Virus record (IMG/VR): IMGVR_UViG_3300029305_009617
Reading direction: 5' to 3' (one strand)
DNA length: 64,000 bases
Origin: an uncultured virus (IMG/VR IMGVR_UViG_3300029305_009617)
Lineage: Duplodnaviria > Heunggongvirae > Uroviricota > Caudoviricetes
Position numbers and translations under genes: made by a program. The number at the start of each line of letters is the position of its first letter. Position 1 is the first letter of the stretch. Below are positions 1 through 64,000 of the stretch, piece after piece. The notes under the pieces were generated by a model. The model did not search any database. It saw nothing but the letters and a program-made list of their open reading frames with translations, and was not told the origin of the DNA.

Positions 1-28
1 CTTGACAGAAACATATATATATATGTAA

Positions 29-207
29 TTGATTTTCTAACTAAACTATATTATAATAACTATATTATATTTTTTTATTTGTTTTTCTTTCGTTAAAGTC
101 CATGATGAATGGTTAATTGACGGAAAAACTTTGTTAAAGCATAAATTTAAAGATCGCTTACGGCGGTCTTTTTTTTATGCACATTTTCAGGAAAAGGAGG
201 TAGTGAT
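29..207 (+). promoter_or_regulatory. Conserved leader copy 1: sigma-A promoter, structured 5'UTR and terminator-like hairpin before the RBS
   Basis: TTGATT(29-34)-17 bp-TATAAT(52-57); AGATCGC-TTACG-GCGGTCT followed by a T run (151-176); AAGGAGG RBS; homologous to 7853-8032 and 18745-18925. Confidence 0.8.
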
Positions 208-522
208 ATGTTATTTCTTGACAAAAAAGCATGGTTAGATGGCTTCGAAAAATGCGAAGAAGCGAATTGTGCTGAAGTTACTGGAATGACAGAAAACGAA
301 CTGGATACCATGGTTCGATTGCTGAAAGCAAAAAGTTCTACAGAAATTGATGATATTCCTACGGAAGTTATCATTTCCATGTTTGAATTTATTCCTGCTT
401 TTGCAAGTAGTGTAGGAAAGACAACAGTCTTTTCAAATCTTGGTTCAGGAGATGGTAATTTTGTACACAAATTACTTAGTTTGCCCTCTGCGAGCTTAGA
501 CCGCAAGAGGAGAGTTATTTAA
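208..522 (+). CDS. Hypothetical protein, first gene of the PRTRC-like operon
   Basis: ORF with strong AAGGAGG RBS. Confidence 0.7.
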   Translation: MLFLDKKAWLDGFEKCEEANCAEVTGMTENELDTMVRLLKAKSSTEIDDIPTEVIISMFEFIPAFASSVGKTTVFSNLGSGDGNFVHKLLSLPSASLDRKRRVI

Positions 523-535
523 AGGAGGTAGTACT

Positions 536-1246
536 ATGGCGAATGCCCTAGTTGGATTTTCATCGGATATGTTCTTTGATATGCTAGGAAATCCTATTTT
601 TAAGACCATTACGCGTCTGAGCGATGGTTCTAATCTTCAAAAAACCTTATCTTTTGAAGATTATAAGAAATTATTAGGAATTGCTACAAAAGAGGTAGAA
701 AATAAATATGTATCTATTCCGAAACTTCCTAAATATTTTCATGAAGGAGGAGCTTCTAAAAAACAAAATTGTTTTTGGGTGGCTTTATTTGTACCTGGTA
801 GCAAAAATCAATTCTACTATCAGACAACCGAAGAAATGCTTTTTATTCCATATCCAAATATGCTTTTCTTGTTAAAAGTGGGAAATGGTGTGGTTTCTTC
901 CCGATATTGTTATGCAGTAGCTGATAGTGAATTAAAAGAAGATTCCCTTTTGTATCAGTATCCATACGGACATGTTGATACAGATGGCGACATCTGTATG
1001 GGGAATTGTTCTAAAAAAATTACTTCAATTTCAGAAGCAGATTCCTTTGTAGAACAATTTATTCTTGGTGCAAATCAGGGGCACTACTATACCAATGAAT
1101 ACATGACTCTTAAAAATGTTTCTTTAAGAGAATTGCTTGGATTAGTAGAAAAAAAGGGATATTTCCCTTCTGAGTGGTTAAAGCCTATGGAAACGCATGG
1201 AAAACCATTCACATATAAAGTTGCAAAAAAATCACTCCTTAATTGA
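536..1246 (+). CDS. Prokaryotic E2-like protein (Prok-E2 family D / PRTRC protein B-like)
   Basis: Motif YPYGHVDTDGDICMGN with the conserved Cys; next to JAB and ThiF genes. Confidence 0.7.
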   Translation: MANALVGFSSDMFFDMLGNPIFKTITRLSDGSNLQKTLSFEDYKKLLGIATKEVENKYVSIPKLPKYFHEGGASKKQNCFWVALFVPGSKNQFYYQTTEEMLFIPYPNMLFLLKVGNGVVSSRYCYAVADSELKEDSLLYQYPYGHVDTDGDICMGNCSKKITSISEADSFVEQFILGANQGHYYTNEYMTLKNVSLRELLGLVEKKGYFPSEWLKPMETHGKPFTYKVAKKSLLN

Positions 1247-1281
1247 AATTATTAAGGAAAATGAGAAAAGGAGGTGCCTAT

Positions 1282-3069
1282 ATGGCAAAATCAAATGAAA
1301 TGTTTGAAGGCATGGACCTGTTCAGTTTATTTGGAGAGGATGTTATGCCAACTGCGCAGGCAGAAGAAAAGGAAGTAACACCTGTTTCAACAGAAACAAC
1401 CGAAGAATCCAATGATTTAGAAGATTTGGATGGAGAGGATGAGGATGATTCTCTAGACTTAGATGTCAAAGATTCTAAGGCTAAAGAAAGGAAACCTGCT
1501 GCCAAGAAGTCAACCGCTACTATTAAAACAGTAAAATTACCGGTACGTTGTATTGGAAGGAATTTTGATATGGAAGTATCAGGCAGTGGCACCGTGACGT
1601 ATGAAGAACTCTTAGGAACTCTTCATGCGCAAGGTATCAAAGAAGTAGCACACGCAGATGTACGCCCATTAGAGGCCAAAGATGGCGTAGTATATTTTAA
1701 CTATCCAATGCATGGAACAAAAGAAGGTGTACAAGTGTTCTCTGGGAAAAACCACATAGCAATCATTGCGAGTGGAATGGACCAGATGGAGGTAACCCCT
1801 GAATTATTTGAAGGATACTTGCAGACATCTCCAAAGGAAATTTCAGTAGGTCACTTGCTAGAGAAGTGGACAGCAGATTGGCCGATGTGGAATGGCGAAG
1901 AATTGAATTATGATGTAACAACTCAGGTAGCAATTCCTGTTGGTGGTAAGGTTTTAACTGATACTGACCAGCTTACATTTCCTATTGAAGTTGTCAAGAG
2001 TGGTAAAAAAATCACTCTCGCTGCAGATGATTTTCCAATGAGTGAGACAATTACTTCAAAAGAGATCGTGGATTATTTGTGGGGACAGGTGCCAGTGAAA
2101 ATTTCTTTACAGAAACTTTCTAGCGGAGTACTTGTTGCAAATTTTGCTGCTGAAAAAAAAGGGACTCCAATTAATGTTGATAAGAAGTTTGCAAAGGTTA
2201 ATGATAAAGGCACTACTACAATGGTGACTGAATCTTATGCATTACCATTAAGTGTTTATTTTGTGACTCTTAACCAACGCATGGAACTTAATTCTTCCAT
2301 GTTTAATGGAAAAGAACGCGTAACAGAAGCAGACGTATTAGAACTCCTGAAACAGAGTTATTCTATGTTAAGGAGTAAGGATAGGCGTATTGATAGTATC
2401 TATGTAAAAGAGACTCATACGTTGTCTGTTGCATTAGTTTCAGGAACGAAAGGAAGTGCGTCTTATGCGCTTCCCGAACCTGCATCAACGGGGCTTTTTA
2501 AACTGATTCGTACTCGTGAAGAGTTAGAAGAAGTTAAAAAAGAACCGTTTTTTTTAGGTAATCTTGCAACGCTAACAGAATCAGCGCGGGTAGAAATAAG
2601 TCCCATAGGTTGCTTTTTAGGGATGCTCGGAAAAGGCAGACAATGTTGCGATGTATTATCTGTTACATTTGAGTCGAAGCTTCCTAAAATTCCCAAGAAT
2701 CTCTTAAACACCATAATTGCTGATTTTTCTGCTCATGCAGAAACAGAACGAATTGTGCGTATTTACTACGACTCACGAAAAGGGTCTTATGTACTTATTG
2801 CTCCTCTTACCGAAGATACCGTGGAATGTAAAACTTCTATTCGGTATACTTTTGAAAATCAACCAGACTATATGCATCTATTTATGACCGTGCACAGTCA
2901 TAATACCATGCCGGCATACTTTTCTTCTACGGATAATAAGGATGAGGCAATTACCGGTATTTATGGCGTTATAGGTACTGTTGATAAAACCCCCACTATG
3001 CGCTTTCGTATAGGCATGGAAGGTACATTTACGGAAGTAAATGCAGCTGATTTATTTGAGGAGGTATAA
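1282..3069 (+). CDS. Repeated ubiquitin-like domains fused to a C-terminal JAB/MPN+ metallopeptidase (PRTRC C+A-like fusion)
   Basis: JAB motif VHSHNTMPAYFSSTDNKDE preceded by LPKIP..E; internal VSGTKG; start moved to ATG 1282 behind AGGAGG. Confidence 0.75.
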   Translation: MAKSNEMFEGMDLFSLFGEDVMPTAQAEEKEVTPVSTETTEESNDLEDLDGEDEDDSLDLDVKDSKAKERKPAAKKSTATIKTVKLPVRCIGRNFDMEVSGSGTVTYEELLGTLHAQGIKEVAHADVRPLEAKDGVVYFNYPMHGTKEGVQVFSGKNHIAIIASGMDQMEVTPELFEGYLQTSPKEISVGHLLEKWTADWPMWNGEELNYDVTTQVAIPVGGKVLTDTDQLTFPIEVVKSGKKITLAADDFPMSETITSKEIVDYLWGQVPVKISLQKLSSGVLVANFAAEKKGTPINVDKKFAKVNDKGTTTMVTESYALPLSVYFVTLNQRMELNSSMFNGKERVTEADVLELLKQSYSMLRSKDRRIDSIYVKETHTLSVALVSGTKGSASYALPEPASTGLFKLIRTREELEEVKKEPFFLGNLATLTESARVEISPIGCFLGMLGKGRQCCDVLSVTFESKLPKIPKNLLNTIIADFSAHAETERIVRIYYDSRKGSYVLIAPLTEDTVECKTSIRYTFENQPDYMHLFMTVHSHNTMPAYFSSTDNKDEAITGIYGVIGTVDKTPTMRFRIGMEGTFTEVNAADLFEEV

Positions 3070-3070
3070 A

Positions 3071-3823
3071 ATGAGTGAACGAACAATTAGAGGTATCCCT
3101 GTTTCAGAAGTATTAAAAATAATCGCTCAAAAAAGGGAGCCTGATGAGTATTTAATGAATAAGTATCCCTATTACAAAGTGGAAACTTATCATGATTTGC
3201 TTGATAATGTTATCGGTTGTGACCACTATAACGTGGATATCAGGGAACGACATTATACAACCATAGCACATCAGCAAGAGTTATTTTCAGTATGCGTACG
3301 AGTTACACTACTGGATGACAATTATCAGGAAATCTGTCATAAAGACGGATATGGTGCAAGAGAAGTGCAGTACGGTGAAAAATCCGATAAAGACGGTGGA
3401 ATCAAAAATATCGAAAACAACGCTGCTTTGTCAGCTTTTAAAGCAGCATGGCAACAGTTTGGTATTTTTGGTACCCGGTGTAGTGATGACAACAGCGGAA
3501 AAAACACTTCACACCCATCGCAAACACCATCAGGCAATAATCAAACAAGTGACCAATCATTTACATTGATTTCGAAAGGTCCGGTGCGGGAAGAACGTAT
3601 AGACGAGAAAACCGGGAAAGCCGTTTACAAATTAAAAGCAGCTTATAGTGATACCGGGAAATCTTGCGAAGTAATATTTTATCCTAATCAATACAATAAA
3701 TGTAATGATTTAATGGAGAAGTTTATTGCAACGTGTATGCAAAAAGAAACTACTGTTACAATGAAATGCTCAGAAGGCAAACCATTTAATGGTATTTCTC
3801 AATTAATTTTTAAAGGGTTTTAA
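3071..3823 (+). CDS. Rad52/Sak-like single-strand annealing protein
   Basis: LLDNVIG, VRVTL, KDGYG, NAALSAFKAAWQQFGI pattern; adjacent to ssb. Confidence 0.6.
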   Translation: MSERTIRGIPVSEVLKIIAQKREPDEYLMNKYPYYKVETYHDLLDNVIGCDHYNVDIRERHYTTIAHQQELFSVCVRVTLLDDNYQEICHKDGYGAREVQYGEKSDKDGGIKNIENNAALSAFKAAWQQFGIFGTRCSDDNSGKNTSHPSQTPSGNNQTSDQSFTLISKGPVREERIDEKTGKAVYKLKAAYSDTGKSCEVIFYPNQYNKCNDLMEKFIATCMQKETTVTMKCSEGKPFNGISQLIFKGF

Positions 3824-4109
3824 ATTACTCTCGAAAGTATGATATAATGATGAAGGATGGAAAAATATTTCCAGATATGAGGAATAAATAAATTAACGTG
3901 TTATCGAATGAGGAATATTGAATTTACGAATAAGAAATCTTTTTATTTGTTAGTTTATCTTTTATTTGTGCTAGTTTAGTTTGCTTAATTTTCAAATCAT
4001 GCCTTTATCTAAATCATACGGTCGGGGGGGGGTAACCCCTATATAAGTCCAATAGCCCCGCAAGGGGTTAATTACCTATAATTAATTATTTGGAAAAGGA
4101 GTTATTTTT

Positions 4110-4538
4110 ATGAATAAAGTAATTTTAATGGGAAGGTTAACGAGAGATCCAGATGTACAATGTCTACAGAGAGAAGACACTTTGACAATTGCAAAATTTA
4201 CACTTGCAGTAGATAGACGACGTCAGAATCAGACCGTAGAACAGACTGCCGATTTTATTAACATCGTGGCATTTGGAAGACTGGGTGAGTTTGCGGAGAA
4301 GTATTTACACAAAGGAACAAAGGTTGCACTTTCCGGACGTATTCAGACCGGAAGCTATACTAACAAGGATGGCGTCAGAGTGTATACCACAGACATTATT
4401 GCAGATGATATCGAGTTTGCAGAGAGCAAGAATGCCGGCGCTGGCGCTGGTAATGCACCACAGCAGACTGCTGCATCAGCTGGTGATGGCTTCATGAATA
4501 TTCCGGATGGAATTGATGAAGAATTACCTTTTCATTAA
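4110..4538 (+). CDS. ssb: Single-stranded DNA-binding protein
   Basis: MNKVILMGRLTRDP start, ADFI, acidic C-terminal DEELPF tail. Confidence 0.97.
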   Translation: MNKVILMGRLTRDPDVQCLQREDTLTIAKFTLAVDRRRQNQTVEQTADFINIVAFGRLGEFAEKYLHKGTKVALSGRIQTGSYTNKDGVRVYTTDIIADDIEFAESKNAGAGAGNAPQQTAASAGDGFMNIPDGIDEELPFH

Positions 4539-4564
4539 TTTTTGTTAACCCATAAATTATTTTG

Positions 4565-4596
4565 GAAAGAGTCTCTTAGGAGACTCTTTCTTTTTT
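4565..4596 (+). terminator. Intrinsic terminator after ssb
   Basis: GAAAGAGTCTC-TTAG-GAGACTCTTTC plus T tract. Confidence 0.75.
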
Positions 4597-4615
4597 GTTA
4601 AAAAGGAGGTAATCC

Positions 4616-5194
4616 ATGAATTATGAGTTTATGGACGAATACAAGGAATACCGAAGGGTTATTTCTGTATTTTGTTATTATGTAGCAAATTTGGCCAGAT
4701 TTGCAAAAATGAAAAAAAATGGCGAGCACATTGACAAGGCAACCTTTGAACATTTTATTAAATGTACTACTGAATACCGCAAAAAGGTATTGCAAATAAA
4801 GGAAGCATTAGAGTTGCCAGGTGGCATTTCTTTCTTAGAAGATAATAAATTCAATGGTTTTTCTATTGAGAAAGGAGAGATTTCTGGTGATTTTCATTTT
4901 GCAGATGCAATTACTATTCCATGGCTTAAAGGTTTTCCTGATACTGCAAATTGTTATCAGTTTGAGGTTGGATGCTACATACAAATGCTAATACATCCGG
5001 ACTGTTTAGATGACGAAATTTCTTTTATGTTTGAACCGTCCAAGGTGGCAGCTACTGAATTAACAAATAAACAAACTGGAAATTCATTTCACGAAATTCC
5101 GAACTGGACGAAAAAGGAGGTGTCAAGATGGAAAAAGACGCTATGTTTAAAATCATCTGCATTGGTGCAGGCGGTACGGGAGGCTATTTTTTAA
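4616..5194 (+). CDS. Hypothetical protein
   Basis: ORF with GGAGG RBS; overlaps the ThiF gene start. Confidence 0.65.
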   Translation: MNYEFMDEYKEYRRVISVFCYYVANLARFAKMKKNGEHIDKATFEHFIKCTTEYRKKVLQIKEALELPGGISFLEDNKFNGFSIEKGEISGDFHFADAITIPWLKGFPDTANCYQFEVGCYIQMLIHPDCLDDEISFMFEPSKVAATELTNKQTGNSFHEIPNWTKKEVSRWKKTLCLKSSALVQAVREAIF

Positions 5195-5844
5195 AAGAAT
5201 TTAGTCGTTTTTTACCAGGAAGTATGAAACGAGTTGCAGGTTTATATGTTATCGATGGAGATACTGTTGAGGAGCATAATCTGACCCGGCAATGTTTTCA
5301 GGAAGAAGATGTGGGTTCTTCAAAGGCCACTGTGCTTGCAGAAATTTTAAATGATGCATTTCATTTGTACTGGCGCTCATTTCCCACATACCTTACAAAT
5401 GTTGCTCAGTTGGAAGATATAATAAAGCTTGAAACCAATGAAATACCTATTATTTTAGGTTGTGTAGACAACCATGGTTGCCGGCTTATTTTAGAAGATT
5501 TTTTTAGAAAACATAAAAACTGTATCTACTTTGATTCGGCGAATGAATTTATAAGCGGAGAAGTTATTATGTCATTCAAGATAAACAACAGACAACTATC
5601 ACCTCTTAGAAGTGAAGTGTTTTCGGATATCTTAAAAGGAGATTTGCGTAATGTAACAGAATTAAGCTGCGAAGAACTCAATGTGTCTTCACCGCAGCAC
5701 ATTTCTGTTAATATGATGGCCGGATTGATATTATTATCAGCAGTATCTCAACTGCTAACTGATAATATTGTAAAACCGGGGATGGTATCCTTTAACGCAC
5801 AATCTTTTTCACAAGAGTACTTTCCTATGAGCTATTCCAACTAG
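5128..5844 (+). CDS. ThiF/E1-family adenylating enzyme (PRTRC-type)
   Basis: IGAGGTGG, DGDTVEEHNLTRQ, GCVDN, candidate catalytic SC. Confidence 0.9.
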   Translation: MEKDAMFKIICIGAGGTGGYFLKEFSRFLPGSMKRVAGLYVIDGDTVEEHNLTRQCFQEEDVGSSKATVLAEILNDAFHLYWRSFPTYLTNVAQLEDIIKLETNEIPIILGCVDNHGCRLILEDFFRKHKNCIYFDSANEFISGEVIMSFKINNRQLSPLRSEVFSDILKGDLRNVTELSCEELNVSSPQHISVNMMAGLILLSAVSQLLTDNIVKPGMVSFNAQSFSQEYFPMSYSN

Positions 5845-5857
5845 AGGAGGTGTTTTT

Positions 5858-6796
5858 GTGAATATAAAAATAAAGGATTTATCGCAAATAGAAAAACTCA
5901 TTTCTATCTGCGATAAATACATTTCGCTATACAACAGAGAGCTTTTTGATGAGTATCTATATCCTGAAACCTCATTATCGAATGCCTTGCCATCTTTTTT
6001 AGGTGAAAAGTTTTTTGAAATCATAAATAAGCGTGCACTGGAAGAACTGAAGCCTTATTTAACAGGGTATGAACATTTCCTCGATGGCTATTATGAACTT
6101 GTTTCTACTTTCATACCTAATGATTTTGTAGAAAAAAAAACTTTAGTAAAAGTAGGAGAAAAAGCCGTCTATTGTATGAGTGGCATTTTGGAAAATGGCG
6201 AAGACGTAGCCTATTTTGATGGATTGTACAACCCATGCGGCATATCTCTTTCTACTTACTGTCCATCCTTTTATGATGAAGATACGTTTGCCGTATATGA
6301 GGATATGTATTTAGGAGAAGGAATTATTATTCATGATTTGGAAGAACATGAGCTATTCAAGAAATTTTTTCCCTATATGGATGAACTGGAATACGTCCCA
6401 GATGTCCTAATTGAACAATTACAAAATGATTGCTTGTATTCGGAAGAAAGTGTTGTTTACGTTGTGCGAAAATCTAAAAGCATTCCTGCATTTGAGCACT
6501 GGGATAATATGTTTGATGCGACCAAAGACTCTGAGTACCGATTACTTGCAAGAGAGTCTATTAAAGAGTTGAAATGTCAAGACTATATATATTGTCATCT
6601 TGGAATGGATGATATCTGTTACTGTTTTGAGGATAAAGACACATATTATGATGTTCGTAGGGTTTACTATGATTCATATTGTAACGTATCAGCTGATGAT
6701 AGATATCTTTATCCGGATGTTTTTTTTAAGAACTTAAAATTAGAAGTTCTTATGATGTATTTAAATGACAAGTATCATTTCTGTACTAATAAATAA
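5858..6796 (+). CDS. Acidic hypothetical protein
   Basis: GTG start with GAGGAGG RBS; in the ThiF operon. Confidence 0.65.
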   Translation: MNIKIKDLSQIEKLISICDKYISLYNRELFDEYLYPETSLSNALPSFLGEKFFEIINKRALEELKPYLTGYEHFLDGYYELVSTFIPNDFVEKKTLVKVGEKAVYCMSGILENGEDVAYFDGLYNPCGISLSTYCPSFYDEDTFAVYEDMYLGEGIIIHDLEEHELFKKFFPYMDELEYVPDVLIEQLQNDCLYSEESVVYVVRKSKSIPAFEHWDNMFDATKDSEYRLLARESIKELKCQDYIYCHLGMDDICYCFEDKDTYYDVRRVYYDSYCNVSADDRYLYPDVFFKNLKLEVLMMYLNDKYHFCTNK

Positions 6797-6812
6797 AAAG
6801 GAGGTGTCATGT

Positions 6813-7802
6813 TTGGATGCATACGCATTACAAATGGCTATATATGAATTAGATGGACTTCCTATTGACGAATACTTATCTGATAAACCTACATATCAAT
6901 ATGTTGATAAATTGCGGGACATTTTATTAGACAGGGTATTTAAAAAAGATATTGTATATGAAAATGTCTTTCCTGGGAACCGTTCTTCAAATATAGCAAA
7001 TTCCATTCGAGAATGGTTTGATGATAGAAAATTTTGGAATGTTGGTTGGCTAAACCTTTCTGCAGAATGTGGTATCGATGCATGGAATAATCATTCTGGA
7101 TTTACCTATGATATTACAGACTTTGCATTGATTTGCTTAGTATCCTGTCATTCTGGAGAAGATATCATATCTTTAACGGAAGACTCATTTTCTTCCTTGC
7201 TTCCAGAAATTTATGAAATGTATTTTTGGGAAGATGAATATTATGAAGAAGAAGACCGGGAAGATTTTTATGCTGAACTTAGTAATGATTGTATGGAATT
7301 TATTGAAGAAATGCAGTCTTGCTTTACTGTAACTGATTGGAAAGTAGTGCGCAGTTCAGGCTTAGTTCTTTTAAAAGACTTTTCGAAATATATTTTTTGT
7401 GACACACTTACTCCCGAAGAGGTTTTTGAAAACATTCAACCTATTGCAGATTTTTGTTTTGGAGGTCTTGATGGGATTGATAGAACACTCTATACCTTTG
7501 TAAATCAGCATCTTAATGTTATATTACGAAATGAAAAAAGGTTTTTAGATAACGCAGGTTTTAAAGAATTAAAAGAACTTTTAGCATTACTAGAAAGGCC
7601 GATTTACGATGATAATGTGGGTTTTGAGCCAATTGTCGTTTCTAATAAGGAATATTACTCAATCACTGTAGTAGAAACAGACAAGTCGAATATATACAAC
7701 TCACGTCCATTTTTAGGTCAGATGCTGGATAGAATTGATGAATTAACACTATCGCTTGTCTCTTTGCTTCCTGCAGAACTGCTGCCAGTCTCGTCTAATT
7801 AA
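6813..7802 (+). CDS. Acidic hypothetical protein
   Basis: TTG start 8 nt after GGAGG. Confidence 0.65.
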   Translation: MDAYALQMAIYELDGLPIDEYLSDKPTYQYVDKLRDILLDRVFKKDIVYENVFPGNRSSNIANSIREWFDDRKFWNVGWLNLSAECGIDAWNNHSGFTYDITDFALICLVSCHSGEDIISLTEDSFSSLLPEIYEMYFWEDEYYEEEDREDFYAELSNDCMEFIEEMQSCFTVTDWKVVRSSGLVLLKDFSKYIFCDTLTPEEVFENIQPIADFCFGGLDGIDRTLYTFVNQHLNVILRNEKRFLDNAGFKELKELLALLERPIYDDNVGFEPIVVSNKEYYSITVVETDKSNIYNSRPFLGQMLDRIDELTLSLVSLLPAELLPVSSN

Positions 7803-7806
7803 TATC

Positions 7807-7851
7807 AGCGTTGCTTACTTACTCCAATAGTAGGTAAGCAACGCTTTTTTT
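7807..7851 (+). terminator. Intrinsic terminator
   Basis: AGCGTTGCTTACTTACT / AGTAGGTAAGCAACGCT stem plus T tract. Confidence 0.85.
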
Positions 7852-7852
7852 A

Positions 7853-8032
7853 TTGCTTTTTTCTTGATAATTACGTATAATAAATATATTATATTTTGTT
7901 ATTAGTTTTTCCTATATTCAAATCCTTGACGAAAGGTTCATTGTTATAGGAAAACTTTGTCACAGCATAATTTTTTAGATCGCTTACGGCGGTCTTTTTT
8001 TTATGCAAAAATTTAAGAAAAGGAGGTATACC
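7853..8032 (+). promoter_or_regulatory. Conserved leader copy 2
   Basis: TTGCTT-17-TATAAT(7876-7881); nearly identical to 18745-18925; same GATCGCTTACGGCGGTC hairpin plus T run. Confidence 0.85.
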
Positions 8033-10573
8033 ATGAAGGTATCAAAATTTTATGATTCTGCATGTAAAGATAAGGCGTTTTTTTGTACGCTTGACTCAAA
8101 CAAACAGAACAAGGAATTAAAAAAATCTCTCAATGCATTTCTAACTGCTATGCAGAAAGGAATTCGCAAAGAGGATGCTCTAAAAGAAGTGCGTATCCAA
8201 TTAGAAAGCAGTCTTTTAGATAGTTATTTTGCCTATTCCTGGCAGAAAAAAACAGTTATAGAGGATTTTGTTGCTCGAATTGAACGTTTTTTAAGCTATA
8301 TAGGCGAGGTGAAAATTTTAGCTACCAATGTGGTAGTAACACTTCCTTTTAAAAATGATTGCCTCACACACAGTGTTGATGTAATTGTTAGTAAAGGGAA
8401 AGATGTTTTTGGAATTAATATATTTGTGTCAAAAACCAAAAGAAGTTTCAAAGGTAAAAAATATCATTCAAATTTAAAAAATGATTTATATGCTTTACTT
8501 TCAAAACTGGTCTTAGAAAAAGAATATCCAGGTATACTGATCCAGAATATCTATCTCGAATCCAGTGAAGACAGTTTAGGTAATATACATCCTGTTATGA
8601 TAGAAGATGGCTCTTTAAAATCAAATGTATTTACATTTTACTTTAAAGACTATTATCGTAATGGAATGTTTTCTTATGAGCTTCTTACAAAAAAGATTGT
8701 AGAGGCTGTTAAAACACCTTTGGAAACTAACTGTTATGGCTGCCAATATGAAAGGCTTTGTCATATGCAGCCTATTAGCGAAATAGTCAAAGAATCTGTA
8801 CAACAAGAGAACACCTACCACATACCACAGTTTACAGAATCGCAAAAATTTGTGACTGAATGGGTAGATGGCCCATTGCGTGTATGTGCAGGTCCAGGTA
8901 GCGGTAAGACTGCAACTCTGGTAGGACGTATCAGAAATTTAATACTTTCCGGTATTGACCCTGAATTTATCGTTGCAATAACCTTTACCGAAAAAGCTGC
9001 AGATGAATTGCAAACCAGAGTTAGCAGTTTATGTGTAGAATCACCTGTTATTTCCACCATTCATGCACTCGCTTACCGTATTTTAAAGCAGAATGCCAGT
9101 CTGGTCGACGGTTGTAAATTACTTACCAAAAAAGATAAGCTTGAGCTTATCAATAATCTGGTAGAAGTATTTCCTCCATTAACCGGTTTTTCTATGAAAG
9201 TGCTCGATGGTCCGAATGGATTATTAGAAACGCTTTCAAGAAAATTAGACAAATTTTTATCTGGCTATATTTCAGAACCTGAAGTATTCTTAAATGAACA
9301 TCCGGAACTGAGATATGATTTTATCGAGTTTGCATATACATTTAATGACATCTGCAAACAGAAAGGATATATTTCTTTTGATGAAATGATTTCAAAATGT
9401 ATTACTCTTTTTGAAACCTATCCAGAAGTCTTGCAAGATTATACCAATATGTATAAATACATCATGGTTGACGAATATCAGGATGTAAACGCAGACCAAG
9501 CTAAATTTGTCAATTTAATTGCTTCTCATGGCAATTTAGTTGTTGTAGGTGATGATGACCAGTCCATTTATGCCTTTCGCGGTGGAAACAGCAGATATAT
9601 GCTTAATTTCAAGCAGATGTTCCCTGCTGCAAAAACGGTTGTTTTTAAAGAAAACTTCCGTTCCTCTAAGGCTATTTTAAATGCTTCACAAAAGCTGATT
9701 AAGGCAAATGAGGAACGTATACCAAAGGATATCATTACTACAAATAATGACGGTACGGCGCCGGCTTTCCTGTCCTCAAAAAATCCAGATGAAATAGACA
9801 GGATAATAACTGAACTACTAAAAAAAGGCTACATGCCAAAAGATATTGCCATATTGGCAAGTAAGAATAATACTCTTGAAACTTTACATGAGTCTCTTAC
9901 TTGTCAAACAGTCCTTGAAAAGCAGCTATTATTACAGGACCCACTTTTTGGGACTGTAAGTGATACTTTATCGCTGTTTTACTCAAATATGGAAGATGCT
10001 TTTTCTCTGTATCATCTGCTTCGATTATTTGGTGCAGATATACGTGTTGAAAATCTTGTTGCTTTTATTAGGACAAGCTATCCGGACGTTTTTACCGGAG
10101 ATTACACGTTAGAGAATACTAAGGACAATATCTATAGTGCATTGCGTTTTTTACATCATGCGTTCTATTTATTAGAAGGAGTTTGTACTCCTTCCTTTTT
10201 TGTGCAATCTGTTTCTTATGCACTTGAATGTGAAGAAGCAAATTCCTGTATTTTAATGCAGGAACTGATTGCAGACAATCAGCTGCAAAGTATAGAAAAG
10301 TTTCATTCTCACCTTACTTACATGAAGCGCTTTTTAGATGATACACGTGTTGACGTTTCGAATGTTAATGCTATTCACTTAATTACGAATCATGATAGTA
10401 AAGGCCGAGAATTCCCTGCTGTTATCTTAATTGATGACTTTAAAGAGGAAACTACTGATGAAATACGTCGTCTTGCTTATGTAGCTATCACAAGAGCAAA
10501 ACAATGTTTATACATAGCAACTGATAATACTATTTCGCCAATCATGGCAGAATTAAAAGGAGGTGTTGCTTAA
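8033..10573 (+). CDS. UvrD/PcrA-family SF1 helicase with an N-terminal Cys-cluster, nuclease-like domain
   Basis: AGPGSGKT, TFT, VDEYQD, VGDDDQSIYAFRG, ENFRS, KGREF, YVAITRAK; N-terminal C...CYGCQYERLC. Confidence 0.9.
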   Translation: MKVSKFYDSACKDKAFFCTLDSNKQNKELKKSLNAFLTAMQKGIRKEDALKEVRIQLESSLLDSYFAYSWQKKTVIEDFVARIERFLSYIGEVKILATNVVVTLPFKNDCLTHSVDVIVSKGKDVFGINIFVSKTKRSFKGKKYHSNLKNDLYALLSKLVLEKEYPGILIQNIYLESSEDSLGNIHPVMIEDGSLKSNVFTFYFKDYYRNGMFSYELLTKKIVEAVKTPLETNCYGCQYERLCHMQPISEIVKESVQQENTYHIPQFTESQKFVTEWVDGPLRVCAGPGSGKTATLVGRIRNLILSGIDPEFIVAITFTEKAADELQTRVSSLCVESPVISTIHALAYRILKQNASLVDGCKLLTKKDKLELINNLVEVFPPLTGFSMKVLDGPNGLLETLSRKLDKFLSGYISEPEVFLNEHPELRYDFIEFAYTFNDICKQKGYISFDEMISKCITLFETYPEVLQDYTNMYKYIMVDEYQDVNADQAKFVNLIASHGNLVVVGDDDQSIYAFRGGNSRYMLNFKQMFPAAKTVVFKENFRSSKAILNASQKLIKANEERIPKDIITTNNDGTAPAFLSSKNPDEIDRIITELLKKGYMPKDIAILASKNNTLETLHESLTCQTVLEKQLLLQDPLFGTVSDTLSLFYSNMEDAFSLYHLLRLFGADIRVENLVAFIRTSYPDVFTGDYTLENTKDNIYSALRFLHHAFYLLEGVCTPSFFVQSVSYALECEEANSCILMQELIADNQLQSIEKFHSHLTYMKRFLDDTRVDVSNVNAIHLITNHDSKGREFPAVILIDDFKEETTDEIRRLAYVAITRAKQCLYIATDNTISPIMAELKGGVA

Positions 10574-11463
10574 TGGTTAAAATTCTTTATGGAAACGAAC
10601 CATGGCTTATATCCAAAGAAAAGGAAACAATAGTTTCTGCTTTGTCTATGCCGGAAATGAATTTCAATTCCTTTCAAATGTGGGGAAATGAGGTTATAGA
10701 AAGTCTGAATACTCTTCCTTTCATTGATGAAAGAAGGGTAGTGGTTCTTGACTTGGACAAACCTTCTAGTCTTGATTGTAAATCCTTTAAGGCTTACTTG
10801 GAACATCCGTCAAACACTGCAGATTTAGTAATTATACTTCGTGAAGCAGATTTTCGTACCAAATTTTGTGCGGATTTAAAAAAGTCCGGACTGGTTAATA
10901 TCTGTGATAAATTTAAAGACGAATTTTCTTTAGTAAAAGAGATAGGTTACTATCTTAATACTCAAAAAGCTACTATGACAAAGGAAGCACTTAGTGCTTT
11001 CCTTCATAGAGAAAATTACTTTGAGCTTTCGGAAATTACATTTTTTAATCTTGCGAATGATTTGGATACTTTAATTAGTATTAACAAATCCATAAGCAGG
11101 GAAATGGTAGAACAATACATTCCGGATAATACGACAGTAAATGATTTTGCTCTGGCAAAGCTTATTGTTTCCAAAGATGCAACAGTCGTACGAAATCACA
11201 TTAATATGGTGTCTGATTCTGATACTATGCGTATACTTGCATTATTGTTAAGAGAATACCGTATCACTTATAAGGCTCTCTATTTTAAAGAGCCTGAAAT
11301 AGGCGTGAAGTTTGTATCTCTTAAAAACAAATTAAGCAAATCGTATTTAATATCGGCCATTGAAATCTGTACAACAGCAATGGATGATATCAAAGCCGGC
11401 AGACTTGGTAGCGACTATGCTTTAAAAGTTATTACTGGAAAGTTAATGGCTTTAGAAAAATGA
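10573..11463 (+). CDS. holA: DNA polymerase III delta subunit-like protein
   Basis: ILYGNEPWLI, LNTLPFIDERRVVV, C-terminal DDIKAGR; typical length. Confidence 0.75.
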   Translation: MVKILYGNEPWLISKEKETIVSALSMPEMNFNSFQMWGNEVIESLNTLPFIDERRVVVLDLDKPSSLDCKSFKAYLEHPSNTADLVIILREADFRTKFCADLKKSGLVNICDKFKDEFSLVKEIGYYLNTQKATMTKEALSAFLHRENYFELSEITFFNLANDLDTLISINKSISREMVEQYIPDNTTVNDFALAKLIVSKDATVVRNHINMVSDSDTMRILALLLREYRITYKALYFKEPEIGVKFVSLKNKLSKSYLISAIEICTTAMDDIKAGRLGSDYALKVITGKLMALEK

Positions 11464-11575
11464 TTATGTAACTAGTTACCTGTTACTATATCGAAATGTT
11501 AGTTATTCTCTTAATGAGTGACAACGAACAAATCATTTTTAGGTGGTCTGTTATTGACTACTTCATAATGAAACT

Positions 11576-11632
11576 ATCCTGATGTGGGATTGGCTGCTAT
11601 AAGCAGACGGACTAATCCCACGTTATAGGGAT
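11576..11632 (+). ncRNA. Structured cis-element family 2, copy A
   Basis: GATGTGGGATTGG/CTAATCCCACGTT stem enclosing a CTGC-N5-GCAG hairpin; 4 copies with compensatory changes. Confidence 0.6.
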
Positions 11633-11659
11633 ATTTTTATCTTTATGGAGGACTTTTAT

Positions 11660-12328
11660 ATGTATTTAAGCGGAGATTTATACATTGCCGATAAAGGCAA
11701 ACATTTTGTATTAACAGAAAAAGGAAAGGTTGAATGCGCCAGTTATGCAGATAAAACAGTAGGCGAATCTGTTGATGAATATGACACAGAAGCTTTTGCC
11801 AACAAGATTGAAAAAGGCTATGTTAAAGAAGTTGATATTCCTGACTGGGTTGTAAAAGAAGGTTTTGAAGTAGTCTATGACTATAAGAACAATACTATTC
11901 ATGCTGGTAATGCTGTAGTTTTTCCGGAAAGAGAAATTGCAGAAAAATATATGAAAAATTACCAGTCTAACCCTTGGGTACATGAGAAATTGTATATTCG
12001 TGATGCTGTTTATGAAGGTAGAGCTTTAAAAGACTGCCGAGAACATGATGGTATTAAAGTGTACAATAACGATTGGTATTATGGTACGTTGGCTTTGGAT
12101 ATTGGTGATCTGGTTGAAGAAGATATTATTGATGACCTTCGTGACCTGTTGCCACCTGCATGCATGCGCAGTGATTGTTTCCAGATAGGGGGGCCTGCTA
12201 ATCATAAGGAGGATGCCCATGGAAACCTCCGAGCAACTTATGCAACATTTAAAAAAATCGCACAGAATACCTGGCAATACTGTGGCGAATGCTTTCGTGG
12301 TGAAAACTCAGCTAATTACAAACAATGA
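11660..12328 (+). CDS. Hypothetical protein of mobile-element type
   Basis: ORF; ATG 11660 follows GGAGG. Confidence 0.7.
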   Translation: MYLSGDLYIADKGKHFVLTEKGKVECASYADKTVGESVDEYDTEAFANKIEKGYVKEVDIPDWVVKEGFEVVYDYKNNTIHAGNAVVFPEREIAEKYMKNYQSNPWVHEKLYIRDAVYEGRALKDCREHDGIKVYNNDWYYGTLALDIGDLVEEDIIDDLRDLLPPACMRSDCFQIGGPANHKEDAHGNLRATYATFKKIAQNTWQYCGECFRGENSANYKQ

Positions 12329-12435
12329 TTTCAGGATTTAGAAAGGAGCAGATAGAGAAGTATATCCATTTGGGTGAGAAAAAGGCTTCTTAGTATGTTC
12401 AGTTATCATTGTTTGTTTTATAGGAGGAATAATTT

Positions 12436-12612
12436 ATGTATATTAGTGTGTCAGTACAATTACCGCCGGAGGGTGTGCTTGTGGAAACTAAGATTGAGGA
12501 TAGACGCGGTACCCGGTGTGAAAGAAAGTTATCTCGAGAAGGGAACCTTTGGTTTGTAGAAGATGGTAGTGCGTATGTTTACAATCTGCCTACTCATTGG
12601 AAATTATTGTAA
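12436..12612 (+). CDS. Small phage-type protein (DUF551-like), 58 aa, not in the ORF track
   Basis: AGGAGG RBS; MYISVSVQLP...PTHW. Confidence 0.6.
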   Translation: MYISVSVQLPPEGVLVETKIEDRRGTRCERKLSREGNLWFVEDGSAYVYNLPTHWKLL

Positions 12613-12725
12613 TCAAAGGAAGTTTAACATGCTATATGTTTGGACTACCAGAAACTTTGTAAATTAGGTAGTGACTGTAAAGGCTCTTAAAGGTGCCTTT
12701 ATTCTATTAAAAGGAGGTTTATAAG

Positions 12726-13928
12726 ATGGCTAGAACATTTATGAAAGGTGATGCATTTACTTCTACTTGTATTTTTACTGGTGGAAAGCAATTTTACAAG
12801 GTTGTACAGAGAAAAGAGGATGTCCTTATATGTGACCATTCTGCAAATGAAGCTGATGGCATACATGAAAATCAGGAAACCTTTGAAATTCATAAGGATG
12901 GAGAAAGGGAGTATGTGGTTTTATGGGAGTACAAAGGGACATCCGCGCGGCTTTATGCTGATGATGTTAATGCAACCCTGGAAGAAAAGTATTGTCTGTC
13001 ACCGGAGGATGGCAAAATGGAATATAAGATTGTAAAGAGAATGATTGAAGGTGAAGAATTTTACTGTATGGATATTACGGAAGAATTTGTTAAACGCTTC
13101 GGGAAGTGTTTTGCACCTATTGCAAATGTAGGAATAATACTGGGTAAGGTGTTTGATGCGGAAAACGATGCGGAAATGTTGGAAATGTTGTATAAAGGAA
13201 TATTTTCAATACCGGATTATGCAAGTATTTCGGATGATTACAATGAACGCATAGTTACCTATGGTGAGGATGCTTTGTTAAGTGGAATAGGTATTAATGT
13301 CTTATTTAAGAACGATGAAATGCTGTGTATATCCTCTGAAATGATGATAGCGAGTAGTTTGTCTGAAAAAGAGAGTGATATGATTACACATAAAACCATT
13401 CAACAAGCAAATTCAGAAGAGCCAGAGGTTAGAAAGGTAGCTTTTACCTATGGTATGTCTGGTGACCATATGCTGATTCTTACGGATGCACCTAAGAGTG
13501 CGATTGAAGATTGGATTTGGGAGTATCTGAAAGGACTGGAAGATAACAAAAATGTCTATTTTAAGCCATTGCAGAAGTATTACTATGTAAAGGTTATTGC
13601 AGACAGTGAAGTGAACGACTTGTCTTGGGAGGACATAGAAGTTATTGGCTTTGATGAGTCTTATGACCTGGGTGATTACTCAGTAGATGAGAATTGCAAA
13701 GGCGGTGGAATGATGTCTGATAGAGAATTAGCGGTTATCTTATACAATGTGCAACTTGACATGGACTATGGGGATGCGAAATCATACGGAAAGCAGACAG
13801 TTGATATGCTGGAAGAAGAAGTTGCTGTTTTAAGAGAGAAAGATTCTTCTCTCTATCACGTACTGGAAAACATCGCCATGCAAAATTCTAAAGTTGCCAT
13901 CTTGATTGATGGAACGGAAGAGGATTAA
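12726..13928 (+). CDS. Acidic multi-domain hypothetical protein
   Basis: 400 aa ORF with AGGAGG RBS. Confidence 0.7.
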   Translation: MARTFMKGDAFTSTCIFTGGKQFYKVVQRKEDVLICDHSANEADGIHENQETFEIHKDGEREYVVLWEYKGTSARLYADDVNATLEEKYCLSPEDGKMEYKIVKRMIEGEEFYCMDITEEFVKRFGKCFAPIANVGIILGKVFDAENDAEMLEMLYKGIFSIPDYASISDDYNERIVTYGEDALLSGIGINVLFKNDEMLCISSEMMIASSLSEKESDMITHKTIQQANSEEPEVRKVAFTYGMSGDHMLILTDAPKSAIEDWIWEYLKGLEDNKNVYFKPLQKYYYVKVIADSEVNDLSWEDIEVIGFDESYDLGDYSVDENCKGGGMMSDRELAVILYNVQLDMDYGDAKSYGKQTVDMLEEEVAVLREKDSSLYHVLENIAMQNSKVAILIDGTEED

Positions 13929-13944
13929 CAAAGGAGGTGCTATA

Positions 13945-14082
13945 ATGGCAGAAGTTATGAGAACATATACTGAGGAAGAAGAAGCTTTTATTAATGGCGT
14001 GGAATTTGCCATGGATTACAGATTTCCAATCGAGGAAGCGGATATGAGCCGATTCCGTGAATTAACAGAATGTAACTTATAA
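13945..14082 (+). CDS. Small acidic protein, 45 aa
   Basis: AAGGAGG RBS; open frame MAEVMRTYTEEEE. Confidence 0.55.
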   Translation: MAEVMRTYTEEEEAFINGVEFAMDYRFPIEEADMSRFRELTECNL

Positions 14083-14171
14083 CATGTAAAAAAGAGAAGA
14101 TAGCTTTTTACAAATGAGATTGTTTTGCGAGGAATTTTCCCACAAAACTGAACATTAGTGGAGGAAAAAGT

Positions 14172-14408
14172 ATGATTAAATGTAAAAAGACAGTTTGCTA
14201 TGAACTGTCAAAATACCCAGAAAAATGTAAGGAATGTCCTGCTTTTTCTACATCTCCTTATGCTTGCCAAAACGAGAGAGGTGAGGTGGCTCATTGCGAA
14301 TTAGGTTATATGGCAGGACAGGATATGCGAGACTTTTCGGGATATAAAAAATATTCAAGGTGCCGAATTGAGCAAGATAAAAGAGTCATAATTAACGAAT
14401 TACTGTAA
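14172..14408 (+). CDS. Small Cys-rich phage-type protein
   Basis: PEKCKECP motif; GGAGG RBS. Confidence 0.65.
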   Translation: MIKCKKTVCYELSKYPEKCKECPAFSTSPYACQNERGEVAHCELGYMAGQDMRDFSGYKKYSRCRIEQDKRVIINELL

Positions 14409-14445
14409 AACGTAGATCAGCCTAATAATTACATAATGACAAACA

Positions 14446-14515
14446 ATCCTTGCGGGGGATTGGCTGTTTATAGCAGATTGCTATTGCGGACGTATTAATC
14501 CCTCGTTATAGGGAT
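14446..14515 (+). ncRNA. Structured cis-element family 2, copy B (with an extra inserted hairpin)
   Basis: GCGGGGGATTGG/TTAATCCCTCGT stem; ends GTTATAGGGAT; RBS follows. Confidence 0.6.
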
Positions 14516-14540
14516 ATTTAAAAAGGAGGTACCAATTATT

Positions 14541-14786
14541 ATGGTTAGAAAAATTAATTGGAACTTATTAATTAGTTCCATGATTAATTTCATTGTCTTT
14601 GGAGTGATGTTTAAATTTTTCCAGAACAATATTGTTACAATCGATTTTGCAATTTCCGTAGTAATCGGAATGATAATTTTAAAATTAAGTCTGGCATTTT
14701 TGCTAGACTTTTTTTATGGTGACGGGTATGTACAAGATGAAGTCATGTCTCATTTTGTAGAGATGCTTATGATGCTTGTCCTATAG
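14541..14786 (+). CDS. Small membrane protein
   Basis: Hydrophobic segments; RBS. Confidence 0.6.
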   Translation: MVRKINWNLLISSMINFIVFGVMFKFFQNNIVTIDFAISVVIGMIILKLSLAFLLDFFYGDGYVQDEVMSHFVEMLMMLVL

Positions 14787-14807
14787 TATGAAAAGGAGGT
14801 AAATTTC

Positions 14808-15560
14808 ATGAAACAGTTAGTGGATTTTTTTAAGAAACCTGATGAATCGACATATAGAGGAGTTATCTATCAACCACCTGTAGAAAGAATGAATAAAAAG
14901 GATATAACCTTTTTTGATGCCTTATTTATGGGGATTCCAGTAGAAGTTAATAATGGCCTAAAAATTATAGATAACACTATCTGGGAAAAGGTTGTATCTG
15001 TATTTTCCCATAAAGAAATACATGATTTAACCTTTAAAAAGATACTCTTTACTAATGTAATATTTGAAGGGATTTCTTTTACAGGGTGCATTTTTGAAAA
15101 CTGTCAAATTCAAGCCGACTGGATTGATGGACAATTTGATAACTGTACCTTTAAAAGCTGCAGCTTTGCTAATTTTGGCATTCGAATGTGGCGCGCTAAT
15201 AAATCACAATTTAAGGATTGTTCCTTTGAAGAATCTACTGTTGAATGTGACATGAAAGATGTATATTTTGAGAAGTGCTGTTTCCATAAAGCAACTATCT
15301 ATACATCTATGATTAGAGATTCCTCTTTTAATGACTGCGATTTTTCGTTTTCCTATTTAAGAAAGAATCTCTTTCATAAATCTAAATTGACAGCTCCTAA
15401 TTTTTTAGGAGCCACCATCAATGGAACTCGTTTTGCTTCATCGGAAATTACCGATGCTAATTACGAGAATATTTACATTACCATGGGTGGTGCAACACAT
15501 GATGAAATTGCTCATCTTAAACATCAGATTCTTAAAGCATTTACCCCAGCTTTAAATTGA
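14808..15560 (+). CDS. Pentapeptide-repeat protein
   Basis: Repeated F(E/D/K)xCxF pentapeptides. Confidence 0.85.
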   Translation: MKQLVDFFKKPDESTYRGVIYQPPVERMNKKDITFFDALFMGIPVEVNNGLKIIDNTIWEKVVSVFSHKEIHDLTFKKILFTNVIFEGISFTGCIFENCQIQADWIDGQFDNCTFKSCSFANFGIRMWRANKSQFKDCSFEESTVECDMKDVYFEKCCFHKATIYTSMIRDSSFNDCDFSFSYLRKNLFHKSKLTAPNFLGATINGTRFASSEITDANYENIYITMGGATHDEIAHLKHQILKAFTPALN

Positions 15561-15569
15561 TGGTTACAT

Positions 15570-15611
15570 TACGGGTGATCTTGGCTTACGCTAAGACCAC
15601 CCGTATTTTTT
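15570..15611 (+). terminator. Intrinsic terminator
   Basis: TACGGGTG..CTTGGC/GCTAAG..CACCCGTA plus T tract, between convergent genes. Confidence 0.75.
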
Positions 15612-15629
15612 ATTTTTAGCATCATCAAA

Positions 15630-16094
15630 TTAAATGGTGTAATACCATATTGAGAGCACATTATCATCCCAGTCATCACGTTCTCTTAAATTTTTTAATA
15701 TTCTATAAAATGTTGCTCTTGGACAATTCAAGTATTTAATAATATCTTTATGTTTCATAGTATCTATCATTGTCTTAAACTCAGCTACGCTACATTCTGT
15801 ATAATTCCCATGTTTATTTACATCAGCCTTTCTGCCTGCATTACGATTCGTTTTTTGAATAAAAGTATCAGAATTAATATTGATACATAGCATATCGCAG
15901 CTATAATTATCCATTTCTTTATGTTTTAACGACAGATTAATTCCCACTTCATTAAGTAATGAGTTTAAGCAGGCTAAATCGTAAATTTTATTTTCTGGTG
16001 GAGTCATATCTAATGGAAGTATAATATACGGAGCACATAGACGCGGATGGATTGGTTTATCTAACTTTAATTCGTTTACCTCTTCTTTATTCAT
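15630..16094 (-). CDS. Protein with a C-terminal helix-turn-helix
   Basis: RNAGRK then KDIIKYLNCPRATFYRIL. Confidence 0.6.
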   Translation of the reverse strand: MNKEEVNELKLDKPIHPRLCAPYIILPLDMTPPENKIYDLACLNSLLNEVGINLSLKHKEMDNYSCDMLCININSDTFIQKTNRNAGRKADVNKHGNYTECSVAEFKTMIDTMKHKDIIKYLNCPRATFYRILKNLRERDDWDDNVLSIWYYTI

Positions 16095-16296
16095 TACATA
16101 TCCTTTCAAATCGGTAGTATCATTATTAATTATGATACTACTTGTAATTATTGAAAACAAGCCTAATTATATAAACAGAACAACGCAACTGTAGGTTTAC
16201 AATTGTAGACTTCTTCTTTTCAGAATATATTGTTATTCGTCCATCTATGATATATAATGTTTTTAAAACAAAATCTATAATTTATAGGAGAAAAAA

Positions 16297-16728
16297 ATGG
16301 ATATAAGGGAACGTGTACTAGGTTATAAATTAATTGAATTATTTGAAGATTTTTTAGAAAGCGACTTAAATGATGGTTTTATAGATATGGCGGTTTCATT
16401 AAAACATGGGTTTGTTGTGTTAACAGGTTTTTCAAAAGAAGATTCTTTAATTGATGATGCGTGTGCTTTTAAAGAGAGCAACGGCTTATTTAAACAGTTA
16501 CTACATGAATATAAATTGGCATATTTAAATAAATGGCAAAAGGAAATGGGATGTGATGTTGACGATGAATCTTTAACAGAAATTCAGAAAAATGAATTAC
16601 AGATGAAATTGGATTACTACACCACTAAATGGAAGGATATCTACGAAGAAATCACTAAGAATAAATCCATTGAAGCAATCAATCAAGAATATCATGAACT
16701 GATTAATAAATATGCTCTGGTTAGGTAA
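16297..16728 (+). CDS. Hypothetical protein
   Basis: ORF with AGGAG RBS. Confidence 0.6.
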   Translation: MDIRERVLGYKLIELFEDFLESDLNDGFIDMAVSLKHGFVVLTGFSKEDSLIDDACAFKESNGLFKQLLHEYKLAYLNKWQKEMGCDVDDESLTEIQKNELQMKLDYYTTKWKDIYEEITKNKSIEAINQEYHELINKYALVR

Positions 16729-16767
16729 AAGACTATGGCTTATGAAATATCATAGGGAGCGGTTAGT

Positions 16768-17187
16768 ATGAATGTAATCATATGTATCGATGAAAAGAAT
16801 GGACTGATGTTTAATCGGCGAAGACAAAGCCGTGACAGAGCTGTAATAGAAAAAGTATTAGACATAGCCAAAAACCAAAAACTGTGGCTCAGGGAATTTA
16901 GCAGGGAGTTATTCAATGAAAAAATTATAAATCAGAATAACCATATTTTTATAGATAATGAAATGCTTAAAAAAGCAGCAACGGATGATTTTTGTTTTGT
17001 GGAAGATATCGACCTTTTTCCATATACAGAGCAGATACAGAAAATATATCTTTTTAAATGGAACCGGACATATCCACAGGACTTTAGTCTGAAACTTGAT
17101 GTTGAAACGTTGTTTAAACGTGTATATGCAGAAGATTTTACCGGAAAATCACATGAAATGATTACTCTGGAGGTATGGGGACGATGA
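16768..17187 (+). CDS. DHFR-fold-like protein
   Basis: N-terminal VIICIDEKNGLMFNRRRQSRD; IYLFKWNRTYPQD. Confidence 0.5.
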   Translation: MNVIICIDEKNGLMFNRRRQSRDRAVIEKVLDIAKNQKLWLREFSRELFNEKIINQNNHIFIDNEMLKKAATDDFCFVEDIDLFPYTEQIQKIYLFKWNRTYPQDFSLKLDVETLFKRVYAEDFTGKSHEMITLEVWGR

Positions 17188-18620
17188 GTAAAAAACAAAA
17201 GAAACCCGAAAATATAAAAAATATTCTTCTCTGGGTACTATCAGTATTTTGTATTCTGGCAGCATTTACTTACATGCCGTCATTTGCTTCGATACTATTT
17301 TTACTCACTGGAATCGGGAGCCTTCCTATTGATGCTACCAAAAGATTGTGGCAGAAAATTCCAGTAAAAGGAAAATGGGTAAAAATATTAGCAGTTACCG
17401 TCATGTTTTTTTCCGCCTGCAGTGCAGCGCCGGCAACGTCCACTCCGACACCAGAAACAGCAGTTGTTGTGGAAGCAGAAGAAAGTCAGAGTGAAAAATT
17501 AAGTACAGAAGTACAGGAAGACGTTTCTTCCAATGAAATTGTTTCTGGATCTTCAGAAGAAGAACCAACAGAATCGGTAACAGAAGCGCTCATTGCTACA
17601 AATGAAACAAAAGCAGAAAAGACTGAGATTGGAAATAATGAAACCGATACAGCTGCCAAAACGGAAACCACACAGAACAAAGCAGACGGACAAGCATTTC
17701 ATGCACCCGAAGGGTTTGATGTAAACAGTGTCCCGGCATATTCCGGAAAGGCATATTTCGCAGTAAATAATAACATCCCATTCTTTACAGATGATGAGAC
17801 GTTAGCCACTTCATATGAAAAGTATTCTTCGTTAGATGAAAAAGGACGCTGCGGTGTATGTGTGGCAAGCATTGGAACGGATATTATGCCTATGGAAGAA
17901 AGAGGTGAAATCGGTAATGTAAAACCCTCTGGATGGAATCAGGTAAAATATCCGGGTATTGTTGAAGGAAATTATTTGTACAACAGATGTCATTTAATCG
18001 GATATCAGCTTGCAGGGGAGAATGATAATGTACAGAACCTAATAACAGGTACCCGATGGATGAATACCGAAGGAATGCTCCCTTTTGAAAATATGGTCGC
18101 TGATTATGTAAAAGAAACCGAAAACCATGTTATGTATCGTGTTACACCGATTTTTAAAGGAAATGACCTGTTAGCAAGCGGAGTTCTCATGGAAGCAAAA
18201 TCGGTTGAGGATAACGGTAGTGGAATCTTATTCTGCGTATACTGCTACAATGTGCAGCCAGGCGTTACGATTGATTACAGTAACGGTGCAAGTTCATTAG
18301 CAGAACCAGCAGAAATAAAAACGGAAAGCAACACTACGAAATCTTCCGATACAAACACAGCTGTAGCATTAAATTCGACTTCTGATATATCCTCCCCTTC
18401 TCAAGCACCAGAACCCGAAGTGGCACCAACATCCGAAAATAATTTTGCTGTTAACACTAAGAATGGTAAAATCCATATGGTTGGAGCTTGCCCTGCAACA
18501 GGAACCGGTGAAAATGCCATGACAGAACCGGTTTATTTTGGAACATATGAAGAAGCGGAAGCATATTCAATACAAACTGCACCAAATCAGAAAAAACGTC
18601 AATGTGGTAATTGCTGGTAA
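17184..18620 (+). CDS. Membrane-anchored DNA/RNA non-specific (beta-beta-alpha-Me, EndA-like) endonuclease
   Basis: LDEKGRC, YNRCHLIG, NLITGTRWMN, YRVTP; N-terminal TM helices and a low-complexity linker. Confidence 0.9.
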   Translation: MSKKQKKPENIKNILLWVLSVFCILAAFTYMPSFASILFLLTGIGSLPIDATKRLWQKIPVKGKWVKILAVTVMFFSACSAAPATSTPTPETAVVVEAEESQSEKLSTEVQEDVSSNEIVSGSSEEEPTESVTEALIATNETKAEKTEIGNNETDTAAKTETTQNKADGQAFHAPEGFDVNSVPAYSGKAYFAVNNNIPFFTDDETLATSYEKYSSLDEKGRCGVCVASIGTDIMPMEERGEIGNVKPSGWNQVKYPGIVEGNYLYNRCHLIGYQLAGENDNVQNLITGTRWMNTEGMLPFENMVADYVKETENHVMYRVTPIFKGNDLLASGVLMEAKSVEDNGSGILFCVYCYNVQPGVTIDYSNGASSLAEPAEIKTESNTTKSSDTNTAVALNSTSDISSPSQAPEPEVAPTSENNFAVNTKNGKIHMVGACPATGTGENAMTEPVYFGTYEEAEAYSIQTAPNQKKRQCGNCW

Positions 18621-18634
18621 TAATTAACTCACAT

Positions 18635-18665
18635 AAGAAAAACGGGTTGTAGTCCCGTTTTTCTT
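18635..18665 (+). terminator. Intrinsic terminator
   Basis: AAGAAAAACGGG/CCCGTTTTTCTT inverted repeat. Confidence 0.65.
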
Positions 18666-18744
18666 CATACCATCTTTGTCAAAGTTATTACAATGAAGAT
18701 TGCTCTTATAGGTTGCATTGAGTTTGCAAATTTACGCATATATA

Positions 18745-18925
18745 TTGCTTTTTTCTTGATAATTACGTATAATAAATACATTATATTTTGTTATTAGTTT
18801 TTCTTATATTCAAATCCTTGACGAAAGGTTTTTTTATAGGAAAACTTTGTCACAGCATAATTTATTCAGATCGCTTACGGCGGTCTTTTTTTTATGCACA
18901 TTTTTAAGAAAAGGAGGTATCTTCT
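18745..18925 (+). promoter_or_regulatory. Conserved leader copy 3
   Basis: TTGCTT-17-TATAAT(18768-18773); same structured UTR and hairpin plus T run as copies 1 and 2. Confidence 0.85.
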
Positions 18926-20764
18926 ATGGCCAAACGCATCATAGAGGAAGAACTTTCTTCGTTTGATGAAGTCTATGATTTATTTGACTTCTTTTTTAAT
19001 GAAGAAAGTCGTTCTGTATCAAACAAGGACAAAATTCTGCAAAATGCAGAAGAATATCTTTTAAAGGGGAAACGGTTATTTTCTCTGGCAAAGGAAAAAT
19101 TTGAAAAAGAATGTAAGAATATTTCTATGTCTCATATAGAAGAACAATTATATTCTTTGGATTTCGAAGATGCAAACTATACAAACTCTGTGATTGAAGT
19201 ATTACAGAAATTTGTAAGAAAGGTACTTAGAAATGCTGCTTCAAGTGAGGATAAAGACTTGCAATGTCTGCTTTCCTTAATTGAACCAGCTTATAATGCA
19301 ACTCTATCATTTGTTCCATTATCAATGGAGCCAAATCAGGTGCATTATAAGCAAGTAGCAAAAGGAGACCAAGTGGTGTGTCTTTCGATAAAAGAAGATT
19401 CATTTCCTGCTATTTGTGCATATGGAATAAAAAATCACAAACATGCGGAGGCTCAGATGAATCGTCTTTATAAAAGCGGTGACTGCCTAGCAGACATCGC
19501 TTATTTAATTTCATGGTTATTGTTACTATCTATTGGTAGCGCCGCCATGAAGGAAGGGCTTGTGGAACATAAGACTTACAGATTTAAGGAGATGTTTAAC
19601 TTGGGGTATTATAAGAATTTAAAGGATTCTTCTGATACATTACTCCCAATTGAACATTCATTTATTCGTAGTTGCCACAAAACTGATTTAGATTTGGATT
19701 TCTGGAATTTATTCTTTAATAAGTATTCGATTACTTTTGAAGATGTTAATGAGCGTTCTAGTTCATTAAAAAGAGCCTATCTTGATAAGGTTTCTCAGGA
19801 GTACACTTCTTTTGATGCAGTCCCGATGTTATTTTGCAGAGATACACTCATTCAGTTTGGTGATTTCTATGCGAAAGAGATTTTAGATTGCTATGGTTAC
19901 TTGCCATATCATTTATTTATTCGCCCATGCAATGTATGTGACAATGTTTTAAATGGCTATTGGGTATAACCTGCAAACTATACTGAATTAACAGATACGC
20001 TCACCAAAGGCTTTATAGCAAAGTATCAGTTAAATCATAATAAGTCAGTTGCTCTTAAAAATCTTAGAAATTTATCTTCTGAGTATGCTAAGAGTTACCA
20101 GACAAAGAAAAACATACCACAAAAAACCATTGTTGCAATGCAACGATCTCATTTCAATGAGTATTTCGGTTATGTGGAATATGACGAGGATGTGGATTTA
20201 ACAAAAATCAAGATTATCGAAGAACAATTTGTAGCATTTAAGGAGACTTATTTTCCGTTTATTAATGCAACACAAAATGCGATTCGTTTTCGAAGACTGG
20301 GAAATCATAAAGCTTCTGGCTTGTATTATCCGGTTGTGTCTTGTTTATGCGTAGATATTCATTCACCTTCCTCGCTGATCCATGAATTTGGACATCTGAT
20401 AGATTACTGTTACGGTAATTTGTCAACAAATGAAGATTTCTTACCTTTGGCGGAAGATTACAAATGTCTTCTAAATAAGGCAATGAAAGAGGATGAAGCT
20501 TTCGGCAAAGAACTCAGTAATAAAAGCAAAAAATACAATAAAGATTACTACCTAATTCCTACTGAGATTTTCGCAAGATGCTTCGAACTATATTGTAAGG
20601 AGATTAAGGGTATTAAAAACTCTTTAACTCCGTCTACCTGGGGACCGGCTTATCCTACAGGCCTAAATTTCATAAGTAAAATTAAAGACTACTTCGATGT
20701 AGTCTTTTCTTCTATGGAGTCAACTGCTGGTATGGTAGATAAATTAAAAGTTGCTTCAAAATAA
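18926..20764 (+). pseudogene. Single ~612-codon gene with a C-terminal zincin-like (LPD1/MPTase-type) domain, split by one in-frame TAA
   Basis: ORFs 18926-19969 and 20138-20764 share a frame; 19970-20137 is open; HEFGH and EIFARCFE motifs. Confidence 0.7.
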
Positions 20765-20786
20765 AAAAAGAAAAGGAGGTGTCCTG

Positions 20787-21734
20787 ATGATTAAGGATTT
20801 AATCATTGGAACAAAAGTAAGAGAGAATTGCTTTGTCTTAAAGCGTATGGCTCTTGCAAAAGATGACCAGTACATGGTTATTTTATCAGACAAATCCGGA
20901 GAGGTTGATGCAATATGTAATAAAGACCTTATAACGGAGGATATTAAAGGCTGCATCTCTGCAGCTGTGAAAATCACCGGTGTTGTAATGCCAGGACAGG
21001 AGCGCAAACCTGTTTTAAATATTAAAGAAATCTCCAAAGCTTCTTCTGATGATTATAAGCCTTCTGATTTATTCAATGGTTTATCAGAAGAAAAGATTGA
21101 GGAATACATTTCTTTAATATCAGAAATCAAAGGCTATGTAAAGCATGAAGGTTTTCGGGCATTACTCGATTTAGCTTTATCAGAAGAAACACTTTCAAAA
21201 TTTTCCGTAATGCCGGCAACGCTTGGTTATTATGGAAAGTATCGGGGTGGTGCACTGGCAGCGCCTGCTGTTATCAGTGTTATGTGTAAAGACATTGGAT
21301 GTGAATATGTAATTCATTACAATGCTTTACACCAAAAAAACATTGATTGGAGTTTACTTTTAACCGCTTCATTACTTGTAACATATGGCGTGTTAAATTT
21401 TATTACTCCAGTAGAGCCTTTTATCCGCACGCAAATTGGGGTTGATAGAGGGTACTGCTCAATTCTTCAAAGCATGATTGAAAAAATTATTTATACACAT
21501 GATTTACCAATTACCGAAGAAGAGCTATCAAGACTACTGAACGTAATATGTTGTTCCGTAGCAAGTAAGACTGGCATTATAGCCACGACAAAAGAGGGTA
21601 TCATTTTGCGTAAGGTATTAGCCCTTTATGCAGAACTTGATATGCTCGATATGGGAAGCTCAGAGCACGAAAAAAGTAGCGAGGAAGAGACATTTTATTA
21701 CGACCAAAAACTCCATCGTTACATTTCACATTAA
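20787..21734 (+). CDS. YhaM/Cbf1-like OB-fold + HD protein with degenerate active site
   Basis: LSDKSGEV OB fold; PA...GG motif; His/Asp metal ligands absent (LLVTYG where LHDIGK is expected). Confidence 0.7.
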   Translation: MIKDLIIGTKVRENCFVLKRMALAKDDQYMVILSDKSGEVDAICNKDLITEDIKGCISAAVKITGVVMPGQERKPVLNIKEISKASSDDYKPSDLFNGLSEEKIEEYISLISEIKGYVKHEGFRALLDLALSEETLSKFSVMPATLGYYGKYRGGALAAPAVISVMCKDIGCEYVIHYNALHQKNIDWSLLLTASLLVTYGVLNFITPVEPFIRTQIGVDRGYCSILQSMIEKIIYTHDLPITEEELSRLLNVICCSVASKTGIIATTKEGIILRKVLALYAELDMLDMGSSEHEKSSEEETFYYDQKLHRYISH

Positions 21735-21750
21735 GAAAGGAGGTGCGTTT

Positions 21751-22308
21751 ATGAGAATCCATAATATAACTCACGATGATATGCTAAATGGGACAGGTCT
21801 TCGTGTTGTCCTATGGGTTGCCGGATGTACCCATCACTGTAAAGAATGTCACAATCCTATTACCTGGGATGCTTGTGGAGGCATTCCATTTACAGAATGG
21901 GAAGAAGCTGAAGTATTTACATGGTTATCTAAACCATGGACGGAGGGTATTACATTCTCCGGCGGAGACCCGCTTCATCCAGACAACCGGGAAAAAATTG
22001 GAGAACTGGCTGGCTTTATCAAAAGTAAGTATCCCGATAAGAACATTTGGTGTTATACCGGGTATACGCTTTGTAACGAAAAAGGTCGGTTTTTATTCAA
22101 AAATGCAGCTGCATCAGAAGTATTTTCTTTGGACTGGCTTGATAAGATTGATGTCTTAGTAGACGGAAACTTTGATTGCGGCCAGAGAAGAAAGGATATC
22201 GAGGATGGAACTATTTGCCATTGGCGCGGTTCCAGTAACCAGAAAATAATTGATGTACCACTTTCGATAAGGAGTGGTTCTATTTGTTTATGGGAGGAAA
22301 AATCATGA
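21751..22308 (+). CDS. nrdG: Anaerobic ribonucleotide reductase activase
   Basis: NGTGLRVVLWVAGCTHHCKECHN, SGGDPL, RGSSNQ. Confidence 0.95.
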   Translation: MRIHNITHDDMLNGTGLRVVLWVAGCTHHCKECHNPITWDACGGIPFTEWEEAEVFTWLSKPWTEGITFSGGDPLHPDNREKIGELAGFIKSKYPDKNIWCYTGYTLCNEKGRFLFKNAAASEVFSLDWLDKIDVLVDGNFDCGQRRKDIEDGTICHWRGSSNQKIIDVPLSIRSGSICLWEEKS

Positions 22309-24434
22309 ACGTAAAGATTTTAAAAAAATCAGGTCTGAAACAAGACTGGGATTCTAACAAAATTCGTATTGCTGTAAATAAATCTGCGGTACGTGCAATC
22401 AATAGGGAATTTACAGAAAAAGAATTTTCTTTGATTATTGATGTTGTTGAAAACTTAGTAGATGCTACCGAAAGCACGGAGTTATCTGTAAGCTTGCTTC
22501 ATAATTATGTAGAATCAGCTTTAGAATTTGTAAATCCTAAAGTTGCGAAATCTTACAGAGACTTTCGTAATTATAAACAAGATTTAGCTGAAATGATGGC
22601 CAGTATTCATGCTAAAGCCAATCAAGTCATGTTCAGAGGCGACAAGGAAAATGCCAATGCCGACTCTGCTTTAGTATCTACAAAACGAACTCTTATACTT
22701 AATCACCTCAATAAAGAACTTTACCAAAAGTTTTTCTTAACGGCGGATGAATTAGAAGCGACTCGCGAGGGTTATATCTATATTCATGATATGTCAGCCA
22801 GACGAGATACTATGAACTGTTGCCTGTTTGATATGGCATCTGTATTAAGTTCTGGTTTTGAGATGGGCAATATCTGGTATAACGAGCCAAATTCTCTTGA
22901 TACTGCAGGTGATGTAATTGGTGACATCGTACTTAGTGCTGCCAGTCAGCAATATGGTGGATTTACGGTTCCAGAGATAGACAAGGTGTTAGCACCATAT
23001 GCGAAAAAATCGTATGACCGTAAATTAGAGAAGTATTTGACTCGTTGTCATATGGAGAAGCATGAGGCAGAAGACTTGGCTTGGGAAGAAACAGAGAAAG
23101 AAATGGAGCAGGTATTTCAAGGTTGGGAGTATAAGTTTAATACGGTTGCTTCCAGCCGTGGTGATTATCCATTTATTACCTTAACTTTTGGACTTGGTAC
23201 AGATAAATTTGCGAAACTTGCAAGTCTTACCTGTTTACGGGTTCGTAAAGAAGGACAAGGTAAAAAAGGATTTAAAAAACCTGTACTGTTTCCAAAACTT
23301 GTGTTTTTATTTGATGAGAACCTTCATGGTCCCGGAAAAGAACTTGAAGATGTCTTTGAAATGGGTATTGACTGCTCATTAAAGACCATGTATCCGGATT
23401 GGCTTAGTTTAACTGGAAAAGGATATGTTGCAGATATGTATAAGGAGTACAAAAAACCTATCTCTCCTATGGGATGCAGAGCATTTTTAAGTCCTTGGTG
23501 GGAAAAAGGTGGCTTATATAAAGCCGATTGTGAAGATACTCCTATCTTTGTTGGGCGCTTTAATATTGGTGCCGTATCTTTGCATTTGCCGATGATTTAT
23601 GCAAAGGCAAAAGAAGAATCTAAAAATTTCTATGAGGTTTTGGATTTCTATCTGCAGATGATCCGCAGGTTACATCTTCGTACCTGGGATTATTTAGGGG
23701 AAATGAAAGCAAGTATTAATCCACTTGGTTTTTGTGAAGGCGGTTTCCTTGGTGGGCACTTAAAACTTCACGACAAGATAAAACCTGTCCTTGACAGTAG
23801 TACTGCATCCTTTGGTATTACAGCACTAAATGAATTGCAGCAGTTGCACAACGGAAATTCACTTGCTAAAGATGGAACCTTTGCTCTTGAAGTGATGGAA
23901 TATATAAACAATCGTATCAATGATTTTAAGCAGGAAGATGGTAGATTGTACGCTATCTATGGTACACCTGCCGAAAATCTTTGTGGTTTACAGGTCCGCC
24001 AGTTTAGAGACCGATTTGGTGTGATTGAAAACGTAAGTGACAAGGCGTATGTTTCAAACAGTTTCCATTGCCACGTATCTGAAAACATTACCCCTACTGA
24101 GAAACAGGATATAGAATATAAGTTCTGGAATCTTTTCAATGGTGGCAAAATTCAGTACGTGAAATATCCTACCGACTATAACAGAAATGCTATTAAGGCA
24201 CTCATTTATAGAGCGATGGATATGGGCTATTATGAAGGAGTTAATATGGCTCTTTCGTATTGTGATGATTGTGGTCATCATGAACTTAACATGGATATAT
24301 GTCCATGTTGTGGAAGCAGAAACTTAACTAAAATAGACCGTATGAATGGGTATTTGGCATTTTCAAGAGTTAAAGGTGACTCAAGACTTGCCGACCATAA
24401 AATGGTTGAGATTAGTGATAGAGTATCTATGTAA
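22305..24434 (+). CDS. nrdD: Anaerobic (class III) ribonucleotide reductase with ATP cone
   Basis: IYIHD, NCCL, PMGCR, YGTPAE, CxxC..CPxC, RMNGYL glycyl-radical motif. Confidence 0.97.
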   Translation: MNVKILKKSGLKQDWDSNKIRIAVNKSAVRAINREFTEKEFSLIIDVVENLVDATESTELSVSLLHNYVESALEFVNPKVAKSYRDFRNYKQDLAEMMASIHAKANQVMFRGDKENANADSALVSTKRTLILNHLNKELYQKFFLTADELEATREGYIYIHDMSARRDTMNCCLFDMASVLSSGFEMGNIWYNEPNSLDTAGDVIGDIVLSAASQQYGGFTVPEIDKVLAPYAKKSYDRKLEKYLTRCHMEKHEAEDLAWEETEKEMEQVFQGWEYKFNTVASSRGDYPFITLTFGLGTDKFAKLASLTCLRVRKEGQGKKGFKKPVLFPKLVFLFDENLHGPGKELEDVFEMGIDCSLKTMYPDWLSLTGKGYVADMYKEYKKPISPMGCRAFLSPWWEKGGLYKADCEDTPIFVGRFNIGAVSLHLPMIYAKAKEESKNFYEVLDFYLQMIRRLHLRTWDYLGEMKASINPLGFCEGGFLGGHLKLHDKIKPVLDSSTASFGITALNELQQLHNGNSLAKDGTFALEVMEYINNRINDFKQEDGRLYAIYGTPAENLCGLQVRQFRDRFGVIENVSDKAYVSNSFHCHVSENITPTEKQDIEYKFWNLFNGGKIQYVKYPTDYNRNAIKALIYRAMDMGYYEGVNMALSYCDDCGHHELNMDICPCCGSRNLTKIDRMNGYLAFSRVKGDSRLADHKMVEISDRVSM

Positions 24435-24450
24435 AGGAGGTACGTTCCCT

Positions 24451-25320
24451 ATGAAAGAGGAACTCAAAAGTTATCTGGCCGGAAATAAAGAGTCCGGCCT
24501 TTTACTTACTGGTAATGTTGGACTTCCTATGTTATCAGAAGCATTGGCTGTAGCAAGTATATTGCTTTCTACACCTGTAGAACAGCTACCAATTCACCCG
24601 GATTATCTTTTTATAGATAAAGGTGATGAAAAATCTATTGGCGTAGCACAGTCAGATTTGATTGTTAAAAAGGCAGGCTTGTTGCCGGCTGTATCAAATA
24701 AAATTGTCATTGTTATTGACGGTTTTGATTCTATGACTGTTCAAGCTCAGAATAAATTACTAAAGACCATCGAAGAAAACGATTCTGTTTTAGTAATTGC
24801 AGTAGCGTATACGAATGCCGTTCTTGATACGATTAAATCAAGGATGCGCGTTGTAGAATATGAACCTCTTAGTAAAGATTCATTCCTTGAATTTTGCAAG
24901 AACCAGGGTATTCCGGATGCTTCATATTTTTATTATGCATCTGGAGGTTGTCCTGAAAATAAGGATTGTGAGCAGCTCGCCAAACTTTACAAAGGTATTG
25001 GAGAGTGTATCTTGAAAAAAAACATTCCTCAAATCTATTCTTTACTGCACTTAGTAAAAGAAAAAGATAAAGGGAATTTCTATCAGGTGGGAAATGTTTG
25101 CAATCTTTTTTGTTTTTTTGGTGCGTTTGTCGCGGACTGCGCAATCTGTATTGTAAGCCCATCAAGTTCGTTCTTTGAACTTGATTCGATTCCTTATGAT
25201 ATGAAAACTCTTGCAAATTGCCAAAATAGTATCGTACAGGCTTTAGAACATTGTGACTTGGCGAGCTATTCACAGGATGATTTTTTCTTAGATGTAATTA
25301 ACATTTTTGAATGCTTATAA
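24451..25320 (+). CDS. holB: DNA polymerase III delta-prime-like protein
   Basis: HPDY, SIGV, AQNKLLKTIEE, TIKSR; degenerate Walker A. Confidence 0.85.
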   Translation: MKEELKSYLAGNKESGLLLTGNVGLPMLSEALAVASILLSTPVEQLPIHPDYLFIDKGDEKSIGVAQSDLIVKKAGLLPAVSNKIVIVIDGFDSMTVQAQNKLLKTIEENDSVLVIAVAYTNAVLDTIKSRMRVVEYEPLSKDSFLEFCKNQGIPDASYFYYASGGCPENKDCEQLAKLYKGIGECILKKNIPQIYSLLHLVKEKDKGNFYQVGNVCNLFCFFGAFVADCAICIVSPSSSFFELDSIPYDMKTLANCQNSIVQALEHCDLASYSQDDFFLDVINIFECL

Positions 25321-25340
25321 TTATAAAAGGAGGTGGCAAT

Positions 25341-25676
25341 ATGGCGAACTTATATAGTATTTGTTGCCTTTTATCAGATTACCATGAATCCAATGGAAAA
25401 GACCTGTATTTCGTAGGTATATTTGATAAACAAAATCTGAAAAAAGGAATTAAAGAATTTATATCTCGGATGGAAAGAAAAGGCTTTCCATCTGATGTTC
25501 CAGATGAGTATGTTCAAGAACTCATCGAAAGCGATGTGACTGATGAGTTCCTTGAAGAAATTATCCATGACCCGGAACTTATTTTCACTCTTGTCGGAAT
25601 AACATATGCGTTCTTTGTTCAGGAAGCAGAATGTAACACAGTAAATGAGTTACAAATGATGTTTCTAGCAGACTAA
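25341..25676 (+). CDS. Hypothetical protein
   Basis: AGGAGG RBS. Confidence 0.65.
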   Translation: MANLYSICCLLSDYHESNGKDLYFVGIFDKQNLKKGIKEFISRMERKGFPSDVPDEYVQELIESDVTDEFLEEIIHDPELIFTLVGITYAFFVQEAECNTVNELQMMFLAD

Positions 25677-25732
25677 GGATACTTATGAAACTATCTTACT
25701 TAGTAACGCAGAAAATCTGCAGAAAGGAAAAT

Positions 25733-25960
25733 ATGAGTAAATTCTTAATATGGTGTTTCAACGACACCCATACAATCAGAACAGAAGAAAAAACTACTTC
25801 TGAAAAAAAAGCCCATAGAATTTATGCAAAAGCTGTAAAAAGTGGTCTTTATTCTTCCGTAACTTTGAGGAAAGAATCAAGAACACATGGCTATGCGATA
25901 AAATCATGGTCAAAAGATGATGGTGAAGTTATTTATAATATTCACGCAAATAAATCGTAG
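25733..25960 (+). CDS. Small hypothetical protein
   Basis: AAAGGA RBS. Confidence 0.55.
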   Translation: MSKFLIWCFNDTHTIRTEEKTTSEKKAHRIYAKAVKSGLYSSVTLRKESRTHGYAIKSWSKDDGEVIYNIHANKS

Positions 25961-26019
25961 ATTGAACCGATAGTTACATCTGGTTAATAAATGAAAAAAA
26001 CTTAGTGAGGTGAAATATA

Positions 26020-26298
26020 ATGACAACAATGGAATGGAAAGAGATTGAACCAGAACAAAAGGACTGGGAAAAGCAGATTAATATTGTAGCATATGAAGGA
26101 ATGTACACCATTGGAAACATCGCATATTGCGGTGACGAATTTGGTTGGATATTTACCATTGGAAATCGTCAGGATAGTTTACTTGCAAAAAATGAGGAAG
26201 AAGCCAAGGACGAATTTATATGTATCTTGGATGAACATTTTCAAGGCGAAATTAATTTTTATGGTGAACTTAAAGAAAGCCTTAGTAATTTGAGCTGA
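26020..26298 (+). CDS. Small phage-type protein
   Basis: GAGGTG RBS. Confidence 0.6.
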   Translation: MTTMEWKEIEPEQKDWEKQINIVAYEGMYTIGNIAYCGDEFGWIFTIGNRQDSLLAKNEEEAKDEFICILDEHFQGEINFYGELKESLSNLS

Positions 26299-26319
26299 AT
26301 GGTAGAAAGGGAACAAAAA

Positions 26320-26574
26320 ATGCCACAAATAACAAAAAGATTTGGAACAGATAAAGTTCAAACCGGCATTTGCCAATTCTGTGGTGGTAAAGCAACACTT
26401 TTGTGTGATATGCCAAAAGAAACGTCAGTAATCACTATGAAAGCATTATATACAGATACTTGTGATAATGAAATGTGTGAAAAATGTTCCATTAAATTTC
26501 ATGGAAATGATTTCTGCATTGGCTGTATTAGAGAAATCAGAACAATATGGAACAATCGACAAACTGAATGTTAG
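26320..26574 (+). CDS. Small Zn-finger-like protein
   Basis: CQFC, LCD, CEKC, CIGC. Confidence 0.6.
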   Translation: MPQITKRFGTDKVQTGICQFCGGKATLLCDMPKETSVITMKALYTDTCDNEMCEKCSIKFHGNDFCIGCIREIRTIWNNRQTEC

Positions 26575-26601
26575 CGGTATAACCGCAGAAAGGAATTGAC
26601 A

Positions 26602-26910
26602 ATGGCAAAGTATGTACATTGGTTGAAAATAGATGGTTTTTCATCTTGCGAAGAAACTGCATCACAGTTTCTTGCCATTGAAAACTATTTAAAAGCATAT
26701 CCGACGGCAAACGCCATGTTATACGAATACGATAGTGGTTCGTTTAATTGGGTAGTACGTTTGGAATGCGAACAGTGTTACAACGAATTGGATATGGATG
26801 TAAATAGTGGCTCGACAAGATTAGTAAGGCTTTCTTCTAAACCAAAGAATATTGGAAGAGAAAGAATTTTCAAATTTCCAGAGCATTACAGAAAATACAT
26901 TCGTAATTAA
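26602..26910 (+). CDS. Hypothetical protein
   Basis: AAAGGA RBS. Confidence 0.6.
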   Translation: MAKYVHWLKIDGFSSCEETASQFLAIENYLKAYPTANAMLYEYDSGSFNWVVRLECEQCYNELDMDVNSGSTRLVRLSSKPKNIGRERIFKFPEHYRKYIRN

Positions 26911-26934
26911 ACCGCACGTCAACGAGGTAGTAAT

Positions 26935-27114
26935 ATGGAACGATTAATCATGCGAATTGGTTTGACACTAATTATTACATTTTTATATTGTAGTATATGG
27001 TGTTATATCGAAAAGAGGATTACGGGCTGTATCATCAATAGTACTGTAGATAATATTATGATGCTTTTATTTATTCCAATTATCTTTATTGCTACAGACG
27101 TAATGATTAAATAG
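26935..27114 (+). CDS. Small two-TM membrane protein, 59 aa
   Basis: GAGGT RBS; hydrophobic open frame. Confidence 0.5.
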   Translation: MERLIMRIGLTLIITFLYCSIWCYIEKRITGCIINSTVDNIMMLLFIPIIFIATDVMIK

Positions 27115-27148
27115 TCCATACATGAAAATACAATTTCATAAAGACAAT

Positions 27149-27205
27149 AGCTCTTATATGGGGCTAGATGCTGTGCATCCGGACTAACCCCACGTTATAG
27201 GAGTT
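27149..27205 (+). ncRNA. Structured cis-element family 2, copy C (divergent)
   Basis: ATGC/GCAT inner hairpin; CTAACCCCACGTTATAGG; outer stem AGCTCT/GGAGTT. Confidence 0.55.
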
Positions 27206-27228
27206 AATTTTTTATAAAGGAGATTTTT

Positions 27229-27399
27229 ATGGAAGGAAATTGTAGTTATCAAAGATGTCTGACCTGTTCCATAAAAACATGTTGGACAGGTGAAATAGCG
27301 CGCAGCCAAGGGAAAAAAGGATATGATGCGCATATTAAAATGCTTGATGATGCTGAAACTCGCCTTCACTCAGAACTAGAAAGCGAAGAATACGCTTGA
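27229..27399 (+). CDS. Small Cys-containing protein, 56 aa
   Basis: AAGGAG RBS just after structured element C. Confidence 0.5.
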   Translation: MEGNCSYQRCLTCSIKTCWTGEIARSQGKKGYDAHIKMLDDAETRLHSELESEEYA

Positions 27400-27429
27400 G
27401 TCTGATTTTATGAAAAGGAGGTACATCAT

Positions 27430-27879
27430 ATGCGAGTTGATGATGTGTATGTAATTACACCATATGACTGTAATTACCATAAGGATATTACAGAGCTGGA
27501 CATATTGGACGCTTGTAATAGCTCAAATATATCTCTTTCTTCTTTACAAAAAGAAGAATTTACGAAGGAATATATTATAAAAACATTGGGTAGATATATT
27601 GACGGATATCCCGGTGCATTTACCTTTAAAAAAGATTATAAGAATATTGTTTTTAGTACGCTTTATTCTAAATTTAAAGAGGAATGCGAACGTCTTACTT
27701 TTGAAGATTTTTGCAAGCCTTTTTATTTAAGTACCGTTTCATCTGATAGTCCAATTATTGTGTATTGCAATGATGAAACAGGTATCACAGTTGGCATACT
27801 GGAAGACTTTTTACGTATGCCTGATTTAATAGAACAAACCACTTTTAAAGTGGTTGCTTTATATTCAAGACGTATGTAG
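27430..27879 (+). CDS. Hypothetical protein
   Basis: AAGGAGG RBS. Confidence 0.65.
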   Translation: MRVDDVYVITPYDCNYHKDITELDILDACNSSNISLSSLQKEEFTKEYIIKTLGRYIDGYPGAFTFKKDYKNIVFSTLYSKFKEECERLTFEDFCKPFYLSTVSSDSPIIVYCNDETGITVGILEDFLRMPDLIEQTTFKVVALYSRRM

Positions 27880-27892
27880 AAAGGAGAAAGTC

Positions 27893-29644
27893 ATGTCACT
27901 TTACAACGAATTTAGACCACATTCCCTTAATGATGTTAAGGGTCAGGATAATGTAGTCGCACAAATTAGAGGAATTATTGCCACCGGTAATATTCCTAAT
28001 GTCAGTTTATTTGTCGGCCCACGTGGTACTGGTAAAACGACGGTTGCAAGAATCTTTGCGAAAAGTATTAACTGTTCAGATTCTACACCAGTGTCCGGCC
28101 CTTGTAACCAGTGTAAAACTTGCGCAGAAATTGATGCCGGTATTTCACTTGACGTTACAGAATTGGATGCTGCATCTCATAATAAGGTTGATGATGTTCA
28201 TGGGATTATAGAAAGTAGCGCTTATACTCCTATTGGAAAATACAAAGTGTATATCTTTGATGAAGCTCATATGTTTTCTGTAGCTGCCTTTAATGCATTG
28301 TTGAAATTATTAGAGGAACCGCCCGCTTACTGCAAATTTATCCTTTGTACGACAGAAGAACATAAAATCCCTGTAACTATTCTGTCACGTTGCAGAAAAT
28401 TCTATTTTGAGAGAATTGACTTGTCCGTCATTTCTGATAAGTTGATTTCAATTTGTAAAAGCAAAGGAATTACAGACTTTGAACTTGATGCGATCCACAT
28501 GATTGCTAAGAAATCAGACGGATGTATGAGAGATGCAGAGTCTCTTTTAGAGTGTTTTGTTGACTCTAAAAATATTACAAAAGAAGCTGTTTCCGAAATT
28601 CTTGGAATAGCAGATGAGGAGAGTGTTTATTCTATTATTTCAGGATTGCTCAACGGCAGTTTTGACTTATGTGCTAATGCAATTAGAACATATCAAAAAC
28701 ATGGAAAAAATCTTCATTTGCTTGTCCATTCATTAATGGAAGCATTAGCGGATATTGTGTATGTGTTACAATCTGGCAATAGTAGTGCCATAGATGGTTC
28801 TAATAGCTACATCGATTATATTGTACGCTTGTCATCTAAAACCACTGTTTCAGATTGTATTAAGTACATAACTGGACTTAGTGATATTTTTACTATGTCT
28901 CAAAAAAGTGCTGCAGCTGACTTTTTAATTGAAAGCAAGTTACTTTCGATGATGAGTATATCAAGTAGTGACAAAATGCTTGATAAAGAAGTTAACAAAT
29001 TATCAAATAAGTTAGAAGCACTTGAACATGCTTTTTTTGAAGGTATGAGAGAACGCTTGAATGAGGAATTTGCGAGAACTCCTGCAGAGTATCCTTGTAG
29101 CAAGGAAAATCAACAACTCTTTGATGAGGAATTTCCACCTGTAGCTATTACCGCTACAGAAACCGAAGAATTGAAAGATTTTGTCCCTTGTACCACAGAA
29201 AATATTCCTTTTACAGAGGAATCAGAGAATATTGTTGCGGAGGAAACTAAAGAACTTCCCGCCTCAGTTTCTGTTACAACTTCTGATTCGCCTATGGAAA
29301 TGCCATCTGTACCGCAATTCGCAGTAGGTAATTCGCTTCCAGGTGATATAAATCTTCCTGAAGGTGTTAAGGTAATGGGTAGTATTGATCTATCAGCATT
29401 TGCTAATCAAGCTCCTGCTGACAACTTACCGGTTTCAGAGCCTTCGTGCATTTCTAAATCAGCTACTGAAGCGCCGGTTTTAAATACACCTACTTCGGCA
29501 TCCGTATATGAATCTAACGAAATAGTACAGGAATCTGAAGCAGTAAAAGAATCTGAAAAACTATTGGCAGATACTTTGGTTTCTGATGGATTATTTGAGT
29601 TGATGAATGATGTGCCTATTTTTGGTTCATTATTCGACGCATAA
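27893..29644 (+). CDS. dnaX: DNA polymerase III gamma/tau subunit
   Basis: FRP, GQ, GPRGTGKTT, Zn module, ELDAAS, DEAHM, NALLKLLEEPP, SRC, GCMRDA. Confidence 0.95.
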   Translation: MSLYNEFRPHSLNDVKGQDNVVAQIRGIIATGNIPNVSLFVGPRGTGKTTVARIFAKSINCSDSTPVSGPCNQCKTCAEIDAGISLDVTELDAASHNKVDDVHGIIESSAYTPIGKYKVYIFDEAHMFSVAAFNALLKLLEEPPAYCKFILCTTEEHKIPVTILSRCRKFYFERIDLSVISDKLISICKSKGITDFELDAIHMIAKKSDGCMRDAESLLECFVDSKNITKEAVSEILGIADEESVYSIISGLLNGSFDLCANAIRTYQKHGKNLHLLVHSLMEALADIVYVLQSGNSSAIDGSNSYIDYIVRLSSKTTVSDCIKYITGLSDIFTMSQKSAAADFLIESKLLSMMSISSSDKMLDKEVNKLSNKLEALEHAFFEGMRERLNEEFARTPAEYPCSKENQQLFDEEFPPVAITATETEELKDFVPCTTENIPFTEESENIVAEETKELPASVSVTTSDSPMEMPSVPQFAVGNSLPGDINLPEGVKVMGSIDLSAFANQAPADNLPVSEPSCISKSATEAPVLNTPTSASVYESNEIVQESEAVKESEKLLADTLVSDGLFELMNDVPIFGSLFDA

Positions 29645-29651
29645 TTTATTT

Positions 29652-29694
29652 GGTGTGTACTTAGTCTTGACTAAGTACACACCTTTCTTTTTTT
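29652..29694 (+). terminator. Intrinsic terminator
   Basis: GGTGTGTACTTAGTC/GACTAAGTACACACC perfect stem plus T tract. Confidence 0.85.
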
Positions 29695-29695
29695 G

Positions 29696-29724
29696 TTGAT
29701 TTTTATATGTACAATTATGATAAT
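29696..29724 (+). promoter_or_regulatory. Promoter P1 of the ATATGTACAATT family
   Basis: TTGATT-tttATATGTACAATTat-GATAAT, 17 bp spacer. Confidence 0.65.
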
Positions 29725-29745
29725 AAAAGTATGGAGGATTTTTAT

Positions 29746-30996
29746 ATGGGAGAACAATTAGTAAAAACCGGATATATGAGAGTAGTGCGTACTAATAATA
29801 TACAATATATTTCTTTCAAAGAATTTCTAACATACGCCGACTCTACACGTCAATTTTTTAAATCAAAATACGATGCAGGAGAAATATCCGTTTATTGTGC
29901 CTGCTCATCTAATAATGATCTAGAGCTATCTATAACTGAAAATGGTGTAGTACGTGTAAAATCAAATCATCAACAAGAAAAGCATCTGCCGGCTTGTCCA
30001 AAATCAAAATATTATCAAAATTGGCTAAACAAGCATAAAAATGGTAATTTTTTGGTGGATGAAAAGGGGTCTGTGATTTTCAACATAACAATACCAAGTA
30101 TTTTTAAAAATACCTCTACCGGTAGTAGTAATAGTAGTGAAAGTTCCGATTCTTCTTTAGCTCATACTACCTTACTTTCAATGATTGCCACTCTGAATGC
30201 TATTGCTTGGGAAAAGCAGACCTATAGTAAGAAAAAAGAAATTGCTTTAGAAAATAAAGAGGGTCGGCCACATACATGGACATATAAAAATCGTGCCGAT
30301 TTTATACGTCTTATTTTTGGTGTGTCTAATGATATATTAGTAAAAAATGGAAAGAATATTTTTTCTTTCTATGAACTATGTTATCGCAAGGATATTTATT
30401 ATTCATGTGACGATTATAAAAGACGTTTTTTTATATATGCGCAAGTATCTAAAATATCTGAATTTAAAGAAGACCGCAAATATCAGTATGTCACGTTGGA
30501 AATGCCTTCTGACAAATCAAATAAAACAACTGTCCGTATTAAGACTGAAGTATATCTTGATATGATTGAAAATATAGATGTGGAAAATATAACTGATTAT
30601 ATTTTAGCTGGTTATGTGCACCGCAATCTCTTTGAAAATAGTGATTGGATGACTTTTATAAAAGGGTCTTTTTGTTTGGTATCTAATAATGGACTCTATT
30701 CAGAAAACGATTATGTTGCTAGCGTTTTTGATTATTTTTCTGAAATGCAAGTTATTTTTAAAAGATGTTATCAGCCCGTTTCTTGCTACGGAGAATGTAT
30801 ACCTACCATGATAGTCGAAAATATCCGAGGGAAGAGTGTCTTAATTGATTTTGTTGGTACAAAACAAATGCGAAGCAAGCGCTCCGCATTTGTTAAAAAT
30901 AATCCTGAATATAATATTATTATTTCACTGTATGAAGAATTTACGCCTGAAGAATTATATATTATGGTGAAAAAATTACTCCGGGTTGAATATTAA
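29746..30996 (+). CDS. Hypothetical protein with an N-terminal CxC..HxxxC metal-binding motif (DUF1173-like)
   Basis: YCAC...HLPACP; ATG after GGAGG. Confidence 0.55.
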   Translation: MGEQLVKTGYMRVVRTNNIQYISFKEFLTYADSTRQFFKSKYDAGEISVYCACSSNNDLELSITENGVVRVKSNHQQEKHLPACPKSKYYQNWLNKHKNGNFLVDEKGSVIFNITIPSIFKNTSTGSSNSSESSDSSLAHTTLLSMIATLNAIAWEKQTYSKKKEIALENKEGRPHTWTYKNRADFIRLIFGVSNDILVKNGKNIFSFYELCYRKDIYYSCDDYKRRFFIYAQVSKISEFKEDRKYQYVTLEMPSDKSNKTTVRIKTEVYLDMIENIDVENITDYILAGYVHRNLFENSDWMTFIKGSFCLVSNNGLYSENDYVASVFDYFSEMQVIFKRCYQPVSCYGECIPTMIVENIRGKSVLIDFVGTKQMRSKRSAFVKNNPEYNIIISLYEEFTPEELYIMVKKLLRVEY

Positions 30997-31268
30997 GCCG
31001 TTATCAGGTCTGATAACTTGATATCCTCATAGAACATCTCAACATTTGCAACCTTTCTTGTTGAGAACATTTTCTGGCCTTTTGAATTCAAAATGCAGGA
31101 TTCGTTGCTGTTGAGAATAATAGGAACCCTACGACAATTGTTTTCATTACCTTCTTTTAAAAAACTCTGCAGCTTTGTCATCAAATCCGGCAAGGATTCA
31201 CCGCATGCAGCATATAATTTGTAATTCTTTTTACTATATTTTTCATATCGTGACATTGCATTAGACAT
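30993..31268 (-). CDS. Small hypothetical protein
   Basis: AAGGAGG RBS before MSNAM. Confidence 0.6.
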   Translation of the reverse strand: MSNAMSRYEKYSKKNYKLYAACGESLPDLMTKLQSFLKEGNENNCRRVPIILNSNESCILNSKGQKMFSTRKVANVEMFYEDIKLSDLITA

Positions 31269-31468
31269 TTTGGTTACCTCCTTGTCATCGTGTAGAACAT
31301 TTGTTCTTTTTCTTAAAATATCATTTTTTTTTAATTCTGTCAACAATAAAATATTTTCAATATAACTATTCGTTAAATTATTCTTTTGCGAATAGTTGAT
31401 TATATGTCATTTTTGTTTTATTCATTATCTTCTCTATGCAACTTATCATAGTGACGGTTGAACTATAG

Positions 31469-31583
31469 ATGGCACTTATATTGAAGTATTTAGTATTTTA
31501 ATGGCACTTATATATAATTCTCGATGATTTTTTTGAAGAATACTTGGCACTAATAAATTATAAGTGCCAAGTATTCTTCAAAA
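31469..31583. repeat. Four TGGCACT boxes including a perfect 21 bp inverted repeat
   Basis: ATGGCACTTATA at 31469 and 31501; IR arms 31531-31551 and 31563-31583. Confidence 0.85.
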
Positions 31584-31683
31584 TTTTCAATTTAATATAC
31601 TAAAAATTTACCCTTGTATAGTTTCGAGACAAAAAATCGTATATATACTTGACTCATGTACGAATGATGGATATAATATAATT

Positions 31684-32076
31684 ATGAAAAAAGGTATTCT
31701 TAAACAGGTTACAACTACATATATATGTTATTATATTGCCTTCTGCCCTAGATATAAACGTAAAATATTCATTATACCGGGAATGGCTGAACGTGTAGAA
31801 GCACTCTCTTTGGAATTTTGTCAGCAGAAGCAACTGACTTTATTAGACATACACTTTTCCGAAGATACTGTATTTTTGCAAATATTAAGTGTTCCTGAAT
31901 TTAGTCCTAATGCGATTATTTATAAATTGAAAATGTACTTGTCTTCGTTCCTTTTGAATGAATTTGATGAGATCCGGAATATGCCAAATCTTTGGACTAA
32001 GGCTTATTATGTTTCAACCACAGGCTTTGATGCTGATATGTTGGAAGTATTTATTAACTCACAAAGGAAAAAATAG
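31684..32076 (+). CDS. IS200/IS605 TnpA (Y1) homolog lacking the HUH motif and catalytic Tyr
   Basis: FCPRYKRKIF and LWTKAYYVST retained; EDTVFL replaces PDHVHL; VFINSQ replaces YIENQ. Confidence 0.8.
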   Translation: MKKGILKQVTTTYICYYIAFCPRYKRKIFIIPGMAERVEALSLEFCQQKQLTLLDIHFSEDTVFLQILSVPEFSPNAIIYKLKMYLSSFLLNEFDEIRNMPNLWTKAYYVSTTGFDADMLEVFINSQRKK

Positions 32077-32091
32077 TTAGGGTGTGATTAT

Positions 32092-32598
32092 ATGTTAAAT
32101 ATTCAAAATACTACGGATGAAACGGTAAACGTTTTCCGTGCATTACGCTTACGCAAGGTGGTCGATGGTAAAGTTTGTTCTATTAGGGAATTATCAAGGC
32201 TTATGGGTGGTCGCATTGCACCATCACGCATTTCGGAAGTTGAACGCGGGGTTGCTGAGCCGTCGCAAAAAACATTACAAGCGTATCATGATTTTTTTCA
32301 CGTTTCTTATGATATCCTGCTTGGACATGATGAATTAAGTATGGCTCCTACTAATAACAGCTTTGACGAAATTCTGGATACTCTATCCTCTTACGATAAT
32401 TCTACAGATAAACAAATGTTGAATTTATTTATCTCATTGGGGACAACGGATTACGGGCTCGCTATTTTGTATTATCTTTCAGAATTTATATATGGAGATG
32501 ACTTACCTCCGGAGAAATTTGCAGAGTTATTATTCAAATTAAAAACTAAGAAATTTCAAAATATGAATTACCAATCTATCCGGCAAATTCTTGATTAA
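32092..32598 (+). CDS. XRE-family HTH regulator
   Basis: SIRELS..PSRISEVERGVAEPS..FFHVSYDILLG. Confidence 0.85.
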   Translation: MLNIQNTTDETVNVFRALRLRKVVDGKVCSIRELSRLMGGRIAPSRISEVERGVAEPSQKTLQAYHDFFHVSYDILLGHDELSMAPTNNSFDEILDTLSSYDNSTDKQMLNLFISLGTTDYGLAILYYLSEFIYGDDLPPEKFAELLFKLKTKKFQNMNYQSIRQILD

Positions 32599-32623
32599 TA
32601 GAAATAGATTTAAGGAGGTGTCT

Positions 32624-33238
32624 ATGGAGGCTAAAACTTATTCTTATAAGGAAGCACTTTCTGAACTGGATACTATTTGTAATGAAATTAATTTATATGT
32701 AAACAATAATGCATCTGTTCCCGAAAAATTGAGTAATGGTTTCGCCTTATCGGTAATTGATGTGCTTAAAAAGTTTGCAATGGATGTGGGACAAGAAAAT
32801 TTAGATAGGATTTATTTAGATATTGATAAGTATTATGATACTCTTGAGGATAAGATATCTGCTGACATTGGTCCATTGTCATCGATTAAGAAAACATTGT
32901 TGCTTCAAGGCTATACTGCCATTCGCAATAAGTTGGAACTCTATGCTGCTTCTAATTATCTTGATGAGCAATTTCATGGGGATATTATGGATATTTCAAA
33001 CTTTCTTAATAAATCATGCGTGATGGAATATATAAAAACGGACCATTATCGACGGAAAGATTTTGATTATGCTTCCTATTTTTTTAATTTGCGTAATTCT
33101 TCTATTGATATTGCCAAGGAAGCGTACATAACCGCCATTGATATGTTGCTTACATCCACATCTGATGCAGATTTTTATCATTACTTGGAATTATGTGCTT
33201 CTTGTGATGCAGCTTTTGATGCAATTGTACTTTTGTAA
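32624..33238 (+). CDS. Hypothetical protein
   Basis: AAGGAGG RBS. Confidence 0.65.
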   Translation: MEAKTYSYKEALSELDTICNEINLYVNNNASVPEKLSNGFALSVIDVLKKFAMDVGQENLDRIYLDIDKYYDTLEDKISADIGPLSSIKKTLLLQGYTAIRNKLELYAASNYLDEQFHGDIMDISNFLNKSCVMEYIKTDHYRRKDFDYASYFFNLRNSSIDIAKEAYITAIDMLLTSTSDADFYHYLELCASCDAAFDAIVLL

Positions 33239-33301
33239 AATAAGAGAATATAGAAAGTATATTTACAATAGTTATTTAAATTGAATATAAAAAAGAGGCA
33301 A

Positions 33302-33637
33302 CTAGGCCTCTTTTTTTAATATTGCAAAGATTTCATCTCTTATTTCCAGGAGAAGTTTAAATTGGTTCCAATGATGTTCTCCCATTGGTCCAAAAGTCCG
33401 GTCAATTTTTTCCCATTCATCTTTAGTCATCCCACCCTGTTTGAGATAAAAAAAGATGATCGTTGACAAACTCTCCAGTTTCTTTCGACTGTTCTCACGT
33501 ACCTCAAAAGAGGTAGTTCTGTAAGTGACAACAGAATTGGCATATTTCAATGCCTTTGTCAGATCCTTTTCAAATCCTGCAATCTTTTCTTCCGGTATAT
33601 TCGAAATTACCAGAAGTACTTTTTCCTGAGGTGTCAT
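33302..33637 (-). CDS. Hypothetical protein
   Basis: AAGGAGG RBS before MTPQEK. Confidence 0.6.
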   Translation of the reverse strand: MTPQEKVLLVISNIPEEKIAGFEKDLTKALKYANSVVTYRTTSFEVRENSRKKLESLSTIIFFYLKQGGMTKDEWEKIDRTFGPMGEHHWNQFKLLLEIRDEIFAILKKEA

Positions 33638-34237
33638 AGACGCCTCCTTTCTCCCCTTCTGGGGTAAATGGAGGCTCATGTGCCTCAGTTTTTATTTTAA
33701 CCACAAAAGCTAATCTTTTGTGACCAGGTACTGGAACATATAATCATACATTAATTGTCTGCATCTGCAGACAATTAACATTTCCTATATCAACAGCACT
33801 CATATACCAGCACGATATATTATAATGGCTTCTGCTCATTGTAATACATCTAATTGATATATGTTTTATCACAGTTATAAAATGCAATAAAAAAGTAATT
33901 ACTTTCTTGATTTCACAAATAATTGCGACTCCAAGAAAATAATCACTACTGTGCTGCTTTTTTATCGTTCGCTATTATTCGTGTATTCTGAATTTTTAAA
34001 ATGCTTTCTTATCTCACTCTGCTGAGTTTTTGAAAAGAAATGCAATCTTGAATTCAGGCTCCTTTTCTAATTATTAATAACAAAAATAAAACGAACAATA
34101 AATAAAAATATCTTATTGTTATAATAAATCCTTGGGTATCCGAAAGTCAATATGATTTCCGAAATTTCTCCATAAATTCCTATAAAAGTAGTTTTTTATT
34201 ATAAATAAGCTACCAGAAATCTGGTAGCTTATTCACA

Positions 34238-35188
34238 TTACGCCATTTGTTTTTCATATATAGATTTTATCTGATAATTCACTAAATCTGCAGGACATCC
34301 TTGCAGTGTATTCTTAACTTCGAAAAATTGTCTTGTCCTTAACGTTCCTAGCCCAAGATAATCTTGTACTGTTTGCTCTGTTGCACCGGCGCCGATCATT
34401 TCTAAAATTGCTCTAGCACGCATGTCCTTTAATCCATAATTTCTTTCCAGTCCAGCTTTTTTACAAATAGAAGCAATATTATCGTCCAGATTTTTTAATG
34501 TAAGTTTGTGTTTGTACTTATTATAAAACAAATTACCTTCCTCGTCTGTATATGTCAGAGTCTCAAGATAATTCATGAGTAATAATTCCACATCCTTTGG
34601 TAAAATAATGGACAAGCTTTTGTTAGGATTTTGTGAGTCTGGAAAGAAAATACCTACTCTTCCATTTTCCTTAAATAATGAATTTTTTTTGATTTGTAGA
34701 ATTTTTGTAGCGGACAATCCTACTCTTGTCGCAATAGAGATAATTAAATAATACATTGGCTTCTCTTTCGCGGTGGAAAGGATTGCATCCAATTCTTCTA
34801 ATGCTGGAATATTAGCAAGCGTAACTTTATCATTAATCGCTGGCCTAATAATTTTAGTAAAAGGATTTTTGAAGCCTAATTCCGGATATGTATTTTCAAT
34901 GTATTTTGATACTGTATTGTAACAGGATAATCTAACGCAGATTGTTTTCTTTGAAAGGGTTCCTTCACCACACATAGAATACATTCGATTGAATGCATTC
35001 GCTGCATCCGCCTCTGTAATTTCTAAAAAATCTTTTCTACAAAACCGGTTACAGAGAATGCCTATATATCTTGTATATTCTGTTCTTGTTCGTGCGTTTC
35101 CCTTTTTGCTTGCAAAGGTTAATAAGATTTCATTTTTAAAATATTCGCTCATATAATCTATGTTTTCTGTTCCATTTAACTCCGGCAT
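34238..35188 (-). CDS. Tyrosine recombinase (Xer/integrase) fold protein with degenerate catalytic residues
   Basis: NPF linker; VGLSATKILQI; LKDMR; VQDYLGL...RQF. Confidence 0.75.
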   Translation of the reverse strand: MPELNGTENIDYMSEYFKNEILLTFASKKGNARTRTEYTRYIGILCNRFCRKDFLEITEADAANAFNRMYSMCGEGTLSKKTICVRLSCYNTVSKYIENTYPELGFKNPFTKIIRPAINDKVTLANIPALEELDAILSTAKEKPMYYLIISIATRVGLSATKILQIKKNSLFKENGRVGIFFPDSQNPNKSLSIILPKDVELLLMNYLETLTYTDEEGNLFYNKYKHKLTLKNLDDNIASICKKAGLERNYGLKDMRARAILEMIGAGATEQTVQDYLGLGTLRTRQFFEVKNTLQGCPADLVNYQIKSIYEKQMA

Positions 35189-35205
35189 TCGAATATGACT
35201 CCTTT

Positions 35206-35679
35206 CTATAATCGTAATGAACGTTCTTTCTTTATCAACGTAAGTGGTATTAATATAATGCATGCAATAATAATAAACTTATTCCCGTAGTCTGCTACCC
35301 CTGAATATACTCTATGCATATTTATTAAGATTAAATATATTTGAAGTATGATACATATGTTGCTAAAATACTTGGTTGCTTTTCTAGCTTGATTTATCAT
35401 ATATAAGTTGCCTTCATTATTTTTCAAAGCATTCTTGTATATATCAAGTAAATATTGTATTTCCAGTTCCTTGTCTCCTGGTAAAGCAATTTCAATAATT
35501 TTCCCTTTACCTCGACGGTATGTTGCTATTTTGATTCTATATTTTCTACCTTTTAGATACATAATTCCTTGGTATATATTTTTGTGGAATCCTTTCTGAA
35601 TTATTTTTTCAAGCATAACACCTCCTCCCAATGCCTCAATATCTTTTTCATATATTACCATATTTTTATCAAATAACAT
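35206..35679 (-). CDS. Hypothetical protein with C-terminal TM segments
   Basis: GGAGG RBS; hydrophobic C-terminus. Confidence 0.55.
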   Translation of the reverse strand: MLFDKNMVIYEKDIEALGGGVMLEKIIQKGFHKNIYQGIMYLKGRKYRIKIATYRRGKGKIIEIALPGDKELEIQYLLDIYKNALKNNEGNLYMINQARKATKYFSNICIILQIYLILINMHRVYSGVADYGNKFIIIACIILIPLTLIKKERSLRL

Positions 35680-35841
35680 GTGACCTCCTAGTGAACATTT
35701 GTTCTGTTTTATCATAGCATATTTTTCTACCTATTTCAATGTTTCATCAATTGTTCTTATATAATTTTTATTGATTATATGTGTTTTTTATTAAAAATTA
35801 GAATAAATGATTAAAAATTGAAAATTTGATAGTAAGGTTGT

Positions 35842-35870
35842 TTGCCTTTCATATGTACAATTCGCATAAT
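35842..35870 (+). promoter_or_regulatory. Promoter P2 of the ATATGTACAATT family
   Basis: TTGCCT-ttcATATGTACAATTcg-CATAAT, 17 bp spacer. Confidence 0.7.
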
Positions 35871-35897
35871 TAAAATTAGATAAGGAGATGTAATATT

Positions 35898-37967
35898 ATG
35901 GTAAAAAGAACGCCTGGGTATCCCTGTTGCCCGTATATAGTAAAGAAAATTCAATCTGAAGAAGAGTTATGGTATTATATTAAAGTTTTTACATCAACAT
36001 GTATAGAGCGTAATGTAGAACCTAATATCATTGTGGATGATTTAATTGCCACATTATCTTGTTTATCTCATGAAGCCAATGTTGCAAGACCGGATATATC
36101 GTCTCTTGGACGAACAGCAGCGGATATTTGTGATTCTATTATTACACGAACAGATATCCCTCCTTTTCATAGTTGTACAACTCTTTACAAAAAAATTGAC
36201 TCTACTCTCGCTGGATGTAGACTATGTCCTTACAGTTCAGCCTATCAGAATGCAAATGAAAAAAATGAAGTAGCATTATTTCGATATTTATTAGAAAATG
36301 AGTCGAATTTTGATTATGTTACAGAATTATTTCCGAGAGAATACTTTACTTCCTGTATGGATGTATCGATGGGTATACCTGTAAGAAAAGCTCATTTTTT
36401 TCCTATGCTTAATATCCTACTTACATCTATGTTGAAACCTAATATAAGATTTCTTTTATTTACTTCTTTGGATACTTCCTTTATTGGACAAGAAGCTACA
36501 GCTTTTGATTTGGCATGTGAAGATGCATTCCAGACATTTCCATCAAGAAGGAAAGTTGCTGCAGATTTAAAGAGAAATCCTATGTGGCAAGCGGCATTAA
36601 AATCACAAATAAAAACAATGATTAATTCTGCTCCTATGCTCACAAAAGAAGACGTCCGAAAACTTTTTGATATTATGATAGCTGAGCAGACAAAAGATAC
36701 TTCTAAAGAAGGAATATCTCAGCAAATACAACCAATATCAGTTTTTGATGTAAATGAGATTGTTCCTTCTGAGTCCTCTGAAAAAGAGAGCTTATCTGGG
36801 GAAAATAGTAGGTGTAATGAAGGGGAAAAAATCTCTGTAGAACCTAAGTGTAATTCCGATAGTTTGAATCATGCATCCTCAAAGGACACTTCGACAGATA
36901 TTCCGGAAGAGGGAGTGAATACTTTTTCGTCTGATTGTAAAAAGGAAGATAATATTACTGTTTCTCCGGAAGAATTGGATACATCTGTCTACTTTTTTAC
37001 AGATGATGTCATTTTACATGTGAAACTAACACAAGAACTACTTTTAACAAAAAAAATTATAACCTTAGAAAAAGGTCAAGAATTACCTGCTGCTTTTTAT
37101 CATGGAACTTTGCGGGATTTAACACTATCTATAGAAGTAGTGACGGATATGAACGGAGACTATTCTTATCTTATTTGGAGTAGACATTTAGGAAAATTTA
37201 TATGTTGTAAAATAACAGATGCTCATCCATTATTAACGTCGTTATTAACTCGGGCTAAAGTTAAAAAAATCTGCCATACTCCATACTTGTTGTATGCAGC
37301 TTCTAAATTGAACAATATTGCTTTGAAAAATGTTTTTTCTATTCATACAGCTCATAATTGTCTTATAAAAAATAAGAGGGTATTATCCTATAAAGATTTG
37401 ATTAAATCGTATCCTACAATAAAGCCGTATGGTTATATTATTGATGAATCACTGACTGATAATGTTTGCCCTGTATTAAGTGGTATGCCTCTATATAGAC
37501 CTATACATAAGCTATTAAATGATTTGCTGGATAAGAACCATGAACCACATATACTGCTTTCTCAAATGTATATAGACGAAGCTTTTGCAACTTCTTATCT
37601 ATATGCATTGAACTTTGATTTAGATGGTTATGTTTTTTATTTGTCAAAAAACAACGAAATTGTCTTTAATAATAGCTTTATATCTAAAAGCAAGTTTAAT
37701 GGCCAAAAATTAAGCTATTATGCAAGTGAGGGCAATGAATCATGTCGTGGGGTGTTTTTGTATATTCTTGAAAAATTGTCCGAAAAAGGGATTTTTAGAA
37801 AGCAACGTATTCAGATTGTAAATATGAATAACTCTATTTTGGAATTATTCGTGAGTACAGAAATCGCAGATTATATATGTTCTGTTATTGAGCTGCTTAT
37901 TTTTTCATATGGGAAAAATTACACTCAAAATGGACTGCAGCTGGAATGTATTAAAGTAACTATATAA
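35898..37967 (+). CDS. Large protein: Cys-cluster (primase large-subunit-like) N-terminus plus degenerate PolA-type 3'-5' exonuclease-like region
   Basis: PCCPYI, PFHSCTTL, CRLCPY; KKICH...LKNVFSIHTAHNCL. Confidence 0.45.
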   Translation: MVKRTPGYPCCPYIVKKIQSEEELWYYIKVFTSTCIERNVEPNIIVDDLIATLSCLSHEANVARPDISSLGRTAADICDSIITRTDIPPFHSCTTLYKKIDSTLAGCRLCPYSSAYQNANEKNEVALFRYLLENESNFDYVTELFPREYFTSCMDVSMGIPVRKAHFFPMLNILLTSMLKPNIRFLLFTSLDTSFIGQEATAFDLACEDAFQTFPSRRKVAADLKRNPMWQAALKSQIKTMINSAPMLTKEDVRKLFDIMIAEQTKDTSKEGISQQIQPISVFDVNEIVPSESSEKESLSGENSRCNEGEKISVEPKCNSDSLNHASSKDTSTDIPEEGVNTFSSDCKKEDNITVSPEELDTSVYFFTDDVILHVKLTQELLLTKKIITLEKGQELPAAFYHGTLRDLTLSIEVVTDMNGDYSYLIWSRHLGKFICCKITDAHPLLTSLLTRAKVKKICHTPYLLYAASKLNNIALKNVFSIHTAHNCLIKNKRVLSYKDLIKSYPTIKPYGYIIDESLTDNVCPVLSGMPLYRPIHKLLNDLLDKNHEPHILLSQMYIDEAFATSYLYALNFDLDGYVFYLSKNNEIVFNNSFISKSKFNGQKLSYYASEGNESCRGVFLYILEKLSEKGIFRKQRIQIVNMNNSILELFVSTEIADYICSVIELLIFSYGKNYTQNGLQLECIKVTI

Positions 37968-37987
37968 ATTTAATGAGGAATATGATA

Positions 37988-38596
37988 ATGAAAATTGATG
38001 AACTTATATTAAAGCCTGAAGTACAGGTTTTAATGAATATGGAATATATCGCACACCCTGAGGTTTTTATACATTCAGTAAGGGTTGCACATATTACAGA
38101 AAAATTGATTGAGCGTCTTCCAGTAAATGCTAATATGGAAGATGTATTAGTGGGGGCTCTTCTTCATGATGTTGGTAAATTATATATACCCTTTAATTTA
38201 AATACATCTCCTAATCGATTTACAACTGTGGATCGTATGATTATGAACTCTCATACGTCTGCTGGACTAAAAATCGTAGACGGTATTTTTCCTAAGGTTG
38301 TATCAAATATTGTTTATATGCATCATGAGAAGGAAAATGGCTCTGGGTATCCTTTAAAATTAAAATCTGAGGATATTCCTGACTATGTCAAAGCGGTAGT
38401 GGTTGCGGATATGTATGAAGCTCTTACTGCGAAACGCACCTATAAAAAACCTTACTCTCATCAAACCGCACTTGATAAATTACATCGGGACTTTGTTGAA
38501 CCTAACTATGTACATGAACTTGAATATTTTGGTGATTGTATATTAAATGAGCTTGATAGATGTTATACTTTTAAACGTTTAGACATGGCACTATAA
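37988..38596 (+). CDS. Stand-alone HD-GYP phosphodiesterase
   Basis: HSVRVA, LHDVGK, HHEKENGSGYP, ADMYEALT..RTYK. Confidence 0.9.
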   Translation: MKIDELILKPEVQVLMNMEYIAHPEVFIHSVRVAHITEKLIERLPVNANMEDVLVGALLHDVGKLYIPFNLNTSPNRFTTVDRMIMNSHTSAGLKIVDGIFPKVVSNIVYMHHEKENGSGYPLKLKSEDIPDYVKAVVVADMYEALTAKRTYKKPYSHQTALDKLHRDFVEPNYVHELEYFGDCILNELDRCYTFKRLDMAL

Positions 38597-38640
38597 AATA
38601 ATAGAAAGGTCAGAAAAATTTGACCTTTCTATTATTTTTT
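38595..38640 (+). terminator. Intrinsic (possibly bidirectional) terminator
   Basis: AAAATAATAGAAAGGTCA/TGACCTTTCTATTATTTT. Confidence 0.75.
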
Positions 38641-38982
38641 ATTTTAAATTGCATCGAGATTGTGTCGAGATTGAGCCAAGATTCAGATATTGTAAAATTC
38701 TGGAAAACACGCAGTTTTACTTATTAATCAGAGGCTAGAAAAGCCAGACTATTAGCCTATTTTATAGCCCTAATATTTTTCACTATATTTTCTACATTTG
38801 CCTTTTATCCTGTTGTACTATTTTATTGTTGTCTTTGCAGTTATCACTATTAGTATTCACGTAATTTGTTTAGCCTTCTTGTATTTTATATTTTGGTTTA
38901 AAAACGCTAATGTTAAATTTAATTTTTTAACTTATAAATAAATACAAACATTAAATTTAGCCGTATACAAACCTGCTTAATA

Positions 38983-39858
38983 ATGGCAGGGGGCAAAATA
39001 AAGCTTTTACCTGCTGCCATGTATGGTGTAAATAAATGTCTTATACAACAATACTTATTTCCATACTTTTCTTCTTGTATAAGCCACACATGGTAAATAA
39101 GCACTTCTATATTCTCTACTATAATAAAAAGTCACCGGCAGCAGGCCTTTCAACTTCATCTATGTATGCCTGCTGCCTTTTTAATATTTATTCATGTCAT
39201 CTTCTAGCCCGTGGCTGAAGCCACGCCACGGGCAATCTACTCTTACTTGCTGCGTATATTTTTGTATCATACGTATCTTCTCCGGCAACGCCGGACCCAA
39301 CTAGCGTAGGGGCAAAATTTACCTTTTTATTGCTATGTAAATGCCTAACGGCATTCTTTACGCTAATTTATTTTATTATTTACTATTTTACTTCTGGTAT
39401 ATATGCTTAACCTCTTATATAAAAATACCTACTTACACACCAAGCCCGTGGCTAAAGCCATGCCACGGGCAATCTACTCTTACTTACATATAAAGCATAT
39501 CTCTTGCCTAGTAACTATTATCTAGTTGTAACTATATATTTTTTACGGCGGCAGTAGGCCTTACGTATTCATTTATGTATGCCTGCTGCCTTTGTAGCAC
39601 TCATGTGTTTATATCTGTATAATCCTGTTCTAGCCCGTGGCTAAAGCCACGCCACGGGCAATCTACTCTTACTTGCTGCGTAACAAGTGGTTTCCTGTAT
39701 ACGTATAAGTACTTCACCGTTTGTTTTCTTTTCCTCTTATTTGTTGAATTAAAAATGCTAATGCATTTTAATATTTTCATTTTTTCACCGGCAGCAGGCC
39801 TTGTATATACTACTAAAATATAATTGCCCATGACAGGACTTTTGTCATGGGCAATCTG
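38983..39858. repeat. Cluster of two interleaved GC-rich palindrome families in non-coding DNA
   Basis: GCCCGTGGC..GCCACGGGC-AATCTACTCTTAC at 39207, 39444, 39633, variant at 39823; GGCAGCAGGC..GCCTGCTGCC at 38985, 39137, 39550, half-site at 39790. Confidence 0.9.
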
Positions 39859-39930
39859 CTTTTAATCGTTATAAGTGTAATTACTATTTAAAAATATTAC
39901 TTATAAACTCCATTGGTATTCACTTTAATA

Positions 39931-41079
39931 TCAATACGGCCAGGTATAACCTCTTGGCTTAACATTTGCATATTTAATAAATATTTCTGCTATTGTTTGT
40001 TGCGTGGCATGCAAATTATTAAACATTTTTTCAAAGCTATTGTTATTAAGGCAAATAGTAAGGTCTAGTGAATGCTCTTTAATAATATCTTCTATATCCT
40101 CAGCATTCATGATATTCATATAAGATTCTTTTTCTCTATTGGCTATATGTACAAAAGCTTTATTGTATTCCTTTTCTAACATTCCCGAAAAAACCGAGTA
40201 TTTATGTAATGCCTCTTCATAAGTTCCTAAGTCGGTACAACGACAGTGGATATTGTATACCGTAGTATCTCCTTCAATAAATGTTGGATATATCATTTGT
40301 AAAAACTGTAACTGATTAATATCTTTATTATTATCTAATATAACCGTCCACGTACAAGAAATCAAATGGATATTCTGTAACTCATCAAAAGAATCGAAGA
40401 ATAACAAAATACCGTTATGATTTACATCTGTGTTTTTCACACCACAGCAGGTATAGTAAAAATGATTCGGATAAACATGTCTGTTTTTGTATTTTGGAAC
40501 AGATATAACTTGTCCATTTTTATTAATGATATTAATTTCTGCTTCTTTTACTACTCCATTGGAGTAATCCCAGTAAAAATCAAATGATAGCCATAAGATG
40601 ATTTTTTTACTATTGCCAGGAAACTTCGTTTTTAACTGCTCCTGAAATTTGGAAGTTCTCTTATTTTCTATGTCATCCTTGCATTTATCAATACCCTGAT
40701 GTTCTCGTACATATTTATAATCCGGATCTGCGGAATAAATATCAAATTCCGCACCAGCTTCTTTTATTTTTTCTATTTTTGTTATGTATTTTATTATAAT
40801 ATCTTTTCTATTTGATTTATCTTTCCATACGGTTTTTCCTTTTGAAAGAATCCAAAAGCGGTGTTTAGATATCTGTAATACAGTACCCTCATAACTTTCA
40901 ACCGTTCCGCTACTCCACTTCTGTTCTACCCGAATTTTATCTCCAGATTTTATTTTCATACCCGCTATCTGTTTTTTTATATATTCTTCATATCCGATTT
41001 CTCCCCATACCGGCTTTTTTTCTGGATGCAGCTTGCACCCGTTCTTGAAATAATTTTGCAATGATTCATAATATTTCAT
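39931..41079 (-). CDS. Hypothetical protein
   Basis: 382 aa ORF with AAGGA RBS. Confidence 0.65.
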   Translation of the reverse strand: MKYYESLQNYFKNGCKLHPEKKPVWGEIGYEEYIKKQIAGMKIKSGDKIRVEQKWSSGTVESYEGTVLQISKHRFWILSKGKTVWKDKSNRKDIIIKYITKIEKIKEAGAEFDIYSADPDYKYVREHQGIDKCKDDIENKRTSKFQEQLKTKFPGNSKKIILWLSFDFYWDYSNGVVKEAEINIINKNGQVISVPKYKNRHVYPNHFYYTCCGVKNTDVNHNGILLFFDSFDELQNIHLISCTWTVILDNNKDINQLQFLQMIYPTFIEGDTTVYNIHCRCTDLGTYEEALHKYSVFSGMLEKEYNKAFVHIANREKESYMNIMNAEDIEDIIKEHSLDLTICLNNNSFEKMFNNLHATQQTIAEIFIKYANVKPRGYTWPY

Positions 41080-41186
41080 TATTTATTCCTTTCTCCTGGC
41101 ATAACTAATATGTGAGCGCTATACGTTATGCCTTATTTAATATTTATTCATTTTTAGAATCAACTCTGTGACAAATGTGCGAATCT

Positions 41187-41522
41187 TTAATTTCTATTTT
41201 CATTACACATTTTAATCTTTTTCTTTGCTAAACATATGCTTTCGCTTATAAGTGGAGGCACAACCATTATAATAAACCCTATATAAAAGAACTTTTTACT
41301 ATTTGTTATATAGCTCATAGCATAAAGAATAAGTCCACAGGTTAGTGCTAAGTTAAAAACAGACACACGAATCAATGCTCTGAATGCATAGTGGTATCCC
41401 TTTAAAACAAATATGAGTGCCATACTTGATATTGTAAGAAGCAGCCATTCTGTGATTCCATATTTTGTAGTCAATAACCCAAATGCTATTTTTAAGCAAT
41501 ATAGTACTTCTGTATTTTTCAT
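41187..41522 (-). CDS. Membrane protein
   Basis: Several hydrophobic segments. Confidence 0.6.
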   Translation of the reverse strand: MKNTEVLYCLKIAFGLLTTKYGITEWLLLTISSMALIFVLKGYHYAFRALIRVSVFNLALTCGLILYAMSYITNSKKFFYIGFIIMVVPPLISESICLAKKKIKMCNENRN

Positions 41523-41609
41523 AAGATTTCCCCCTGGTATACTCTATAAATTGTTATGCCTTTTTCATATTACAGTCTGCCTTTTACCGGCAGCAGGCTT
41601 ATATATTCT

Positions 41610-42422
41610 CTATAAATTATTAGTGATAAATTTCTTGTACAATTCTTCAATATTCAATCCGAAATGCTGCTTAGAGTATGCGTCCAACCGGTAGCAGTAA
41701 TCTCCATACAATTGTCTAACAGAGTCATGTTGAGCGCGAAATGTCTTTTCGCTTATATCTCCAACCTCTGTATGTTCATGCAAATACCTAGACGCACAGA
41801 TAAACATGTCGTGAAGAATACTATATTCTTCACATAAGGCATTCTGTTTGCTATAATCCGCAGAACTGTCCTGTGGTAATTCTGCAATGAATGCATGAAT
41901 AACAGTTCTTAGTTCCCTTGTTAATGCGAATGAATGGTCCGCATCTGTTCCAAGAAGTTCAACCTTAACAGATTTTAAGATTGGATAAAATAGATTACTT
42001 TTGCCTTCTGCTTCTTCATTGTTACATCTCGGATTACTGCTGATATGTATATCATAATAATTTTCTATAGTCTGAACCAGCTGTCTTAGTATTCTGTAAT
42101 CATTTAAGCAATCGGAAAATTCTTTGATATCCGTACTGCGTTTCTCAATATAGGCAGTAATCATACATATAATGTAGATGTTTTCAGCAATCGAAGACTG
42201 AAATTCGTAAAAATAAAAATCCGAGTCCGTAATAATCAATTGATTTAACCATTTTTTGAATGATAAAGTTTTTGGTATTAATCCGTTTCTAAAAGAAATA
42301 TCGTCCGTGGCTATAGGTAATGTAAAAACTTCCTTATAATTCATTTCGGGCGTAGAACAATCTTCCTTTATAATACAAGGTGCTGTATCTCTGTTTTTAT
42401 ATGTCTTTTTCTTTTTTCGCAT
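41610..42422 (-). CDS. Hypothetical protein, paralogous to the C-terminus of 43377-44744
   Basis: Shared IAExIYIxCMxxAYIxxRxxDIxEF motif. Confidence 0.7.
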   Translation of the reverse strand: MRKKKKTYKNRDTAPCIIKEDCSTPEMNYKEVFTLPIATDDISFRNGLIPKTLSFKKWLNQLIITDSDFYFYEFQSSIAENIYIICMITAYIEKRSTDIKEFSDCLNDYRILRQLVQTIENYYDIHISSNPRCNNEEAEGKSNLFYPILKSVKVELLGTDADHSFALTRELRTVIHAFIAELPQDSSADYSKQNALCEEYSILHDMFICASRYLHEHTEVGDISEKTFRAQHDSVRQLYGDYCYRLDAYSKQHFGLNIEELYKKFITNNL

Positions 42423-42504
42423 AATAACCTCTCTTTATATATATGGTATTTTATTCGTATATATAGATAAACCTTAATGCAGGGCTGAAAAAATAACTGC
42501 CAAA

Positions 42505-42693
42505 TTACCACTCTAACCGTATATCAATCAATGTTTTTATAAAATTCCAATCCCTATAATCATTTGTATAACCATGGAACTCGTCCTGCACGGAGCCATC
42601 CTTTGCTTTCCTTACCGCTTTATACTCTGCTTCATTCCAGTTTTCCCTATCTGTTTCTATATAAATTTCATATTCTCTGTATTCGCTTACCAT
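42505..42693 (-). CDS. Small hypothetical protein
   Basis: AAGGAG RBS. Confidence 0.55.
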   Translation of the reverse strand: MVSEYREYEIYIETDRENWNEAEYKAVRKAKDGSVQDEFHGYTNDYRDWNFIKTLIDIRLEW

Positions 42694-42730
42694 TTACTAT
42701 TTTCTCCTTTTCTATATATCAAGGATAAGA

Positions 42731-43153
42731 TTATACTTTTCGATTCCAATACTTCTTATCATTAAAATAACTCATTTGTATTTTGTATGATTTTGCTATA
42801 CCGCTTTCAGGTTCTCTATGAATTAGACTTAAAATATCCGACACATGAATCTGCATTACATTTAGTATCTGCTCATCTATCTGTTTATTTACTATCGCAT
42901 CAGGGTAATTTATAGTAATTACCTCTAAAATTCTTTTTTGCATATCCACAGGAGCAGAATATTTATGCTGATATTCCTGGTATAGCGACCAAATGACCGT
43001 TTCGTTGATAATTTTTCCATAATCCGGATAGGTACTCTTTGCTTTGTCTGCCTTTTGTGCAGAACTAAGACCGGATAAAATCTGATTCATTCTATTTTTA
43101 TTAAAGATAGTTACTTTCCGGTTACACAACGGACATATTATTTTAGTAAACAT
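42731..43153 (-). CDS. Hypothetical protein with N-terminal CPLC
   Basis: AAGGAG RBS. Confidence 0.6.
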   Translation of the reverse strand: MFTKIICPLCNRKVTIFNKNRMNQILSGLSSAQKADKAKSTYPDYGKIINETVIWSLYQEYQHKYSAPVDMQKRILEVITINYPDAIVNKQIDEQILNVMQIHVSDILSLIHREPESGIAKSYKIQMSYFNDKKYWNRKV

Positions 43154-43253
43154 CGCATTCTCCTTTTAAGCTTATATTTTACCAATCATATATAGTTAAT
43201 GAACAGGTACTGCTAGTGTCCTTAATGACATCAGCTCTGTTCTCTTTATTTTT

Positions 43254-43283
43254 ATTATTGTGAATTGTACATATGAAAGGCAA
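43254..43283 (-). promoter_or_regulatory. Promoter P3 of the ATATGTACAATT family
   Basis: TTGCCT-ttcATATGTACAATTcac-AATAAT on the - strand. Confidence 0.65.
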
Positions 43284-43376
43284 TACAATTCTTTTATTTT
43301 TTTCTTATTGTAAACTGGTGCAAATATTTAGGTGGCAGATGCTTTATGCCTGCTGCCACCTAAATATACCGGATAA

Positions 43377-44744
43377 TTACATATCCGCAATTATTTTATT
43401 GATATTATTCCTCAATTCCCTTACGTACTCGAAGTTTTTATCTGTTTCTGGGTATAGGAATTTCTTTTTAATAGATAATAGATCCTTTGCAATATCTAAA
43501 ATTTCATCATTATTATTTATATACTCTTTATTAATGTTGTTTGGTATATTATAATGCTCTTCAATGGACTGGATACGAGAATTTAATTCCTCGTAATTAT
43601 TGATGCATTTTGCGAATTCATATATGTCCGAATTTCGATTATTTATATAGGCTGCCGTCATGCAGACGATGTAAATTTTTTCTGCAATATAAGTCTGCAT
43701 ATCTTTAAAAAAAGGCTCTTGAGACTTTAAGATTGGCTCAATCCATCTGTTAAATTTATATATTTTAAAAAGCATGTCTATTTTAAATTCACTATCACTG
43801 GAAGCCTCCGGCACTGTAAATAGCTCCTCGTATTCGTTTTCCGAAACAGGACTACTTGTCGAACTATCGGCTGGACAAGCCTTTACCTTTCTTTCAGCCA
43901 AGGGATTGATGTTGTCTTCTGTAAAAAACTCTTCTCTAATCGAGTCTCTATCACCTTTAATACCCTTTACCTGTTTGCATCTGGCAGTAAGAGGCTGTAA
44001 CTCTATTGCCAAGTAGGATATGTCATTATCCCTTAAAATTTCCACCGTATGGTTATACTCTTTTGAATCTAAGGCAATACAGTTTAAGGCACTGTCTCTA
44101 TTTATAGAAATACTCTGTGGCTCTATAATACAATTTAGATAATCGTGGGCTTTTTCCAATAATTCACCTGCCGTGTATACTCCATCCGAAGAGCTGGATA
44201 CAATAATTTCTACCCGCTCATCTTTATTGAGGGTGTTAAGATAATCTCTTAATCTCAATGGTCTGGTGGAGTCTGTAAAATCCTTTATTATGACTCTGGT
44301 TACCGTGGTGAATATATAGGTCGCAAACAAGAACTCTAAAAAATTAATCATCACACCATCGTAGAAAATTTCTGGCTTCTGTAATGCAAAGTAATACATG
44401 ATTCCATAAAATACAGCCGCTGTAATAATGCGGACAATCAGTAATGGGAACCTCTTAAGTCCTGTTAAATCCGTATTTCTGGTTTCTAAAAAAATATCAC
44501 ATATAGGAACCAAGATAAAGAAAATTACGGCCAGTTCTAATGAGGATATGAAAAATGTATTTTGGGCACCTAAAATAGCCTCGATAGAAAACATATCTCC
44601 GGCACTAATATCTTTTTGCATAGATAAAATAGCAAGTAAAAAGATAAGGAGCGAACATACAATGGTCATTCCGCAGTAAAGAATGGTGGATGTGGCAATA
44701 TAAAGTCCCCTTATTAATGGCAGCATTCGTGTTGATAATTTCAT
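43377..44744 (-). CDS. Membrane protein (about 4 N-terminal TMs) with a soluble C-terminal domain
   Basis: Hydrophobic N-terminus; AGGAGG RBS. Confidence 0.7.
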   Translation of the reverse strand: MKLSTRMLPLIRGLYIATSTILYCGMTIVCSLLIFLLAILSMQKDISAGDMFSIEAILGAQNTFFISSLELAVIFFILVPICDIFLETRNTDLTGLKRFPLLIVRIITAAVFYGIMYYFALQKPEIFYDGVMINFLEFLFATYIFTTVTRVIIKDFTDSTRPLRLRDYLNTLNKDERVEIIVSSSSDGVYTAGELLEKAHDYLNCIIEPQSISINRDSALNCIALDSKEYNHTVEILRDNDISYLAIELQPLTARCKQVKGIKGDRDSIREEFFTEDNINPLAERKVKACPADSSTSSPVSENEYEELFTVPEASSDSEFKIDMLFKIYKFNRWIEPILKSQEPFFKDMQTYIAEKIYIVCMTAAYINNRNSDIYEFAKCINNYEELNSRIQSIEEHYNIPNNINKEYINNNDEILDIAKDLLSIKKKFLYPETDKNFEYVRELRNNINKIIADM

Positions 44745-44855
44745 GATATACCTCCTATGTACATATAATTGTTGCGGCTACGCTTTTTACCAGATAAATA
44801 TCTGAATAAATGATTTTACTCGGCAGCAGGCAACTACTTTTCATCTATATTTATT

Positions 44856-44884
44856 ATTATGTGAATTGTACATATGAAAGGCTA
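44856..44884 (-). promoter_or_regulatory. Promoter P4 of the ATATGTACAATT family
   Basis: TAGCCT-ttcATATGTACAATTca-CATAAT on the - strand. Confidence 0.65.
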
Positions 44885-44994
44885 CTTTTTTACTACATAT
44901 AACTGTTTATATAAGAATATACACCTATCTATATAGTCTTCTTTCGTTCAAAATACACATTGTATTAGATACAAAAGAGTGATATAATACAAAT

Positions 44995-45423
44995 ATGAAT
45001 AAGAATAAAACATATAAATCCAATAACAATATTATCCATTCCTGCAGGTACTGTGTTGTATGGTGCCCGAAATACAGACGGAAAGTATTAACAGGCGGTG
45101 TAGATAATCGGTTGAAAGAATTACTAATTCAATATGCTGCAGATATTTCTGTAACCATTCTGGAAATAGAAATAATGCCGGAACATGTTCATTTGCTGAT
45201 AGAAGTGAATCCACAGTTTGGTATTCACAAAGCCGTTAAAGCTTTAAAAGGCTACACGTCCAACATTTTAAGGCAGGAATTTCCGCACCTTCAGTCGAAA
45301 ATGCCTTCTCTTTGGACGAACAGCTACTTCGTTTCTACAATCGGTGATACTTCACCAGAGGAAATTAGACAGTATTTGGAAAATCAGAAAACATCTCAAA
45401 GACAAAAGGACAAGTTAGGATAG
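44995..45423 (+). mobile_element. tnpA: IS200/IS605-family transposase TnpA, intact motifs, no adjacent tnpB
   Basis: VVWCPKYRRKVL, MPEHVHLL, LWTNSYFVST, QYLENQ. Confidence 0.92.
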
Positions 45424-45741
45424 AAATACTGGAAGACATTTGCAGTGTTGCGTATACAGGTCACTTTTAGGTAAAAATGTGAAATACTGCCGGATGAGAA
45501 GGTAAATGTCTTTCGCAGTTTATTCGCTTATTGTATTGTAAATGAATAAAGAAGTTTAACAAGGGAGCAAGTATATGATGAAAATATTATTTATCCTGGG
45601 GATGTGTCTTATATTTCACCGCCCCGTAGGGAGAGTATTCCGATTTATTATAAGTTTTATGCTGTTAAAGGCAGTCTGTTTTATCCTTTTTATAGGAATA
45701 TTCGGCTGGAGTATTGCGACATATATTTTTTAGGAGGGACT

Positions 45742-45990
45742 ATGAATCGGTTAGAAAAAGAATTTCAAACAGAAGAATTGAAACGATATGCTAAAAACAT
45801 ATTTAAGTCCGGGATAGGATTGTATTGTGTATATACCATCATAATGGTGGATGAATCTTATTTTGTACATTACCCGCCGTTAGTTACAGTCCTTACTCTC
45901 ATTCTTGTATTGGTTCTGCCGTTTGCACTTCCAATCAATATTTATAAGTTTTTTAAGACATTATTTTCACCTGCCAGATTAAGGAGGTAG
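45742..45990 (+). CDS. Small membrane protein
   Basis: AGGAGG RBS; two hydrophobic segments. Confidence 0.6.
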   Translation: MNRLEKEFQTEELKRYAKNIFKSGIGLYCVYTIIMVDESYFVHYPPLVTVLTLILVLVLPFALPINIYKFFKTLFSPARLRR

Positions 45991-45994
45991 TAAT

Positions 45995-47011
45995 ATGTGT
46001 GTTTCGACGGTTATACCAAGCATTCATGCAGTAGATACTTCTTTTGAATCTATAATTGAAAGAATGGATCAGCTGGTAATTACATTTAACCAGTACGACA
46101 ATATGCCGGATAAAAAAGAATCGTTAAGGCTTGCAAATGCGCTGGCTCCTAAAATGTTTCAATTATTTAAAGAAGATACGGATTTTGGCTGTTATTATTT
46201 TTTGAATTGTGTACGGTATTATGATGCCAAGTCTTATCTTGGCCAGACAATTCTTCTGATTTTAAAAAAGATGGCTTATGAGGAACATGATGCGGAGTCT
46301 GTATATACTCTTGCAGAATTATACCGTGTTAATTACGTGGTTTTAAAAAATATTGTTATTCAGGCAAAAGGACATACGTTTGTATTAAACAGCGTTAAGG
46401 CTTATTATCAGTTTGGTTCTTTTTTAGGAAGTAAGAAGTCCCAGGAGCGTATCGCTGAAACAAAAGCGTATTCTAATGCGGAGTTTTTATTAAATGAAAA
46501 CTGCAGTAACGGTGCTTTAAGATATAAAAAAGATTTAGAACAGCTTGCTATTATGGAAGATATTGTTATTAATCATAATCGAGCAGATTTATTATCTGAC
46601 TATATTTTATGGCTTCAGGTGCATGAATTCTATTCAAGACTGGTTGCTGTTTGTGATTTTTATCTTAATAACCCTGATTTTGAAGATAAAAACGGTGCCC
46701 TTAAAAAGAAAAGAGACCGGTATAAAAAAGAAGCTCTGCTGGAAAGACTGCAGCGCTATGTATATAAAGTCTTTACTGCTGCCAGCTTTGTTATTCCGGG
46801 ACTGTTTATACTTTTGTATTTTCAAAAGCTCCCGTTTAATGTGGTTTGTTCCATGGGCTTTGTTATTTATCTGGTCCTTTCCTATTTAGCGCCTGCGCCA
46901 CTATTTCCATTTAAAATGATTTTTCACGCTGTCTTTGGTGCTGTACAAGGGGTTGCTAATGATGATGATTTATGGGACTGTATTATGATTTGCAGTTTAT
47001 TGTCGAGGTAA
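45995..47011 (+). CDS. Helical (Sel1/TPR-like) protein with C-terminal TM segments
   Basis: DAESVYTLAELY; hydrophobic C-terminus. Confidence 0.55.
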   Translation: MCVSTVIPSIHAVDTSFESIIERMDQLVITFNQYDNMPDKKESLRLANALAPKMFQLFKEDTDFGCYYFLNCVRYYDAKSYLGQTILLILKKMAYEEHDAESVYTLAELYRVNYVVLKNIVIQAKGHTFVLNSVKAYYQFGSFLGSKKSQERIAETKAYSNAEFLLNENCSNGALRYKKDLEQLAIMEDIVINHNRADLLSDYILWLQVHEFYSRLVAVCDFYLNNPDFEDKNGALKKKRDRYKKEALLERLQRYVYKVFTAASFVIPGLFILLYFQKLPFNVVCSMGFVIYLVLSYLAPAPLFPFKMIFHAVFGAVQGVANDDDLWDCIMICSLLSR

Positions 47012-47013
47012 TT

Positions 47014-48588
47014 ATGAGTGTAAATGCATTATATCCTGTTAACCGTATAAAAAGAGGGACTAATTCTGAATTGGCGTTCCTGCTTCACGAAGTATTGAAT
47101 GTAGAAGTATTACCGGATGCCCTTAACCGTAACAATGTGTTGATTTTATTACATATATGCAGCTATTTATCAGCTTCTGACTTAAGCTACTATTTTGGTC
47201 TCCCGGATGGAAGTTTTAAATCCCTGCATTCTTTATTAAATGCCATGGAAAAGTCTGGGCTTATAAAAAGCACCACTGTTGGCATGAAAGACGGATTTTC
47301 TAAAAATGTATACTATCCGACGGAGCTGGGATTTTTGAATGCCGGCTCCATGTTTATGAACGGCTCCCAGATTCCTTATAAGCGCCGCGGCAAAAGTGTA
47401 ACTACGTTACATGATTATTCGATTGGCCAGAATGCCCTTCATTTAATCTTGTTTAATATGCCGTTTACCTGGAGCAAGGAACGTTCCTACTCTGTTGCTA
47501 ATAATAACCGGAAATCCATGGGTTCCTTATGCGTTGATGGTGTCTGTGATTTTATAAATACGAATCATACTTTGTTCTTTGAAGAAGACCTTGCAAATGA
47601 AAGTATCGGTACGCTGTATAAAAAATTAGATAAATACCATTTTTATGAGCTTATGGAATACCCGGAAAAAAATACGCTTATTTTTTCATTCCGCAAGCCC
47701 AGTCTGACCTGTGATGCGCCGGCGTATCCTTCTTTCTCAACAAAAAGATTGGAAGAATTGGTAAGTAATATGCAGTCAAGGCAGATTTTTCTGCTTCAGG
47801 ATATGATTCCTATTCTGATGGCAGAAGATAATACGGTTCTTTTAGAAGTTGCAGAGCATATTTCTACCCTGTATAAGACTTACTATCCATTAAAACAGGT
47901 GGATTTGCCGGAGCTACTGTCATTTTTAAAGGATTTTAGTGAGTTAAAACTGGATTTGCGCCACATGGAATATAATGCAATGCAGCTTTCCTTTGCTATA
48001 TCCAGAAGCCGCTCTCTTCTTGGTATGTTTGTTAAAGTGTATCAGGGTCCAGAGTATACCTACCCTTCTTTTTTTCATTCTTTTATGAAAGGATTTAGCG
48101 TGTACGGGCTTCCTACAACACTTCTTTCCAATTATCTGCCATACATCAACTTTACCCAGACCGGATTGCATTACAGTTTTCCAATGCTTTTAAGTCCGTT
48201 TTATCCGGGTATGGATGCATCTTCTTATCAAAGTGTTATGGATGAACCGCTTAGAATGCCAACCGGCGCCAGACAACTGCTTGCCCTTAAAAATGCATTC
48301 TCTTTTCATTATGGCACCGTATGCATGGAGTATGTTTCACATGACCTGTCAGCAGTGATCCGCGTGATGCGGTTTAAAGATTTCTATTTAGATTCCGGTG
48401 TATATGTGATATGCATGGTTGATTCTTTTAAAGATGCTCTGTTTTTGGTGAATGATACTTTCTTAGCCTGTAAATTAAATGATATTTCTTCTTTACCTAA
48501 AATCGTATTTTTGGATTTATCCGAAGTACCTAAGGGTGTGGTTCATCCCTTTATTATTGGTACGGATTTTAAGAAGATACTTATATAG
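47014..48588 (+). CDS. Replication-relaxation family-like protein (wHTH + PD-(D/E)xK-like core)
   Basis: TLHD, LCVDG, FFEEDLANESIGTLYKKLDKY. Confidence 0.55.
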   Translation: MSVNALYPVNRIKRGTNSELAFLLHEVLNVEVLPDALNRNNVLILLHICSYLSASDLSYYFGLPDGSFKSLHSLLNAMEKSGLIKSTTVGMKDGFSKNVYYPTELGFLNAGSMFMNGSQIPYKRRGKSVTTLHDYSIGQNALHLILFNMPFTWSKERSYSVANNNRKSMGSLCVDGVCDFINTNHTLFFEEDLANESIGTLYKKLDKYHFYELMEYPEKNTLIFSFRKPSLTCDAPAYPSFSTKRLEELVSNMQSRQIFLLQDMIPILMAEDNTVLLEVAEHISTLYKTYYPLKQVDLPELLSFLKDFSELKLDLRHMEYNAMQLSFAISRSRSLLGMFVKVYQGPEYTYPSFFHSFMKGFSVYGLPTTLLSNYLPYINFTQTGLHYSFPMLLSPFYPGMDASSYQSVMDEPLRMPTGARQLLALKNAFSFHYGTVCMEYVSHDLSAVIRVMRFKDFYLDSGVYVICMVDSFKDALFLVNDTFLACKLNDISSLPKIVFLDLSEVPKGVVHPFIIGTDFKKILI

Positions 48589-48722
48589 TCCTAAAAATAC
48601 CCCTACGGCTTTGTGTTTTGACCGCAGGGGCGTTTTGTTTGTGTTTTAGTGGGAATTTCACCTTTATTTCTTAAAATGGAATTTTAGGGCAAATTCATTA
48701 GAAACTCTATTAATATTTTTCA

Positions 48723-49087
48723 TCAATGCTTGAGAGTTAAATTCGTCATCCAGAGAAATAAACACTTTTTAGCAAGCCACATTCCAAACTCGACATTTGT
48801 TGTAAAGCCGGGCATCTCTGGAATCTTTTTTGGAATATAAAATAGAATTACTGTTGCATTTTGCAGCCCTTCTCGCTCCCAGTCGGCCTGTTCCGTTAAA
48901 TCCGGCTTCATGTTGCCCGTTTCAAACTCCGGTACGTAAACCAAACCATCAAATCCTAACTCTTTTAATTTCTGACATGCATATTTGCGCCATGACTCAT
49001 CATAGGTCTTGCCCCTTAATGTAGGACTGCTAAGAATATGGATTTCATATGTGTTTTTACCGGTTCACTACTAAAATTAATAATCAT
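48723..49087 (-). pseudogene. Nucleoside 2-deoxyribosyltransferase-like gene, frameshifted and 3'-truncated
   Basis: SIFLA-(1 nt missing from the Gly codon)-PT..SWR..QADWEREGL..GFTTNVEFG. Confidence 0.7.
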
Positions 49088-49161
49088 AATTCTTTTGCCC
49101 CTTATATATTTATTGAATAACTAAAATTTATTTAACAGTCCAGTTTTATCTTTATAAAAAG

Positions 49162-49797
49162 CTAATTCTGCTTTTCCAAATGATTACTGCTATACCATTT
49201 TGCAAACCTTTTAGCTTGGTAGTCTGTAATTTCATGAACATTATGTTCAATCTTCCAATCAGTTAATTTCACCTGCCAGTTGTTAGAAAGCGACGTGTAT
49301 GCTGAAATCAGTTTTTCTTCCCGCGCTTCTCTTTCTTTTAAGAAATCCATAACCTTATTCATATAAGGAAGAATATAGGAAAAATTAGTTCTGCTTCCTA
49401 TAAATTTATTCGTCATCTTACGGTTGATAATGATATATCTGACGTAAACTGTATTTAAAAAGGTGAGATTAATGTATTCATTACGGTATAATTCAAAATT
49501 CGCCCTTGCATCGCCCTCTCTCCAATAATCTGTTTTCAGAAGGGAGATATATACATGCTTTACCGGTCCGGCGTAGCGGATATTCCGATACTCGTAATTC
49601 TCCATATCATGCCGGTATTCAAATTCCTGCATAAAGGTATCTTCGGATTCTCTGGTTTCCCATGATGAAGGTATCCATTTTGTATTATCCTTACTTTTGT
49701 ATTCATAAAAAACAGCATTATCGCGGCTATCATCTTCTACCAGATTAACCGGGTAGATAACATTGTCTTTTGCATGTACATCATGCGTCCTGTTCAT
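49162..49797 (-). CDS. Hypothetical phage-type protein
   Basis: ORF with GAGG RBS. Confidence 0.55.
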   Translation of the reverse strand: MNRTHDVHAKDNVIYPVNLVEDDSRDNAVFYEYKSKDNTKWIPSSWETRESEDTFMQEFEYRHDMENYEYRNIRYAGPVKHVYISLLKTDYWREGDARANFELYRNEYINLTFLNTVYVRYIIINRKMTNKFIGSRTNFSYILPYMNKVMDFLKEREAREEKLISAYTSLSNNWQVKLTDWKIEHNVHEITDYQAKRFAKWYSSNHLEKQN

Positions 49798-49956
49798 ATA
49801 ACCTCTTCCGCGGTCGTTTGAATATGTTCTGTATTTATCCCCTTCTGCACTAAGGCTTCTCTAAATGTTTTGCAATGTTCCAGGTATTCATTTCCAACTG
49901 ATGTGACTGCCGGTTTATTGTTTTTCATTGTAAGACCTCCCATATGTATATAATAA

Positions 49957-50403
49957 TCAACCCAATTGTCGATTTATTTCCGCTTCTGTCTCTTGTTTTA
50001 ACATTTGCTGCAGTCTGATAATCTCATCCCGTAACGGAACCGCTTCTGATAAAACAGACAAAAGGTTTTCCTGCATACTAATCGTCTGGTTTAGCCATTT
50101 CCATCTCTGAAATTTTTCATGGAAATGGTTCATATTCTCTCTGAAATAATTTTTTGATACAAGCTTATTTACACGGTACTTAACGGTTACATTGGTTACC
50201 TTTTCATGATATCGGTTAAAATAAGTACGTGTATCAGGATTTTCAAAAAAATAATCTGCTCCCGGATCTGCCAGCTCTCCGTAATTATTGCCATTATACT
50301 GGCCATAAACAATGTAACCTTTGATTTTTTTCTCTCTTTTGGCACGGGCAATTTCTTTTTCTTCTCTTTGCTGCTGCCGTTTTTGAAAAAAAATCGTCTT
50401 CAT
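49957..50403 (-). CDS. Hypothetical protein
   Basis: ORF, codirectional with neighbours. Confidence 0.5.
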   Translation of the reverse strand: MKTIFFQKRQQQREEKEIARAKREKKIKGYIVYGQYNGNNYGELADPGADYFFENPDTRTYFNRYHEKVTNVTVKYRVNKLVSKNYFRENMNHFHEKFQRWKWLNQTISMQENLLSVLSEAVPLRDEIIRLQQMLKQETEAEINRQLG

Positions 50404-50713
50404 AAGCTTCTAAAACCGTCTCATAGAGCTCTTTTCCGGTCATTTTGTATCTCTTATACCGTTTGCCATCTTCTCTATGTTCAGGAGCCTTCTGCAGTAC
50501 GTATTCCGCTTCCATGCATAAATTGATGTATAGCAGTTCCGGCTGACTCACGTCATCTACTAATTTAGCAGATATGGCGAAGCAGTAATTATCATATTTT
50601 TCTGATACCGGTATTTTTATGTAGACATATTCTTTCTCATAATATCCGCTCCCGGATGTAAACATTTCTCCTTTAAGTGCTGGTTCCAGTATAACAGTTT
50701 CCCAATTACCCAT
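50294..50713 (-). CDS. Hypothetical protein
   Basis: GAGG RBS; 5' end duplicated at 51001-51114. Confidence 0.55.
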   Translation of the reverse strand: MGNWETVILEPALKGEMFTSGSGYYEKEYVYIKIPVSEKYDNYCFAISAKLVDDVSQPELLYINLCMEAEYVLQKAPEHREDGKRYKRYKMTGKELYETVLEAYEDDFFSKTAAAKRRKRNCPCQKREKNQRLHCLWPV

Positions 50714-50768
50714 AATAACCTCGCAAAATACTTATTTAAGTTATTTTTCTAAAGTACGGTTTTCTTAA

Positions 50769-50996
50769 CTATCGTTTAATTAACTTTTCTTCTGCCTTAA
50801 CTGATTGATGCTCAGTTGGTTTTCTGAACATCAAAAACACTGTATAAATCCATAGTGCGAATCCTATAATTAGTCCAAGGATGTTTTTTACGGAACAACT
50901 TTGCTGTATTTCTTCTAAAAATACAATAACTATAAATAAAGATAAAAAATGCAATGTCCAGAATTGTAGTCTTTTTAAAGAATCAAATGTATTCAA
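50769..50996 (-). CDS. Small two-TM protein
   Basis: AGGAGG RBS, TTG start. Confidence 0.55.
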   Translation of the reverse strand: MNTFDSLKRLQFWTLHFLSLFIVIVFLEEIQQSCSVKNILGLIIGFALWIYTVFLMFRKPTEHQSVKAEEKLIKR

Positions 50997-51000
50997 TTAT

Positions 51001-51114
51001 TTAACCTCCTGTTTTTAGTGTGATAGTTCTTCTTTTTTCATAATAGCCACTTCCGGAGGTAAAAGTTTCTCCTTTAAGTTCCGGATTCAGTATAACCGTT
51101 TCCCAAGTACTCAT
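51001..51114 (-). pseudogene. Truncated paralog of 50294-50713
   Basis: MSTWETVILNPELKGETFTSGSGYYEK vs MGNWETVILEPALKGEMFTSGSGYYEK. Confidence 0.7.
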
Positions 51115-51161
51115 ATAAACCTCAAAAATAATTATTTATATTTTTATTACTGTTTAGATAA

Positions 51162-51287
51162 TTATTCTTCGTGACAATAAATATTCTCCAACTCAAAAAT
51201 AGCCCATTTTAAAGCAGCACTTGTTTCATTGTCAAGATTGCCATTTTCCAACAACTCATATAATTTTTCGATTTTCTTTTCTTCCAT
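51162..51287 (-). CDS. Small phage-type protein, 41 aa
   Basis: GGAG RBS; MEEKKIEKLYELLE..AALKWAIFELE. Confidence 0.55.
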   Translation of the reverse strand: MEEKKIEKLYELLENGNLDNETSAALKWAIFELENIYCHEE

Positions 51288-51330
51288 CTTTTTAATCTCC
51301 TAACATTCCGTCTCCTTGCCAATCTACGGT

Positions 51331-51651
51331 TTAGTGACTTTCTAAAAAATCAATATCATCATTTTTCATATCATTGTAATTAACCCAAATATATCTTTCG
51401 GTTGTGGTATTTTTATCCTCGGCAAAACCTTCAATTCTTACTTTTGCCTTCTGACACCCATCATTAAAATCTACAATTGTTGCTTTGATATTTACTACAT
51501 CCCCAATATTTTTTTCATGCTTTCTGTCTTTTTTTTCTGCGCTTTTTTTCATTTTAGGTGAATGTATGTCATTAAATGCAATAGCTATTACTGATGCGAT
51601 AATGATTATAATAATTGTTTCAAATGTTCCCATTTTACTCCTTTCTTTCAT
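51331..51651 (-). CDS. Small protein with N-terminal TM
   Basis: ORF; real start probably at MGTF. Confidence 0.55.
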   Translation of the reverse strand: MKERSKMGTFETIIIIIIASVIAIAFNDIHSPKMKKSAEKKDRKHEKNIGDVVNIKATIVDFNDGCQKAKVRIEGFAEDKNTTTERYIWVNYNDMKNDDIDFLESH

Positions 51652-52233
51652 TCCGATAAATTCTTCTTAATCACTAAAATTCAGTTTAATATTAAGTTGA
51701 GCTGGCTTCGTCTTTTGTTTTATAAAGATTCTCTGGCTTCGCAAAACAAACAGGAAAAGGATTGTAAGTATTGTTTTGATTGGCAATCTCAACAATATAA
51801 TCTCCTATTTTTTTATCAATTAAAGGATGCCCTCCTATTGGAAAACCACCTTCATTAACACCTTTTTCTGTTAATTTTCCTGAAAGAATTACGACTTCTC
51901 CTACATTTCCAATGTAAGTATGTTCTATAATGTCGTTATCTGAATCTAACCAAAATACACTGTCACCTATTTATAATTTAGTAGTATCAATCACCGTTTT
52001 TCTTTTCTTCCTTTATTATAGTTTAAATTTTCAATTTACTTATTTATTAAGCCGCATTCGGGACATGCGTCTGGGAGTTTATCTAAACTCTTATATCCGC
52101 ATTTTTTACACACAACGGTACGCCTCTCCCATTCTTTATGTTGTTCCTCTTTTTCATTTTTATCAATGCTTATCTCACTGGTTTGAAGGCTTTCATATAT
52201 AGGCCCAACTTTCGCCACTTGCTTAATTGCTTC

Positions 52234-52497
52234 CTATACATACTTAATCGGAGCATCTGTGAAAAGGATTACCTTTGCCTCTTCCCTTAACCTATTTGCC
52301 TCAAGTACCTTTTTTATATAAGGTACATTTGAGATAGTAGAGGTGTCATATTTCTCTTCATCTAACAACTGGAAATAAATTTTTAAAATATTTATTAAAA
52401 AAGGATCTATCCATAAATTTCGAAGCGTACCATTATATTTTTCTGTCAATTCGATATAATCTTGTTTTATAATCATAAATATTCCTCCGTAAATCAT
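52234..52497 (-). CDS. Small hypothetical protein
   Basis: ORF with internal GGAGG RBS. Confidence 0.5.
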   Translation of the reverse strand: MIYGGIFMIIKQDYIELTEKYNGTLRNLWIDPFLINILKIYFQLLDEEKYDTSTISNVPYIKKVLEANRLREEAKVILFTDAPIKYV

Positions 52498-52662
52498 TGT
52501 TGATGTGGCAGTATTATAATTTGTTAATCTTATGTATAACTATAGACTGATAACACTAGCTCCTCCGACCAAGCAGTAGATGATATTGGTTTGTATACCA
52601 AAAATTTGGGTTATTTTACCATTTTTCTTTTCCTCTAAAAATTCCGTTAGTAAGTTAAAACA

Positions 52663-52719
52663 ATCTCTGTAACGTAGGAACAGTACGTCTGCCTAAAGCA
52701 GCCAATCCCACGTAGGAAC
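52663..52719 (-). ncRNA. Structured cis-element family 2, copy D
   Basis: - strand ACGTGGGATTGG-CTGC-TTTAG-GCAG-ACGTA-CTGTTCCTACGTT-ACAGAGAT. Confidence 0.6.
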
Positions 52720-53027
52720 TATTTAACAACATTCATTTACCGGTTAGACAATCGGTTTACATTGCTTATTTTTGTATCGTTTAATAAGTGGTCTTTTGTA
52801 TTTAATTAAATGAGAACCTTCTGTTTTCATATCGCATGGTTTACCATTTTTATCTACTAATCCTTGATTAATAATGGAAATCGGAGCCCCTTTTCGCATG
52901 TCTTGAAGTGTCTTTTTTATATTGATGAATATAGCTGTTAAATACATTTTATCAAAACTCAATGAGAATCAAGTGGCTTTATAAATATTACTCGCTAGTC
53001 TGTTTTACTTCATAACCTACGGATTGA

Positions 53028-53495
53028 TTACCTACGCGATTCTTCTAATTTTTCAATTGCATTTTGTAACAACTGATATGCCAAACGTTTATATTCAGCA
53101 CGTTTTATTTTAGAACTATCATCTTTACTAAAAACAAATTCTCGGTCAATTATATCAGCTAATTCTTTATGTGATAATAATTCCATTGATTTATCAGGAT
53201 TCTTTTGTTTGAATTTACTATAGTAAACATCACATACTATTTTTAGTCCATCCATGCCCTCTGGTAATAAATTAAGACTTCTGAGCACTTGCCATGCAAT
53301 TATCAGCTCATCAATATCACGCGTCGGCTTATATGTAAGAATTTCTTTCTCTATTTTCTGCTCCTGCTCAGCCAATTGTTCCTCTAAAAAAATATTTGTA
53401 TTTTTTAAGTGTACGATTTCACTTTCCAGTTCTTCGATAAGATTTTTCTGTTCACTAATAGTTTTCTTAAACATCTTGATTTTCTTAATAATCAT
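53028..53495 (-). CDS. Coiled-coil hypothetical protein
   Basis: ORF with heptad-like N-terminus. Confidence 0.55.
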   Translation of the reverse strand: MIIKKIKMFKKTISEQKNLIEELESEIVHLKNTNIFLEEQLAEQEQKIEKEILTYKPTRDIDELIIAWQVLRSLNLLPEGMDGLKIVCDVYYSKFKQKNPDKSMELLSHKELADIIDREFVFSKDDSSKIKRAEYKRLAYQLLQNAIEKLEESRR

Positions 53496-53969
53496 TCCTT
53501 TTTTCTCCTACAAAAAAATTGTTTAACTTAAAGAGAATTTCTCTTTTCTCTACTAAAATTTCGTTACTAAACAAATGTACGGTTTACTGGATGAAATGAA
53601 TAATAAATAAGATAATGCTGAACAGTATTAATAAAATAGAAATAACAAGCCAGCTTAGACAACGCTTATTTTTATACCTTGTATCGTTATTAAGAATAAA
53701 AAAACCTTTTAATATTGCGCATCCGGTAATAAGAATAACTATAGGTGTATGTATATCTACTAAAAACATATTTTTTCCTCCCAACCTACGGTTTAAATCG
53801 TTAAAACAATTTTTCTGTCCAGACGTTCCAGTATTGAACAAGTCCTTCCCATCCGCTTGTATAGAATGCATAAATAAAAAAATATAGATTAAGAATTGTA
53901 GCTAGTAATCCAAATGTGAGAAGTATTCCAACAGCTAATTGTCCACCCAAAACAAAATTTACTATATTT

Positions 53970-54287
53970 TCAAATGTAAAAATTTCCATTATTTTCTTCT
54001 TCATAAATGCCCTTTCCACTTATATGATTATGTTCAGTTTGATTATGTAATTTTGATTGCTGATGTTCAATAAGAACTTGTGTGAATTTCTCTATATGCT
54101 TATCCTCTAAATTCCCTTTTATTTGGCGTGCATTTTGAGATATTAAACGAATTGCTTTTCTTATAGCATTAGAGGCCGGCAAAGGAATCGACTGTAACAC
54201 TTTTTCATCAGAAGCATGAACCAGATCTAAGTAATTTTTACTTGACATAGTCAGCATATTTTCAAGCCAATCTGCATACTCTATCAT
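53970..54287 (-). CDS. Hypothetical protein
   Basis: ORF within the small-gene array. Confidence 0.5.
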   Translation of the reverse strand: MIEYADWLENMLTMSSKNYLDLVHASDEKVLQSIPLPASNAIRKAIRLISQNARQIKGNLEDKHIEKFTQVLIEHQQSKLHNQTEHNHISGKGIYEEENNGNFYI

Positions 54288-54648
54288 TTCTTCATTTTTT
54301 TATTAATATCATCTTGAATATATTCTTTATTTGGTAGTGTAAACATATTAATTCTTACCTTTCGAAAGTATAGCTTGATTAATAAATCTAGGTTTTTGTC
54401 CCGTACTATGAATTATTCCGCAAAATTAAATGGATAAGTAGTAAGCTGCTCCCGCTAAAATTAAACATATTATAGCGAAAATTAATCCTGTATTCCTTAG
54501 ATTCGCGTTATGCGTTAATTTTCCTTTTAAAAACGTCGTAATTCCTATTAGTGCTACTACTAATGCAACAATTACTAAGATAAATATAAACCCCTCCATA
54601 ATAAATTTACTCCTTTTGTTATTTTTAGCGAAGGATTATATAAAATGT

Positions 54649-55158
54649 TTAACTAATAAAATCCATTCCACTTTCAAACGCATCATGTGCCATATTGTGA
54701 AAATCTATGATATTTTCGTCTGTTTTATCCTGGACTTCTACGCAGACCTTGATATAAGCTTCGCTGGCCATAAAACTATGTTCCGTATAGCAGTCCGTGA
54801 TTTTTGCACAGTCTGGGATATTGTCAATTGCTTTGCATAACATTTCCTTTACTTCTTTCTTTTCATAATAATTACGGTCTTCCTCCTTGGATGGTGCCAT
54901 GATTCCTTCTGCATTTGATGTATCTACGGGTATAGACGATGTTATTTTCATCCATTTTTTTGCTGTGGTAATTTTTCTAATGCTGCCAACCAAAAGAATG
55001 CACCAGGAAAGAGTACCAAGGCTTAAACATCCAGCCTTGCTATATTCTCCGCCATAAAAATAAGCAATCGAAAATCCTCCTAGAAATAATGCAAAAATTG
55101 CATATAAACCCACCTTTATAACTTCTTTTTTTAATGTCGATTTTTCTATTTTCCTCAT
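54649..55158 (-). CDS. Two-TM membrane protein
   Basis: GAGGT RBS; hydrophobic N-terminus. Confidence 0.6.
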   Translation of the reverse strand: MRKIEKSTLKKEVIKVGLYAIFALFLGGFSIAYFYGGEYSKAGCLSLGTLSWCILLVGSIRKITTAKKWMKITSSIPVDTSNAEGIMAPSKEEDRNYYEKKEVKEMLCKAIDNIPDCAKITDCYTEHSFMASEAYIKVCVEVQDKTDENIIDFHNMAHDAFESGMDFIS

Positions 55159-55175
55159 AATTTTGTACCTCTTTC

Positions 55176-56069
55176 CTATTTCTTTATATATTTCTCTTCT
55201 AATGCATGTCTAAACTCTGTTTCAACCCATGATTGGTCATAGCCTAATTCTATCAGTGAAACACGGATAGCTTTTAGATATCTTGGAGTTATTGGTCTAT
55301 CTGATAACTCACTTATTTCCGTCAATAATTCCGTTCGGCTGATACGGTCAATGAAAGAAGTCATTTCCTCAGCTGACATTCGGATATTCTTGTTTTCTAA
55401 TTCATTAAGAAGAACAGAGCTTATAAGTTTTGCCGTCTGGCCCGTTCCGCCGGGTTCTGTGCATGGAACTGAATTTTTCTCAACTGCATCCGGATGCGGC
55501 ATGTCCTGTTTCATTTTATTGATGTTGGTAAGCTCCCACCATTTCTCATATGTGAGCAATTCATCCAGACGGACGACTTCATCTGTTTTGCTATCGTATA
55601 CCAGAGCGGCTTCTAGCTTTTCCGGCGTATACCATTTTCTTTTTCCACCCTGCAGGCTCTCTTCTCCGCAAATGTGAATTCCGTCCGGCGCATCGATGTA
55701 TGTAATATTTGTACCCCAAAATAAGTCATCCATAAATGCTGCATGCTCCTTGGCTTCTTTTATGGTTGGGAAAATGCCCTTAACAGCCTCTTTTTTGGAC
55801 TTTATAAGATAAACCTTAAGAATATAGTTGCAGCAATCCTTTACGGGCTTAATTTCGCCGTTTAAAAGGGCTGTTTCGACCTTTTGTGCCACATCACATA
55901 CATCATATTCTGCTGCCGGTTTAGTAGATGGTACCCGGAACTCAGCCGATGCCGGCTGTATGTCGGAAGAATAGACCCGGATAACAGTTGTATTATCCTG
56001 CCCTTCCCTTACCTTGTATACCATTCTCTTTTCATGGATTGCCTGTACAATGTCACTAAATGAATTCAT
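55176..56069 (-). CDS. Hypothetical protein
   Basis: AAAGGA RBS; 297 aa. Confidence 0.65.
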   Translation of the reverse strand: MNSFSDIVQAIHEKRMVYKVREGQDNTTVIRVYSSDIQPASAEFRVPSTKPAAEYDVCDVAQKVETALLNGEIKPVKDCCNYILKVYLIKSKKEAVKGIFPTIKEAKEHAAFMDDLFWGTNITYIDAPDGIHICGEESLQGGKRKWYTPEKLEAALVYDSKTDEVVRLDELLTYEKWWELTNINKMKQDMPHPDAVEKNSVPCTEPGGTGQTAKLISSVLLNELENKNIRMSAEEMTSFIDRISRTELLTEISELSDRPITPRYLKAIRVSLIELGYDQSWVETEFRHALEEKYIKK

Positions 56070-56110
56070 AATTGTCTTTCCTTTCTTATAATCCCATGTA
56101 TTTATTGTAT

Positions 56111-56758
56111 CTAAATGAGCTGAACAAAGTCTGCATCTTCAGCATAGCATCCATTCGAAGTTCCATACCATCGAATAGATAACCACCCTTTTTCTGTTGC
56201 GAGTTTATACCATGTCCAGGTGTAGTAATCGTGATTTTCTTCCAGTTGCTCTTTATCACATGTATTAGAGACATCTTCTGCAAACAATATAGGAGTTCCA
56301 ATCATATCTACTGTATTTCCACATACATCTTCAATATAAACAGATTCACAGCATGACTGTTTGTGATACATCTTATACACTGAACCATCTTCGCAGATAA
56401 AGATTATTTCGTCATTATCCTTTTCTGCTCCCTCTATAGATACAATGGTTTTTCCAACTAATTCGCTTATATTTATATAATTGTTACTATCAGATACAGC
56501 AATATAGTTAAATGTATCCTTATTGAACTGCAAACAATGCCTGTTAAAAAGAGGGGATTTTAAAAACATTGGTACATTTTTGTAAAAAGAGGCATCTTTT
56601 ATAAGCTTTTCTGAAAAATTTTTAAATACCTCGCTATGGAAAATATCTTCTTCTGTTATTTCACCTTTTTCTGCGCTTTCATATAGAAACTTCATTGTTT
56701 GCCATATATTTAATGGAGGTATAGTGTCTTCATTTTCTTTCTTTTTTCTAAATAACAT
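56111..56758 (-). CDS. Phage-type protein with a HxQxCCE domain
   Basis: MYHKQSCCESVYIEDVCG, TWTWYKLAT, SNGCY. Confidence 0.65.
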   Translation of the reverse strand: MLFRKKKENEDTIPPLNIWQTMKFLYESAEKGEITEEDIFHSEVFKNFSEKLIKDASFYKNVPMFLKSPLFNRHCLQFNKDTFNYIAVSDSNNYINISELVGKTIVSIEGAEKDNDEIIFICEDGSVYKMYHKQSCCESVYIEDVCGNTVDMIGTPILFAEDVSNTCDKEQLEENHDYYTWTWYKLATEKGWLSIRWYGTSNGCYAEDADFVQLI

Positions 56759-56849
56759 AATATTTCCTTTACCAAATGTCTTCTCTTTTTTTATCTACTT
56801 ATGATTTTTAACAATATCCTTTCCCTACTAAACCATTTTTCCCTACTCT

Positions 56850-57221
56850 TTATATTTTCCATTCTTTCTTTGAAGGTGTGTTGTCTTTTTTTATATATTT
56901 TTCCAACCATTCTGTCTTATAATGAAACTTAATAGGTGTCCATAAATCTTCTTTGTAGTATATTCCACTCCACATCCAAGAAGTTGATTTACTGACATAA
57001 ATCGGCTCATCTAACCATTGATATCTATCAAAAGCCTGAAATTCGCCCGAAATAGAGTTAAAGCACAGTATCTGAATAGAGTGCGTCTTTACATCCTCTT
57101 GTCTTCAAACTTCTACAAATCCATTTTTCTTGATAGTATTCATTTATAATAAAAATGAATTATCTAAAAATGAATACTTTAATAAAATTTTTTCTTCTTT
57201 TAATTTCTTCTTAAAAAGCAT
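56850..57221 (-). pseudogene. Decayed ORF with two in-frame stops
   Basis: MLFKKK start after GAGGG; frame continues 124 codons through TAA and TGA. Confidence 0.45.
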
Positions 57222-57277
57222 AAATTTTAAAACCCTCTCTGTTTTAATATGATTTTCAAACACCTTTCTGTTTCATA

Positions 57278-57457
57278 TTAATTTTCCTGTATGCATCTAT
57301 CTAATTTGACAAGTATTTCTTTGGCTTCATCGATAGTAAACCCTCGTTCTTCTGTTCCCGGAAATGATAACCAAATCTTTTCCTCTTCTTTGTAGAATGA
57401 AAAAGTATTTCCAACGCTTTCTTTACTTGTCTTTGCTTCTACGGAATAATTCTTCAT
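57278..57457 (-). CDS. Small protein, 59 aa
   Basis: AAGGAG RBS; open frame. Confidence 0.5.
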   Translation of the reverse strand: MKNYSVEAKTSKESVGNTFSFYKEEEKIWLSFPGTEERGFTIDEAKEILVKLDRCIQEN

Positions 57458-57646
57458 GTTTAAGTTCTCCTTTGATATATGATAATTCTATCATAGTACA
57501 GTTTTAAACATGAAATAATGAATAACTCTTCTTTTTGCAGATACTAATTCTAAATATAAGACCAAAATAAGATATACCCCTGAACATCTAAGTGTTTAAA
57601 TAATTTATTAATTGCCTGTTTAAGTTTGTAAAGTGTATTTATTATA

Positions 57647-58612
57647 TTAGTTTGCTATACAATACTTCCGACCAACAATTTCAACTACCGGATACAAATA
57701 TAGCTCCGCTATCTCTTTACAGTAATCATATGTTATAATCATATCTGCTCCTGGCATCCCTTGATAAAGCTGATTTAACAGGAAAGAAAGTTTTTCATGG
57801 TCTTCCGGCGTGTAATACAGATTGTATAAGAACTTTCCTTTTTGGAAATACGGTGGGTCAATGAAAAGCGTAGTATTCGAATACCAATACATCTCTTCTA
57901 TAAAGTCATAAGCATCCACATTACTGATAAAAATATGCTCCGAATACTTGTCTATTGCTTTGATTTTCCTGATTAGATTATCCGGATTCCACCGGGCTTT
58001 CGGATTACTCATACAGTTTGCTTTTACAATACCGGAATACGCCAGTCTGTTTACTATCAGCATGACCCATGCAGCATCGGTAGTATCAAGCCCTTTATAT
58101 CCTCCCAGAACGCTCAATTTTGCCTCTTTAAAGGCTTTTTCTGACGGAGTAAAGGTTTTTATCCTATGTATCAAAATTTGAGGAAAATACTTGATTGTAT
58201 AGAAAAGAGAATAAATACCAAAATCTGCATCGTTAAGATATAGATTTTCAATCTTCCCGGCAAGCAAAAGTGATAAACCGACTGATGCACCACCGGCAAA
58301 TGGCTCTACGAAGTTAACCATGTTGGAATCATTGCATTTATCGAGTATTGAACCAATAAACTTACTTTTTCCACCCGGATAACGTAATGGAGACACTTGT
58401 GTCGGAAAATCCGGCTTGGAATATAGACTATGATGTGAAGCTGCCATCTTATCTTCCAGCAATAGTAAAAAGTTATGTTTTTCTGTCTGATCTGCAAAAT
58501 ACGTGAACCCATCACAGTTCGGACACCAAAAGCCTCTATAAAATTGTTCATCAGGTTCTACATCTTCCAGACTGGCAGCAGTATAACCGCAAAAAGTACA
58601 TGTATATTCCAT
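57647..58612 (-). CDS. Dam/D12-class N6-adenine DNA methyltransferase with N-terminal Zn ribbon
   Basis: SPLRYPGGK, EPFAGGAS, LND, FIDPPY; CTFC..CPNC. Confidence 0.9.
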   Translation of the reverse strand: MEYTCTFCGYTAASLEDVEPDEQFYRGFWCPNCDGFTYFADQTEKHNFLLLLEDKMAASHHSLYSKPDFPTQVSPLRYPGGKSKFIGSILDKCNDSNMVNFVEPFAGGASVGLSLLLAGKIENLYLNDADFGIYSLFYTIKYFPQILIHRIKTFTPSEKAFKEAKLSVLGGYKGLDTTDAAWVMLIVNRLAYSGIVKANCMSNPKARWNPDNLIRKIKAIDKYSEHIFISNVDAYDFIEEMYWYSNTTLFIDPPYFQKGKFLYNLYYTPEDHEKLSFLLNQLYQGMPGADMIITYDYCKEIAELYLYPVVEIVGRKYCIAN

Positions 58613-58640
58613 TATAGCTTACCCTTTTCTCTGGTGCGAT

Positions 58641-58850
58641 TTACAGCACTGACTTATTCCATAATCTACTTAGTTTCCAATATGCAAACTGAGCGAGAGT
58701 AATATTTTCACATTCCATAGGCTCGTACTCATGTTTTGGAAAATCATTAATATCGTTATATGGCTTCGTAGTATGTATCACAGAAACTTTATCGTCTTTA
58801 TAACGAATTAATAGAAAGCGTAAATGTGAACTATATATTTTTCTTTTCAT
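58641..58850 (-). CDS. Small hypothetical protein
   Basis: GGAGG RBS. Confidence 0.5.
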   Translation of the reverse strand: MKRKIYSSHLRFLLIRYKDDKVSVIHTTKPYNDINDFPKHEYEPMECENITLAQFAYWKLSRLWNKSVL

Positions 58851-59120
58851 TTATGTATCCTCCATTAACTTTTTCCAAGGTAAGTCAACATATATTGCCA
58901 AGCACCCCATATCACTGGCAAGCTCTTCAAGCTTTTCATCATCCGTCCATACGGTACATTCAACACTTGCCGCCCCGCAATATGGACATACCGGATATCC
59001 CGGCGGGCAATCCTCCAATGATTTTTCTCCAATAATGAATTCTTTGTTGCAATTATCACATTCATATTTCTTATGACCGTCAATATAAACTCCTTTCTCC
59101 CAACTCTCATCACGAAACAT
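58851..59120 (-). CDS. Zn-ribbon protein
   Basis: CDNC..CPYCG; GGAGG RBS. Confidence 0.65.
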   Translation of the reverse strand: MFRDESWEKGVYIDGHKKYECDNCNKEFIIGEKSLEDCPPGYPVCPYCGAASVECTVWTDDEKLEELASDMGCLAIYVDLPWKKLMEDT

Positions 59121-59267
59121 ATCTTTACCTCCAACTATTTTAATACATGTTGATTGCTTATTCTTTTAAACGCATCTGATACATATTGTGTCGAATAAGT
59201 GCTAATTTTTAATAATAATTCAAACTTCTTGAATATTTAAGTCATTTTAAAATAAATTTATATGGAA

Positions 59268-59339
59268 TTGGGCTAATCGGATTTGAACCGATGAATGCAG
59301 CAGTCAAAGTGCTGTGCCTTTCCGCTTGGCGATAGCCCA
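59268..59339 (-). tRNA. tRNA-Gln (anticodon TTG)
   Basis: Cloverleaf: TGGGCTA/TAGCCCA acceptor, GCC/GGC D arm, CAGCA-CTTTGAC-TGCTG, ATCGG-TTCAAAT-CCGAT. Confidence 0.95.
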
Positions 59340-59365
59340 TCAAAGGCGGAAAACCGCCTTAATAA

Positions 59366-59638
59366 TTAGTTGATTGCATCTTTTAAAGATTTACCAGCTT
59401 TAAACTTTGGTGTTTTTGATGCTGCAATTGTCATCGGCGCACCTGTCTGTGGATTGCGGCCTTCACGTGCGGCTCTTTCTGCAACTTCAAAATTTCCAAA
59501 TCCTACTAATGCCACTTTTTCACCTTTTTTAAGTTCCTCTGTTACGGTATCCGTAAATGCTTTTAAAGCTGCTTCCGCATCTTTTTTTGATAATCCGGCT
59601 TTTTCGGCCATTACTGCTACTAATTCTGTCTTACCCAT
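59366..59638 (-). CDS. hup: Histone-like DNA-binding protein HU
   Basis: [30 protein letters not shown]. Confidence 0.97.
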
Positions 59639-59723
59639 TTGTAAAACCCTCCTTTGTAATTAAAATCTATAGAAACGCAATTAGCGTATCTAGCAAAGTA
59701 ATACTCATAAAATACTATAACAA

Positions 59724-61460
59724 CTATTCAAATATTGATTTGTCCGCGATTGTTATCAGATTATTATTTTCTGCTTGCTTATCGAGTATAAGATTTTTTT
59801 CACTATAGAACTTATCTTCTTCATAATTCATCAAGGCAAAGGCTGTACCGTCCCCCTCTACTTTATCTGATAGTACGTCAATTCTTTTTGCTCTTATTCC
59901 GCCATCTTCGAAGGTGATCACTCTCGTTTCCTTTATAGTAACAAACGGCTTTGTTAGAGTTACATCTGCAAGAAACATTTCATCTGTTTCTGAAAAATAT
60001 ATTTTATAGACTGCTTTATATTCTTCATCTGAAAGCCACTCTGTTCCATTGTAAACACCTGTAATTGAAGTTGATAAATATTCTGCCGTTGCAGAGTGAT
60101 TCTTTAAAACATAAAAGGTGTCTGCCTTTTCAAATACAGCATTTCCTTTAACCCTAAAATTAACAATATTTTTATTGGTAATACCTGTATATATTATTTC
60201 CACACTTTCATCTGTCTGGTTTTCGATAGAGTATGTAAACTGGGTGAGGTTTCCTAATTCTATATTGTGTTTTTTGCCATTAGCTGCATAAACAGCGTTC
60301 TCTCCTTCTAACAAAGGCGCAAATATAGAAACTTGAGCTGATTCTATGTTTTTAATTTCAAAAATAGCTGACGAGCCCTCTGATGATACAAGGGCTTCTT
60401 TCTGATAATCATAATATCCATCTAATGATGGGGTCACGAAAAGAGAAGGTCTCTCTATCCAGTCTAATCCTTTGATACTGAACTTATTTTTGCTTGTATC
60501 ATATTTACCTGCAACTTCTATTTTTCCTGGCATTAAATTTGCTAATTTAAAGGATAATGTACCTTCAATATAACCGTTTTCTGTTACAGTAATTTTTAAT
60601 ACTGCATCTTTTAAATCATCATCCCCTATAACAAAGGAACCGGCCCATGTTCCAGAAAGAGCGGTATCAACAATATAATTTTCTGTATTTTCCCATACCT
60701 TTTTCCAGATTATATCTCCTGTTTTCACCATCTCTGACTTATAGGCTGTCTGTGATGATACCCTTGTTAGTATGTTTTTTGTACTGAATAAATAATTTCT
60801 TTCCAAAATACAAATATTTATCCCTGGAATATAAGCTTTTTGTTGTACTGTATAATTACAAATATTTTCCGGTGCTATAGTTATGGTTTTATTTTCTATC
60901 TTAACACCTTGAGATTCCAACAGTTCTATACTCTCTGATTTTGTTATAACCATTTCTTGACGTTGTACTAATATATTAAGTACGGAGATAAAAATTCCGC
61001 TGATGAAAAGCATTAGTAATACTACATGTATTTTATTTTTGCCAATTTTTTTTTTCCTTTTTAGCAGTATAAAACCGGTTTCTCCTTCTGTCATATTAAC
61101 GTGTTCTTCTATTTTTATCTGCCTTTTCTTTAAACACTTTATCTGCAATAATCTCTTTTTAATATATTCAAGAACAGACTCTCTCTTTAGTCCTATTTCA
61201 ATATTTTCTTCTCCGACTTTCATTGGAGATTCCTGTATAAAAGGGTTTGCTGAAAGTTTTGATAGGATCATTCTTTTTGCAGCTTCATAATTATCTTTTT
61301 GTTCCTGAGTTAATCCTGAAGCCATCGTTTTAATATAAAATTGAGTGCATACTTTGTCATATGTTACTGGAAATATATCAATTCCTAATAATTCATATGC
61401 TTCTCTTAAAGTTGTTATCGATGTATCTTCTTCTTTTTTCTTTTTCCACTTTATACCCAT
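59724..61460 (-). CDS. Single-TM protein with a degenerate J-domain-like N-terminus and large C-terminal domain
   Basis: TLREAYELLGI; one hydrophobic helix; no HPD motif. Confidence 0.55.
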   Translation of the reverse strand: MGIKWKKKKEEDTSITTLREAYELLGIDIFPVTYDKVCTQFYIKTMASGLTQEQKDNYEAAKRMILSKLSANPFIQESPMKVGEENIEIGLKRESVLEYIKKRLLQIKCLKKRQIKIEEHVNMTEGETGFILLKRKKKIGKNKIHVVLLMLFISGIFISVLNILVQRQEMVITKSESIELLESQGVKIENKTITIAPENICNYTVQQKAYIPGINICILERNYLFSTKNILTRVSSQTAYKSEMVKTGDIIWKKVWENTENYIVDTALSGTWAGSFVIGDDDLKDAVLKITVTENGYIEGTLSFKLANLMPGKIEVAGKYDTSKNKFSIKGLDWIERPSLFVTPSLDGYYDYQKEALVSSEGSSAIFEIKNIESAQVSIFAPLLEGENAVYAANGKKHNIELGNLTQFTYSIENQTDESVEIIYTGITNKNIVNFRVKGNAVFEKADTFYVLKNHSATAEYLSTSITGVYNGTEWLSDEEYKAVYKIYFSETDEMFLADVTLTKPFVTIKETRVITFEDGGIRAKRIDVLSDKVEGDGTAFALMNYEEDKFYSEKNLILDKQAENNNLITIADKSIFE

Positions 61461-61540
61461 ATATTTTTCCTTTGTAACATATATCTTGGTTGTCTTTTAT
61501 TAATTTACAGTATTTTTGCTGTATTTAGGAATATATAACG

Positions 61541-61954
61541 TTAAACATGTAAAATTACTGCCATTTTTTCAAAAAATTCTTCTAGTTGCATTAATATAAA
61601 TAATAAAAAACCAACTGCTGCAATTATAAGAACCTGCTTCCTTGTAAAAAATTTAAACCACAATTCTGTCTCAACCCAGGATTTCTCATAATGCATCCTT
61701 TCCAGTTTCTGTGAACCTTCCAGTTGGAGTTCAAGCATACGTAATTTATCCAACCTTGGGCGAATTGTTGAATAATCATAATTTATGGCTAATATAACCG
61801 CATTTTTCATTTTATTAATTTCAAATAGTAACGATTTTCGAATCTTTTCAAAATGAATATTATTTTCTTTTGAAAAAAATTCAGGATTGAAATTTCGTTC
61901 ATCTAATAAATGGTTGTATTCTTTAATAACATTGTAATATTGCTTTTTATTCAC
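61541..61954 (-). CDS. Hypothetical protein with C-terminal TM
   Basis: GTG start after AAAGGA. Confidence 0.55.
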   Translation of the reverse strand: MNKKQYYNVIKEYNHLLDERNFNPEFFSKENNIHFEKIRKSLLFEINKMKNAVILAINYDYSTIRPRLDKLRMLELQLEGSQKLERMHYEKSWVETELWFKFFTRKQVLIIAAVGFLLFILMQLEEFFEKMAVILHV

Positions 61955-62056
61955 CTTAGCGTTATTCCTTTCTATAGTAATGCCATATAAAATGATTCCT
62001 GAGCAACATAACTTATTTTATACTCTGTTATTTACATCAGTTTTCCAAAATGAATA

Positions 62057-62356
62057 TTATTTGTCTATTATTCCATCAAGACCGAATCCAATCTTTGAGT
62101 TATCAATTTCATATTCTATCGTTGGAAGTGGCGGTAATTCTACTTCGATATCCGGTATTTCTACTGTTGGAATTTCTATATGGGAAGGAGCTTCATACCC
62201 TAGAGCTAACCATATAACACCTGTCCTTATGCTAATAAATAAGAATGCTATTATTGATATAATTATCAGCCATTTAATTTTTTTTATAATGGACACAATT
62301 ATAATTAGTGTAATAACTATAGCAATGATGATACCTGTGTATACTTCTTGTTTCAT
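62057..62356 (-). CDS. Small membrane protein
   Basis: Hydrophobic N-terminus, Pro/Glu-rich tail. Confidence 0.5.
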   Translation of the reverse strand: MKQEVYTGIIIAIVITLIIIVSIIKKIKWLIIISIIAFLFISIRTGVIWLALGYEAPSHIEIPTVEIPDIEVELPPLPTIEYEIDNSKIGFGLDGIIDK

Positions 62357-62440
62357 AAAATTAAAGCAGAATTTTTATTATTTGGATGCAAAAACATATA
62401 ATATATTATTCTGCTATTCTCCTTTCGTTAAATTTCCATT

Positions 62441-63181
62441 TATTTTTTTCATGTTGCTCGTAAGTACAACGACCTTAATGGGTTTAGGACCAGCCTAAAT
62501 ACTATCTCAATCCACGCTGCCCTTACGGACAGCGACCAGCAGGAGATAGATTTTTCCAAATACATAGTAATTTCAATTCACACTGCCCTTGCGGACAGTG
62601 ATGCAACATCTTTATTATCCGGATTGTACATACGAATTTCAATCCACACCGCCCTTGCGGGCAGTGACATTTCTGCATATACTACCATCTACCCCAAATG
62701 ATGATTTCAATCCACACTGCCCTTGCGGGCAGTGACTTTAGAGTTCAAACTACGCCCTACATAGTAATTATTTCAATCCACACCGCCCTTGCGGGCAGTG
62801 ACCAAGGCAATAGAAAATGAAAACAAAAGAATTATTATTTCAATCCACACTGTCTTTGCGGACAGTGACTGTACAATTCAGATGATATAAATTAAGGGAG
62901 CCATTTCAATCCACACCGCCCCTGTGGGCAGTGACACGCGTGTTCATAGCATTAAGTGTTGTGAAATAATTTCAATCCACACTGCCCTTGCGGGCAGTGA
63001 CTAATAGGTTCCGGACCTGGACCAACCCAGATGCGATTTCAATCCACACTGCCCTTGCGGGCAGTGACGCAATACCGCATTTTATATTACGCTCCAAATT
63101 AATTATTTCAATCCACACCGCCCTTGCGGGCAATGACGCAGCTGAGTGAATTATTTAAAACTGACGAGGATATTTCAATCC
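62441..63181 (-). CRISPR. Type I-C CRISPR array: 10 full 33 bp repeats, a 10 nt partial first repeat and a degenerate trailer repeat; 11 spacers of 30-36 nt
   Basis: Consensus GTCACTGCCCGCAAGGGC(A/G)GTGTGGATTGAAAT; + strand starts 62504, 62570, 62636, 62704, 62770, 62837, 62903, 62969, 63036, 63105; partial 63172-63181; degenerate 62441-62473. Confidence 0.97.
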
Positions 63182-63199
63182 TTCTTCCCTATAATCCAT
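63182..63199 (-). pseudogene. Probable 5' remnant of cas4 (MDYREE)
   Basis: ATG overlapping the cas7 end reads MDYREE then runs into the partial repeat. Confidence 0.45.
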
Positions 63200-64000
63200 T
63201 GCATTCTGTCACCTTAAGTCCATCCAGAGTGCTTAATTCAATGTTGTAGTCCTCTACATACTTTGGTTCATCGCAGTTCGGAGTAATGCGTAATGAACGA
63301 TGTACTTCCGCTGTTGAATACTGGCCAGTTTTATTGTTATGCTCCCACCATATTACATCTACCACTTCCATACTTCCTTCCGGACGAGCAGAGCTTGAAT
63401 CTCCAACGAATAAGGTTCTTAATGCTTCCCTTATCTTTTCTGCATCTTCTTCCATAAATCCGGTTTTTTCAGCCAGCTGTGGGCTGATGCTTCCTTTTAC
63501 CACATACATGGCAGTACTTACACGATGCTTCATACCCATGGTATCTGATGCCCTGCCTGCTTTATCCTCGCCATTTACGGATTTTGTAATCTGGATACTT
63601 TCTACATCTACCGGAAGAACACTGAAAGCCGGATGAATAGACACCGGACCTCTTACTCCGATAGAAACTTCATTTCCCTTAAATGCAAATACCTGTCCAA
63701 ATGCACGGACATCCATCCATTCCCTGCAAGCCGCTTCTGAAAAAGCTTTTTCATTTTTGTTTTTCTGAGCTGCTTCTAATTCCTTATTGTTCTTAGCACG
63801 TTCTGCAAGGCTTCTGTATCCATCGTCGCAAAACTCATTGCTCTGAACGAAGATTTTTTCACCCATAGCCTGCAATCGGTTTCTGATTTTTCTCTTAATA
63901 CATACATCTGAAATTTCACCATATCCGTCGTAGGTGGTTCTTGGGCGGTTTTCATTTAACGGATCACCGTTAGGGTTTGCATTGTTTACCATAATTACTG
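63189..64000 (-). CDS. cas7: Type I-C Cas7/Csd2; 5' end outside the window
   Basis: NANPNGDP..NRPR, SDVCIKRKIRN, DVRAFGQV, VRGPV, TMGMK, SSARP. Confidence 0.95.
   Translation of the reverse strand, partial: VIMVNNANPNGDPLNENRPRTTYDGYGEISDVCIKRKIRNRLQAMGEKIFVQSNEFCDDGYRSLAERAKNNKELEAAQKNKNEKAFSEAACREWMDVRAFGQVFAFKGNEVSIGVRGPVSIHPAFSVLPVDVESIQITKSVNGEDKAGRASDTMGMKHRVSTAMYVVKGSISPQLAEKTGFMEEDAEKIREALRTLFVGDSSSARPEGSMEVVDVIWWEHNNKTGQYSTAEVHRSLRITPNCDEPKYVEDYNIELSTLDGLKVTECNGL

Follow-up and report, generated by a model that had tools for sequence, protein, structure and literature searches.

Two spacers of a type I-C CRISPR array share the promoter-like sequence family of the mobile element that carries them

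Why would a mobile element carry CRISPR guides that resemble its own promoters? The question is raised by a type I-C array near one end of the stretch of DNA analyzed here (the window), 64,000 nucleotides of an uncultured virus record (IMG/VR IMGVR_UViG_3300029305_009617). Two of the spacers, named S2 and S6, contain a motif that also occurs in promoter-like sites in front of genes of the same window. The initial annotation offered two readings of this resemblance: that the array silences or cuts related elements through a conserved promoter present in multiple copies, or that it regulates the element's own regulon.

The carrier is a large AT-rich mobile element, with a GC content of 34% in the window. 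Its replication and repair genes include clamp-loader subunits, the anaerobic ribonucleotide reductase NrdD, a UvrD-type helicase, an SSB and a Rad52-like protein, and it further encodes an E1/E2/JAB set, a Dam-type methylase, an integrase, two IS200-type transposases and one tRNA-Gln. Ten proteins in the window are PHROG-positive and most ORFs have no family. Neither structural genes nor conjugation genes were found among the window ORFs, and the gene content does not decide between a phage and a plasmid. No near relatives of the element were detected in INPHARED, PLSDB or IMG/VR: a megablast search with 25 kb of the element against phages and plasmids gave no match, a 689-aa protein of the element had no match in IMG/VR, and the promoter core was found at 14 IMG/VR loci, none of them with promoter-family context. 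Parts of the segment 35500-45400 are contained in 10 sequencing runs from seven studies, all of feces or gut metagenomes, and contigs from three runs include pieces with no differences to the window in this segment, at a depth of ~3. Depth spikes were observed at 31.1-31.6 and 35.4-35.9 kb, in very AT-rich sequence where contigs were placed at 80% likeness, and no meaning is assigned to them. Contig joints with short sides of 21-24 nt, also on very AT-rich sequence placed at 80% likeness, were flagged as unreliable.

The CRISPR locus is recognized by a cas7c (csd2) gene of type I-C on the minus strand (63189..63998). Its 5' end is truncated by the window edge, where the ORF is still open, as the 64-kb window stops inside cas7. 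The predicted product matches Pfam Cas_Cas7 (3.8e-77), NCBIfam TIGR02589 cas_Csd2 (2e-91; 306 bits against a cut-off of 182) and PADLOC Cas7c (3.9e-94), and on a score above the equivalog cut-off it is classified as a standard type I-C Csd2. The closest Cas7c proteins, at up to 62-63% identity, are encoded on Bacillus plasmids and in IMG/VR contigs. On the minus strand, cas7 is followed by a repeat stub of 10 nt, the 34-nt spacer S10 (63138..63171), which lies between the stub and the array proper, and then the first full repeat. The stub (63172..63181, minus strand; read from the sequence) begins 7 nt past the cas7 stop codon and is identical to the 3' handle end of the repeat. With the array starting this close to cas7, there is no cas4, cas1, cas2 or leader in the interval between them; in the nearest IMG/VR loci, whose Cas7 is up to 62% identical, the array begins ~2.2 kb after cas7. 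The families of Cas1, Cas2, Cas4, Cas3, Cas5 and Cas8 were also not found among the 81 ORFs scanned in the window; genes for Cas5c, Cas8c and the Cas3 helicase-nuclease would be situated past base 64000. The stub is probably a deletion scar, left by the loss of cas4-cas1-cas2 together with the leader and the greater part of the first repeat, and the likeliest history of the locus is that the array became fused to the end of cas7 in this way.

The array proper (62504..63137, minus strand), identified from its direct repeats and their conserved hairpin, comprises 10 full repeats of 33 nt, which occur every 66-69 nt, and 9 spacers of 33-36 nt. The repeat consensus lies on the same strand as cas7; it contains an 8-bp GC-rich hairpin and has the 3' end ...GGATTGAAAT/C. 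In its length (~32-33 nt), its GC-rich hairpin and this 3' end, the repeat fits type I-C. The arrays beside the Cas7c relatives and in Clostridia genomes have the same repeat 3' end and are identical at 27-30 of the 33 positions. Exact copies of the repeat were not found in GTDB contigs or in IMG/VR (0 matches in each), and neither the array nor its hairpin repeats had an Rfam match at the gathering score. The 10 repeats fall into seven distinct variants; in gut Clostridia I-C arrays taken as a host comparison, identical repeats numbered 82 of 82, 51 of 52, 36 of 36 and 35 of 35. Among the hairpin cells across the repeats, 98.2% are still paired, and a compensatory two-sided change is present in two pairs. 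Since cas1, cas2 and cas4 are missing from the window, 7 nt separate the cas7 stop from the array, and seven variants occur among 10 repeats, the array appears to be frozen, and we read it as an old array in which acquisition has ceased and selection on crRNA structure persists. It is probably transcribed by read-through out of the cas operon. The mean GC content of the spacers is ~0.35, compared with 0.34 for the element, and Shine-Dalgarno-like words are present in four of the 10 spacers, not significantly more than the 20% expected.

Four intergenic promoter-like sites in the window have 33-37 nt in common, and each precedes a gene of the same orientation. They consist of a -35-like hexamer (TTGCCT/TTGATT), 17-18 nt containing TGTACAAT, and a -10-like hexamer (CATAAT/GATAAT/AATAAT). 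A simple sigma-70 scan recognizes three of the four, and their anatomy suggests that all four function as promoters. The copy at 29708 (29696..29728, plus strand; TTGATT-17-GATAAT, with TGTACAAT between the hexamers) is located directly after a terminator-like hairpin (29652-29683) and upstream of ORF 29770-30996. The copy at 35854 (35842..35878, plus strand; TTGCCT-17-CATAAT) is upstream of ORF 35898-37967 and an HD-GYP gene. The remaining two are on the minus strand, at 43271 (43247..43283), upstream of ORF 42731-43153, and at 44872 (44848..44882), upstream of ORF 43377-44744. The downstream genes have no assigned function apart from the HD-GYP-type phosphodiesterase and a DUF1173-like lead; the latter is a signal at 0.95 in a 408-aa protein and a lead only, and a 455-aa protein gave no usable signal. 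The 689-aa protein and the HD protein under the 35854 promoter were considered as a split Cas3. This candidate was rejected because the larger protein has no family match and, on reading, no Walker A, and because the smaller is HD-GYP-like and matches the Cas3 HD domain at only 25 bits.

Both spacers of interest contain the core of this family. In S2 (62603..62635, 33 nt, minus strand), the motif is in crRNA sense, with TGTACAAT at minus-strand positions 62623-62630 and GATAAT 3 nt after it. In S6 (62870..62902, 33 nt), the motif is on the plus strand, antisense to the crRNA, with TGTACAAT at 62870-62877 followed by 3 nt, GATGAT and an RBS-like AAGGGAG. The coordinates and motifs given in the initial annotation were reproduced, and so were its hand counts: S2 matches the 35854 promoter at 23 of 33 positions, with mismatches 3, 14 and 17 in the first 22 (19/22) and a CTT flank, and S6 matches the 35854 and 44872 promoters at 22 of 33, with mismatches clustered at the PAM-proximal end. 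Measured by plain Hamming identity, these resemblances are weak, as the value for S2 is reached by 2% of shuffles and that for S6 by 27.5%. What stands out is not the overall identity but the motif that spacers and promoters have in common, in register. The pattern TGTACAAT-N4-ATRAT occurs in the window in S2, in S6 and in only three intergenic promoter-like sites, and the pattern TGTACAATNNNNATRAT, with at most one mismatch allowed, has five matches in the window (three promoters, S2 and S6), against 0.76 expected. Outside the array, 102 of the 124,908 33-mers of the window bear the motif. The probability that at least two of 10 spacers bear it is ~3e-5 when spacers are drawn from a window-like genome, and 4e-4 when they are drawn from the promoter-dense 29-46 kb only; in both cases the window is a proxy for the source genome, and the motif was noticed partly through the spacers themselves. 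The motif is absent from all 404 control spacers of 17 other I-C arrays from gut Clostridia. The enrichment on which the promoter reading depended is borne out by these comparisons, and chance does not account for the motif in both spacers.

The relation of the spacers to the four promoters was examined in a joint alignment of the six sequences, in which TGTACAAT and A-T-x-A-T are invariant. Spacers and promoters are identical at 20-26 of 33-34 positions, and the promoters are identical to one another at 17-27 of 33-34 positions in the same columns. The spacers are as near to the promoters as the promoters are to each other, and are therefore two further, distinct members of the family. Judged from this alignment, S2 and S6 are not decayed copies, and the four visible promoters are not their sources. 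Furthermore, S2 and S6 are identical at only 19 of 28 overlapping positions (counted by eye from the alignment), which points to two different source promoters. Together with their opposite orientations, this agrees with the earlier suggestion that the two spacers were acquired independently. A keyword search of open-access papers, which was non-exhaustive, did not find a description of spacers drawn from a carrier's own promoter family.

What the array is directed at is indicated by another spacer, S8 (63002..63035, minus strand). Positions at multiples of six are described as unpaired in type I effector complexes (PMC10120712), and S8 was searched against IMG/VR with N at every sixth position. 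One contig was matched, a 44-kb provirus rated 93% complete. The protospacer is identical to S8 at 31 of 34 positions (mismatches 12, 30 and 31), with TTC in front of it; mismatches 12 and 30 fall on multiples of six. It sits in an 80-aa ORF adjoining holin, endolysin and repressor-like genes, and no copy of the promoter motif is present in this provirus. The holin region of the provirus is ~65% identical to an Acutalibacter phage, a likeness that gives a weak hint that the hosts may be gut Clostridia. From the S8 protospacer with its TTC, the array can be classed with the ordinary arrays that target invaders, and its strand and PAM are established, the PAM from this one case.

Type I complexes require a PAM and seed pairing for target opening. 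At the four visible promoters, the flanks at the PAM position of S2 are CTT in three cases and TTT in one (at 29708), and those of S6 are AAA, ATC, CTT and TCT. Seed position 3 of S2 is mismatched at all four promoters (positions 2 and 3 at the TTT site), with 10-15 mismatches overall, and S6 has 4-6 mismatches within its first eight positions. Hence, a TTC PAM is present in none of the eight spacer-promoter combinations, and the seed is mismatched in all eight. Given these flanks and seeds, control of the element's own visible promoters by S2 and S6, as the initial annotation had envisaged, is not supported. The regulatory cr-like RNAs described so far in PMC10120712 and 10.1101/2024.10.29.618823 retain a canonical PAM and a conserved seed. 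The visible promoters share with that situation that the related sites are four intergenic promoter-like elements; neither the canonical PAM nor an intact seed with a contiguous PAM-proximal match was found at them.

Searches for the sources of S2 and S6 gave no protospacer in any of the collections. Exact matches in IMG/VR numbered 0 for each. The whole array, searched against INPHARED phages and PLSDB plasmids with E values up to 1, gave only 2+2 weak matches (E 0.2-0.7). A degenerate core pattern returned 26 loci in JGI metagenome contigs, all explained by chance; the best among them match S2 at 24/33 and S6 at 27/33, with 21 positions forced by the pattern. A family pattern returned 46 loci in the contigs of GTDB species genomes, again all chance and mostly in coding sequence. 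Among 802 Clostridia genomes (401+401, from two orders; two candidates scored per genome), no S2 or S6 protospacer was found, and the array matches in 36 and 21 of the genomes are other I-C arrays or lone repeats, plus short partial matches to S5. Four of these S5 matches were examined and attributed to chance: three are identical at 26-28 of 34 positions and the fourth at fewer than 25, none has a TTC PAM, and the spacer is of low complexity. S4 with N at every sixth position had no match in IMG/VR, and spacers other than S8 had no target in the collections and search modes used. In the reverse comparison, 484 unique host spacers were aligned to the window without a match, the highest identity being 25/34. 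The database search proposed at the outset has thus yielded no S2 or S6 protospacer in INPHARED, PLSDB, IMG/VR (exact matches) or the metagenome, GTDB and Clostridia sets. The idea that the array acts on related elements through their conserved promoter keeps its plausibility from S8, which matches a provirus with a TTC PAM, and lacks a protospacer of S2 or S6 itself.

We favor, with moderate confidence, an explanation by conflict between elements, in which S2 and S6 are interference spacers from two family promoters of a related competitor, kept as durable guides while the carrier's own copies are spared. The two spacers would have been taken from two different promoters of the same family in a related element, a presumed competitor of the carrier within the hosts that both use. 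The array would then be a frozen set of guides left after the loss, within the window, of the adaptation genes and leader. Guides against a conserved regulatory sequence present in multiple copies would keep their value against many relatives and be retained for that reason. The carrier's four visible promoters would be protected by their lack of a TTC PAM and their mismatched seeds. The rival element is hypothetical, in that no relatives carrying the promoter family were found in the phage, plasmid and IMG/VR searches.

This explanation agrees with the huge-phage arrays and viral mini-arrays described in PMC7162821 and PMC11656645. Phage CRISPR arrays are described as compact, with a median of 6 repeats, mostly without Cas1/2/4, and directed at other phages, and in two phages a variant of type I-C is described that has neither Cas1 nor Cas2 (Al-Shayeb et al. 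2020, PMC7162821). The present array is similarly compact (10 repeats), has no adjoining Cas1, Cas2 or Cas4, is an I-C relative and has at least one spacer against a phage. It differs from the arrays described there in its standard Csd2, in abutting cas7 through a stub, in having two of 10 spacers from its own promoter family, and in a carrier without structural genes in the window. Viral mini-arrays target related viruses (PMC11656645), and here, as in those arrays, the spacers resemble the carrier genome yet differ enough to spare it; spacers that are near but different are what would be expected if the target is a close relative. The mini-arrays described there have 1-2 spacers and borrow host Cas proteins through identical repeats, whereas the present array is accompanied by a cas gene, and the search for its exact repeat gave no host array. 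S2 and S6 have two points in common with the cr-like RNAs CreR, CreA and viral Cracr (PMC10120712; 10.1101/2024.10.29.618823; 10.1101/2023.03.10.532045): they are related to promoters, and they are partially complementary to the visible copies. As described, those RNAs have a canonical PAM, an intact seed, short PAM-proximal matches and degenerate stand-alone mini-arrays (PMC10120712; 10.1101/2024.10.29.618823), whereas S2 and S6 lack those features at the visible promoters and belong, as normal spacers, to a normal array. Plasmid type IV-A3 systems (10.1101/2023.06.23.546257; PMC11656645) are likewise borne by mobile elements, have no adaptation module and take part in conflict between elements, and they silence rival plasmids by transcriptional repression. 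Promoter targeting by the present array would suit silencing of this sort, although type IV-A3 is a different CRISPR type and comes with a DinG helicase (10.1101/2023.06.23.546257).

A more specific proposal is that the array provides superinfection immunity. An adaptation-less I-C Cascade, possibly without Cas3, would be supplied with guides derived from conserved promoters of its own lineage and would silence or cleave the regulon behind these promoters, either in relatives that enter the cell or at copies in the element itself that lie outside the window. We regard this as unlikely, while giving it some weight.

We also consider it unlikely that the two guides have perfect targets in the carrier itself, namely further family promoters outside the window, which Cascade, with or without Cas3, would repress within the carrier's own regulatory programme. 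Only 64 kb of the element are visible, the distance of the spacers from the four promoters is no greater than that among the promoters, which makes unseen copies a natural source, and I-C Cascade without Cas3 can repress a promoter (PMC10865793). On the other side, the mobile-element arrays with known targets described in PMC7162821 and PMC11656645 aim at other elements or at the host, as S8 does, and full-length matches of 33 nt would be cut if Cas3 were present. Moreover, S2 and S6 have opposite orientations to the promoter, and the regulatory guides described in PMC10120712 and 10.1101/2024.10.29.618823 are short PAM-proximal matches.

Doubtful to the same degree is a capture of host memory, in which the cas7-array block came from a host I-C locus that had been immunized against this element family; the spacers would then be aimed at the carrier's own lineage, the present promoters being escape variants. 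Such an origin would fit the ordinary I-C Cas7, with its relatives on Bacillus plasmids and in IMG/VR contigs, the repeat identity of 27-30/33 to Clostridia host arrays, and the stub beside cas7, which resembles a recombination or deletion scar. It would also fit the location of the differences between the spacers and the element's own promoters, which fall precisely on the PAM and the seed. Against it, no host array with the same repeat was found among GTDB contigs or in IMG/VR, no host spacer of the 484 compared matches the window, and the compensatory changes in the repeat hairpin point to continued use on the element.

Quite improbable, in our estimate, is a contest between a phage and its satellite in the manner of ICP1 and PLE, for which the promoter family would belong to a sub-element integrated at ~29.7-45 kb and the array would target relatives of that parasite rather than of the large element. 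All four promoters do lie within 29.7-44.9 kb, together with an integrase (34238-35263), the two Y1 (IS200-type) transposases and an HTH regulator, and the GC content of this stretch is slightly lower (0.30-0.34) than that of most other bins (0.34-0.38). However, neither boundaries nor att repeats nor a clean insertion could be recognized, and the metagenome contig joints, with their short sides of 21-24 nt, are among those flagged as unreliable.

There is very little probability that partial pairing of S2 and S6 brings Cascade to the visible promoters and in this way tunes the regulon. S2 does pair at 19 of its first 22 nt at 35854, and I-C CRISPRi in Neisseria uses TTC and TTT PAMs, TTT, the flank at 29708, being usable in Neisseria lactamica I-C (PMC10865793). 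The eight combinations nevertheless have no TTC PAM, position 3 of S2 is mismatched at all sites and S6 is mismatched at 4-6 of its first eight positions, in contrast to the canonical PAM and conserved seed of the regulatory guides described in PMC10120712 and 10.1101/2024.10.29.618823. The least credible account, that the spacers are kept as promoters acting inside the array (S2 in sense, S6 in antisense), draws on the repeat end TTGAAA, which with S2 gives TTGAAA-17-GATAAT in crRNA sense (10 of 12 consensus positions), but the same repeat end gives promoter-like matches with four of the 10 spacers and is thus generic to AT-rich spacers, a good -35 hexamer at 16-18 nt is missing on the strand of S6, and the opposite orientations suggest no common function.

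The locus is otherwise an ordinary adaptation-less I-C array of a mobile element, and the promoter bias, a statistical feature, is the only unusual one. The case shows how a carrier is spared by its own guides through PAM and seed differences at homologous sites. If rivals are attacked through a conserved promoter present in several copies, as the explanation by conflict between elements holds, the choice of target would itself be a strategy, since such a sequence is hard to mutate and common to many relatives, and promoter targeting would explain the continued usefulness of a frozen array without adaptation genes. If Cas3 is absent, this would be a natural type I silencing system directed at promoters. 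Were the superinfection reading true, the array would be a programmable counterpart of the phage immunity repressor, with the element's own promoters protected by changes in PAM and seed.

Sigma-70-like promoter matches were found in the crRNA sense at four of the ten spacers (S10, S9, S6 and S2) of the type I-C CRISPR array and its repeat stub (62504-63181, minus strand). These matches arise from the 3' end of the repeat, TTGAAA, followed by AT-rich spacer sequence. The array has no leader, and it may be driven by the promoter-like sites derived from TTGAAA or by read-through from cas7. The protospacer of another spacer, S8, is located at 1906-1939 of L098, an IMG/VR provirus contig, where it occupies the 3'-terminal part of an ORF of 80 aa to which no function was assigned. 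This ORF is flanked on one side by a lysis cassette (holin, amidase) and on the other by ImmA-like and HTH repressor-like genes.

Under the predicted promoter at 35854, a 689-aa protein and a 207-aa HD-domain protein are encoded at 35898-38596. No family match for the 689-aa protein was returned by the family search. The 207-aa protein contains an HHE...GSGYP stretch, which is HD-GYP-like, and its matches to Cas3 HD models are weak (25 bits); it could be a cyclic-nucleotide phosphodiesterase carried on a mobile element. The promoter at 44872 is divergent from one of two IS200-type Y1 transposases (31564-32076 and 44995-45423). Directly after this promoter, at 44821-44848, lies the fourth copy of a hairpin repeat whose other three copies (39136, 39549 and 39789) were observed in a gene-poor stretch at 39136-39869, together with three copies of a different hairpin repeat that is GC-rich and 60 nt long (39197, 39434 and 39623). 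An Rfam search of the hairpin repeats gave no match at gathering score, and they may be structured RNAs or terminators.

Palindromes of the form GAAC-N4-GTTC (GAACATTTGTTC) were observed at 31295-31306 and 35693-35704, immediately 5' of the minus-strand genes 30993-31346 and 35206-35715, respectively. This is the form of the Firmicute LexA (Cheo) box, thus the two genes may be under SOS control. Metagenome contig depth was 15-46 at 31102-31635 and 35374-35907, compared with about 3 elsewhere, and reached 53-75 at 35804. The pile-up at the two intervals may be unspecific because both consist of low-complexity, very AT-rich sequence, or it could reflect sequence common to more abundant relatives.

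Additional gene content includes a tRNA-Gln (UUG) at 59268-59339, a pentapeptide-repeat protein at 14808-15560, and a cluster at 536-7802 encoding Prok-E2_D, a JAB-domain protein, a Rad52-like protein, SSB and a ThiF/E1-like protein, the last of which matches the PADLOC E1-E2 models. This cluster is a ubiquitin-like conjugation set carried by the element.
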